Shown: positions 1-64,000 of the stretch, piece by piece | Numbering within the stretch: position 1 is the first letter of the stretch | How the letters are laid out: every line of letters starts with the position of its first letter | Source: Somniosus microcephalus | Taxonomy: Eukaryota | Reading direction: 5' to 3' | DNA: 64,000 nt | Assembly (NCBI GenBank): GCA_052327205.1 | Contig: CM126222.1 | Span: forward strand, 63,302,001 to 63,366,000 | The notes under the pieces: generated by a model | Told to the model about the DNA's origin: nothing | Database searches by the model: none | Seen by the model: the letters and a program-made list of their open reading frames with translations, nothing else | Position numbers and translations under genes: made by a program

Positions 1-254
1 GACCAGAACCTCTTGCAGCTGATAGGTTGGATGGCCTCCTTCTTGGCCTCTGACCATGTCACAAGGAGGAACATAATAGCAGTCCAGCAACAACATTCCC
101 TATGATTTGTCTTTTGGTATACTAAGTCAAAAGGTTCACCATTATTAATTTTTTCACCTATAAGACGCAAGAAATGTTATTTATCCTCAAAAATAGTTGC
201 ATTGATAATCATGAAATTTGGTTTAAAATTCATGCATGAATACTTCTTTCACAG

Positions 255-326
255 GACAAAGAACCCAGGGGAATTATTCCACTTGAAAACCTCAGCATCC
301 GAGAAGTAGAGGACTCGAAAAAGCCA
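255..326 (+). CDS. CYTH1: Cytohesin-1 internal exon (PH domain), [24 protein letters not shown]
   Basis: Acceptor ttctttcacag and donor gtgagt flank 72 nt that translate to the cytohesin PH-domain peptide. Earlier exons lie upstream of the window. Confidence 0.96.
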
Positions 327-1559
327 GTGAGTTAATCAGAAATTCTAACATTAGAAATAATGTTTTTTCTTGTCTATATTTTAACTCTTATCAGATTTCT
401 ATGTTAAATTAGTTATTCCTACAAAGTATTCTCTGATGTGTCAGTGTTCAACAGAAGCAAATTTGTGTAAATTGTTTGGAGGATCTGAGCTATAAGCAAA
501 ACATGGCTAATGCTGTAGCAAAGAAATTGCCTTTAAAAAAAAAAAAAAAAATCTTTCAACAGCATATATAGAATGAAATACTGCAGTTTGTTTTTTAAGT
601 GTCCTCTTTGAAAGGGAGAAGTCACTATTCTTCACAAGGTAGTTTGCCTCCATTGAAACCTCAATCAGTGTTCAGGGTTTAATCCTCTATGATTATTACC
701 ACCGGTTACCCGGTTGACTGGCACTTGTAATAAGACAAAACAATCAATATAATCTTTTCACCCCCTCCCTCCACAAAGTAGTTTCATTGTGGACACAAAA
801 CAAAAATTACGTCCATGGAACCATGCTGCTGAGAGGTAGAATTATAAACATCTGAGCACATGGATTTGATCAGATTAAGTCACTGGAGCTGACATGGCAT
901 TGAAGAAAACTACCATTTTCAGCACAGAATTTTAGATGATTAGAACAATGATAGAAAATATTGTTTGCTTGAAGGTAAGGTAGATTTGCAAACTTATCTT
1001 TGAAATATAGCATAATTTTTATTTTAAAACTTTAAAAAAAATGTCACGCCAAAAAAAAATTCAAAAAATTTTGTTTAACTTGTATATGGAGTGTCCCAAA
1101 CAGCCCTAAAATCCTGGCCAAGTGTTTGTGTCACTCCCAATTACGGTATGTGAATTTGAGTGCCAGGCTATCCTCGGGCGAGGCTGGCTGAAGATGGTAC
1201 TGGTGCTGGAACACCAGGCTACTGAGGTAATAACTTAAAGATAGTGACGTTTTTGGATTTCTATACTGGCCCGATTCCTTGCCTATATTGTTAACACAAA
1301 TATATATCAAGTTAACATACTTGTCAACCTAGAAAACTAGCCAATGTTGACATGCAGCTTTAAAAAGGTTGACACAGCCCCAAACAGCTGACACTTCCCC
1401 TCTCATCCTACCCCAAGTGCTATACTCATTTGATTGCTCCTCTTCTCCCTTTGCCCGCAAGCGGCACTCTCGAGCTCCTACCTGCAACTAGTGAAAGTAG
1501 AGAAAGATGCGGGTTCAGGGCTAGGGCAGGGGGGAACCTTCGAGGAAATTTGGCCTGGT

Positions 1560-2310
1560 GGGCTAGGGGAAGGGAGGGACACAGCAGAGGCAGCTGAACA
1601 GATAGTCTCAATCTTAGTGACAAAGAGATCCATGAGCTCCTCGCACTTGTTGTTGGAGGTGAGGGTGAAAGAGACAGGGGAGAAGGGTTTAAGAAGATGG
1701 TTTGCAGCAGCGAAAAGAAGCCAGGGTTATCTTTGCATTCCAGGATGATCCTGGAATAGTGAGAAGTTTTAGCAGAGGCGAGCAGGACCTGATGATGCTT
1801 TATGTGGTCCAGCAGATCTGGCGCTGAATGGCTAAACCAATTTTCCGCCATATATGTTCAAGTCTGAGTCCTTGGATTTAAGGGAGCGGAGATGAGGGCC
1901 ATACCAGGGGGAATGCCCAGTGTGAGAGAGAGTAATTGTTTTAATGGAGACTAGGTGGAGGTGAGGGTATGAGTAGCTGCAGAAATGTCATGGTGGATGG
2001 AGGGCCAAAGGCTAGACAGTTGGGATTTTGAAAGTGCAGTTGTAATTGAATTGGGAGAGAGTTTTTTTTCAGGGGCGGACACAGAAGGTAGATGGGGGAT
2101 GTGGGAGCAATACAAGGAAATATTCGGAGATGGTCTTATCTCTGATTGACATGATGGGAATAGTGAGGCCACGTGAGATGGGAAGGTCAATGGGGTGATC
2201 GTGAATATGGGTAGGGGAGTTTATATGGAGGGGAGGGTAGGAGGGCTGTGAACTCAGAGGAGAGAGAGGATGAAATGTTGCTTGGTGGAGAGGCTGAGGG
2301 AAGAAAGCAG
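1560..2310 (-). mobile_element. L2 LINE ORF2 fragment, degenerate
   Basis: Minus-strand peptides LDHIKHHQVLLASAKTSHYSRIILECKDNP and NNKCEELMDLFVTKIETI resemble the L2 EN-RT linker; frameshifted; boundaries approximate. Confidence 0.65.
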
Positions 2311-2409
2311 TGAAGATACCTCGGTTACAGTTGACATCTGAATTAATTCTGCTCCTATATTGAAAAATGCACAATAAAATCATAAAACTGTTGATAATTG
2401 TAGACTAAA

Positions 2410-2520
2410 AAGCAAAATCTGAAACAAAACCAGAGAATGGTGGAAACACAAGGCAGGTCAGTCAGCATCAGTGAAGAGAACAGTAAGTTATCTTTTTGGG
2501 TGTACAACCTTCATTACAAT
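2410..2520 (-). mobile_element. Degenerate Penelope terminal (pLTR) fragment
   Basis: Similar to the motif aaaacagaaaatgctggaaatactcagcaggtcaggcagcatc seen at 16765 and 18275. Confidence 0.45.
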
Positions 2521-2696
2521 GATTATAGGTTGTTTAAATTATAGTTGATTGTTACAATTCAAAGCATATTTCAATAAGATAGAAAAATACAGAGAATCCT
2601 TTTTAAATAGTACAAAAATGTGATATATTAAAAGCAGATTTGTTAGTTTTACAGTTCCTTAGTAATGGTGTATAATCCTTATTTTTTTAATTTCAG

Positions 2697-2851
2697 AATT
2701 GCTTTGAGCTCTACATTCCGGATAACAAAGACCAGTTTATTAAGGCCTGCAAGACTGAGGCTGATGGGCGAGTGGTAGAAGGAAGTCATACAGTTTACAG
2801 GATATCTGCACCAACCCCAGAGGAGAAAGATGAATGGATAAAGTGCATCAA
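2697..2851 (+). CDS. CYTH1: Cytohesin-1 penultimate exon, [51 protein letters not shown](K)
   Basis: tttcag acceptor, gtgagc donor, 155 nt in frame with the neighbouring exons; classic cytohesin PH C-terminal half. Confidence 0.96.
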
Positions 2852-5418
2852 GTGAGCAAATAATTATATGTATACTTCAAAATATAGAAACTGACAATGT
2901 AGCTTCTCATATTTTTACAAAACATTGGACTTGTGGAAATGGGGGTACAATGTTTGCAGAAACTATTTGTCCATTAGCAGTTTGCGGTCTGCACAGAGCA
3001 GGATTAAACGGAGTGGACTTGAACAGTGTGTTTTATTTGGGAATTTGGAAAGAGTGGGAATTTGGAGAAGAGGGGGAAGGAGTTGTTGCTTTTTGCCTAC
3101 ACTACTTGTAGTGCTTTGTGTTACAGGTAGATATTTAATTTCAGTACCCTTAACTTAAGCTAGATCAAGTAAGTAGTCAAGAAACTACACTGTAAACTAA
3201 GTTACCTAAATACAAATTTAATTAAATTTAATTAAATAAAACAAGGTCATATAGAGATGGCAGTGCAGGTGGTGTGCCGCAACTGCAGCATGTGGGAGTT
3301 TGTGGAGAGCATTGTGATCCCGGACAACCACATTTGCAGTAAGTGCCTGCAGCTTGAGGAACTTCAGCTCAGACTCTTTGAGCTGGAGTCTGAGTTGCAG
3401 ACATTGCGGGGCATCAGGGATGGGGAGAGTTACCTGGACACTGTGATCCAGGAGGCACTCACACCCCTTGGGTTAGGTAGCGGTACAGGTCTGGTTAGTG
3501 GTCAGTGACAGGAGGGTATGACTGCAACTCAGGCAGGTAAGGGGACCCCAGATGCAGTGCTGGAGGCGCCTCAGCCTTTGCCCTTGTCCAACAGGTATGA
3601 GGTTCTTGCTGCCTGTGTGGATGAGGGAAAAGCCTGCAGGATGGATGAGCAAGCTGACCTTGGCACCATGGTGCAGGAGACCATTCAAGTGGGGGGAGTG
3701 AAAGGGAATGTAGTTGTGGTTGGGGACAGCATAGTCAGGAGAATAGATACTGTTCTCTGCAGCCACGACCGAGAGTTCCGAAGGCTGTGTTGCCTGCCCG
3801 GTGCCAGGGTTAAAGACATCTCCACGCAGCTGGAGAAGAACTTGGAGTGGGAGGGGAAGGATCCAGTTGTCGTGGTCCACGTAGGAACCAACGACATAGG
3901 TAGAACTAGGAATGAGGTTCTGCTGAGGGAGTTTGAGGAGCTAGGATCCAAATTAAAAAGCAGAACCTCAAAGATAATAATCTCTGGATTGTTAACTGAA
4001 CCACGCGCAAATTGGCTTAGGGACAAACAGATTAGAGGTTTTAAATGCGTGGCTCAAAGAGGGGTGTGGGAGGAAGGGGTTTCAGTTCATGGGGCACTGG
4101 CACCAGTACTGGGAAAGAGGGAGCTGTTCTGTTGGGATGGGATCCACTTAAACCGGGCTGGGACCAGTGTCCTGGCGAACTGAATAACTAGGGCAGTAGA
4201 CAGGGCTTTAAACTAATGAAGCGGGGGGGAGGATTCAGGAAAGAGTAAATTTAAAAGCAGCGAGAGAAATGTCTAGGCTCTAGAGCAGAGTAGAGTTTTG
4301 GGTAAAAATAAGCAGAATGGGTCAGGAATTGACAGAGAGAGTAACAAAGGTAATAGGGCATCAGTGACTAAGGTGACATCAGGGAAAAATAGAAATAAGT
4401 CAAAGCTAAAGGCACTGTATCTGAATGCGCGAAGCATTCGCAACAAAATAGATGAATTAATAGCGCAGATAGAAATTAATAGGTTTGATCTAATAGCCAT
4501 AACAGAGATGTGGTTGCAAAGTGGCCAAGGTTGGGAACTAAATATTCCAGGATACTTAACTTTTAGAAGAGATAGGCAAAATGGATAAGGGTAGCCCTTA
4601 TAATAAAGGATGGGATAAAGAGAGTAGAGAGAAAGGATCTTAGCTCCGAAAATCAAGAAGTAGAATCAGTTGGGGTGGAGCGAAGAAACAGCAAAGGGCA
4701 AAAACCATTGGTGGGAGTTGTTTATAGGCCCCCAAACAGTAGTTGTACTGTAGGGCAGAGTTTAAATCAGGAAATCAGAGTTGCATGTAACAAGGGTATT
4801 ACAGTGATCATGGGGAACGTTAATCTACATATAGACTGGGCAAACCAAATTTGCAGTAATAGTGTGGAGGACGAATTCATGCAATGTATGCAAGATAGTT
4901 TTCTAGATCAGTATGTTGATGAACCAACTAGGGAACAGACTATTTTAGATCTAGTATTGTGCAATGAGAAAGGGTTAATTAATAATCTTGTAGTAAAGGG
5001 GCCTTTAGGGAAGAATGACCATAATATAATAGAATTTTATATTGAGTTTGAAAGTGATTTAGTTAAATCCGAAACTAGGGTCTTAAATCTAAATGAAGCA
5101 AACTATCTAGGTATGAGGGGCAAGTTGGCTGCGGTAGATTGGGAAACTACATTAAAAGATATGATGGTAGACAAGCAATGGCTAGCATTTAAAGAATTAA
5201 TACATAATTTACAACAAATATACATTCCTTTAAGGCACAAAAACCCCACAGGAAAAGTGGTCCAACCGTGGCTAACAAGAGAAGGTAAAGATAGTATTTG
5301 ATCAAAGGACGAGGCTTATAATTTTGCCAAAAAGAGTAGTAAGCCTGAGGATTGGGAGGATTTTAGAATTCAGCAAACGAGGACCAAGAAATTGATAAAG
5401 AAAGGGGAACTAGAATAT

Positions 5419-5767
5419 CACAGAATCACAGAAACCCCACAGTGCAGATAGAGGCCATTCGGCCCATCGAGCCTGCACCGACACATATCCCACCCGATCC
5501 CCGTAACCCCTACACCAACACATATCCCACTCTATCTCCGTAACCCCACGTATTTAATCCCCCTAACACTAAGGGTCAATTTATCATAGCCAATCAACCT
5601 AACCCGCACATCTTTGGACTGTGGGAGGAAACCGGAGCACCCGGAGGAAACCCACGCAAACACGGGGAGAATGTGCAAACTCCACACAGACAGTCACCTG
5701 AGGCCAGATTCGAACCCGGGTCCCTGGCGCTGTGAGGCAACAGTGCTAACCACTATGCCACCGTGCT
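5419..5767 (-). mobile_element. tRNA-derived V-SINE (HE1-like) inserted in CR1 ORF2
   Basis: Minus strand has A box tggcatagtgg, B box gttcgaatc, V-domain gtggagtttgcacattctccccgtg...ggtttcctccgggtgctccggtttcctccc and a CR1-type tail. The CR1 text gaatat|gagagtaaac resumes on either side. Confidence 0.88.
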
Positions 5768-5929
5768 GAGAGTAAACTAACAAGAGACATAAAAACAGAC
5801 TGTAAAAGCTTCTATAGGTATGTAAAAAGGAAAAGATTTGCGAATGTAAATTTGGATCCCTTACAGGCTGAGACAGGAGAAGTTATAATGGGGGATAAGG
5901 AAATGGCAGAGAAATTAAACAAATACTTT

Positions 5930-6789
5930 GGGTTGGATTTTACCAGCCCTGAGGAGGCTGGTTTGGAGGTGGGACTGCTGGGAAAATCAAAAAGAATGGG
6001 AGCGGGTCCCGAACTCGCTCCCAACCCACCTCCAACCAATATTCCAGGGAGTCGGGTCCCCAGTTTGCGCAGGGACCTAGTGGCGGGAAGAAGATTATAG
6101 CTACTTAACTGCCTGTTAACAGGTAGTTAAGAGGCAGTTATGAGACTTTTTCCCATTTTGCGACTTCTGCTGCAGGCTTCCCGACGTCGGGGAACCCCAC
6201 CAGGGTAAGTGAGGTGTGCTGTGGGTCTGTTGTAATGTTTGTGTATAGATGACAGCTGCAGAAGTGGTGTGAGGGATCCGTTGGGACACTGGTGAGTATC
6301 ACATTTAAGGAAATGTTGGGAAAGTCATTTTTAATGTGTTTAGATTTTTCTGTAGGTGACAAGCTTTGAAGTGTTTGTGTGGCCTCACCTCATTGGGAAA
6401 AGTAACATTTCGCTTCTTTACCTTCACCTGCAGCTGCCATCTGTTTTATCCTAAGGAGAGCGTCATTAGAGAGCCTGGGTGCAAGGGCTCTCCTTTGTAC
6501 AGTGATTGTCAGTGTTTGACAGCATCTCAATCCTGTCAAACACTGTCAAATCATTTGTCAAAAATAGATGGTTCATGTCCCTTTCAGAAAGCCGGCAGAT
6601 GAAGCGTTGTCAACGAATGTCATCTGACACCGGCTTTCCCTTAATCGGCCAGCAAGCCCGCAGGGCGGACTTAACAAGGCCAATCAGGGGAAAATAGCGT
6701 CTGTGCGTCGGACGTCGCTGGGGGCGGGACTAGAACCCGGAATGCAGCAGTCCCGCTCTCAACTTGTCTTGGTAAGTAAAATACAGCCC
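5930..6789. mobile_element. Non-autonomous PIF/Harbinger element (860 bp) inserted in CR1 ORF2
   Basis: TIRs GGGTTGGATTTTAC / GTAAAATACAGCCC (12/14 match). It splits the CR1 sequence aaatacttt|gtgtctgtcttc. Confidence 0.8.
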
Positions 6790-8653
6790 CATGTGTCTGT
6801 CTTCATGGAAGAAGACGCAAAAAGCTTCCTGGAAATAGTGGAGAACCAAGGCTCTAGCGAGAATGAGGAACTGAAAGAAATTAGTATTAGTAAAAAAAAT
6901 AGTACTGGAGAAACTAATGGGACTGAAAACCAATAAATCCCCTGGACCTGATGACCTATATGCTAGGGTTTTGAAAGAGGTGGCTATAGAGATAGTGGAT
7001 GCATTGGTTGTCATTTTCCAAAATTCCATAGATTCTGGAATGGTTCCCGCGGATTGGAAGGTAGCAAATGTAACCCCACTATTTAAGAAAGGAGGGAGAG
7101 AGAAAATGGGGAACTACAGACCAGTTAGCTTGACATCAGTAGTAGGGAAAATGCTAAAATCCATTATTAAGGACGTGGTAACAGAACACTTAGAAAATCA
7201 TAATAGGATTGGGCAGAGTCAACACGGATCTATGAAAGGGAAATTGTGTTTGACGAATCTGTTAGAGTTTTTTGAGGTTGTAACTAGCAGAATAGATAAG
7301 GGGGGAACCAGTAGATGTGTTGTATTTGGATTTTCAGAAGGCATTCGATAAGGTGCCACACAAGAGGTTATTAAGCAAAATTAGGGCTCATGGGATTGGG
7401 GTAATATACTAACATGGATTGAGGATTGGTTAACAGACAGAAAACAGAGAGTAGGAATAAACGGGTCATTATTGGGTTGGTAGGCTGTAACTAGTAGGGT
7501 ACCGCAAGGATCAGTGCTTAGGCCTCGGCTATTCACAATCTACATCAATGATTTGGATGAGGGGACCAAATGTAATACATCCAAGTTTGCAGATGATGCA
7601 AAGCTGGGTGGGAATGTAAGTTGTGAGGAGGATGCAAGGAGGCTTCAAGGGGATATAGACAGGCTAAGTGGGTGAGCAAGAACATGGCATACGGGATATA
7701 ATGTGGAGAAATGTGAAGTTATCCACTTTGGTAGGAAAAATAGAAAAACAGAGTATTTTTTAAATGGTGAGAGATTGGGAAATGTTGGTGTTCAGAGGGA
7801 CCTGGGTGTCCTTGTACACGAATCACTGAAAGTTAACATGCAGGTACAGCAAGCAATTAGGAAAGCAAATGGTATGTTGGCCTTTATTACAAGAGGATTT
7901 GAGTATAAGAGTAAAGACGTCTTACTGCAATTATATAGGGCCCTGGTGTGACCACACCTGGAGTATTTTGTACAGTTTTGGTCTCCTTACCTAAGGAAGG
8001 ATATACTTGCCATAGAGGGAGTGTAACAAAGGTTCACCAGACTGGTTCCTGGGATGGAGGGATTGTCCTATGAGGAGAGATTGAGTCGACTAGGCCTATA
8101 TTCTCTAAAGTTTAGAAGAATGAGAGGTGATCTCATGAAACATACAAAATTCTTACAGGGCTTGACAGGGTAGATGCAGGGAGGATGTTTCCCCTGGCTG
8201 GGGAGTCTAGAAGCAGGGGTCACAGTCTCAGAATAAGGGGTTGGCCATTTAGGACTGAGATGAGGAGACATTTCTTAACTCAGGGTGGTGAATTTTTGGA
8301 ATTCTCTACCCCAGAGGACTGTGGAGGCTCAGTCGTTGAGTATATTCAAGACAGAGATTGATAGATTTTTGATTATTAAGGGAATCAAGGGATATGGGGA
8401 TAGTGCCGGAAAGTGAAGATGAGGTAGAAGATCAGCCATGATCTTATTGAATGGCGGAGCAGGCTCGAGGGGCCAAATGGCCTACTCCTGCTCCTATTTC
8501 TTAAGTTCTTATGTTCTTAGTGTTCTGAGGATTGCTTTTATTTGAAGATAGATTAAACATTATTTGCCAATTTGTGACAGTTTCGTGCTGTAGGCCCATG
8601 CTTGCTAGGAACTTTATTGAGCCTGCCCAAACTTATTTCACATCTAGCAGCTA

Positions 8654-9040
8654 GCAGTCAGAGGAGACTTGCATCCCATCAATCTGGGTTGGATTTGAAC
8701 CCAGGCCCAAGAGATAAAAGGCCAGTGTCCAATCCACTGCACCACCTAGTTCTTTCAATTAGCAAGCTCACTCAGTGAGGCCACAGGATGGCTGGTGTGG
8801 GAAATGCAAAAAAATGTCACATTGGTGCAATAGGGAAGCTCTTCTGAGGTTGGGGCTGAGGCATATTGTTGGGGCAGAGTAGAGGGAGTTTTATTTTCCA
8901 TCTGGCTGTGCAAATATCTCACTTGAGAGAGATTGGTGCTGATACTGAATACCTGAAATAGAAAGAGTTCCATTTCTCATTTCTAACGTTCTGCATCTTG
9001 ATGAACACAAGAACAAAACTTTGGAGAGAAAAAATGTGAA
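8654..9040. mobile_element. Degenerate SINE fragments (tRNA-like head on minus, 8654-8746; SINE-body-like sequence on plus, ~8760-9040)
   Basis: Minus strand reads ggtggtgcagtgg...gggttcaaatcc (A and B boxes). Body assignment is from memory of LF-SINE-like sequence and is weak. Confidence 0.4.
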
Positions 9041-9563
9041 AAATTAAAAAAGCATCTTTTTGCTTCTTACAGATCTGTCTTGTGAAGAATTAGACAGGGG
9101 TTGGGGAATATAAATGTAAAGTCAGTCCAAAACTCTATATCATACCTAGCAGCACTCAGCTGAATGAAGGGCAAGATTTTGAAGCATCACCTCAGCACTG
9201 ACAGAAGTGAAGACTAGTGCAGAGTTATCAGCCCCAGAGCATGGGTATGTCAGCCATTGCTGGATATCTCTTACCACAAGGAACATACAGAGCTTAGGAG
9301 CATCATGGCTCCTCCTGGCTGAGGGAGCAGGGGAGTATTTAAGATTAGGAAAAATGCACAAACCTTTTGCAGCAGTTCACAACTCACAAGACAATCACAA
9401 CAGTAAAAAATATTGAACACATGCCTTTAAAGATTGAATAAAATTATTTTGGTTTTCATGTATCTTGGTGCTGGATGACTTGCTCATGCAGCTAGTTAGT
9501 TGGATGCGATACAGAAGGACTGTTACTTGTATCTGTGACTAGCCTTGTATCAGTACCAGGGAT

Positions 9564-12395
9564 CATAGAAACATAGAAGATAGGAGCAGGAGTAGGCCAT
9601 TCGGCCCTTCGAACCCGCTCCGCCATTCAATGAGATCATGGCTGATCATCCAAATTCAGTACCCTGTCCCTGCTTTCTCCCCATATCCCTTGATCCCTTT
9701 AGCCTCAAGAAATATATCCAACTCTTTCTTGAATATATTTAATGAACTGGCCTCCACCGCCCTCTGTGGCAGAGAATTCCACAGGTTCACCACTCTCTGG
9801 GTGAAGAAATTCCTCCTCATTTCAGTTCTAAATGGCTTACCCCTTATCCTTAGACTATGACCCCTGGTTCTGGACTCCCCGGCCATCCGAAACATCCTTC
9901 CTGCATCTAGTCTGTCCAGACCTGACAGAATTTTATAGGTTTCGATGAGATCCCCTCTCAATCTTCTAAACTCCAGTGAGTATAAGCCCAATCGACACAA
10001 TCTCTCCTCGTACATCATTCCTGCCATCCCAGGTATCAGCCTGGTGAATCTTCGCTGCACTCCCTCCATGGCAAGAACGTCCTTCCTCAGGTAAGGCGAC
10101 CAAAACTGCACACAATACTCAAGGTGCGGTCTCACCAAGGCCCTGTACAACTGTAGCAAGACATCCTTGTTCCTGTACTGGACCCCTCTTGCTACGAAGG
10201 CCAACATACCATTTGCCTTCTTAACCGCCTGCTGCACCTGCATGCTTACCTTCAGCGACTGGTGCACAATAACACCCAGGTCTCTTTGCACTTCCCCTTC
10301 TCCCAATCTATTGCCATTCAAATAATAATCTGCCTTCCTGTTTTTGCCACCAAAGTGGATAACCTCACATTTATCCACATTATAGTGCATTTGCCATGTT
10401 TCTGCCCAATCACCCAACCTGTCCAAATCATACTGGAGTTTCCCGACATCCTCCTCGCAGCTTACCCTCCCATCCAGCTTTGTGTCGTCTGCAAATTTGG
10501 AGATATTACATCCAATTCCCTCGTCCAGATCATTAATATATATTGTGAACAGCTGGGGTCCTAGGACCGATCCTTGCGGTACCCCACTAGTCACTGCCTG
10601 CCACTCGGAAAACGACCCGTTTATTCCAACTCTTTGCTTTCTGTCCGCCAACCAGTTCTCTATCCAAGTCAATACCTTGCCCCCAATCCCATGTGCCTTA
10701 ATTTTGCACGCTAATCTCTTATGTGGGACTTTATCGAAAGCCTTCTGAAAGTCCAAATACACCACATCCACTGGTTCTCCCTTATCTATTTTACCAATTA
10801 CATCCTCAAAAAATTCCAGTAGATTAGTCAAGCATGATTTACCTTTTGTAAATCCATGTTGACTTTGTCCGATCCTGTCACTGCTTTCCAAGTGCTCTGC
10901 TATTACATCTTTTATAATAGACTCTAGCATTTTCCCCACTACTGATGTCAGGCTTACCGGTCTATAATTCCCCGCTTTTTCTCTACCACCTTTTTTGAAT
11001 AGTGGGGTAACATTAGCTACCCTCCAATCCATGGGTACCGTTCCAGAGTCTATCGAGTTCTGGAAGATGACCAGCAATGCATCTACTATCTCTAGGGCCA
11101 TTTCCTTAAGTACCCTGGGATGTAGACCATCCGGCCCTGGGGATTTATCGGCCTTCAGTCCCATCAATTTTCCTAACACCATCTCCCTACAAATACTGAT
11201 TTCTTTCAGTTCCTCCCTTTCATCAGACCCTATGTTCCCTGGCATCTCTGGGAGGTTATTTGTGTCCTCCTTTGTGAAGACAGAACCAAAGGATGTATTT
11301 AGTTGGCCTGCCATTTCCTTGTTTCCCATTATAAATTCCCCTGATTCTGACTGCAAGGGACCTACGCTTGACTTCACCAATCTTTTTCTCTTCACATATC
11401 TATAAAAGCTTTTACAGTCAGTTTTTATGTTCCCAGCTAGCTTACTCTCATATTCTATTTTCCCTTTCTTAATTAATCCCTTTGTCCTCCTTTGTTCACT
11501 CCTAAACTGCTCCCAATCCTCAGGATTATTGCTTTTTCTAGCCAATTTATATGTCCTCTCCTTGGATCTTATGCTATCCCTAATTTCCCTTGTTAGCCAC
11601 GGTTGAGTCACCTTTTTTGTTTTATTTTTATGCCAAACTGGGATGAACAAATTCTGTAGCTCATCCATTCGGTCTTTGAATGTTTGCCATTGCCTATCCA
11701 CCGTCAACCCTTTGAGTGCCATTCCCCAATCAATCCTACCCAACTCGCTCTTCAGACCATCGTAGTTTCCTTTATTTAAATTGAGGACCCTTGTCTCTGA
11801 GTCAACTACTTCATTCTCCATCTTAATGAAGAATTCGATCATATTATGATCGCTCCGACCCAAGGGGCCTCGTACAACAAGATTGCTAATTAATCCTTTC
11901 TCGTTACATAATACCCAGTCTAAGATGGCCTGATCTCTGGTTGGTTCCTCGACATATTGGTCCAGGAAACCATCCCGTAAACACTCCAGGAATTCCTCCT
12001 CCACAGTATTGTTACTAATTTGGTTGGCCCAATCTATATGTAGATTAAAGTCACCCATGAGGACTGCTGTGCCCTTATTGCACGCTTCTTTAATTTCCCT
12101 TTTAATGCCATCCCCAACCTCTGCCTTACTGTTTGGAGGTCTATATACCACTCCCACTAATGTTTTTTTCCGCTTAGTATTTCTCAATTCTACCCATACA
12201 GATGCCACATCATCAGAGCTAATATCCTTCATTACAATTGTGTTAATCCCTTCTTTAACCAGTAATGCTACCCCACCTCCCTTTCCTTTTTGCCTATCTT
12301 TCCTGAATATCGAATACCCCTGGATGTTGAGTTCCCAGTCTTGGCCATCCTTGAGCCACGTTTCCGTAATCCCAACCAAATCATATTCGTTTGCT
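9564..12395 (-). mobile_element. 5'-truncated CR1 LINE with an uninterrupted ORF2 (9656-12403, 915 codons)
   Basis: EN motifs ITETW, MGDFN, SDHN; RT motifs PQGSVLGP, KFADD; C-terminal FFTQRVVNLWNSLP; (tttctatg)n tail. Confidence 0.96.
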
Positions 12396-12799
12396 GGAGT
12401 CACTGTGGCTCATTGTTTTGGAACATGATGCCTGCAGCTGCTTGTGCAGAGCTGTGTGATGGCATAGAACTTTTGCTGAGATTAGTTGCTGACTGACCTG
12501 TGTATGCACAGAATACTAAGCATCTGGGAGTTCCCCTAATCCCTTCCTCATAATTGTTTGTAACCATTCTCCAAGGGAATTGAAGCCAACTCCAATTTTT
12601 TCATGAATTTAATAGCAATGAGAATATTTATAATAAATGGTCCTACAGCTATATGTTACTGAGGTTGCCACTGTAATTTTCACTGGTGCTGCTTCATGTT
12701 CAGTGACAGACTGCACTGCACATAACTATTGTTCAGCCTAGTCATGCCATTGTCCAGTTACATATATTTGGAGACAATTGATTGCCCAACACAGACTGT

Positions 12800-12956
12800 G
12801 GGGATGAAATTTTCATGAGGGTTCTCCCCTACGTCCACTATAACTTTGTTGGAAAGCCGCGTAAACATCTTTTACATCGTTTTTGTGGGCTTTCTGTGGC
12901 TCTTCCGCCGAAGTTACGGTAACCGGGCGGAAAAATCCTTGCGTAAATTCAACCCC
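12800..12956. mobile_element. Harbinger-type MITE (~157 bp)
   Basis: Imperfect TIRs GGGGATGAAATTT / AAATTCAACCCC, internal partial palindrome, flanks acagac-tgt ... cat-gtattc. Confidence 0.55.
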
Positions 12957-13328
12957 CATGTATTCGAACATTTTACTTTTGAATATTGAATGTAAGATCT
13001 GCATTCCTAAATAAGTCCATTAGCACAGTCGACCTCTGCCCTGCACCTCGTGGTTCCTCATCTTGCCCCTTGCTCTGCTGTCCCATTATCCTTTTGTGTC
13101 CTCATCCAAATTGATTGGAGCATTGGCTACAGTGTCCTGTCAGGCAGCACCAATGAAGTGATAGCTGTTGACTGTTTAAACCAACGATGGCCATAATTGT
13201 TGAAGAATGAAGCCAGAGGATTGAATTGTTTAGGTTATAGCTTTAACATTTATATTCAAAGTCTTAAGGTTTCTTGTTTAGATTATCTTTATTTAACGCT
13301 TCTGTCTTCCATTATGTTTTACTTACAG

Positions 13329-13407
13329 GGCTGCAATCAGCAGAGACCCTTTTTATGAAATGCTGGCAGCAAGAAAGAAGAAAGTTTCCTCAACTAAAAA
13401 GCATTAA
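13329..13407 (+). CDS. CYTH1: Cytohesin-1 last coding exon, (K)AAISRDPFYEMLAARKKKVSSTKKH* (polybasic tail)
   Basis: ttttacttacag acceptor; phase matches the previous exon. The tail resembles CYTH1 (human ...AARKKKVSSTKRH) rather than CYTH2 or CYTH3. Confidence 0.95.
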
Positions 13408-14735
13408 GATGATGGCATTTCATGCAGCTTGAGTCAAATATCTTTCTAACATTGGCCATATGACCTAAGGAGGTCTGTTTTCAAGTGTCAATAACCACAG
13501 TGCATTCTGGGGCTGGCTATGTGCTTGTGCTGGAGAGAAGTGCTGAAAGTTAGAAGGCTCTTATGACCTTCTGTTGCCTGCTCCTCAACTAATGAGGAAA
13601 TAGTTTTTACTCAGCAATCTCTCAATATTTCCCTCTACACAGCTGGTCTGTTTGTGGAGTCCAGGGCCGCTACTTTACCTCCTCAAAGCTTTATATTTCT
13701 TATCAAGACTCTCTTGATTTAACATTTTTTGTTGCAAGGGGCCTATGATTCTATCAGCCATATACAAAGGACTGTCATCACTGAAAATCCATGTCAGCTC
13801 TCGTGAAATAAATAGAAAGCCATGGAAAACGGCCATCTCTGAAAGTTGGTGAGGTCAGAGTTTTAATGTTTCAAGTGCCAATGGAAAGCTTGATTGGTGT
13901 TGGGTACTGTGACTATGATTTATGATGTGTTGGGAAAATGGGGGTGTCCAATCAATCCAGTTTGATGGAGAGAGATGATGTGTGGTGACATGGAAATTGG
14001 AAAATGAAGACACTCCTGGAAAGAAGCCAGCCACATTATTACTGAGAATATTGTGCAAAAAGAATTGTCTGTCCATCAGATGATACATTTTGACTTAAAT
14101 TTTTAACTGAAGCTTTTTGTTTATAGATGTTTTACTTTTTCATGTTGTTTCCCATTTTTCAATGCACTGGTAGACAATTGCAGAAAAAAAGAGATGACTA
14201 AGCAGTATTAGTCTATTTATCAGAGCTGTATATACTTAATGTATAGATTTCCTTTTGGATTATTTTGTATTTGTTCAGTTGGTTTTAAGTTGTGATGATA
14301 AATTGGTGTCAGTAATTTTTCATCCTTTGCCATTCATACTTGTAATCTAGCACTGACAAACCAGATCAAATAAATCAAATTCTGTGTAACCAACATGGGG
14401 ATCTACTTAATGTACTTTTAACTGTTACATTGCTTAGAGTCCTGCAGAAAACATCTCTATCCTCATCAGCTGAATACCCAATTCCTGAGTCAGAGGGTTG
14501 ACATTTCTGTATTACTGTCAATGTGAAATTGTTTGTTTGGTTCTGTTATATGTAAACATTAAAAAGTTATTATTGTGTTACCAATTCACACATGATTTGT
14601 AAAATGAACCAAATGCTTCCCATAACAAATTGCAGTGTATATTTTTTTAAACCTAAAAATGTGATTTTGTTGAAGCTTATTGCAGATTTTTATTGCTCAC
14701 ATTGAGAATAAAATAATAGACACTGTTACGACCAG
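13408..14735 (+). other. CYTH1: Probable CYTH1 3'UTR with poly(A) signals ATTAAA (14558-14563) and AATAAA (14707-14712)
   Basis: AT-rich stretch with no recognisable TE after the stop codon; the cleavage site is inferred. Confidence 0.6.
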
Positions 14736-14935
14736 TTCAGAAATGGAAAATGTAGAAGTAAGGCATTTAACAGTTCTAAGAGTGATTTTTATTAATTCCA
14801 TTGGCAGGTCAGCTTTTTAAAAAAAAAAATGATTTAGAAATAATGAGAAAAACTTGTCAATAAGAGTTAGTTGCGGGGTTTAATTCCTAAGTGGGAAAAT
14901 AAGTACCACAGACTTGAACTATAATCTGGCTATTT

Positions 14936-15220
14936 CATCTAAATCTGCTTCCAGAAATTTGTTCTCCTTCACAGTCCTAATACTTGCAAATATTTTTGTA
15001 CCATTTTGGAACTTGTGGGCTGGCTGTTTTAGTTTGTGTTGTCTCTTCAGTTTTATACCTGGCTTGACATTTTGCACAGCGTTAGGGCCATTGATTTTTA
15101 CTATCTTCACAAATGACCCAGATATAAATGTTGTGGCCCACAAGTTCCAAGATGGTACAAAAATACTTGCAAGTATTAGGACTGTGAAGGAGAACAAATT
15201 TCTGGAAGCAGATTTAGATG
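14936..15220. repeat. Inverted repeat, 85-bp arms (14936-15020 and 15136-15220), 115-bp spacer
   Basis: Arms match at 83 of 85 positions by direct comparison. Confidence 0.92.
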
Positions 15221-16615
15221 CACTGGGGGAATGGGCCAAATTCTGACAAATGGTAGTTAACCTAGATAGCATTTGGGTAGAACCAGCACCAAGTATACTT
15301 ACACTTTATGTAGAACAGAACGGTTGAGAAAAAAGGGTCTTGGCATGATAGTTCATAATTCTCTAAAAGTTCATGAGAAGCCATAACCAAGCAAATAGGG
15401 TATTAAATTGTATTATAAAGACTATTCAATACAAAATATAGCACACCATTTGTCCTTGTATAAGACCTTAGTTAGACCACATTTAGAATACTGTTGCCAG
15501 GGCAGGAGAATTTTAGCTATGAGGAGAGATTGGATAGGCTGGGGTTGTTTTCTTTGAAACAGAGGAGGCTGAGGGGAGACTTGATTGAGGTGTATAAAAT
15601 TATGAGGGGCCTATATAGAGTGGATAGGAAGGACCTATTTCCCCTAGCAGAGAGGTCAATAACCAGGGGGCATAGATTTAAAGTAATTGGTCGAAGGATT
15701 AGAGGGGAGTTGAGGAAAACTTTTTCCACCCAGAGGGTGGTGGGGGTCTGGAACTCACTGCCTGAAAGGGTGGGAGAGGCAGAAACCCTCATCACATTTA
15801 AAAAGTACTTGGATATGCACTTGAAGTGCCGTAACCTACAAGACTACAGACCAAGAGCTGGAAAGTGGGATTAGGCTGGATAGCTCTTTCTCGGCAGGCA
15901 CAGACACGATTGGTCGAATGGCCTTCTGTGCCGTAAATTTCTATGATTTTATGATCTAGTTTTGATTCCCTCATATGGTGGGTGCTATAAAAGGCTTTGG
16001 AAAAGTTTCAGAGGTGAACTACAAGAATGATTCCAGCTTAAACAATCTTAGTTACTCAGATAGGCTTAAAAAGCTTGGTCTATTCATTTTAGAGATGTGT
16101 AGATTTTGGGGTGAATTGATAAAGATATATAAATTAGTTAAAGGACTAGATTGTGTTCCTATTGGTAACTATTTTAAATATGATAGATTGGAGCAGACCA
16201 GGGGTCATGTTGTATAAGTTATGTATGAGTAGGGCTAGGTTAGATGTTCTTCTTTTCCCAGAGGATAGTAGAACTATGGAACAAGTTGCTGGCTTGTAGG
16301 ACGAGTGCTGACTCTGCATACCTTCAAAAGAGAGCTGGACCAATTCCTGCAAAAGGTAGGTGAAATATCAGGTAATGTAAGCATGGTCAATGTGGTCTCC
16401 TAGACTAGTTTTGATTGTCTAAAGGGGTTGAGAGGAATTTTCCCTTTTTGGCTTTAGTTTTTATCTGTTATTTTTTGCCTTTCTTAAGAGATTAAATGGC
16501 TGTTGGTGAGCAGGAGTGTCTAAACATAATGATTCAGGCATCATGACTGTGGGGCAGGCTTGATGGACCAGATGGTCTTTTCCTGCCTGTCATTTGTGTA
16601 TGTTTATATGTTTGT
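15080..16615 (+). mobile_element. Old degenerate CR1 3' half, interrupted by a younger CR1 3' fragment (15494-15955)
   Basis: Old copy: LGPLIFTIFTND, LVRPHLEYC, YSDRLKKLGLF. Inserted copy: YEERLDRLGLFSLKQRRLRGDLIEVYK...WNSLP plus tail. Confidence 0.8.
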
Positions 16616-16729
16616 ATAATGCCCATTCTAAAAATAAAATTAAACCTGTTGTAGAATGGGGGATGCTGTAAGTTAGCACATTTTTCTTTCACTTCTGAGA
16701 TGGGTTTGACTAGGCTAGCCTAATGAGAT

Positions 16730-16845
16730 GAAAGCAAAAGACTGTGGATGCTGGAAATCTGAAATAAAAACAGAAAATGCTGGAAATACTCAGGTTAGGT
16801 AGCATCTGTAGAGAGAGAAACAGAGTTAACGTTTCAGTTTGATAA
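16730..16845 (-). mobile_element. Penelope terminal (pLTR) fragment
   Basis: Matches the 18275-18350 terminus (aaaacagaaaatgctggaaatactcag...gagagagaaacagagttaacgtttcag). Confidence 0.6.
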
Positions 16846-18274
16846 AGTTGAAGAACTGCACTTGGAGGCACAAGATAATTTCAATACTGTAGTTAAGGAT
16901 TCGAAAGTGAATGAACAAATGAAGAAACTGAATAAGTTGGAGAATCTTGTTGGTCATTCTTGAGGGTGCTAAGATGAGAGAATAGCTGCAGTGTCACTGC
17001 TGAAAATTTTAAACTTACCTGAAACAATGTTCTCCAGAACTTGCGTGGGTACCCTAAACACTGCAGCTTAAACTCAGGCTGGATAAGAGGCCCAGAGGAA
17101 TTATCCTGAAAACATGGAGGTTTCCAAAGTTAAGCTTCTGAAAATGTTAGGAAAAATGGGGAATTGTGCTTTGAGCATAACAAGTTAATACTTTTTCTGG
17201 CTCTCAGGTGATTTTCATCTCTCTACCACCCCAGTTTTCAGCATGAAATAGGCAGTAGTGAGACAAAAATAGTAAAAAATAAACTTACCTCTGATTTTCC
17301 GCCCAAGACCCACAAGATTTGATTTTACGAGCATGTCTTGATTTAGGTGGCCAGCGCTCCTGGCAGAAACGGGCAGTAGCCTCATTTTTTTTGCAAATTG
17401 GGAACCTATGATGTCTTTAGAACCTCAATGCCATTTTCATTGCCACCAGTGAAGCATCCAGTGGTAAACCCCGCCACTATTCATGGGCAGTACAGGCTGG
17501 GAAATGGCCAAGCCCAGAGTAGGTTAAAGGGATTACTGGAAGCAGGTCTGGGAATATTAATTAATTTATTTGGCAGTTCTGAGCCTGCAGGATTATTGGA
17601 GTTGCCTTCCATGCTCCTTCTGCAAAGTCCTCAGCCCCTTCTGCCCTCCCATCACCCCCTCATCAAATTGTCAAGCCATCCCCTTTAAACATTTGCTCCA
17701 CCGGATATTTCACCCTCCCTAAACGGCAAGCTGCCCATCAGTGCTCAAATCACATGGGCAGCTTGCCAATTATAATTAAATGAGGCCTCACCAACAAAAT
17801 AGTTCAGGCCTTTCACAGACATCGGGCAGTTGTTGCCCACTACCCACCCTATGTATGCCAAAACCAAAATCTGGGGCCAGAAATTAGTTTGCTTCTGTGA
17901 AGGAAATTCTATTCAATAAAGGAATCTGATATGGCATTTTATGCCTGGTGAGGTTTTTGGTGGCTGTGTAGGTTGGCTTGATGAAAGAGACAGAAGACTT
18001 ATCTTTGGAGTTGCTTGCGCTATTCAAAGCTGAACAAAAGGAGTTTGAGTTGTATTTATGAGCTTTACTTATGTGCAGTTATTTTGTAATTTTCCAGTCA
18101 TTGCTCAATTTATTCCTGCTGATCAATATCTTTATTTGACTTTAGAGGTAAATTTTCAGTGAGCATGGGTCAGGGATAGGGCTACAACATAAGGCTCTGT
18201 GTGAGTGCAGCTCACTGATAGGAGCATGGAATTAGCCCTTTATTAAAATATTGAGAGTTTGTTTTTTTCTATAA

Positions 18275-19800
18275 TAAAAACAGAAAATGTTGGAAATACT
18301 CAGCAAGTCAGGCAGCATCTGTGGAGAGAGAAACAGAATTAACGCTTCAGGTCGATGATCTTTCATCAGAACTGGAAAAAGTTAGAGATGTAACAGGTTT
18401 TAAGCAAGTGTAGGGGCAGACAAAGGAGGGGGAGGAGAGGAGCAAAAGAACAAAATGGAAGGTCTATGATAGGATGGAAGGCAGAAATGATTAAATGACA
18501 AAAGGGATGATGATGCAAGGCAAAAGGGAATGGTAATGAGACAATAAAAGAAACAAAGATAGGTCTAGAGGAACTGAAAATGACAAAAGCAGAATCATTA
18601 CCAGCAACTGCTGTCCAAAAAAATGGGAGCAGTGGTCATGATCTGAAATTGTTGAACTCAATGTGGAGTCTGGAAGGCTGTAAAGTGTCTAATTGAAAGA
18701 TGAGGTGCTGTTCCTTGAGCTTCATTAGAACAGTGTAGGAAGCTGAGTTCAGAGTGGGAGTGGGGCGGAGAATGAAAATGACAAGCGACCCGAAGCTTAG
18801 GGTCACGCTTGCAGACTGAAAGGAGATGTTCCGCAAAGTGATCGCCCAATCAATCTCCAGTTGGTGTCCCCAAAGTAGAGGAGACTGCATCGTGAGCAGT
18901 GAATACGGTATACTAAATTGAAAGAAATATAAGTAAATCATTGTTTCACCTGGAAGGAGTGGTTTGGAGTCCTGGATGGTGGGAAGGGAGGATGTAAAAG
19001 GGCAGGTGTTGCATCTCCTGCGCTTGCACGGGAAGGTGCCGTGGGATGGGGAGGGGGTGTTGGGGGCAATTGAAGAGTGGGCCAGGGTGTCAGGGAAGGA
19101 ATGGTCCCTTCAGAATGCTAAAATGGGAGAGGAGGGGAGTGGAAGATGTGTTTGTTGATGGCTTCACACTGGAGGTGGCGGAAATGGCATTGAATGTGGA
19201 GGCTAGTGAGGTGGAACGTGAGGACAAGGGGACCCCTATCATGGTCTGAGAGGGAGGGAGGGGAAGGGATAGGGATGAGAGCAGGAGTGCGGGAAATGGG
19301 ATGGACATGATCGAGGGTCCTGTCAACCACATGGAGGGGAATCCTTGGTTGAAGGAAAAGGAAGACATATTGGAAGCACTGGTATGGAAAGTGGCATCAT
19401 CAGAACAGATGTGGCGGAGACTGAGAAACTGAGAGAATGGAACAGAGTCCTTACAGGAAGCGGGATGAGAGAGAACGTTTAATCAAGGTAGCAGTGGGAA
19501 TCAGTGGGCTTATAGTAGATATTGATCGACAGCCTATCCCCAGAAATGGAGATCGGGAAGGGAAGAGTCGGAGGTGGACCATGTGAAGGCGAGGTAGGGA
19601 TAGAATTGGAAGCAAAGTTGATTAAATTTTCCAATTCGAGGTGAGAGCAGGAAACGCCACCGATACAGTCATCAGTGTACCAGAAAAAGTGAGGGAGGAG
19701 ACCGCAGTAGGACTGGAACAAAGACTGTTCCATGGCTCCCACACGGGTTCCCATAGCAACACCCTTTTATTTGGAGGTAGTGAGTAGTCAAAGGTGAAGT
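18275..19800 (-). mobile_element. Penelope-like element, 3' part (RT remnant, GIY-YIG endonuclease remnant, pLTR)
   Basis: Peptides GVAMGT, WYTDDCIG, IYYKPTDSHCYLD, HCSRCSLLYFGDT, DHFAEHLLSV, VACHF; frameshifted. Confidence 0.85.
18339..18375 (-). ncRNA. Minimal hammerhead-ribozyme motif in the Penelope pLTR, probably inactive
   Basis: Minus strand reads CTGATGA-aagatcatcgacct-GAAGC; the canonical GAAA is changed to GAAG. Penelope pLTRs are known to carry minimal hammerheads. Confidence 0.55.
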
Positions 19801-19803
19801 TTA

Positions 19804-22745
19804 GTGCAAACCCCACCATGGCAGCTGGGGAATTTAAATTCAGTTAATTCAATGAATCTTGAATTAAAAAGCTAGTACTGTATCAGTAATGATGACCATG
19901 AAACTATTGGATTGTTGTAAAAACCCATCTGGTTCACTAATCTCCTTTTAGGGAAGGAAATCAGCCATCCTTACCTGGTCTGGCCTATATGTGACTCCAG
20001 ACCCACAGCAATGTGGTTGACTTAACTGCCCTCTGAAATGGCCTAGCAAGCTACAGTAAACTCTTTCTTATCTGACACCTATGGACCAGGATGGTGCCGG
20101 TTGATGAAAAATTCTGGATAACAGAGAGGTATACCTACCAAGGCAATTTTTAACACACAAAAATAAAAAATCAAGAAATGTACTGTATAATTGGGTACTC
20201 ACCTACAGAATGTTCCATTAAATGTATGGTAGAATCGTCAAGATTACCGGTTTTTGAGGTGTTTTGTATTGAGATATATCTATTTTGCCAGTTATTAAAG
20301 TATTCCGGATGATAAAGTGCCGTTTAAACAAGAGTTTACTGTACTTAGTTGTAAAAAACCGCTACAAAAAGCAATAAGAATAAAACCGGATGGACCACCC
20401 GGCATTGATATCACGGCTATGGACACAACAATGGCACACCTAGCCCAGTCGATCCTGCAAAGTCCTCCTCACCAACATCTGGGGAGAGCTGTCCCACAGA
20501 CTAGTCAAGCAACAGCCTGACACAGTCATACTCACAGAATCATACCTTTCAGCCAAACTCCTCCATCACCATCCCTGGGTATGTCCAGGGCAGCGGCACA
20601 GTAGTATACAGTGAAGGGGTGGCCCAGGGAGTCCTCAACATTGACTCCGGACCCCATGAAGTCTCATGGCTTCAGGTCAAGCATAGGCAAAGAAACCTCC
20701 TGCTGATTACCACCTACTGCCCTCCCTCAGCTGATGAATCAGTACTCCTCCATGTTGAACATCACTGTGCACTGAGAGTAGCAAGGGCCCAGAATGTACT
20801 CTGGGTGGGGGACTTCAATGTCCATCACCAAGAGTGGCTCGGTAGTGCCACTACTGACCAAGCTGGCCGAGTCCTGAAGGATATAGCTGCCAGTCTGAGC
20901 CTGTGACAGGTGGTGAGAGAACCAACATGAGGGAAAAACCTACTTGACCTCGTCCTCACCAATCTACCTGTCGCACATGCATCTGCCCATGACAGCATTG
21001 GTAGCAGTGACCACTGCACAGTCATTGTGGAGACAACATCCCGTCTTCACACTGAGGACACCCTCCATTGTGTTGTGGGACCCTACCACTGTGCTAAATG
21101 GGATAGATTCAGAACAGATCTAGTAGCTCAAAACTGGGCATCCATGAGGCGCTGTGGGCGATCAGCAGCAGCAGAATTGTATTCCACCACAATCTGTAAC
21201 CTCATGGCTTGGCATATCCCTCACTCTACCATTACCATCAAGCCAGGGGACCAACCCTGGTTCAATAAGGAGTGTAGATGAGCATGCCACGAGCAGCATC
21301 AGGCATACCTAAAAATGCAGTGCTAACCTGGGGAAGCTGCAGCACAGGACTACATGCATGCTAAAAAGCAGAAGCAGCATGCTATAGACAGAGCTAAGTG
21401 ATTCCACAATCAACAGATCAGATCAAAGCTTTGCAGTCCTGCCACATCCAGTTGTGAATGGTGGTGGACCATTAAACAACTAACGGGAGGTGCAGAATGT
21501 CCCCATCCTCCATGATGGTGGAGCCCAGCAAGTGAGTGTAAAAGACAAAGCTGAAGCGTTTGCAACCATCTTCAGCCAGAAGCACCGTGTGGATAATCCA
21601 TATCGGCCTCCTCCTGAGGTCCCACCACCACAGAAGCCAATCTTCAGCCAATTCGATTCACTCCACGTGATATCAAGAAATGGCTGTGTGCACTGGATAC
21701 AGCAAAGGTTGTGGGCCCCAACAACATCCTGGCTGTCATGCTGAAGACTTGTGCTCCAGAACTAGCCATGCCTCTAGCCAAGCTGTTCCAATACAGCTAT
21801 AACACTGGCATCTATCCGACAATGTGGAAAACTGCCCAGGTATGTCCTGTCAGCAGAAAGCAGGACAAATCCAATCCGGCCAATTACCGCCCCATCAGTC
21901 TACTCTCAATCATCAGCAAAGTGATGGAAGGTGTTGTTGACAGTGCTATCAAGCAGCACTTACTCACCAATAACCTGCTCACTGATGATCAGTTTGGGTT
22001 CCATCGGGACCACTCAGCTCCAGACCTCATTGCAGCCTTGGTCCAAACATGGACAAAAGAGCTAAATTCCAGAGGTGAGGTGAAAATGACTGGCCTTGAC
22101 ATCAAGGCAGCATTTGACCGAGTGTGGCATCAAGGAGCCCTAGTAAAACCGAAGTCAATGGGAATCAGGGGGGAAAACTCTGGCTGGAGTCATACCTAGC
22201 ACAAAGGAAGATGGTTATGGTTGCTGGAGGTAAATCATCACAGCCCCAGGACATTGCTGCAGCTTCAGCGGCTTCATCAATGAGCTTCCCTCCATCATAA
22301 GGTCAGAAGTGGGGATGTTCGCTGATGACTGCACAGTGTTCAGTGCCATTCGCAACTCCTCAGATAATGAAGTAGTCCATGCCCGCATGCAGCAAGACCT
22401 GGACGACATTCAGGCTTGGGCTGATAAGTGGCAGGTAACATTCGCACCACACAAGTGCCAGGCAATGACTATCTCCAACAAGCGAGCATCTAACAAATGC
22501 CCCTGGACATTCAACGGCATTACCATCGCCAAATCTCCCACTATCAATATCTCGGGGGTCACCATTGACCAGAAACTTAACTGGATCAACCACATAAATA
22601 CTGTGGCAACAAGAGCAGGTCAGAGGCTGGGTATTGGCACCCCATCCACCACCTTAAACATTCACTCCCTCCATCACTGGCGTACCGTGGCTGCAGTGTA
22701 CCATCTACAAGATGCACTGCAGCAACTTGCCAAGGCTTCTTCGGC
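19804..22745 (+). mobile_element. Second LINE family (CR1/L2 group): tRNA/SINE-like 5' head leading into a degenerate EN-RT ORF; continues at 26017-26333
   Basis: Peptides QQPDTVILTESYL, WVGDFNVHH, GSSDH, KTCAPELAMPLAKLFQYSYNTG, ANYRPISLLS, MFADD. B-box-like gtgcaaacccc at 19804. Confidence 0.85.
20054..20341. mobile_element. pogo/Tigger-like MITE with TA TSD
   Basis: TA|CAGTAAACTCTT ... AAGAGTTTACTG|TA. Confidence 0.8.
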
Positions 22746-25700
22746 TTGTAGTCAGCAAAACTAGTAGGGAGCAGAAACAAAGGCCAACAGTCAAGAGGGT
22801 TAAAGTGCAGAAAAATATTAAACAGGCAAAGTTGAAGGCACTTTATCTAAATGCACGTAGCATTCACAACAAGGTGGATAAATGAATGGCACTAATAGAA
22901 GTAAATGGGTATGATGGAATTGCCATTACAGAGACATGGTTGCAGGGTAACCAAAGCTGGGAACTGAATGTTCCAGGGTACTCAACATTTAGGAAGGACA
23001 GACAAAAAGGAAAAGGAGGTGGCGTAGCGCTGTTAATAAGGGATGAAATCGGTACGGCAGAGATAAAAGATCTTGGCTTGGCAGATCGTGATGTAGAACT
23101 GGAATCAGTTTGGGTGGAACTAAGAAACAGCAAAGGGCAGAAAACATTGGTGGGAGTTGTGTATAGGCCACCAAACAGTAATGGTAATGTGGGGCACAGT
23201 ATCAATCAAGAGATTAGAAGGGAATGTAACAAGGGCAATATGGTAATCATGGGAGACTTTAATCTACATATTGACTGGACAAATCAAATTACCACTAATG
23301 GTGTGGAGGACAAATTCTTGGAATGCATGCGAGATGGTTTCCTGAATCAGTATGCGGAGGAACCAACCAGGGAACAGGCTATTCTGAATCTGGTACTGTG
23401 TAATGAGAAAGGGCTAATCAATAATTTTGTGGTAAAGGGGCCTTTAGGGACAAGTGACCATAATATGATTGAATTTTACATTAAGTTTGAGAGTGATGTA
23501 ATCCAATCTGAAACTAAGGTCTTCAATCTAAACTGAGGAAACTACAAGGGTATGAAGGACAAGTTGGCCATGGTAGATTGGTAGACTACACTAAAAGGTA
23601 TGAAGGTGGACATACAATGGCTAACATTCAAGGAAATAATGCATAATTTGCAACAAACATATCTTCCTCTAGGGCATAAAAACCCAAAAGGAAAAGTGAT
23701 CCAAACATGGCTAACAAAAGAAATTAAAGCAAGTATTAAGTAAAGGAGTAAGCTTATAAAGTTGCCAGAAAAAGCGGTCAGTCTGAGGATTGGGATCTTT
23801 TTAGAAATCAGCAAAGGGGGACCAAGAAATTGATAAAGAAAGGGAAAATGGAATATGAGCACAAACTAGCAAAAAATATAAAAACAGATTATAAAAGCTT
23901 CTATAGGTATGTGAAAAGGAAAAGTCTGGCGAAGCTAAATGTAGGTCCTTCACAGTCAGAGATGGGAGAATTTATAATGGGGAATGAGGAAATGGCAGAG
24001 AAATTAAATAAATACTTTGTTTCTGTCTTCACGGAGGAAGACACAAAAAACCTCCCAGAAATACGAGAAAACCCAAGGGTATAATGAGAATGAGGAACTT
24101 AAAGAAATTATTATTAGTAAAAAAACAGTACTAGCAAAATTAATGGGACCAGAAGTCGATAAATCCCAAGGACCGGATGACCTACATCCTAGGGTTTTGA
24201 AAGAGGTGGCCATTGGAATAGTGGACGCATTGGTTGTCATCTTCCAAAATTCTATAGATTCTGGAATGGTTCCTGCAGATTGGAGGATAGCAAATGTAAC
24301 CCTGCTATTTAAGAAAGGAGGGAGAGAAAATGGGAAACTGCAGACCTGTTAGCCTCACATCAGTAGTTGGGAAAATGCTGGAATCTATTATAACGGATGC
24401 AATAATTGGGCACTTAGAAACGAATAGTAAGATTGGGCAGAGTCAACATGGATTTATTAAAGGGAAATCCTGTTTGACAAACCTATTGGAGTTCTTTGAG
24501 GATGGAACTAGTGGAGTAGACAAAGGGGAAGCGGTAGATGTGGTGTATCTGGATTTTCAGAAGGCCTTCAATAAGGTCCCACACGAGGTTAGTGAACAAA
24601 ATTAGGGCACATGGAATTGGGGGTAATATACTAGCATGGATTGAGAATTGGTTAACACAGAAAACAAAGAGTAGGGATAAACAGGTCTTTTTCAGGATGG
24701 CAGGCTGTGACTAGTGGGGTACCGCAAGGATCGGTGCTTGGGCCCCAGCTATTCACAATCTACAGGAAACTCTCGATTTACTGGCACCCAAACAACCGTA
24801 AATCTCCGTTAACCGGCAGAATTCAGGAGTAGGTTCAGTTAAGTTTTTCTTCATATTAGTGGCCGTTTCTTGATTTTTGGCTGTGTAATCGGGTGTTTCT
24901 GCACTTGTTGCTAAGCAACAGAGACGCTTGGATTTGTTGCTGTGTACGGAGCTCTCATACCTTTTAACTATAACTCTCTGTAATCCGGACTTTTTGATAA
25001 ACCGGCACCACGCCGGTCCCGTCGGTGCCGGATAAAAAAGAGTTTCCTGTATATCAATGATTTGGATGAGGAGACTAGATGTAACATTTCCAAATTTGCT
25101 GATGATACAAAGCTAGGTGGTAGTGTCAGTTGCGAAGAGGATGTGAAGAGGCTTCAAGGGGATCTCGACAGGCTCAGTGAGTGGGCGAGAACATGGCAGA
25201 TGGAATATAATGTGGATAAATGTGAAGTTATCCACTTTGGTAGAAAAAACAGAAAGGCAGAGTATTTCCTGAATGTTGAAAGATTAGGGAATGCAGATGC
25301 TCAAAGGGATCTGGGTGTCCTTGTACATGAGTCACTTGAAGTGAATGTGCAGCAAGCCATTAGAAAGGCAAATGGTACGCTGGCCTTCATTACAAGAGGA
25401 TTTGAGTACAGGAGTAAAGAAGTCTTACTCCAATTATATAGGGCCTTGGTGAGACCACACCTGGAGTACTGTGTACAATTTTGGTCTCCTTACCTAAGGA
25501 AGGATATACTTGCCATAGAGGGAGTGCAACGAAGGTTCACGATTGATTCCTGGGATGGCGGGACTGTCGTATGAGAAGAGATTGAGTAAACTAGGTCTGT
25601 ATTCTCTTGAATTCAGAAGAATGAGAGGGGATCTCATTGAAGCATACAAAATTATTACAGGGCTTGATAGGATGGATACTGGGAGAATGTTTCCCTTGGC

Positions 25701-26016
25701 TGGGGAGTCTAGAACCAGGGGCCACAGCGTCAAGATAAAGGATAGGCCATTCAGGACTGAGATGAGAAGACATTTCTTCACACAGAGGGTGGCAAATCTT
25801 TGGAATTCTCTACCCCAGAGGGCTGTGGAGGCTCAGTCATTGGGTATATTCAAAGCAGAAGTCGATAGATTTCTGACTAGTAAGGGCATCAAGGGATATG
25901 GCGATAGGGCCGGTGAATGGAGTTGAGGCAGAAGATCAGCCATGATCTCATTGAATGGCAGAGCAGGCTCGAAGGGCTGAATGGCCTACTCCTGCTCCTA
26001 TTTCTTATGTTCTTAT
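22746..26016 (+). mobile_element. 5'-truncated CR1 LINE (disrupted ORF2 plus tail) nested in the second LINE family
   Basis: EN and RT motifs with stops. The host LINE text ttcGGC | GGCagcacctcc resumes after it (possible 3-bp TSD). Confidence 0.92.
24763..25049. mobile_element. pogo/Tigger-like MITE with TA TSD in CR1 RT
   Basis: TA|CAGGAAACTCT...AGAGTTTCCTG|TA; removing it restores codons FTIYIND. Confidence 0.88.
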
Positions 26017-26333
26017 GGCAGCACCTCCCAAACCCGCAACCTCTACCACCTTGAAGGACAAGGGCAGCAGGCGCATGGGAACACCACCACCTCCAAGTTA
26101 CCATCTAAGTCACACACCATCCTGACTTGGAAGTATATCGCCGTTCCTTCATCGTTGGCTGGGCCAAAATCCTGGAACTCCCTCCCTAACAGCACTGTGG
26201 GAGTACCTTCACCACACAGACTGCAGCGGTTCAAGAAGGTGGCTCACCATCACCTTCTCAAGGGCAACTAGGAATGGGAATGAATGCTGGCCTTGCCAGC
26301 GACGTCCACATCTCATGAATGAATAAAAAAAAA
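26017..26333 (+). mobile_element. 3' end of the second LINE family
   Basis: SWNSLPNSTVGVPS..LQRFKKVAHHHLLKGN*, followed by a gaatgaataaaaaaa tail. Confidence 0.85.
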
Positions 26334-26619
26334 GTTATGCTGTTTACAATACAAAGTGTTCCTTTTCGACCACTGCCCAGCAGATTTTCAATTCAGTAGG
26401 CATCATTCCAAACAGAATTCTCACTTTGAGCTAGCACAGAAGATAAGATTTGTTGGGGCTCTTCTTTTAAAAATTCTGGGGTTTGCCCTTTTCCAATGGA
26501 TCAGTCCTCGCTATTCAAGTGATGGTGTCTCCTCTTCAAGAGGGACTCAAGCTAACAGTAGAACAATACCTTTATATTCCCAATCTAATGGCTGCAGCCA
26601 TCTTTGTTATGCTAAATAC

Positions 26620-26880
26620 ACAAGACCCATCTCCTGCTCTTTTGACACTATTCCCACTAAACTGTTGATCACCCAACTTCACTTCCTGACCCCCATGCTA
26701 GCTGATATTGTAAACAGTTCCCTCTCCTCAGGTACTGTCCCCCTCCCTTTCAAATTTGCTGTCATTATCCCCCCTCCTCAAAAAGCCCACCCTTGACCCA
26801 TTTGTAAACTATCGCCCCACCTCAAACCTCCATTTCTTCTCAAGTCTTTGAATGTGTTGTCACCTCCCAAATCTGTACCC
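26620..26880 (+). mobile_element. L2 RT fragment
   Basis: SCSFDTIPTKLL...IVNSSLSSGTVPLPFKFAVIIP...KKPTLDP...NYRP. Confidence 0.75.
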
Positions 26881-28341
26881 AGCCTGAGTGCTGTATTCTT
26901 ATAATTCCTGGATCATTTGGTACTCTCAAAAACAGTGAAAAAATATTCTCAACGTTACTGGAGGCTGAAAGACCAATTCTTCGGGATGCAAAACAGGTAT
27001 TCCACTGCCAAGAATCTAATGGAAGAATACACGCTCAGATACCCATAATCCAGAGAGACTGCTATATGATAATGCAGCAAGACTTCTGTGTTCCAGGTGA
27101 TCAGGGGACTGAGAAAGAATGCTTAGAGATTGATGGCAGAAAATGAGATGAATTAGTTACACTACATTACTATTGCTTAGAATGTGGATATGGGCCTGAA
27201 AATTTCTGCGACCATTCTGCTGATGTCAAGTTGATGCTTAAATTTCCTGAAAATCTCATCAGTGTATACCTGAATGTAAAATTGTCATAGATCAGCAAAA
27301 ATGGCCAGCGTGATTTGAACATAATTGGAACATAACCAATGGGGTCACAAGATGTTTAGGTGGAGGATAAAAAAATATTTTTTCAGAGGATGGCTGGGGG
27401 GTGCAAGCTAAGTGACAGACAGCTCTGCCATAAAGATTTTTTAATCAATTCATTTAAATTGCTCTGCAGAGTCTCCATTATCTCAAATTGTTCCCTTTTC
27501 ACAGATGACTTATTCACAGGAAACGATTGCTAGGAAGAGGGCCTTCAACTTCATGGAGGGTAACTGCAGTCTTTCCTGGACAAGATAGAGGGAAGGTGGG
27601 ATCAGCTGCTCAGTTGTTCCCCATTCCAGCCCCCTCACGCAGTCTGGAGGCGGGCATGGACAGAGCTGGCAGGGACATTGAGTACCACATTTATCGTCCC
27701 CAGGACAGCAGAGCGGTACTGTTAGAAAACCAATGACCTGACCAGAGCGCAGGAGACACTCTCCCTTTCTTCCTTGCCTACCGAAGGCACCATACCCAAG
27801 ACAGAACAAGTTGATCAGTGACCTTACAGCGAAAAGCCCCGGAAAGGTACAGACCAGTAGCACGTTCAATTGTTGCACACATTCAAATGACTGGAAGCCA
27901 AATTTTTATTTTATTTTCAGGGCAAGATGGCAAACAATGTCCAGAAGAGAGCAAAGAGCATGAGGGTGGTAAACCTTCACAGTCTGATCCTCCATAAGGA
28001 GAAGGCAGCTCCTGGGCTACTGCACCACCATGGCCACAGTGCAGGCTGGTAGTGAGGAAGGGGCTACAGGGTCCAGCCTTCCTGTACACTTCAGCCCATG
28101 GAGCATCTCAACACTGGCAAAGGCAACCATTCCACAACTCCGTTTTTTTCTTCCCACAGGTCATTCAAGGTGCTGGAAGACGGTCACTGAGGAGGAAGAA
28201 GGGAACAAGATGGAGTTGGCAGAGATGCGAGGGAGGGAAAGCAGCCTTTGGAAGAGCTGGAGAACAAGGACTCTGGCTTTTGCACTAACAAGGCTATGCA
28301 GAAGTTTATAATATAACTACGCAACAGGCAATGCAAGCAAA

Positions 28342-28702
28342 ATGACTGAGAAGAAAGCAGCAGCTCCCAAGAAGAGCGCCAAGAAAACCACAAATAAAGG
28401 GCGGCAAGAAGTGGAGAAAGTCGAGGAAGGAGAACTGATGTAGCAGGTTCACCCTGACACCGGCATCCCCTCCAAGGCCATGAGCATCAGGAACTCCTTG
28501 GCGAACGATATTTTACGAGATCGTGGCGGGCGAGGATTCCCGCCTGGCCCCCATTACAACAAACGCACACACCATCAACCCCTGGATGACCCAGGCCGCC
28601 GTGCGCCTGCTGTTGCTGCCCGGGGGGGTGGAAAGCTGGCCAAGCACGCCGTGTCGGATGGAACAAAGGCTGTGTGTGACCAAGCACATCAGCTCCAAGT
28701 AA
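28342..28702 (+). pseudogene. Histone H2B pseudogene
   Basis: MTEKKAAAPKKSAKK..GGKKWRKSRKE, QVHPDTGIPSKAMSI, HYNKR, AAVRLL, LAKHAVSDGTKAV..SSK*; deletion and several frameshifts; no 3' stem-loop. Confidence 0.9.
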
Positions 28703-28772
28703 AACAAAAACTCCACATTGTACTGGAGGAAACAAATCCCAGCAAGTCTCAGCCTGGTTGGCATATGCCTTT

Positions 28773-29058
28773 GCCTTTGAAAAAGTGTAACATCCCCACC
28801 GACACCTGGGAATCCCTGGCCCAAGACCGCACAAAGTGGAGGAGAAGCATCCGGGAAGGCGCTGAACACCGAGTCTCTTCACTGGGAGCAAGCGGAAGCC
28901 AAGTGCAAGGAGTGCAGGTCAACCCAAGCACTCCACCCACCCGCCTTCAACCACCGTCTGCCCCACCTGTGACAGAGACTGTCGGTCCCGCATTGGACTC
29001 ATCAGTCACCTGAGAACTCATTTTTGATGTGGAAGCAAGTCATCCTCCATTCCGAAGG
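28773..29058 (+). mobile_element. RTE LINE 3' fragment
   Basis: LKKCNIPTDTWESLAQDRTKWRRSI and C-terminal CPTCDRDCRSRIGLISHLRTH. Confidence 0.8.
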
Positions 29059-29099
29059 TGAAAGAGAAGGTTGGCATATCCCACATGGAGGGCAAGGAA

Positions 29100-29195
29100 T
29101 ACCATCGACCTGAGAGGTTAACTCCCCTGTTTCTCCACAGAGATTGCCTGACCCGCTGAATGTTTTTCCAGCACTTTCTGCTTTAGATTTCCAAC
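29100..29195 (+). mobile_element. Penelope pLTR fragment
   Basis: Similar to the reverse complement of the 18275-18355 terminus. Confidence 0.5.
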
Positions 29196-29199
29196 ATCA

Positions 29200-29790
29200 T
29201 TTCCGGGTGCTTAAAAAATTCCAGTACGGGCTGCTCGGGAGGCACGCGACGGACAAAAAAAAAAATCTTGCCTGGGCATTATTTTCTTACCCAATTTCCT
29301 CCCCTCCCCCCGCCCGCCAAAAAAACCAAACAAGCGATTTAAAATGTTAAAAAAGAGGTAAGATGCTATTTTGGGTGTTTAACTTTGTTTATGACCTTTT
29401 GCTCACAGGCACGCGCTTTCTCGACTTCCACACGCGGTAAATCGGCATCTTCCACTCACCCGCGCGGTCGTGTGTGGGGGGGGGAAACAGGAGTTGAAGC
29501 AGAATTATTATCATTAATCATGACTCTCATCTTGCAGAGTTTACAGAAATGTTTAATTGAATACAATCAAGCGAGCATTAGATTGGCGAGCGCTCTGAAT
29601 TACCGTCACAAACCTCCGAGATGAACGACGATTCTATTCGCACCCCCCCCGCCCCTGCTGATGGTCTGCGCTAAAATGACAGTTGGAAAGTCGGTTAATT
29701 TTGAAAACGTCGGCGAATAAACGTTAAATTGGAGTCAGCAAAAATACCGGGAGGTAGGTTTGTCTTCCCCGTGTAATCGTCTTTATATAA
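29200..29790. promoter_or_regulatory. CpG-rich, apparently non-repeat segment; candidate promoter or non-coding first exon (possibly of DNAH17)
   Basis: Locally high CpG content, GC boxes (~29305, ~29645), inverted CCAAT (29581), candidate donors gag|gtaaga (~29357) and gag|gtaggt (~29753). Confidence 0.4.
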
Positions 29791-29903
29791 TCGTAGAATA
29801 GGTTTATTTTGTTGGGGGGAAAAGTTTGAAAGTGATTTGAAGGTTTGTATTAAAAGCAATTATGTGGAACCGCCTTGTTTTCTGTCATCAGGGGAATTGT
29901 TTG

Positions 29904-30108
29904 TCTCTTCTCTTAGGCAGTCCCTCGGAACCGAGGTTGACTTGCTTCCACACTAAAAATGAATTCTCAGGTGACTGATGAGTCCAATGCGGGACCTACA
30001 GTCTCTATCACAGGTGGGGCAGACGGTGGTTGAAGGGGCGGGTGGGTGGGGTGCTTGGGTTGTCGTGCGCTCCTTGTGCTTGGCTTCTGCTTGCTCCCTG
30101 TGAAGAGA
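29904..30108 (-). mobile_element. RTE LINE 3' fragment, same family as 28773-29058 but inverted
   Basis: Reverse complement aligns with ~28875-29058 and adds the ctaagagaagag tail. Confidence 0.8.
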
Positions 30109-30577
30109 TTGTGCCGTGCGAGGGAATCTCATCGGGGGCCACCGAGTTACAGTGACTGAATAAATCGAAATTAATTTTCATTAAATGGGCCTTATACTGA
30201 TGGGTTCGGGTCTGAAATCCACAACTCTGCCCAGTATCCGGTGAAGGATTGCTTTTTTTCAACACATCTATACTATTCGCTTCAACTAGTATAGATGCGT
30301 TTAAGGGGAGGCTGGATAAGCAGATGAGGGAGAAGGGAACAGAAGGTTATTCTGATGGAGTTAGATGAGGAAAGAAGGGAGGAGGTTCGAATGGCCTGTT
30401 TTTGTGCTGTATATCATATGTAATATTTTCTTTTTGAATGCCCCTAGGGACAACGGTGCTGCCAATAGCGTTTCTATCCCCAACACCCGAACCTTAACTC
30501 CAACCCCTAAAGCTAAACCATGCGGTGCCAATGGCACAATGCGGAACCGCCTGCGGTGTCAACAGTAATATCCTTGT

Positions 30578-31020
30578 TGATTGAGTAGATTGGGTCTATA
30601 CTCTCTGAAGTTTAGAAGCATGAGACGTGATCTCATTGAAATATATAAGATTCTGAGGGGGGTTGACAGGGTAGATGCTGAGAGGCTGTTTCCCCTGGCT
30701 GGAGAGTCTAGAACTAGGGGGCATAGTCTCAGTATATGGGGGGTTGACCATTTAGGACTGAGAAGAGGAGGAATTTCTTCACTCGGAGGTATGTGAATCC
30801 TTGGAATTCTCTACCCCAAAGGGCTGTGGATGCTGAGTCATTGAGTATATTCAAGGCTGAGTTAGATAGATTTTTGGACTTTAGGGGAATCAAGGGATAT
30901 GGAGATCGGCCAGGAAAGTGGAGTTTAGGTCGACGATTAGTCATGATCTTACTGAATGGTGGAGCAGGCTCGAGGGGCCATATGGCCTACTCTTGCTCCT
31001 AATTCTTATGTTCTTATGAT
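30578..31020 (+). mobile_element. CR1 3' fragment
   Basis: LSRLGLYSLKFRSMRRDLIEIYK...WNSLPQRAV plus (ttcttatg)n tail. Confidence 0.88.
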
Positions 31021-31160
31021 GCAGGCCAGCTTCATTGTCAGTCGTCTCTATTTGTTTTCATTTATCTATGTATTTATTTTTTTATCCCTTACCATTTTTA
31101 AAGCTATGAATGCACAGCAAGATGGTCTCTGCCATTGGTGCCAATTCAAGATAGACTTTT

Positions 31161-31845
31161 GGGCCCCTAAATTTCCGGGTCCCCATTGCGCTGGTTGAAT
31201 CGTGGTTGGCTGAGTTTTCCGCCCAGCAAAATCCAAGGTGTGCTGACCCTGTCAGAAATGATGGGGCCAGCTACTTTACATAAAGGGCAGGAGTCCCATT
31301 AGCAGCAGGTCAGGTACCCCAGGGAAAGTGCATAAAATTCATAAAATGGACGCAATGTATAATTTAAATAGCTGCACCCAATCTAAGGAGTGGGCATGCT
31401 GTTGTATAAGGGAATGCAATAGCTCCCGCAGGAGGAGGAGAAAGAAAAGTTTTCAATTTTTCTGAAGCTGATGTTGAAGTTCTTAGGTCAGAAATCAGAG
31501 TTAGAATGGATGCTATTGTTGGAATAGCTGGAAAGAAGTCATCAAAGGCAGTAACCTAGACCTTTTGAAGGAAGTGGCACCTTCATAACCCCAAAGATCC
31601 CCTTCCAGTGTTTGAAGAAGTTTAATGACCCCTCAAGATCAGCAAAGGTAAGTGCGATGTCAGCTGAATAACAGGAAAGTGCATTGAATGCAGAGATCCC
31701 AATAAATATTTCCAGCCCTAATATTCAAGCTGTACTATTTGAGGTGTTACATGGAATCTTGTTCCTTGCCGCAGAGCTCTTGTAATCTGGCATCACTCAT
31801 AACAGTTGTCTCACATCCTGTAATGCATGCTAGAAAATAAAAATC
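31161..31845 (+). mobile_element. Degenerate Harbinger fragment with Myb/SANT exon 1 (~31437-31647)
   Basis: TIR-like GGGCCCCTAAATTTCC; peptide RKVFNFSEADVEVL...QCLKKFNDPSRSAK followed by gtaagt. Confidence 0.6.
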
Positions 31846-31848
31846 TCT

Positions 31849-34800
31849 CATAAGACATACGAGCAGGAGTAGGCCATTTGGCTCTTCGAGCCGGCTCCGC
31901 CATTCACTAAGATCAATTCTAATCTTCTACCTCATCTCCACTTTCTGGCACTATCCCCATATCCCTTGATTCCCTTAATAATCAAAAATCTATCGTCCTC
32001 TATCTTGAATATACTCAACGACTGAGCCTCCACAGCCCTCTGGGGTAGAGAATTCCAAAGATTCACCACCCACTGAGTGAAGAAATTTCTCCTCATCCTT
32101 ATTCTGAGACTGACCCCTGGTTCTAGACTCCCTAGCCAGGAGAAACATCCTCCTTGCATCTACCCTGTCAAGCCCTGGAAGAATTTTGTATGTTTCAACG
32201 CGATTACCTCTCATTTTTCTAAACTCTAGAGAATATAGGCCTAGCCTACTCCATCTCTCCACATAGGACAATCCCCCCAACCCAGGAACCAGTCTGGTGA
32301 ACCTTTGTTGCACTCCCTCTATGGCAAGTATATCCTTCCTTAAGTAAGGAGACCAAAACTGTACACAATACACCAGGTGTGGTCTTACCAGGGCCCTATA
32401 TAATTGCAGTAAGACATCGTTACTCTCCTACTCAAATCCTCTTGTAATAAAGGCCAACATACCATTTGCTTTCCTAATTACTTGCTGTACCTGCATGTTA
32501 ACTTTCAGTGATTTGTGTACAAACACACCCAGTTCACTCTGAACACCAACATTTCCCAATCTCTCACCATTTAAAAAATACTCTGCTTTTATATTTTTCC
32601 TCCCAAAGTGGATAACTTCACATTTCTCCACATTATATTCCATATGCCATGTTCTTGCCCACTCACTTAGCCTGTCTATATCCCCTTGAAGCCTCCTTGC
32701 ATCCTCCTCACAACTTACATTTTCACCCAGCTTTGTATCATCAGCAAACTTGGATATATTACATTTAGTCCCCTCATCCAAATCATTGATGTAGATTGTG
32801 AATAGCTGAGGCCCAAGCACTCATTCCTTGCGGTACCCCACTAGTTACAGCCTGCCAACCCGAAAATGACCCGTTTATTCCTACTCTGTTTTCTGTTCTC
32901 AATCCATGCTAGTATATTACCCCCAATCCCATGAGCCCTAATTTTGTTTAATAACCTCTTGTGTGGCACCTTATCGAATGCCTTCTGAAAACCCGAATGC
33001 ACCACATGCACTGGTTCCCCCTTATCTATTCTGCGAGTTACAACCTCAAAAAACTCTAATAGATTGTCAAACACGATTTCCCTTTCATAAATCCATGTTG
33101 ACTCTGCCCAATCCTATTATTATTTTCTAAGTGCCCTGTTACCACGTCCTTAATAATAGATTCTAGCATTTTCCCTAATACTGATGTCAGGCTAACTGGT
33201 CTATAGTTCCCCATTTTCTCTCTCCCTCCTTTCTTAAATAGTGGGGTTATATTTGCTACCTTCCAATCTGCGGGAACCGTTCTAGAATCTATGGAATTTT
33301 GGAAAATGACAACCAATGCATCCACTATCTCTATAGCCACCTCTTTCAAAACCCTAGGATGTAGGCCATCAGGTCCAGGGGATTTATTGGCTTTCAGTCC
33401 CATTAATTTCTCCAGTACTACTTTTTTACTAATACTAATTTCTTTCAGTTCCTCATTCTAGCTAGACCCTTGGTTTTCCACTATTTCCGGGAAGTTTTTT
33501 GTATCTTTACTAATGGAGGTGGGTTGAGGACGGGCTTCCTGGTGGGCTGGTTTCGGACCCGCTGCCGGTTTCAGCCACTCCCAGTGTCCCATAGTGCCTT
33601 AATTGTTTCAATTAGTCCCATTGTGCTGCTGCCTGCTGCATTGCCTGGGAGCGGCTCTGTTGGTCTGCACTGATGAGGTCATTGCTGCACTTGTTTTTAA
33701 GGGCTCCATGTAGCCTCAGCCTCTCATTTTTCGTTACTGCTGCATCTTGAATGGGCCAAGGTAACCATGAGTGCTACGAAAGCCAAGGCTGCTCCCCGAT
33801 CACTGATGAGTGCCTGCAAACTCTTGTAGAGGAAGTAAGTGGACGTAGGTAGATTCTGTTCCCTCCCAATGGTCGGAGGAAACCTCCTCAGCTGACAAAG
33901 GCAGTCTGGCTCAGATTGCTGATGAGGTAAGCGCAAGGTCCCTATATACACGCACCTGGGTTCAGTGCCGAAAACGCTTCAATGATCTTGTGCGAACATC
34001 AAAAGTGAGTATCACATCAAACTTGCCTTCAAACTGCTTCCCTTCTCTTCTCATCACCAGCACTCTGCATTGTCAGCCTGCTCCTCCACATCCCACCTTA
34101 CCCTTACTTCCCTTGCACCCTTACCTCTCTCTCTCTCTGTACTGAATCACTTCACTATTCTACTATGCAGCCCTCACACTCGCTCTCACTGTTATGCAAT
34201 GACAACAACTAACAACTCACAGGGAGGCAGCTTCTTCTTGCCACCTCACTCCATCTTGGTCTCCCTCTAAGCTTCTAGGTTTTGGATTCTTCACACTCAC
34301 TCCATCACTCTCGCTGAAACTCCACTTGTATCCCTCCTTGCAGGAAAAGCTAGCCCACAATAAGAGGGAGAGAACAAAGACAGGAGGAGACACACCATCC
34401 CTGGCCACATTAACCAATGCTGAGGAGGCTGCTCATGACATCGTGGGAGGTGGCGAGGAGCTGGAAGTGGGGGAAGGAGAGACGGGTGCATTTGAGGATG
34501 CTAGTGACAGAATGCATTTTCATCCCTCGCATTTACAATTCACGATTGACTGCAATGGCATATGATGCTCATAGAAATTGACTTCTGATCATCTGCACAA
34601 AAGGATTTGTCTGCTACCTGAAAATCTGATGTCTAACTCATGCCTTTACTCTCTCACAGGACCATTGAGAGCCTCCCTCCCCATTGTCCAGGAGGAAGAG
34701 CCAGACGACGACTCAGAGGAACCTGGAGCCTCTGAGGAAGCAGCGTCACCAGGACTCAGTGCACCCAGCACCAGCGCAGCAACGCACACCTCGGTGGGGC

Positions 34801-37800
34801 CTTCACGACATAGAGTTGTGTTGTCATCTGGTGTATCACAGCTCACAAGTGAGCATCAGCAGATGGTGGAGACAGTGACAGCAGTGGAGAGTCCTCGTCA
34901 GAGGTGGCAGGACTCTCCTAGCTCTGCTCAGCTGCATGTAGACACTGTGCCTCTGGGGCCATCCAGAAAGAGAGCGGTGTTGGAACTCCAGGAACAAGTG
35001 CAAGAGCCTCTGACAGGGTTTGCATCCAGGGCAACTGCGAGTGTGCAGAGAATGGAGGAGTCCATTTCTAACATGATTATTTCCTTTGTGGAGGCAATGG
35101 CGCATGACCGTTCTGCCATGGAGAGGTTGGCATCTGCCACGGAGGACATAAATCGCCAGCAGAACGAAAACATGGTGACTCTTCAAAATAGATTGTCTGC
35201 AATGGTGGAGAGATGGGCATCTATTGAGGAGAGACACCAGAGCTTCATGGACGTCCTTGCCAGTACAAAGACGGGTCCTCATGATCCTCCTGATGTGCAG
35301 CAAGGTGCTGTCCAGCCACTTGCTAGCTCTGAAGTGCGGCTGACCCATGAGAGGGATGTTGGTGGCAGGCAACAAGGAAGTGTGGGCTCCTCTCCAAGCG
35401 CTCACACGAACATGCCACTGCGGCACCCTCGGTCAGAGCCCCAGATTCCACACCAAACTGAGATGGCCGTCTCAGCCCCTGCACAGCCACAGGAAGAGCA
35501 GACTGGAGGTGCACTCCTAGGCTCCCAAACCCAGTGGACGCCTGCCAAAGGCATCTAGGCAGGTGCAGCATCAAAGTGAGCAAGGTGCCTCAATATCTGC
35601 TGAAGCCACAGGGGAAGAAACACGTAGAAGCACGCGTAAGAGGAAGTTAACACACACATAGTCACAAGGGTAGTCACTTGGGTGTTTTATTGCATTGTTA
35701 ATTATCGAGTGTCCTCCTTGACGTAAGAAAACTACTAGGCACTTGGTCTAAGCGTTAAACAAAGCTTTAATCAACTGTTTTACAACATGGAGGTCTAGTT
35801 GTGTCCTTCACTAGTTCCTGTTAAGAATGTTCTGCGCAAGCTGGGCCCGTGCCCGAGTGTTTATACTCTCCCTGGACAGCGCCACCCGCAGGCCGCTCAG
35901 TATTATTTCATAAGTCTTTCTTTCATGAATGACTGATTCATGTCACTCCTTTTGTGATGTCATTAAACAAAAGTGATGGCAAGCAGTTGAGGTTCTGGTC
36001 TATGTGTTTTGGGAAATGGAAGTTGCACAGTGAGGGCTCAGGGCTAATTCCATTTATAATGATGGTGGTGACAGTGATCGGAAAGCACCGTTTATTGGAC
36101 AGATGATGTATGGTGTGTTATGAATCTTGACCTTATCTTCATCTCCATCTGCCAGCCGCCTGTGTTTGAAGTGTAAGCTCATTTGAATCTGGCATGGATG
36201 AGTGCATCCCTTGCCTAAATGGCTATCAATGTGGTCACCTGCTGCTGGATTGGCCACATCCAGCCCCGCAAGGCGTCACTTCCCGTTCTCCTACTCATCC
36301 TCCTCCTTGTCCTCTTAATTTTCCTCCAAGGAGGCTGTGTGCTGAGCCACTTGTTCATCCGGCAGCACTAAGCCGCGCTGCTCTTCCTCCGAATCTGATG
36401 ACCAGGTTGAGAGGATGTAAATGGCTCCCATCCCGTTGTTATAGATTTCAGTTGAGGCAAGAAGCTTGCCAGCACACACACAAAGTGGCCTGAAATTATT
36501 CTCAATCAGTTCAAACAGCAGATATGTGTCAGCTTGACCAGTCACAAGGTCAGTAGATTTGCAAAATCTTATCCCAAACCTCCAACAACACAGTTGTTGC
36601 ATTTGAATGCCAGCCATGTTACAGGAGCGCTTTAAATGTTCTGCACCAATAATGACTACAGATCATGTCCTCCACCAACTCGTCTCCTTGCAGCAGGACT
36701 GTTTCTGACACGACAGGAAACAGGAGCCAGAGGCACGAAAATGGGAAACCTCTATGAAAATAGAATTTTCAAGGCAGTTAACGGGCTCTTAACTGCCTTA
36801 ACTACCTGTCCCACCGGTTGGAGTTGGGTCAGTTTGGGAACAGCTGAACAGACACTTATGGAAATCGTAAGGGGGCGGGATGGAGGCGGGTTGGGTGTCT
36901 GAAGCCATTTTTTCAGATTTTAGCACCTGACACACCTCCATATCTGCCTCCTCAGGACTGTTAAAATCGAGCCCATAGTATTTGTTTAATTTCTCTGCCA
37001 TTTCCTTATCCCCATTATAATTTCTCCTGCCTCAGCCTGTAAGGGACCCACATTTAATTTCGCTAATCTTTTCCTTTTTACATACCTATAGAAGCTTTCA
37101 CAGTCTGTTTTTATGCCTCTCGCTAGTTTACTCTCATTCTATTTTCCCTTTCTTTATCAATTTCTTCGTCCTCCTTTGCTGAATTCTAAAATCCTCCCAA
37201 TCCTCAGGCTTACTACTCTTTTTGGCAGCATTATAAGCCTCTTCCTTTGATCTAATACTATCTAACTTCTCTTGTTAGCCACGGTTAGACCACTTTTCCT
37301 GTGGGGTTTTTGTGCCTTAAAGGAATGTATATTTGTTGTAAATTATGTATTAATTCTTTAAATGCTAGCCATTGCTCATCCACTGTCATACCTTTTAATG
37401 TAGTTTCCCAATTTACCTTAGCCAACTTGCCCTTCATACCTACATAGTTTGCTTTGTTTAGATTTAAGACCCTAGTTTCGGATTTAACTAAGAATTTTAT
37501 ATCGAGTCTGAAAGTGACTATCATATTATGGCCACTCTTCCCTAAAGGCCACTTTACTACAAGGTTATTAATTAACCCTTTCTCGTTGTACAATACTAGA
37601 TCTAAAACAGCCTGTGTTGGTTCATCAACATACTGATCCAGAAAACTATCTTGCATACATTCCATGAATTCGTCCTCCACATTATCACTGCAAATTTGGT
37701 TTGCCCAGTCTATATGTAGATTAAAGTCCCCCATAATTACTATGTTACCCTTGTTACATGCGCCTCTAATTTCCTGATTTATACTCTGCCCTACATTACA

Positions 37801-38627
37801 ACTACTGTTTGGGGGCCTATAAACAAATCCCACCAATGTTTTCTGCCCCTTGCTGTTTCTTAGCTCCACCCAAACTGATTCTACTTCTTGATTTTCGGAG
37901 CTAAGATCCTTTCTCTCTACTGTCTTTATCCCATCCTTTATTATCAGGGCTACCCTTATCCATTTTGCCTATCTATTCTAAAAGTTATGTATCCTGGAAT
38001 AGTTAGTTCCCAACCTTGGCCACTTTGCAACCACGTCTCCGTTATGGCTATTAGATCAAGCCTGTTAATTTCTATCTGCGCTATTAATTCATCTATTTTG
38101 TTGCGAATGCTTCGCGCATTCAGATATAGTGCCTTTAGCTTTGACTTATTTCTCTTTTTCCCTGATGTCACCATAGTCACTGATGCCTTATTACCTTTGT
38201 TACTCTCTCTGTCCCTTTCTAACCCACTCTGCTTATTTTTATCCAAAACTCTGCTCTAGAGCCTAGACATTTCTCTCGCTGTTTTTAAATTTACTCTTTC
38301 CAGAATCCTCCCACCCCCGCCCCCCCTTCATTAGTTTAAAGCTCTGTCTACTGCCTTAGTTATTTGGTTCGCCTGGACACTGGTCCCAGCCAGTGGAGCC
38401 CGTCCCAACGGAACAGCTCCCTCTTTCCCAGTACTGGTGCCAGTGCCCCATGCACCGAAACCCCTTCCTCCCACACCACTCTTGGAGCCATGCATTTAAA
38501 CCTCTAATCTGTTTGTCCCTATGCCAATTTGTGCATGGTTTTGCTTTGAGGTTCTGCTTTTTAATTTGGATCCTAGCTCCTCAAACTCCCTCAGCAGAAC
38601 CTCATTCCTAGTTCTACCTATGTCGTT
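31849..38627 (-). mobile_element. CR1 LINE (3' part of ORF1 plus disrupted ORF2), same subfamily as 2977-8519, interrupted by a Harbinger at ~33506-36974
   Basis: Shares SKLKALYLNARSIRNKIDELIAQIEINR and other peptides with the first copy; RT motifs and 3' tail at 31849. Confidence 0.92.
33506..36974 (+). mobile_element. Harbinger element A: three-exon Myb/SANT gene on + (~33767-34004, 34344-~34503, 34660-~35661) and a convergent transposase remnant on - (~36180-36430)
   Basis: Right TIR TTAAAATCGAGCCC; left TIR largely deleted. Myb peptide APR..DECLQTLVEEV...WVQCRKRFNDLVRTSK|gtgagt; exon 2 EKLAHNKRERTKTGG; basic C-terminus RSTRKRK. Frameshifts present. Confidence 0.85.
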
Positions 38628-38715
38628 TTTTCCTTCCCTATCTTTTCTGAACACCATGTATCCTTGAATATTAAGTGCCCAGTCCTCACTGTTTTTAAGC
38701 CACGTTTCCGTTCTT

Positions 38716-39643
38716 GCCTTCTTGAATCACAGTAGTCCTTGTGGTGAAGGTACTCCCGTAGTGCTGTTAGGGAGGGAGTACCAGGATTTTGACCCAGCGA
38801 TGATGAAGGAACGGAAATATATTTCCAAGTCAGAATGGTGTGTGAATTGGAGCGGAACTTGGAGGTGATGGTGTTCCCAAGCGCCTGCTGCCCTTGACCT
38901 TCTAGGTGATAGAGGTCATGGGTTTGGGAGGTGCTGTCAAAGAAGCCTTGGCAAGTGGCTGCAGTGCATCTTGTAGATGGTACACACTGCAGTCACAGTA
39001 TGCCTGTGGTGGAGGAAGGTCATGTTTAAGGTGGTTGATGGGGTGCCAATCAAGCGGGTTGCTTTGTCCTGGATGGTGTCAAGCTTCTTGACTGTTGGAG
39101 CGGCACTCATCCAGGCAAGTGGAGAGTATTCCATCACATTCCTGACTTGTGCCTTCTGGGTGGTGGAAAGGCTTTGGGGAGTCAGGAGGTGAGACACCCG
39201 CTGCAGAATACCCAGCCTCTGACCTGCTTTTGTTGCCACAGTATTTATATGGCTGGTCCAGTTAAGTTTCTGGTCAATGGTGACCCCCAGGATGTTGATG
39301 TTATGGGATTTGGCGATGGTAATGCCATTGAATGTCATGGGGCGATGGTTAGACTCTTGTTGGAGATAGTCATTGCCTGGCATTTGTGTGGCGCGAATGT
39401 TACTTACCACTTAGCAACCCAAGCCTGAATGTCATCCAGGTCTTGCTGCATGTGGGCATGGACTGCTTTATAATATGAGGGGTTGCAAATTGAACTGAAC
39501 ATTGTGCAATTATCAGCGAACATCCCCACTTCTGACCCTATGATGGGGGGAGAAGGTCATTTGATGAAGCAGCTAAAGATGGTTGGGCCTAGGACACTGC
39601 CCTGAGGAACTCCTGCAGTGATGCCCTGGGGCTGAGATGATTG
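38716..39643 (-). mobile_element. Second LINE family, 3' portion; continues at 44382-45630
   Basis: ILGVTIDQKLNWTSHIN, QVRNVMEYSPLAW; homologous to 22215-22745 and 26017-26220. Confidence 0.85.
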
Positions 39644-42600
39644 AACATAACATAAGGACATAAGAAGTAGGAGCAGGAGTCGGCCATATCGCCCCTCGGG
39701 CCTGCTCCGCCATTCAATAGGATCATGGCTGATCCGAACCTAGACTCACGTCCACTTCCCTGCCCGCTCCCCGTAACCCCTAATTCCCTTATCAGCTAGG
39801 AAACTGTCTATCTCCGTTTTAAATTTATTTAATGTCGCAGCTTCCACAGCTCTCTGAGGTAGCAAATTCCATAGATTTACTACCCTCTGAGTGAAGAAGT
39901 TTCTCCTCATCTTAGTTTTGAAAGGGCAGCCCCTTATTCTAAGATTATGCCCCCTAGTTCTAGTCTCACCCATCAGTGGAAACATCCTCACCGCATCCAC
40001 CCGATCAAGCCCCCTCACAATCTTATATGTTTCGATAAGATCGCCTCTCATTCTTCTGAATTCCAATGAGTAGAGGCCCAACCTACTCAACCTTTCCTCA
40101 TAAGTCAACCCCCTCATCTCCGGAATCAACCGAGTGAACCTTCTCTGAACTGCCTCGAGAGCAAGTACAGGAAACTTTGGTTTATCCGGAGGTTATATGT
40201 CCGGAATACTCGATCTAACGGCAAAAATCAGGAGCCGTTTTCTATAAGTTTTTTTAGTTCTCGTTGCTTTTTTTTCCCCAGTCAGGCACTGCAAGGTCTG
40301 TAGCTATAGCAACAGCTTCAGCTAGAGACGCTTGCAGCTGCAGCTGACTGTTTTGAAGCTGTTGCTAAGCAACAGGGTTTGTTGATTCACACGGAGCTTT
40401 TCAGTTCCGTATCTCTCAACATTAACGCTGGTATGTCCGGCACTTTTGATGGTACGGCACCAGCTCGGTCCCGTCAGTGCCGGATATCAGAAAGTTTCCT
40501 GTATATCTTTTCTTAAATATGGAAACCAAAACTGTACGCAGTATTCCAGGTGTGGTCTCACCAGTAATCTGTATAACTGAAGCAAGACTTCCCTGCTTTT
40601 ATACTCCAACCTCCTTGCAATAAAAGCCAAGATTCCATTGGCCTTCTTGATCACCTGCTGTACCTGCATACTAACCTTCTGTGTTTCATGCACCAGGACC
40701 CCCAGATCCCTTTGTACTGTAGCACTTTGCAGTTTCTCTCCATTTAGATAATAACTTGCTCTTTGATTTTTTCTGCCAAAGTACATAACCTCACACTTTC
40801 CAACATTATATTCCATCTGCCAAATTTCTGCCCACTCACTTAGCCTGTCTATGTCCTTTTGCAGGTTTTTTATGTCCTCCTCACTCACTGCTTTCCCTCC
40901 CATCTTTGTATCGTCGTCAAACTTGGATACGTTGCACTCGGTCCCTGCCTCCAAATCGTTAATATAGATTGTAAAGAGTTGGGGTCCCAGCACTGACCCC
41001 TGCAGAACACCACTAGTCACTGATTGCCAACCCGAGAATGAACCATTTATCCCAACTCTCTGTTTTCTGTTAGATAGCCAATCTTCCACCCATGCCAGTA
41101 TATTACCCCCAATCCCGTGATTTTTTATCTTGTGCAGTAATCTTTTGTGTGGCACCTTGTCAAATGCCTTTTGGAAGTCCAAATACACCACATCCACTGG
41201 TTCCCCTTTATCCACCCTGTTTGTTACGTCCTCAAAGAATTCGAGCAAATTTGTCGGACATGACTTCCCCTTCATAAAACCATGCTGACTCTGTCCGATT
41301 AAATTATGCTTATCCAAATGTCCTGTTACTGCTTCCTTAATAATGGACTCCAACATTTTACCAACCACAGATGTTAGGCTAACTGGTCTATAGTTTCCAG
41401 CCTTTTGTCTACTTCCCTTTATAAATAAGGGCATTACATTAGCAGTTTTCCAATCTGCTGAGACCTTTCCTGAATCCAGGGAGTTTTGGAAAATTACCAC
41501 TAATGCATCCACAATCCCTACCGCTACTTCTCTCAAGACCCTAGGATGTAAGCCATCAGGTCCAGGGGATTTATCTGCCTTTAGTCCCATTATCTTACCG
41601 AGTACCATCTCCTTAGTGATTTTAATCGTGTTTAGCTCCTCCCCCCCCCCCCCCATAGCCCCCTGTTTGTCCAGTGTTGGGATATTTTTAGTGTCCTCTA
41701 CTGTAAAGACTGATACAAAATATTTGTTCAGCGTTTTTGCCATCTCCATGTTCCCCACCACTAATTTCCCGGTCTCGTCCTCTAAGGGACCAACATTCAC
41801 TTTAGCCACCCTTTTTCTTTTAATATAACTGTAGAAACTCTTGCTATCTGTTTTTATATTTTTTGCTAGTTTACTTTCATAATCTATCTTCCCTTTCTTA
41901 ATTAATCTTTTAGTTATTTTTTGCTGGCTTTTAAATGCTTCCCAATCTTCTATCCTCCCACTAGATATGGCTACTTTATATGCTCTTGTTTTCAGTCGGA
42001 TACTATCCTTTATTACTTTACTTAGCCACGGATGGCTGTCTTTTCTTTTACGCCCCTTTTTCCTCAGTGGAATATATTTATCTTGAAAGTTGCAAAATAT
42101 CTCCTTGAATGTACACCACTGCTCATGTACCATCTTACACTTTAATCTATTTTCCCAGTCCACTTTAGTCAACTCTGCTCTCATACCTTCATAGTCTCCT
42201 TTATTTAAGCTTAGTACGCTGGTTTGAGATCCAACTCTCTCACCCTCCAACTGAATTTGGAATTCAACCATGTTATGGTCACTCATTCCAAGGGGATCCT
42301 TTAATAGGACATTTTTTAATTAATCCTGTCTCATTACACAGGACCAGATCTAAGATTGCCTGCCCCCTGGTTGGTTCAGTAACATACTGCTCAAGGAACC
42401 CGTCCCTAATGCACTCTATGAACTTTTCCTCAAGGCTGCCCTGCCCAATTTGATTTGTCCAGTCAGTATGAAAGTTAAAATCCCCCATGATTATAGCTGT
42501 TCCCTTATTACAAGCCCCAACTATTTCCTGATTTATACTCCGACCAACAGAGTTGCAGCTGTTAGGAGGCCTATAGACTATGCCCGCTAGTGACTTTTTC

Positions 42601-44381
42601 CCCTTATTATTCCTTATCTCCACCCAAACTGTTTCACTATCCTGATCCTTTGACCCAATATCATTTCTCACTATTGCAGTGATTCCATCCTTTATTAACA
42701 TAGCCACCCCACCTCCCTTTCCTTCCTGTCTGTCCCTCCTAATTGTCAAATACCCCTAGATGTTTAGTTCCCAGTCATGGTCACCTTGCAGCCATGTTTC
42801 TGTAATGGCCACCAGATCATACCCATGTGTAGTTATTTGTACCGTCAACTCGTCAGTTTTGTTAGGAATGCTGCATGCATTCAGATAAAGAACTTTTAAA
42901 TATGTTTTGTGACAACTTATTCCTGCTTTTACCCCCTTTACTACTTTACCTTTATACATTCTGTCCCTTCCTGACACGCTCTGGTTTTTAATTCCCCCAC
43001 TGCTACCTTGCTCTATTGCCTTCTCCGCTGACATTTTTATTTTTTGCTCTCTTGAAACCTCCCCCCCACTAATTAGTTTAAAGCCCTCTCTAGAGCCCTA
43101 GTTATTTGATTCGCCAGGATTCTAGTCTCAGCACTGGCCAAGTGAAGTCCGTCCTAACGGAACAGCTCTCTCCTGTCCCAGTACTGGTGCCAGTGTCCCA
43201 AGAAGCAAAACCCATTTCTCCCACACCAGTCTTTGAGCCGCGCATTTAACTCTCTGATTTTATTTACCCTAGCCAAATTTGCTCGTGGCTCAGGTAGTAA
43301 TCCAGAGATTATTACCCTAGTGGTTCTGTTTTTTAATTTGGCCCCTAGCTGCTCATACTCCCTCAGCAGAACCTCTTTCCTTGTCCTATCTATGTCGTTG
43401 GTACCAACATGGACCACGACAACTGGATCCTGCCCCTCCCACTCCAAGTTTCTCTCCAGCCCAGAGGAGATGTCCTGAACCCTGGCACCGGGCAGGCAAC
43501 ACAGCCTTCGGGACTCTCGCTCTCGGCTGCAAAGAACCATATCTATCCCCCTAATGATACTATCCCCTACCACTACAACATTTCTTTTTACTCCCCCCAC
43601 TTGAATGGCCCCTCGTTCCACGGTGCTGTGGCCAGGTTGCTCATCCTCCCTGCAGTCCCCGCTCCCGTCCCCACGGAGTAAGAGCCTCGAACCTGTTTGA
43701 CAAGAGCAAGGGCTGCGGCTCCTTCAACACTACCTCCTGGATCCCCGTACCTGCCTCACTCATAGTCACACCCTCCTGTCCCTGACCACGGACTACATCT
43801 GAATTAGTTAATCTAATTGGTGTGACTACTTCCTGGAACACAGAGTCCAGGTAACTCTCCCCCTCCCTGATGTGTCGCAGTGTTTGAAGCTCGGACTCCA
43901 GCTCATCAACACAGAGCCGGAGTTCCTCGAGCAGCCAACACTTACTGCAAATGTGATCACCGTGAGCATCAATGGTGTCCACCAGCTCCCACATATTGCA
44001 GCAGTAACACATCACCTGATCTCCCATTCTATGTAATTAATTAAATTTATTAATATTTTTAAATGATATATTTAAGGGCCCTGGTTTACAAACTGTCCCG
44101 CTACACCACAGAGACCTTAAAAACTATAAACCACAGAGTTAAAGTTTTAAAAAGAGAGAAATACTCCCAACCAATCACTTACCTGCTTTTTGGTGACGTC
44201 ACACCTCGATTACTTTTTACTTCTCTCCCTCTGAGATTGGAGATTGGTAAACCTACCCACGCTCGGGCTTACCTTAAATACTGCCGCCGCTCGAGTTCCC
44301 GCTGCTGCCGCACTGAGGCCTACCCGTGCCTCGGGCTTACCTTAAATACTGCCGCCACTCGAGTTCCCGCCGTTGCCACAC
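39644..44381 (-). mobile_element. Full-length CR1 LINE with 7-bp TSD ATGATTG; ORF1 ~44027-43070 and ORF2 ~42900-39746, both frameshifted
   Basis: TSD at 39637-39643 and 44382-44388; zinc finger and SGNH ORF1; EN-RT ORF2; 5'UTR with a ~68-bp tandem unit; 3' tail. Confidence 0.95.
40168..40501. mobile_element. pogo/Tigger-like MITE with TA TSD in CR1 ORF2
   Basis: TA|CAGGAAACTTT...AAAGTTTCCTG|TA; removing it restores RKDILA; related to 24763-25049. Confidence 0.88.
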
Positions 44382-45630
44382 ATGATTGGCCTCCAACAAC
44401 CACAACCATCTTCCTTTGTGCGAGGTATGACTCCCATTGACTTCAATTTTACTTGGGCTCCTTGATGTCACACTTCGTCAAATGTTTTCTTGATGTCAAG
44501 GGCAGTCACTCTCACCTCACTGGAATTCAGCTCTTTTGTCCGTATTTGGACCAAGACTGTAATGAGGTCTGGAGCCGAGTGGTCCTCATGGAAACCAAAC
44601 TGAGCATTGGTGAGTCGGTTATTGGTGAGTAAGTGCCACTTGATAGCACTGTCGATGACACCTTCCATCACTTTGCTGATGATTGAGAGTAGATTGATGG
44701 GGCGATGATTGGCCGGATTGGATTTGTCCTGCTATTTGTGGACAGGACATACCTGGGCAATGCTCCACTTTGTCGGGTAGATGCCAGTGTTGTAGCTGTA
44801 CTGGAACAGCTTGGCTAGAGGTGCAGCTAGTTCTGGAGCACATGTCTTCAGCAAGATAGCCGGGATGTTGTTGGGGCCCATAGCCTTTGCTGTATCCAGT
44901 GTGTTCAGCCGTTTCTTGATATCACGTAGAGTGAATCGAATGGGCTGTAGACGGGCTTCTGTGATAGTGGGGACGTCAGGAGGATGCTGAGATGGATAAG
45001 CCACTTGGCACTTCTGGTTGAAGATGGTTGCAAATGTGTTAGCCTAGAAATTCGTCTTGGGCGGTGGTGAAAAACGGACGATATCGGATTGGCCGCCCAT
45101 TATACGCAGCCCCTGATATTCAGTTCCATTGACGGCAATAAAACTGAATATCAGGCGCTGCGTATAACGGGCGGCCGATCCGATAATGCCCGTTTTTCGC
45201 CACCGCCTGAGACGAATTTCTAGCCCCTTGTCTTTTGCACTCCCATGCTGGGCTCGCCATTATTGAGGATGGGGCTGCTCATGGAGCCTCCGCCTCCTGT
45301 TAGTTATTTAATTGTCCCCCACCATTCACGACTGTGGAATCATTCAGCTCTGTCTATAGCATGCTTTTGCAGTTGTTTAGCATGCATGTAGTCATGTGTT
45401 GTAGCTTCACCAGGTTGCCACTTCATTTTCAGGTACGCCTGGAGCTGCTCCTGGCATGCTTTTCTACACACCTCATTGAACCAGATTTGGTCCTCTGGCT
45501 TGATGGTAATGGTAGAGTGAGCGATATGCTGAGCGATGAGGTTACAGATTGTGGTGGAATACAATTCTGCTACTGATGGCCCATGGCGCCTCATGGATGC
45601 CCAGTTTTGAGCTGCTGTATCTGTTCTGAA
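44382..45630 (-). mobile_element. Second LINE family, middle portion (RT N-half)
   Basis: AMGPNNIPAILLKTCAPELAAPLAKLFQYSYNTG, QFGFHEDHSAPD, LYSTTICNL. Confidence 0.85.
45041..45226. mobile_element. Almost fully palindromic Harbinger-type MITE (186 bp)
   Basis: Ends (a)gcCTAGAAATTCGTCT / AGACGAATTTCTAGCCC; arms of ~90 bp pair along nearly their whole length. Confidence 0.85.
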
Positions 45631-45891
45631 TGCATCTTTCCAAATGAAAATATAGGGAGAGAAACTTATACAGTAATGGGAAAAACATTGACGTAATAGT
45701 GTGACAAAAACGTGATAACAGCAACTAAGGTATTGTGTACAGGAAGTCTACAGACGTAATGCAGATATAAAATTTATAATACATTATAAATAGCTTTATT
45801 TTTTCTCTTTCCATTTATGTAGGAAAATAAAAACTACTCCTGACTTCAAGAAAACTTTTTTTGATTTGGTAAAACTGCTTGAAGGTGAACA

Positions 45892-46257
45892 ATGGAACAA
45901 GAGGAAATTCCCAATGAGCACGAGGATGACCCACGAATGGCTTTTTTGCAGAGCTTAACTGTGATGTATTTCAGTATAAAACAAGACAAATGGGCTAAAT
46001 TTTCTGCATCAGAAGAAAACAAACGCCTGGTGATGGACTTCTTTAATACAGAAGACACAATGATTCTGGTAATCTATATCAACAATGCAGGACAATTAGC
46101 TGCAAATTTGGGATTTCCTGCCTTAATTAAAACAAAGGGAATTTACTTTGTGAAAAAGAAAATGGTGCGCATCACTAATGACAATATTAAAGAGGCACTA
46201 TTAATTGGCGATGTTAGCAAATCACCGGTTGAACAATTATTAGCAGTGGTTGAAGAG
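45892..46257 (+). CDS. DNAH17: Dynein axonemal heavy chain 17, first coding exon (122 codons; exon probably starts at 45823)
   Basis: Peptide DPRMAFL..DKWAKF..EEN..LGFP..IKTKGIYFVK..LLIGDVSKSPVEQLLAVVEE resembles the human DNAH17 N-terminus (..DKWSKL..LGFPQSLKSKGVYFIK..LLYGDISPTPVDQLIAVVEE). Acceptor ttatgtag at 45822, donor gtgagt at 46258. DNAH17 follows CYTH1 in human. No later exon found in the window. Confidence 0.9.
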
Positions 46258-47124
46258 GTGAGTGAGAGGAAAAAATAATCAGTTCATAACGTAAGAGAAA
46301 TTAAAAATGAGAAAATGGCATTCAAATAATTGAAGTTTATCCTACAACAAGTATCCTGTGCCATCATAGAATCCAACTATATTTTGAAGAACTGCAATGT
46401 TTTTGGCTGTATTATCCTGTGCAGCAAACTATTTATTATATTTATTGGACTTTGAGTAATATTTTAAAGTTATCTTCTAATTTCCATTCATATTTTCTGG
46501 CCCTACTTTGTAGGGTAGCTTTAAAGTAATACTCTGGGTTTACTTTATCTAGCTTTATATTATAATATCTTATACATAATGAACTAATCTGGTTAGACAT
46601 TTCTAATGAAAAAAAAATCAAGGTACTCTAGGGGAATGTTACAGACAACCAAGTCAGCATAAGAAGGAAAAACAGCATGCTCTATGAAGAGATAGGAGGG
46701 GTATGTGAGAAGTGAAACGTTATTTTGATGGATCACTTCAATTAACCAAATGTAAATTGTGAAAACCCAAGTGGTTTAGTATCAGAGTTGGTAAATGTAA
46801 TGTATGACTGCTTTGTGACCAAGTATATCAAGGAAGCCACAAGAAGCATGGTATTCATAAATGACCCAGAAAATGTACAGAAAAACTGGAATTTGTGGCA
46901 CCTTCGGGGACAGTGACCACAGAATTGTTCAACATGATCTGGGATTCATAATACCAACAATCTAGAGCTAGGCATATAACTTTAAAAGGGCTAACTTCAA
47001 AAAAATGGGGACCAACTTAAGTAGATTAATTGAGGAAAGTTGTTCAGCCACAGTTGAGAAGGAGACAAGTAGAACATCTTTAAAGGCAAAATATTGAGCA
47101 TGCAGGATAAATACTGGTGAGCTG

Positions 47125-50100
47125 CAGTGCAATTAGCCATGAGGGAATATGATATAGTGGCGATAACTGAAACCCGGCTCAAAAAAGAGAGGATTGGATG
47201 CTTAATATCCTGGGTAGAAGGTATTCGGGAAAGATAGGGAAGGAAAAAAAGGAGTAGCGATTTTCATTAAGGAAAATATTACAATGCTAGAACGAGAGAA
47301 TAGACTTGAGGATTGAAAGACAGAATCTATTTGGTTAGAGTTAGGAACAATTGAGGAGCTATTATGCTACTTGGTGTATTTTATACGTTGCCAAATAGTG
47401 GGAAGGAGATAGAAGAGCAGATTTTCAGGGAAATTATTGAGAGGTGCATGAACTATATTGTACTGATAATGGGAGGCTTTAGCTACCTAATATTGAATGG
47501 GATTGTGATTGTGTTAAGGGCAGAGAGGGGGAGTAATTTCTGAAGAGTGTTCAGGAGAACTTTCTTGATCAGTATGTTTCCTGTCCAATGAGGAAGGAGG
47601 CATTGCTGGAACAGGTCCTGGGGAATGAATTGAGTCAAGTGGAGAATGTCGCAGTGGAGGAGCATCTCAGAAATAGTGATCATAGTATAAGGTTTAGATT
47701 AGTTATGGAGAAGGACAAGGAGCAATCTAGAATAAAAGTACTTAACTGGAGGAGGGCTAATTTCAACGCATTGAGGAGGGAGCTGGCTCAGGTAAATTGG
47801 AGTCAAAGACTGGCAGGCAGAAATGTAATGGAGCAATGGATGGCCTTTAAAAAGGGGATGGTCTAGGTACATTTCCACAAGATGGAAAGGGAGGGCAACC
47901 AAAGCCAGAGCTCCCTGGATGATGAAGCAGTTAGAAAGTAGGATGAAACAGAAAAAGCGTAACAGATGTCAGCTTGATGATACAAGGCTGAATGTAAAAT
48001 GTACAGAGGAGGTGAAAAAGGAAATAAGAGGGGCAAAGAGACAGTACGAGAATAGATTGGCGGCTAACATAAAAGGGAATCCAAAGGTCTTCTATAGGTA
48101 TATTCTTCGAGAAAGGGTTGTCAGAGGAGCGGCGGGGCCAAGTAGGGACCCAAATGGAGATCTTTTGGTAGAGGCAGAAGGCATGGCTGAGGTACTAAAT
48201 GAGTACTTTACATTGGTGTTTACCAAGGAAGAGGACTTTGCCAAAGCTACGGTAAGCCAGGAGGTTGTTGAGATATTGGATGAGATAAAAATAGATAGAG
48301 GAGGTACTAGAAAAGCTGGCAGTACTTAAAGTGGATGAATCACCCAGTCCGGATGGGATGCATCCTAGGTTTCTGAGGGAAGTAAGGGTAGAAATTGAGG
48401 AGGTGCTGGCCATAATCTTCCAATCCTCCTTAGCTACAGGGGTGGTCCCAGAGGACCGGAGGATTGCAAATGTTACACCCTTGTTCAAAAAATGGGAGAA
48501 GGATAAACCTGGCAATTACAGGTCAGTCAGTTTAACATCGGTGGTGGGGAAGCTTCTAGAAACAATAAGCCGGGAGAAAATTAACAGCCACTTGGAGAAT
48601 TATGAACTAATAAAGGAGAGCCAGCATGGATTTGTTAATGGCAAATCGTGTTTGACTAACTTGATTGAGTTTTTGATGAGGTAACAGCGAGGGTGGATGA
48701 GGGCAGTGCAGTTGATGTGTATGTGGACGTTCAAAAGGCGTTTGATAAAGTGCTGCATAATAAGCTTGTTAGCAAAGTTGAAGCCTATGGGATAAAAGGG
48801 GCAGTAGCAGCTTGATACAAAATTGGCTAAGGGATAGAAAACAGAGTGTTATGGTGAAAGGCTGTTTTTCAGACTGGAGGGAGGTATACAATGGTGTTCC
48901 CCAGGGTTCAGTACTAGGACCACTGCTGCTTTTGATTTACATTAATTACTTGGACTTGGGGGTACAGGGCACAATTTCAAAATTTGCAGATGACACATAA
49001 CTTGGAAGTGTAGTAAACAGTGAAGAAGATAGTGATAGACTTCAAGAGAACATAGACAAGTTGGTGGAATGGGTGGACACATGTCTGATGAAATTCAATG
49101 CAGAGAAGTGCGAGGTGATACATTTTGGTAGGAAGAATAAGGAGAGGCAATGCAAGCTAAATTATATAATTTTAAAGGGTACAATTTGCAAGAATAGAGA
49201 AACCTGGGGGTGTTTGTGCACAAATCTTTGAAGGTGGCAGACAGGCTAATAAAGCAGTTAATAAAGCATATGGGATCCTGGGCTTTATAAATAGAGGCAT
49301 AGCGTACCAAAGCCAGGAAGTTATGCTGAACCTATATGAAACACTGGTTCATCTTCAGCTGGAGTATTGTGTCCAATTCTGGGTACCACACTTTAGGAAG
49401 GACGCGAAGGCTTTGGAGAGGGTACACAAGATATTTACTGGAATAGTCCCAGGGATGAGGGATTGCAGTTACATGGATAGACTGGAGAAGCTGGGGTTGT
49501 TAACCTAAGAGCAGAGAAGGTAAGAGGAGATTTGATAGAGGTGTTTAAAATCATGAAGGGTTTAGATTGAGTAAATAAAGAGAAACTGTTTCCAGAGGCT
49601 GAAGGGTCGATAACCAGAGGGCACACATTTAAGGTGATTGGCAAAATAACCAGAAGCAACATGAGGAAAAACCTTTTTACGCAATGAGTGGTTAGGATTT
49701 GGAATGCACTGCCTGATAGGACGGTGAAAAGAGATTCAATAGTAGCTTTCAACTGGGAATTGGATAAATACTTGAAGGAGAAAAAAATTGCAGGGATATA
49801 GGGAAAGAGCCTGGGAGTGGAACTAACTGGATTGCTCGTCAAAAGAGCGGGCACGGACTCAGAGTCATAGTTATAGAGTCATACAGCACAGAAAGACGCC
49901 CTTCGGCCCATTGTGTCCACACCAGCCATCAAGCCCTGTCTATTCTAATCCCATTTTCCAGCACTTGGTCCGTAGCCTTGTATGCTATGGCGTTTCAAGT
50001 GCTCATCTAAATACTTCTTGAATGTTGTGAGGGTTCCTGCCTCTACCACCCTTTCAGGCAATGAATTCCAGATTCCAACCACCCTCTGGATGAAAAAGTT

Positions 50101-50725
50101 TTTCCTCAAATCCCCTCTAAACCTCCTGCCCCTTACCTTGAAACTATGCCCTTATTGACCCCTCTACGAAGGGGAAAAGTTCCTTTCTATCTACCCTATC
50201 TAGCCCCTCATAATTTTGTACACCTCAGTTAGGTCCCCCCTCAGCCTTCTCTGCTCTAAGGAAAACAACCCCAGCTTGTCCAGTCTCTCTTCATAGCTGA
50301 AGCACTCCAGCCCAGGTAACATCCTGTTGAATCTCCTCTGCACCCTCTCCAATGCAATCACATCCCTCCTATAGTGTGGTGACCAGAACTGCACACAGTA
50401 TTCCAGCTGTGGCCTAACTAGCGTTTTATACAGCTCCATCATAACCTCCCTGCTCTTGCCTTCATTAGCCGAGGCATAGAATATAAGTATCCCATATGCC
50501 TTTTTAACCACCGCATCTACCTGTCCTGCTGTCTTCAGGGATCTATGTACATGCACACCAAGGTCCCTCTGATCCTCTGTCTTTCCTAGGGTACTACCAT
50601 TCATTGTGTATTCCCTTGCCTTGTTTGTCCTCCAAAAATGCATCACCTCACACTTTTCAGGGTTAAATTCCACTCGATGGGCTGAATGGCCTCCTTCTGT
50701 TGCTGTACTATTCTATGATTCTGTG
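47125..50725 (+). mobile_element. Degenerate CR1 (different subfamily) ORF2 and tail, embedded in older CR1 remnants (~46680-47120 and ~50730-51050)
   Basis: AITETRL, NYRSVSLTS, PQGSVLGP, KFADD; the tail is split by an inverted CR1 fragment. Confidence 0.85.
49861..50671 (-). mobile_element. CR1 3' fragment inserted in the 3'UTR of another CR1 (ACTC direct repeat at both sides)
   Basis: EFNPEKCEVMHF...LVRPQLEYCVQFWSP...RRLRGDL; actc at 49857-49860 and 50672-50675. Confidence 0.88.
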
Positions 50726-52547
50726 ACATACTTAGAAGCAGCAAACTAAACCAGTATGACCCTAAATAGATTAATAAACATATCAAAGTGAAATATAGAG
50801 AAAAAATGGCTTATAATAATCTTGCATTGATAAGGGAAAATTGCTTCACTTGGATGAATATAGAACACACAGAAACACATTAAAAGGGTGATCAGAGAGG
50901 CAAGAAGAGAACTAGAAGCAAGCATAGCTGCAGAGACAAAATAATAGTAAGAAATTCTTTCATTACTTCAACAGTAAGAGGCGAGAACCATAAAATATGC
51001 AAATTGGCTCAAAACGAAAGATGAGCACAAGTTAATAAATATTCTGAATTTTTGGCCAGAATTTTCCAGTGTGGTAGCGGGTGCGATCGGAGGCAGGTTG
51101 GGTGGGAAAGTTGTTATTTTTGGGAACAGGTTGGGAACCCACTGTCATCCGGTTCCCAAGCACCTTTTCCCCGGCTCGTGTTAGCGCAGACCTGACCTGA
51201 CCTGACCGACAGAGGCAGGCGACCCAATTTAAATTATTAGTAGCTAGTTGTCAGACCCTTAAGAGTGGTTTTAACCTTACCTTTTAAATTTAACTGGATG
51301 GACATGGGAAACACGCTGCTCGGGAACCACGTCTGTCAACCTGAGGCGGGAGTTCATTGGCCGTTGTTCTAGCTGATTAGTTGACAGCATCAAATGTACT
51401 ATAGCTCCCACCTGACAGATGATCACTTTCCTCAGCAGAAGCTGTTTCTCACTGCATTCTCAGCACAGATTCTGCCGGCTGCAGTCATTCCAGCAAAGAA
51501 TCTGACCACGATGAGCCCCAACACCAGCCGCACCAGGCACACTAGCAGCACCAACAACACCACCACCAATCTTATCCGCAATCACCTGATGCTGCACAGG
51601 ACAGAGGGCATCAGCACCTGAGCACATTGCTGCCCGGGAGGCCAGAGATGGCCTTATCATGGCCAGATTTACTTCACTTGACGCTGTACACCCAAATGGC
51701 TGCCACATGATGCGCCAGGTTGGCACCACCCAACAACAACACCATAAACCATCCTTGCAAGGACCAAACCATTCCTTTCACGCTCACCACCATTGCTGGA
51801 GGTACTGTTATGTCTTACCATTCACGGCAACTCACTAAGCCACTTCCAAAGGTGCACACAAATCTCTCCAAGACTGGAATGTGAAGATTTTTTATGTTTG
51901 ACAGCATATTAACGAAAACTTTACATAAACATTGGATAAAACACCCAAGTGGCTACCCTTGTGAGTCTACATGTGTGTCATCTTTTTCTTCCACGTGCTT
52001 CTACGAGGAGCTAGCCCTGTGGCTTCAGCAGAGGTAGCGACATCTTGCTCACTTCCCTGCTGCCAAGGAGCTGGAGAGCACCTTGCTGCACATCAGTGGT
52101 GCCATGAGGACCAACGTCTACACTGACATCCATCCTAGAGAGGTCTATGAGCCTCTGCCATCTATTCTCCATACATAGCTATCTGTTATCCATAGAGACC
52201 ATGTGCTCCCGTGAGTGACGCATTAGCTGCTCCATGTAGGTGGCCATCCTATCCATGGAGGAGCCTACAGTCGCCACTGCTTGTGACACGGTGCTGCTCA
52301 TGTTGGAGAAGGACTCCTTCACTCTCTGAACATTTGCAGACATTGTGATCGCAAAACCTGTTCGTGCCCCCCTGCACTTCCTCCTGCAGCTCCAGGATCG
52401 CCCTCTTTCTAGATGACCCCCGAGGCTCAGCGTCTGCATGCATCTAAGCAGAGCTAGGAGCGTCCTGCGCCCTCTGGCGAGGACTCTCCACTGCTGTCCC
52501 TGTCTCCGCCATCTGCTCTTGCTCACTTGTCAGTTGTGAGACACCAG

Positions 52548-55500
52548 GGGGTGGAAAATTCAGTTGGTTAGCCCTCCTGTTAGCACCTGGCGGGGACGCT
52601 GATGCAGTAGTACCGGGGCGAGGCAAATCCGGCCCCCCTGTTGCGCCGCCGCTACCAGTTACCGGCAGGCAGATCGTGACATCTGCCAAATTAATTTTTG
52701 CCCCCTGCCTTAGCGCCTCGCTGTGACAGGGAGAGGAGGCGTCAAGCAGACAGATGCCGGCACCAGGGGCGGTATTTAAAGGCATCCTCAATAATGAGTG
52801 GCAGCTGTCCGGTTAGTGCTGTTTCACTGCTTCCTTGCCAGTTTGACATTGTGCAACAGTTTAATTCAGTCATTTAAATGTTTAGTATCAGGAGTGTTGT
52901 GGCTACTAACAATTAGTTACATTTATTCTCACAACATATCAAAGTGCTACACTTGGTTACATTAATGGGGGCTGTACTGGCAGTCAACCTTGCCTTCCAG
53001 GATCTATGGCGGAGGCAGCGAGAAAGATTGGAACATGTGGCCAGAGGGAGGAGAAGGGCCATGAGGACTCTCAACAGGATGCCTTACCCTCTGAGGGTAT
53101 TCCGAGAGCATTTCTACCTCCAAATAAGCGAGGAGCAGTGTATTAGTAGGCTCCGCTTCAGCAAGGAGGTGGTCACTGAACTTTGCCACCTGCTGCAACC
53201 AGACCTCGAGCCTCAGATCAGGGCGCTTCCGGCTCAGTGGCAGTCAAGATCACCATGGCCCTCAATTTTTTCGCCAACAGATCCTTCATATAATGAGAGC
53301 CATGCTGCCACCAGGAACGTCAACGAGCAGACCATCGGTGTGCTTAAGCAACGGTTCCACTGCCTTGACTGCTCGGGAGGAGCCCTCCAGTACTCGACAG
53401 AGCGGGTCTCCCATTTCGTGGTGGTCTGCTGCATGGTCCATAACTTGGCCATCTTGAGGGCCCAGCCCTTACCACCAGTAATTGCAGGACCACCTCAGGA
53501 GGAGGAAGAGGGAGAGGAGGTAGCCACTCAATTGGCTCATCAGACTGTGGTTCAAATAAATTAAACCCTGGATCCCCGTTGCTCACCACATTCCCATCAT
53601 TCCATCCGTCACACGCCATATCACAGCGCTAAGCTGAAATGAGAGAGAGCCCACAAAGTAATCCAAACTGAATTAATAAATATCAATAATCAGTGAATAC
53701 ATATTTACAACAAAAAGATTAACTATTCAGCCTGTCGTTACTGTGCCTTTTCCTACTCTAGTGCTCCTACGAAGTGTTGGCCCTGTGGCTGCAGCACAGC
53801 TGGTGGAAGGCTGCTGACTGTCCATGCGGGAGACTTCAGATGGCCTTGCAGGACACCCTCGACTAGCTCTGGGCCTGGAAGGGTCGGCCGTAGACTGTAC
53901 CAGTTCAGAATGGGCGGCAGCAGTCTGGGCTGGCTGGATGACAGGTAGCGACAAGGGCAATGGCGGAGTGGCATTGGTGGGAGCAGGAATGCTGTCATCC
54001 TGAGAGAGGAGAGCGCTCCACTCCCCCGGGGCAGCACCTCAGCATCCTTAGCAATCTGTTGGAGCACAGATTGCTGGCCTGCTGCGACACCTTGAAAGCC
54101 CAGGTCGACAGTGGTAGACCTAGCCACGATGGCAGCAGTCAGAGCTTGCGTGGGATCAAGCTCAGATTGCATGAGAGCAGTCTGAGATTGGATGCCACCA
54201 AGCATAGACTGCATTTTAGCACTAAGACGTTACGTCGCTTCCGCCTGTGCTGCAATGGAAGCTGCCAGATCACCCATCACATGCGGCATCAGGTTGGGTC
54301 ACCACGGTCTCTCTGGGAGTCTACCATCCTTTGCAGACTGGAAATGATGGGCTCCTTGGTGTGCATAGAGCCTTGTGCAATGTTGGAGGCGGACTCTTCC
54401 ACAATTCTTATCATTGCTGAGAGGCTCTCGGGTGCCCTTGCCATTGCACCTATCATCTCCGTGTGCATGCCCATCACCCTTCTTCTAAAGGCCTCCCCGT
54501 CGAGGTCCTCCGGTGAAGCCCGCTCGTTCCCGGTGCCTCACCCTGTGCTATTATACTAGCCTCTAAAGAATACGTAGTGCCAGTATTTGAGCTGGTGCCT
54601 GCGGGTGAGATATGCAGTGACGCCGTGTCTTCTTCCTCCTCCTCTTCTCCTGCCTCGCTCTCAACGGTGCCCTCAGGGACAGGCTCCTCAGGTGCTTGCT
54701 GATTATCTGATAGCATAAAGGCACGAGAATTGGGTTGTGAGGGAAGGGGGGCAGGGAGGGAGACAGCATGAAAAGTGGAAAGTGCAGAATGCTTGTAGGG
54801 TGAGGAGGAAGTGGGATATGAGAAGAAGGAGTAGGGATGAACATACCGTTATTGTCCCCAAGGGGGCCAACTTCACTGGTGGCAATGGTGCCCACCATCT
54901 GGTGCCCAATAATCTGCAGCACTCGAGTCTCCAGCTCAGACAGTGGTTGGGTGTCGGCTTGTCCCCTGCTTGTGCGCTCCTGCTCCCTCTTGTTATGCGT
55001 CACCTTTGCCTGCAGGAGAAAGGAAAGTGTGTGAGTGAGTGTGGAGCAATGTGTTTGGGTGATGTGCCTGCCATAGTTGAATAGCTGTCATTGTGCGCAA
55101 GGTGTCAGATGTGCATGTGAGTGTTGGTAGGTAGAGATTGTTGGTGGGTGAGTGCTGGGGGTGTGGTGCTTTGGGCACTGTAAAGATTGTGGTATAGATT
55201 GTGGTATGTAGCATTTGTTGAAGGATTGACTCACCCTGACCACCTGAGTAAGGTTGTTAAATTTCTTCTTGCACTGTGTGGGGCTCCTGGGGACCACAGT
55301 GCTGCCTGAGATGTGCTGGGCTACCTCCCTCCACATGGTGCGGAAGACTTGCGGTGAGGGCCTCCTGCCACTTGCTGGGTACAGCACCGCCCTCTGTCTC
55401 TCCAACGCCTCCAATGCCTCATCACTGAATCTGCGGGCTCGCTCCCTGGGGCGTGGATGTGCTATCAGTGCAGTTTCGTGAGTCATCCTGCTGCTGCTAC

Positions 55501-55826
55501 TTGGCCTGCTTGTGCTTGCTGAGGCAGCTGCACGGTCAGCAATGCTGAGAATGAGGTTCTGCAGCATCAGTGAACCTCCCCTTTAAGAACTGGAAAGAGC
55601 CTGTGGCAATGATGACTTGTGATTAGACTGCATCAGATATTGGTCAGCGCTTTTGAGTTTAACACCACAGAGCTAGACCATTAGCGCTTGATTTAGCGCT
55701 CCCAATACTTTTTTTGTGCAATGAGACTGAATTTTGCGTGCAGTCTGAATCATTAGCACCTGTCGCTAATTCTCAAATTTTTCTAAAGTTAGCGCCCATT
55801 CCTGGGCTACAATGAATTTCTCCCCC
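52548..55826. mobile_element. Harbinger element C (3279 bp) with CAG TSD: internally deleted HARBI1-like transposase (+) and convergent three-exon Myb/SANT gene (-)
   Basis: TIRs GGGGTGGAAAATTCA / TGAATTTCTCCCCC; CAG at 52545-52547 and 55827-55829. Myb exon 1 RFSDEALEAL...QCKKKFNNL ends at 55235; exon 2 55009-54847; exon 3 from 54706. Confidence 0.9.
52965..53564 (+). pseudogene. HARBI1-like Harbinger transposase remnant lacking the central catalytic region
   Basis: SEEQCISRLRFSKEVVTELCHLL is joined almost directly to YNESHAATRNVNEQTIGVLKQRF..LQYS..CCMVHN; the DGT and GDxGY motif region is missing. Confidence 0.85.
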
Positions 55827-56439
55827 CAGGTGACAACACTACTCTATCTTGCGTGGCACCCATTGAGGTGTGCGTATCTGTGCTGGTGGTGATGGTGCAC
55901 CTTCAGAGACTGGAGGCTTCTCTGAGGAGTTGTCTTCTTCCTCCTGGACAGTGGGGTGGGGGGTGGGGTGGCTCTTGATGGATCTGTGGGAGAGTAAAGA
56001 GATGAGTTTGATATGTCATATGAAGAATGGGTACAGATAGCATTATACACTGCTGACATCAGGGCCCATATGAGTGACTGATGTATGCTATGTAGTTGTA
56101 TGATATGTAATTCTGTCACCAGGTTGCTGTCTCCAGCATATATTTCTGAAGCCGCCTCCTCTACTGTTGTAAGGTTTGCAAATGATGGAGGGCTACCGCT
56201 GGTTCTCCCCCTCTCTTATTGTGGGCTCTCTTTTCCTGCAAAGAGGGAAAGAAGGGAAGGTTGAGTGAGAGTGATGGAATGAGTGTAAGGAATGAATGGG
56301 TTAGATCTTTAGAGGGTGATTATGATGGAGTCGGGTGCCAAAGCCAAGTGGCCACCTTGTGTGTTGTTAATTGGTATGAATGCACTAGGATGGGGGTGAG
56401 TGTGAGGGGTGGCTAGTCATATGGGGATGTGATAAAGTG

Positions 56440-56870
56440 CAACAACAACAGCTTGTATTTGTATAGTGCCTTTAACGTAGTAAAACGTCCCAAGGTGCTT
56501 CAGAGGAGTATTATAAGACAAAAAATTTGACACGAGCCACATAATGGAGAAATCAGGGCAGGTGACCAAAAGCTTGGTCAAAGAGGTAGGTTTTAAGGAG
56601 CGTCTTAAAAGAGGAAAGAGAGGCAGAGAGGCGGAGGTCAACAAGCAAAGGGGTGATGGGTGAACAGGACTTGGTGCGAGTTAGGACACGGGCAGCCGAG
56701 TTTTGGATGACCTCAAGTTTACGTAAGGTAGAATGTCGGAGGCCAGCCAGGAGTGCGATGGAATAGTCAAATCTAGAGGTAACAAAGGCACGAATGAGGG
56801 CTTCAGCAGTGGATGAGCTGAGGCAGGGGCTGAGACAGGCGATGTTGCAGAATTGGAAATAGAGAGAGGG
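56440..56870 (-). mobile_element. L2 3' end inserted in intron 1 of the Harbinger B Myb gene
   Basis: LIRAFVTSRFDYSIALLAGL..LEVIQNSAARVL..FKTLLKTYLF and the L2 tail (gttgttgt). Confidence 0.85.
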
Positions 56871-57307
56871 ATGTAGATAGAGAGGGATGGGTGGGCGTGC
56901 AAGGTATGTTGGTGTGAGTAAGGATGTCCAGGGGTAGGGTTGGGAAGGCAGAGTGATGGGGATGTGATGAGAGGCACAGCAGGATGAAGGTGAGTGTGGC
57001 TTTGTACTCACGTTTCCTGATCTAATGTGATCATTGAAACATTTGCGGCACTGCACCCAGGTCCTCCTGACCACATCCCTGCTGGTGAATTCCTCTGCAA
57101 TCTCCAACCAGGCTGTTTTGGTCTCCTGGCGAGGTCTCTTCCCATCCATTGGCAGGGAAGAGGATCTCCCTGCATGCTCTGACTCCCTCCATAAGCATAT
57201 GGAGGGAGTCATCGGAGAACCTGGGTACAGCCCTCTGCCTCTGTGCAGTCATTGTCAGTGTTTGCAGCACTCCAATGCTGTAGATTCTGAGAGTATGATA
57301 ATGTCAG

Positions 57308-57472
57308 GTTGTTGCTTGGCTAGTCTGTGGGACAGCTCTCCCAATTTGTGCACAAGTCCCTAGATGTTCGTGAGGAGGACTTTGTAGGGTTGACTGGGCT
57401 GGGTGTGCCTTTTTCCTGTCCGAATCCGGTGCCTAGGTCGAGACCGGGTGCTCCATCCAGATTTATTCTTGT
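57308..57472 (-). mobile_element. Second LINE family, 5' fragment
   Basis: Homologous to ~20375-20520. Confidence 0.65.
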
Positions 57473-59480
57473 GGGCCTAGAAATTGGACCACTTACCACC
57501 GCGATCATGGCGAAAAATGGCGGCCGACACTAGCGTCCTTCTCTGGTGCGGAACTCAGCTGCTGCCATTTTGGTGAGGGCCTTAGCCCATGAAATGTAAA
57601 TTCAGCGCTGGTTTCTAAGCTCGCTATGAAAACCCAGCGTTCAGCAGACTGACAGAGATGCTGTCAACACCTCTTAAAGAGACACAGACATCTTTAAGGT
57701 AAGTTTGCATTTAAGCTTCTGGAATGTTTGTTTTATTTTATTGAAGTAGTGGCTTGGTGCAATACATGTTAAAGTTTTTTAACTGTGCAGGGAGAGCTGC
57801 TGGATGCTTGCAAGGCCTTGGATGGTAAAGGAAGGCCTCTGAGAAGACAGAACATTCTGGAAATACTCAGCAGGTCAGGCAGCATCCGTGGAGAGAGAAA
57901 CAGAGTTCACATCTCGGGTCAAGATGCTGCCTGGCCTGCTGAGTATTTCCAGCATTTATGCTTTTATTTCAGATTGACAGCATTCGCTCGCAGAGGGAAG
58001 AGGAGGAAGCAGAAGGAAGGATGCAACCCAGACAGCCACTTGCTGGCCGGGATATCCGGGATGGAAGCATCCGTCTGCGGTAACAGTGACCACAACCCCA
58101 GTTCCCCTTTCAACATTTGTCCCACACCTTACCTTCCCTGTTACTGACCATCACAGCATCCTCTTGGCCACAATGCTGAAATAAAAACCACCACAAACCA
58201 AACTTTCCAGTCCAACTTTATACATCTATCCATCCAATATTACATCAAGAGATCAACTCATCACCCGTATTCATTCCCTTAGTGACTGTCTTGTTTGTGT
58301 TTTTGACTATCCCACTGATGTTACACAGTGCTACCCCAGTGGCTGCAGCATAGCTGGTGGAAGGCTTCTTACTTTCAGTGGGGGACACTGCAAATGGCCT
58401 TGCTGGTCGATTTTGAGGAGCTGATGGCTGCGAATGTCAAATCGAGTGATGGTGTTTCTTCTTCCTCTTCTTCTTCACTCTCCTCTCCCTCTTCTTGGTC
58501 AACCACTGGCTGGGCAGGCTGCATTTCATGGGTGTGTGAAATGAGTAAGGCGCAAGGGTGGAAATATGATGATGGGAGGGAGGAAAGGCAAGAGGTGCAT
58601 GTGAGAAGGAGGATAACGTATGAGGATACCAGTATCTTGTATCCTTTCAGCCCCGTTGCTGGCCAAGGGCTCAGCCATGCCCCTGTCAAGAATGGCCAAT
58701 ACAGTCTCCTCCAAGAGGGTGAGGTGAAGCTAGGAATTGGAGATGTGCCTCATGTTTGATACAGATTGTTGGTAGGTGAGTGATTGGGGTGGAGTGGAGT
58801 TGTACATTGAGAAGTGTGTGAGGCTAGTGGTGCAGTTGGTAGGAGACAGCTTTTGAAGATGCATTCACTGACCTTGACCAGTGGTTCGAGGTCATGAAGC
58901 TTCTTTGGGCACTGGAGCCAGGTCACGGGTGCGACACTGCTAGCGGTGACGTCCTCAGTCATGTGGTCCCACATCTTTTCTTTCTGGAGGGCCTCCTGGC
59001 CCCTGTCGGTACAGGACCTCTCTTGCAGTGTTGACCCTCTGCACAAAGCTGGAGTGCTGCATGCGAGACCCTGGGTGCCCCTTCTCTGGCTTGCTGAGCC
59101 ATTTGTGTTTGTGCTGAAGCACTTTTCCATTTTGTTAGGCACGCAAGGCTCTTGGCTTTAAGAGCTGAAGACTCACATTTGGGAATTCTTTTATTTTTTT
59201 TTCAGAAGGCAGTTGAGCTGTAAGGGCTAAAAACGGCATATTTTTGAATAATTTTAATTTTTTTTCATTTCAGAAGACATTGCCCTTTTAAGAAACCGAC
59301 AATGCTTTCTGAAATGACAGCTTTGCGCCAGACCCAATGCCACCAGGATGGCGTTGCACAGTCAGTTAAGCGCTGGGCTAATGTTAATTAGACCCCAGCA
59401 CCAAGTTTTTGGTCGTGCCAGCGCCACCATTTTCGGCAGCCGTTAACACTGGCAGCTATTTATGCTCCACTTGAGACTCC
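57473..59480 (-). mobile_element. Harbinger element E: transposase C-terminal remnant (+, ~57990-58090) and degenerate Myb/SANT gene (-)
   Basis: Left TIR GGGCCTAGAAATTGG; peptide MWDHMTEDV..WLQCPKKLHDL..VK|gtcagt (exon ends 58873). Right end not found. Confidence 0.7.
57846..57980. mobile_element. Penelope pLTR fragments in inverted arrangement (30-bp arms, 57857-57886 and 57923-57952)
   Basis: Arms match at 29 of 30 positions; same motif as the 18275 terminus. Confidence 0.7.
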
Positions 59481-59484
59481 TCTC

Positions 59485-60484
59485 GTCTTTCCTCATCTAA
59501 CTCTATCAGCATAACCTTCTATTCCCTTTTCCCTCATATGCTTATCTAGCCTCCCCTTAAATGTACCTATACTATTCGCTTCAACCACTCCCTGTGGTAA
59601 TGAGTTCCACATTCTCAACACTCTCTGGGTAAAGAATTTTCTCCTGAATTCGCTATTTGATTTCTTGGTGACTATTTTATATTGATGGCCTCTAGTTTTG
59701 CTCTTCCCCACAAGTGAAAACACAATGGGGGCAAAATTTGGTTGCTTTGCACCTCCCGTTAGCATCCTAAGAGGGTGCTAACGGGGCACAAAACAACTAG
59801 CGCCCAGACGCGGCGTCGCTAATGCCTCCTGCGAAATTCAGCGGGAGGTTAGCAGCGATGATAGCCGTTAGCACCCTGTGGCGCTGCGCCTCCGGTGATG
59901 ATGTCATCACCCTGCGCAGCGCGTTGCTCACGCCCTGGCCGCAATCTTCGGTTGCGCCCCCTGACGTACCGCCGGATGCTATGTTTGACAGGGTTAGGGG
60001 GACGTATGTGCGGCCGGGGCGGCGATAATTAAAGGGGAGGTGCCGGGCGGCCATTTTATTTGCTGGCCGCCTGCCAGCACCTGCCCCCTCTGCCGTCCCC
60101 TACCTCCTCTGCAATCCCCTCGCGGAGTGCCGGGCTCTTTTGCCGGCACCCTGCTTCCACTGAAGGGGAGGAAGGCCTGCGACGTCCGCGCTGCGACATG
60201 TAGCGCCGCAATATTCCCTGGTAGTGCCCCAAGAAGGAGGGAAAGCGCTTCCAGTAGCCCCGGCGAAGTTAGCGCCCCAAAGGGGGCGCAACCGAATTTT
60301 TGCCCATATGTGTCTACTGGATCAAAACCTTTCATAATTTTAAAGACCTCTATTAGGTCGCCCCTCAGCCTTCTCTTTTCAAGAGATCCAGCCTGTTATC
60401 CTTTCCTGATAGGTATACCCTCGCATTTCTGGTATAATCCTTTAAAATCATTCTTGCACCCTCTCCAGTGCCTCTATATCCTTA
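59485..60484 (-). mobile_element. CR1 3' fragment interrupted by a Harbinger MITE
   Basis: RRLRGDLIEVFKIMKGFD and FFTQRVLRMWNSLP lie on either side of the insert. Confidence 0.8.
59727..60305. mobile_element. GC-rich non-autonomous Harbinger element
   Basis: TIRs GGGCAAAATTTGGTTGC / GCAACCGAATTTTTGCCC; many intact CpGs. Confidence 0.8.
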
Positions 60485-61400
60485 CTAGCAGGGGAGCCCG
60501 GTGTTGCCAGGGCAATTTTGGGCCGCGCGGTCTCCGTGCCCCTGTGTGTCCCCCCTCTCTGTCCCTCTCCCTGTGCTGTCCTCTCCCTGCCTCCCTCCTT
60601 CCTCCTTCCCCCCTCACCCCCCCTCCCCTCCTTCCCCCCTCACCTCCCCTCCCCTCTCCCTGCCTAGCGCCTGAGGCCCGGTGCCGTTCTGATAGCGGCC
60701 GTGCGGGGCCTAGCGCTTGAGGCGCTGTCGGGCGGAGACGGACCCAAGCTGAGCTCCCTCGCGGATCGCGCGGCTGATGGGCGGCCGCTGCCGCTCCCCC
60801 GACCGCTGTGTGTGTCGGGCCGAGCGGTTGCGAGGCACGGCCCGAGTGAGCCCAACTTACCTGCCGGTGCGGCGGGGTAGGAGCGGGATCGGGAGCCGCA
60901 ATGTGGGGGTTGCTGTGGGGATGGAGCTCCCCCGCGGGTGGCGCAGTTGACGGTCGGCCGCTGCCGATGACCCGCCCGCTGCGTGGAAACTCACCTGCCA
61001 CTGCTGGAGTCGGAATGTGGGGGTTTGTTTGGCTGGTGGTGTCCCTGTGGGGATGAAAAAAATGGTGGCGAAGTTTAGGGAGACTGGAGCATTAGATCCC
61101 GCCTGTGAAGCACCGATTGGTCAAGCATCAGGTGAGTGAACTGCAGGATTGGTCAAGCAGCACATCATTCAACGCTAATGAGAGGTAGGATTGGTGAAGC
61201 GCTAATAAGTGGATTTTTGAGTAATTTTGAACATTTTTTGTACACTGTCCAAACAATTTTTTTGTGACTAAAAAGTAAATACGCCTACAAGAGTCCCCTA
61301 ATGATGAGCTTTCTTTTGATATAACATGTGTAGGTATACTCTATAACTTTTGATTGTATAGCCGGACAGACAGACATACCATTTTATATATATATATATA
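60485..61400 (-). mobile_element. Non-autonomous Helitron (~915 bp) with GC-rich internal cargo
   Basis: On minus: 5' (TA)nAAATGGTATGTCTGTCTGTCC; 3' hairpin CCCTGGCAACACCGGG (60497-60512), then 8 nt and CTAG followed by T; no TSD. The 5' TC is not resolved inside the TA run. Confidence 0.72.
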
Positions 61401-61791
61401 TTATTATAATATTTTAAGAAAATGCAAATGATAATGTGAGAGTATGATCAGCTTATGTATTGTGTGGAAGCAAGAATCATGTTCCCTACATCTTAACATC
61501 AAAACGTCCTAAAGGGAAGCCATCAATTTATGAGTTTCTCAGACAATTGTTGCCAAATGTGGCCCACTTCAGTGGTATGTGAACAATACCTTGAATTAAA
61601 CGAATGCAGAGGACCATACTAAGTAGATAATCTTTTTCTAAACATTTAAATGTTAACCTTGTGGTAACGTATTGCTGAGTATGCTATACTACTTATTTTA
61701 TATTGTATTTCCAAGAATTGCCCAGCAGGAACTAATTTTTTTTAGGAATAACACATTGTGGAGCACCTGGGCCAGTGACAACTGAAATAAT

Positions 61792-64000
61792 GGGCTGGAT
61801 TTTAACTTGATGATGCGCTGGGAATGTGGGGGTGGGGGGGGGGGGGGGGCGGGGAGGGATCCGGTAGCACGTGGGAAACCCAGAAGTAAATGCAACGCGT
61901 CTGTCAATGGCATTTTAACCCAGCCACTGCATTACCATATTATTTCTGGGTTTCCCAACCATTTAGGTTGAGCAGGCTTGATGACAACTCGCATGAGTCG
62001 ATTTCAACAACAGTATTTAAAGGGACATTCCAAACGTTAAATTTGATGGATTCTGGAGTTGGGAGTAGAACACAACGAATTGACAGAATGGAGTGCACAC
62101 ATTCAAAGGCTGCACCTCGTTTTAATGATGCCTCCCTGGACCTGATGCTGGGGGCTATAAGGGCCTGCAGGGACATACTGTTCCCTACTGACGGGAGGAA
62201 GAAGCCTGCCAATTAAACCAAGAAGGCGTGGCTGGAGGAGCGGAGGAGGTCAGCAGCAGGAGTGTGGTGCCATGTTCTTGGATTCAATGCCGAAAGCAGT
62301 TTACTGGCTTAAGCAGGGCAGCAAAGGTGAGTACAGTGGCACATTCAACTACATCCTGATGTGTGTATCTCACCAACCCCCTCACTCTGCCTTTTCAAGC
62401 CTACTCCAGCACATCACTCCTCACAGGTGCACCCATCCCTCACTGTCTATGCACTTCCTCACATCTCCATCTGTCTATCCACCACTAACACTCACCTTCA
62501 TCTTTATGCAATATCATGCCTCGCCCTCATAGTCACCCTCAACAAATGCTCTCCATCCATCCATTCAACACGTGCCATTACTCTCACTCGGAGGTCTCTT
62601 CTTTCCCTCCTTGCAGGAGAAGAGAGCATAGAACACGAGGGAGAGGCAGCGAACCAGAGGTGGCCCTCCAGCCATCTCACAACTGACAGCTGCAGAAGAG
62701 GAGGCGCTGGACATCAGTGGAGTCTCGGTGTGCTTGGCCGTCGGAGATGGGGGCCTCCCAGCTACCTGGTGACATAATTAAATACACGTGGCATACAACA
62801 CTCAGTCATATTGACTTGATGTCAGCAGCGAATTGAAATATGATCATGTGCATAATGATCACTTAAAACATTCATACCTTGACAGTTCTAATTAATATCT
62901 TTATTCTACACAAGGCCTTCAAGCGTCCCACAGGAGGTGGTACAGGAGGATGACGACGACGACTCCCCAGAGGGAGGTCACTCACTCTGAGGCTGCACCG
63001 TCACAGGACTCATGCAGACCATGCACCAGCTCAGATAGTCACACTTAGGTGGGATCAGTAAGGAAGACAGTTGGGTTTTCACCTGGTGACTCGCACATCA
63101 CAAGTGAGCAAGAGCAGATGGTGGAGACAAGGACAGTAGTGGAGAGTCTGCATCGGAGGCCACAGGACGCTCCAAGCTCTGCTCAGCTGGACACAAATGC
63201 TGAACCTCGGGGGCCATCGACAAAGAGGATACTTTTGGAGCAGCAGCAAAGAATGTGCGATGTACTGGCAGGCTTACCAGCTGCACTGTGCACGCTTACA
63301 GAGAGATTGGAGGAGTCCATCTCAAGCATGAGTGGCATGATGTCGCAGGCCTTTATGATGATGTCTTCGTCCATGAAAAGAGTGGCCACTTGCATGGAGC
63401 ATCAAATGCGGCAATCAAACGAGTGCATGCAGGCCCTCACCAATGGCTTGCATGCAATGAATGCCACCTCAAATAGGATTCAAGAAACCCTAGCCTTGAC
63501 TGTTCATTGCCCTATTGATCTGCAGCAATGTACTCTCCAGCTCATTGCTAGCAGGAAAATGCGGGTGGGCCATGAGAAGGATGATGGTGAAAGGCAACAT
63601 GGAAGTGGGGACTTGGCTCGAAGCGCTTCCACTACTCACCCATTGACCCCCCCCCCCAACCCCAATCAGTGCCCCACATTCTGTCTTGTGGCCTGATGGC
63701 TGAGTCTACCCCTGCACAGGTGCAGGTGGAACAGTCTTTGGCAGGATCCTCACTGGCTCCAAAACCCAGAGGATGTCCGCCAAAAGTGTCTAACCAGTCA
63801 CAGCAGGGGACTGAGCATGCCTCTACCTCTGCTGAAGCCACAGGGGTTGCACCACGTAGAAGTGCTAGGAAGAGGAAGAGTAAAGATTTGTAGTTGCACA
63901 AGAGTATGCACATGGGTATGTTACACAATGTTAGATTGGTAAGTTTCTGTTTTATTTTAGAGCCACATAAATATTATTTGTTTCCACCACTTTCCTGTAT
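61792..64000 (+). mobile_element. Harbinger element D with three-exon Myb/SANT pseudogene (~62088-62326, 62617-~62768, ~62915-63893); runs past the window end
   Basis: TIR GGGCTGGATTTTAAC; peptide APRFNDASLDLML...WIQCRKQF..AAK|gtgagt; exon 2 EKRA*NTRERQRTRGG; C-terminus RRSARKRK. Confidence 0.85.

Follow-up and report, generated by a model that had tools for sequence, protein, structure and literature searches.

Why do two different Harbinger-type DNA transposons occupy the same nucleotide in two separate copies of a LINE? The question arises from a 64,000-nt stretch of the Somniosus microcephalus genome (hereafter the window, with positions counted from its first letter), in which a sequence-only reading had noticed two CR1 copies broken at one and the same base of ORF2, and had proposed that this base serves as a fixed landing pad. 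We consider it likely that the base is instead a recurrent hot spot, produced by the known extended target preference of Harbinger elements acting on a palindrome which a conserved CR1 protein motif preserves, and that it is not a dedicated landing pad.

Two Harbinger Inserts at One Base of CR1 ORF2

Self-BLAST of the window, which is rich in repeats, revealed five long CR1-type copies, two of which host the inserts named A and B here:

3191-8516, plus strand: host CR1a with degraded ORF2 (self-BLAST; weak Pfam RVT_1 match)
5921-5929, plus strand: left target arm (6 nt) and left 3-bp target copy TTT, in CR1 codons K-Y-F
5930-6789, plus strand: insert A, an 860-bp Harbinger-type MITE of a high-copy family
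6790-6798, plus strand: right 3-bp target copy CAT (two changes relative to the left one) and right target arm
31849-38634, minus strand: host CR1b, 5'-truncated, 92-93.5% identical to CR1a
33508-36974, minus strand: insert B, a 3.47-kb non-autonomous Harbinger derivative bearing a Myb gene
33767-35555 (approximate limits), plus strand: broken Myb/SANT-type gene inside insert B, 66-80% like the Mybs of the elements at ~52-57 kb and ~62-64 kb

The host LINEs are presumably CR1 elements, to judge from their 3' tail and motifs. They are the close relatives they had been described as, and both are hit at the same base, with the inserts in the same orientation relative to their own CR1: A begins at 5930, after the L-N-K-Y-F codons of CR1a, and B at 36974 on the minus strand, after the triplet TAT. 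The termini of A are imperfect inverted repeats of ~14 nt (GGG...CCC), flanked by TTT on the left and CAT on the right, which mismatch at two of three bases (P ~0.014). The size of the target duplication is fixed at 3 bp by the sequencing runs considered below, in all four of which the commonest joint listed, that of the empty site, skips 863 nt (860 + 3). Insert B has an intact left end and a deleted right one, where 33 nt are gone, corresponding to ~9 nt of inverted repeat, the duplication and ~21 nt of CR1.

The inserts had been said to differ in size and content. Their lengths (860 bp versus 3.47 kb) and the absence of a Myb/SANT gene from A bear this out, but the Myb gene of B is broken: its 60-aa piece matches Pfam Myb_DNA-bind_5 (E 8e-4, 19.7 bits) below the curated cut-off of 21.7, and it resembles another Myb of the window in tblastn (E 2e-7). 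A search with 15 relatives of the window's Harbinger transposase, named from a sawshark and an electric ray, detected no transposase in A or B, and both are thus non-autonomous.

CR1a is interrupted twice, by insert A and by a SINE-like insert (~5417-5766), and contains many stops and frameshifts outside insert A. The insertions do interrupt ORF2, as had been claimed, but with CR1a already degraded and CR1b 5'-truncated, a disabling effect on CR1 activity, and hence a restraint of CR1 by insertion, is unsupported. The SINE-like insert contains a 37-bp tandem unit and is missing from CR1b.

In three further CR1 copies the homologous site is empty:

24010-24024, plus strand: empty site in a CR1 of another subfamily (target match 9/12)
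11282-11296, minus strand: empty site in a CR1 whose ORF2 is open over 917 codons (target match 6/12)
41711-41725, minus strand: empty site (target match 7/12)

The vacancy of these sites had been noted and is confirmed; as the three copies are 67-86% identical to the hosts and come from other subfamilies, they are however unsuitable as matched controls. The copy with the open frame (9656-12409, minus strand) shows Exo_endo_phos and RVT_1 matches in Pfam, is 70-79% identical to CR1a and CR1b, and represents a young subfamily; its homologous site is a poor target for Harbingers.

One Insertion Event or Two

Such an arrangement could stem from one old insertion that was copied, either as cargo of a trans-retrotransposed CR1 or by local duplication, the inserts having later diverged or been swapped. 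Several observations are compatible with this scenario: the hosts belong to one CR1 subfamily, the inserts are co-oriented, a single TAT variant could have given rise to the triplets TTT/CAT and TAT, and the first 42 nt of the inserts, where our recount agrees with the 35 matches reported, exceed the flanks only slightly in divergence (P 0.025). Yet the longer comparisons speak against it. The left ends match at 57 of 80 ungapped positions (71%) and at 67% over ~240 aligned columns, the right ends at 60% over the last 120, and blastn aligned nothing of note between the interiors. "Diverge strongly", the earlier wording for everything past the first 42 nt, thus holds for the interiors but was overstated for the ends, which are still alignable and mark A and B as related families.

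Identity lies at 60-77% in these insert ends, where transversions outnumber transitions, and at 91.9-93.5% of aligned columns in the CR1 flanks, where transitions predominate. If the inserts had the mismatch rate of the flanks, the 23 differences in 80 nt would have a P of 3e-9. No DNA is shared within ~1 kb beyond each CR1 end, the SINE-like insert occurs in CR1a only, and CR1b has a 5' truncation of its own. With inserts diverged, flanks similar and surroundings unshared, neither local duplication nor CR1 cargo fits. We accordingly reject for these two copies the cargo alternative that the sequence-only reading had offered, the divergence of the inserts being far above that of the flanks, as well as a local duplication with equal divergence in flank and insert, and regard descent from a single insertion as very unlikely. 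A and B are, as judged from these alignments, two independent insertions by related families.

A Near-Palindromic Target, Probably Kept by a Conserved Motif

The target of zebrafish Harbinger3_DR is described in passages of PMC3016246 as a 15-bp palindrome, and an extended target preference of 9-15 bp is presented in parts of PMC2836001 as a trait of the superfamily. We scored sites by their two 6-nt arms against the symmetrised zebrafish Harbinger3_DR consensus (maximum 12). The site of A reaches 10/12 and the surviving arm of B 5/6; of the 63,986 unoccupied window positions, nine score at least 10. Three Harbinger-like inserts with paired ends are found elsewhere in the window:

12800-12956, unstranded: comparison MITE of 157 bp, Harbinger-like, outside the CR1 site (target 9/12, triplets TGT/CAT)
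59727-60306, unstranded: comparison MITE of 580 bp, GC-rich, Harbinger-like, in the 3' fragment of a different LINE (target 11/12, the best-scoring in the window; triplets AAT/TAT)
52548-55826, unstranded: comparison Harbinger of 3.28 kb with a deleted DDE_Tnp_4 transposase and a Myb gene (target 8/12, exact CAG/CAG duplication)

Of the six arms of these inserts, five reach 4/6 or more, where the background is 6.6% (P 7e-6), and AC terminates all nine arms known from the paired elements and B. The six unpaired Harbinger-like ends score 1-2/6 each; four of them are of GGCC or GGGCC type and may belong to other families. When they are included, a score of at least 4/6 is reached by 5 of the 12 ends outside the CR1 site (background 6.6%, P 7e-4); both P values are rough, the element ends having been selected by an ad hoc pattern. 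An A-N-N-Y flank is present at 7 of these 12 ends. A match to the end pattern at 8686 was discarded as it does not look like an element end.

The 52548-55826 element is nested in the Myb gene of another Harbinger, and the homologous site in insert B is empty; hot spots may therefore exist within Harbinger genes as well. At the 157-bp MITE, TGT (12797-12799) and CAT (12957-12959) are both derivable from CGT, and CpG decay on opposite strands would explain the mismatched duplication at 12797-12959.

Abundant Harbingers and abundant CR1 elements might also have met twice at one base by coincidence, with a weak local preference. The many Harbinger-like ends and the five long CR1 copies of the window give this idea some room, as does the loose motif A-N-N-Y-nnn-R-N-N-T, which occurs 49-64 times per CR1 copy. 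The occupied site is nevertheless among the rarest and best-scoring motif matches, and foreign continuations at the same base recur in the runs of other organisms, which makes coincidence very improbable.

A second strong site lies in the reverse-transcriptase region of CR1 (at 7744 in the window). None of three copies is occupied there, despite scores of 10, 10 and 9, so that the arms alone are insufficient and the central triplet or a wider context must matter. It is because this equally scoring site goes unused in the same CR1s that we still reckon with dedicated targeting, in which a clade would have adopted the CR1 site as its multicopy safe harbour, like Dada, and would read context beyond the 15-bp motif. 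Both copies of the A/B clade with a full or left CR1 junction are indeed found at this base, oriented alike. Set against this, three inserts elsewhere in the window use the motif, and a related end (at 61792) as well as related Myb genes are located outside the CR1 site. What survives here of the landing-pad proposal is an independent, sequence-directed reuse of a CR1 base; a family with this site as its fixed landing pad is unsupported, the motif being in use at those three other inserts.

The break point falls in the conserved protein motif N-x-[YF]-F-x-S-V-F-T. Among the 140 usable of 143 CR1-like proteins, N is kept in 132, F in 132, S in 105, V in 115, the second F in 117 and T in 118. 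None of the 143, retrieved by phmmer with the junction peptide, runs on into the insert, and a word-indexed search with this peptide gave no candidate spanning the junction. Neither viral nor metagenome contigs yielded a match to the A/B end in exact-pattern scans, and similar scans gave no hit to the CR1 site among viral contigs and prokaryote genomes; a single metagenome match to the CR1 site reads as an unrelated bacterial-type gene. These nulls reflect the contents of the viral, metagenome, prokaryote and protein collections and are silent on site occupancy.

Returning to the hot spot, we propose that A and B, members of two related PIF/Harbinger (PHIS) families, inserted independently, by ordinary cut-and-paste, into two copies of one CR1 subfamily. 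An autonomous partner would supply the DDE transposase and the Myb protein, as passages of PMC2836001 describe as established for the superfamily. The resulting complex would select a near-palindrome made of an A-rich 6-nt arm ending in AC, an AT-rich triplet and a mirror arm, the 3-bp centre of which would be duplicated on insertion; recognition of the motif by the transposase or the Myb protein is suggested by analogy with published work on other elements. The ORF2 codons K-Y-F-V-S, between endonuclease and reverse transcriptase, spell such a palindrome. As the motif around them is strongly conserved, each new full-length or long CR1 copy should regenerate a good target, the site thus being kept by protein constraint. 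CR1-group elements account for 22-34% of elasmobranch genomes according to passages of PMC13343379, and with this abundance in shark and ray genomes the base would become a recurrent hot spot, presumably enriched in insertions genome-wide. The same Harbinger families also insert at matching sites outside CR1.

Contigs at the Junction in Sequencing Runs of Four Organisms

In four of 20 runs, from four organisms, all assembled contigs were mapped to positions 5760-6960 at 80% likeness; the material examined comprises the 24 rows listed of 2981, the 15 joints listed of 218 and the 32 pieces listed of 77,091. Numbers of contigs are not copy numbers, and depth values were not used as such. Insert A is covered end to end (30/30 bins) in all four runs, which identifies its family as high-copy. 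The 863-nt joint of the empty site is represented by 10, 10, 4 and 8 contigs in the four runs (among the 15 joints listed of 218). Contigs continuing as empty CR1 after 5930 number 143 in X15, 150 in X18, and 83 and 24 in the other two. Contigs that leave CR1 after 5931 are fewer, with 44 in X15 versus 143 empty ones and 54 in X18 versus 150, among the matches listed; in X1 and X7, no row leaving CR1 after 5931 is present among the 24 listed of 2981.

The consensuses of these loose ends are mixtures, with an agreement of 0.52 in X15 and 0.53 in X18. That of X15, GATTTTAC, stands in inverted-repeat register and agrees, counted by hand, with the left end of A at 18/30 positions, with its reversed right end at 18/30 and with the empty CR1 at 11 kb at 13/30. 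Judging from these matches, we consider it probable that most of the 44 contigs in X15 have a different Harbinger end, or one in reverse, at this CR1 base. The X18 consensus starts like empty CR1 and is mixture-like (17/30 with empty CR1, 18/30 with the insert end).

One X18 contig bridges the junction (5794-5973, 31 differences in 180, 83% identity; one of the 32 pieces listed of 77,091) and could be an orthologue of insertion A itself. The threshold for bridging was 31 letters; record 10 of X15, reaching 12 nt into the insert, and record 3 of X1, with 26 nt of CR1, lie below it and were left uncounted. In another X18 contig (1008 nt), family A stops exactly at 6789 and is followed by unrelated DNA, which places the family outside the CR1 site as well; a further family-A contig starts at 5926 after six unaligned letters.

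The 44 and 54 contigs leaving CR1 at this base in two runs, among the matches listed, are what dedicated targeting would lead one to expect, but the two family-A contigs with other surroundings are not, and we judge it unlikely. The contig that carries family A elsewhere and the surplus of empty sites in both runs speak against a landing pad in the strict sense. The run data indicate recurrence at this base, from which rates are not derivable.

Classification and Comparison With Known Systems

As expected of PHIS elements, A has short inverted repeats and a 3-bp duplication, of which B retains the left end only. An extended target preference is visible at the site of A (10/12) and at the three other paired inserts (8-11/12), but not at the six unpaired ends. 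A DDE_Tnp_4 domain is lacking in A and B and is represented by the deleted copy in the 52548-55826 element. On the host side, the open paralogue at ~9656-12409 encodes in its ORF2 the apurinic endonuclease and reverse transcriptase of a CR1. The NuwaI group of PHIS is characterized, in passages of PMC4482050, by GGG-starting inverted repeats of 12-61 bp, a Myb/SANT second gene, animal hosts and a CWG duplication. The repeats of A and B likewise start with GGG and fall within this length range, a probable Myb/SANT gene and an animal host are found here too, and the nested 52548-55826 element has an exact CAG duplication. A (TTT/CAT) and B (TAT) differ in having no CWG duplication, which only the nested element displays, and in having no transposase left for placement in a tree. 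Nor do the triplets TTT, CAT and TAT correspond to the TWA duplication given for strict PIF/Harbinger in the same passages. A and B are hence best described as non-autonomous members of the PHIS superfamily that lie outside the triplet definitions of NuwaI and strict PIF/Harbinger.

The mechanism itself is already published for zebrafish Harbinger3_DR. With Harbinger3_DR and Harbinger3N_DR the elements share a near-palindromic 15-bp target around a 3-bp duplication, the arms matching at 10/12 at the CR1 site, as well as a probable Myb partner gene and MITE derivatives (passages of PMC3016246 and PMC2836001). The centre, in contrast, is CWG there and TTT, CAT or TAT here, and the passages on Harbinger3_DR in these two papers mention no reuse of a LINE coding motif. 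Dada and Pokey, as portrayed in passages of PMC3706591, likewise are DNA transposons with one position of insertion in a conserved sequence that is present in many copies. They belong to another superfamily, however, make 6-7 bp duplications and target host RNA genes, Dada those for snRNA and tRNA. Family A also occurs at other sites, and a strict specificity like that of Dada is unsupported; Pokey, which prefers 28S rDNA and inserts elsewhere too, is the closer parallel. Stowaway MITEs in a Triticeae beta-amylase intron provide another case of divergent DNA transposons independently inserted at one base, in that case an orthologous single-gene site in plants and another MITE family, as opposed to paralogous LINE copies here (PMC1925063). 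No report of a Harbinger hot spot in CR1 ORF2 was found in the literature searched, which lay outside most subscription journals and the Repbase entries, and the passages searched in PMC13343379 do not mention Harbinger.

A short target preference can thus take on the appearance of site-specificity when coding constraint in an abundant LINE regenerates the target, and such hot spots are a plausible stepping stone to strict targeting as in Dada or R2. Same-site insertions at hot spots mimic shared ancestry or cargo, and can mislead repeat consensus building and the use of presence/absence markers in shark and ray genomes. It seems improbable that a cartilaginous-fish Harbinger clade has narrowed its general palindromic preference until it is effectively specialised on this one CR1 ORF2 motif, with a large share of its copies there in several species. 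If it were, a DNA transposon would parasitise and cap long LINEs, while the LINE would multiply the target and could not mutate away from it without damage to its protein.

Other Features of the Window

No tandem repeat accounting for the site and no Rfam match were found in the whole window. Two related MITEs (24764-25050 and 40167-40501), which have TA duplications and inverted ends beginning with CAGG and which we take to be Tc1/mariner-like, sit at different positions of two CR1 copies, in contrast to the same-site Harbingers. A frame of 129 codons at 45889-46278 (plus strand) resembles a host exon, with DUF7197 (E 0.029) as its only Pfam match; we assume it to be the N-terminus of an axonemal dynein heavy chain, and the repeats of the window may lie in introns of this putative gene. 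The translation of a degraded stretch at ~28400-28560, beside an RTE-like LINE end, looks like what is presumably a histone H2B remnant. Finally, an 85-bp inverted repeat with 98% complementarity and a 115-nt spacer (14936-15220) is contained in a LINE-like fragment.
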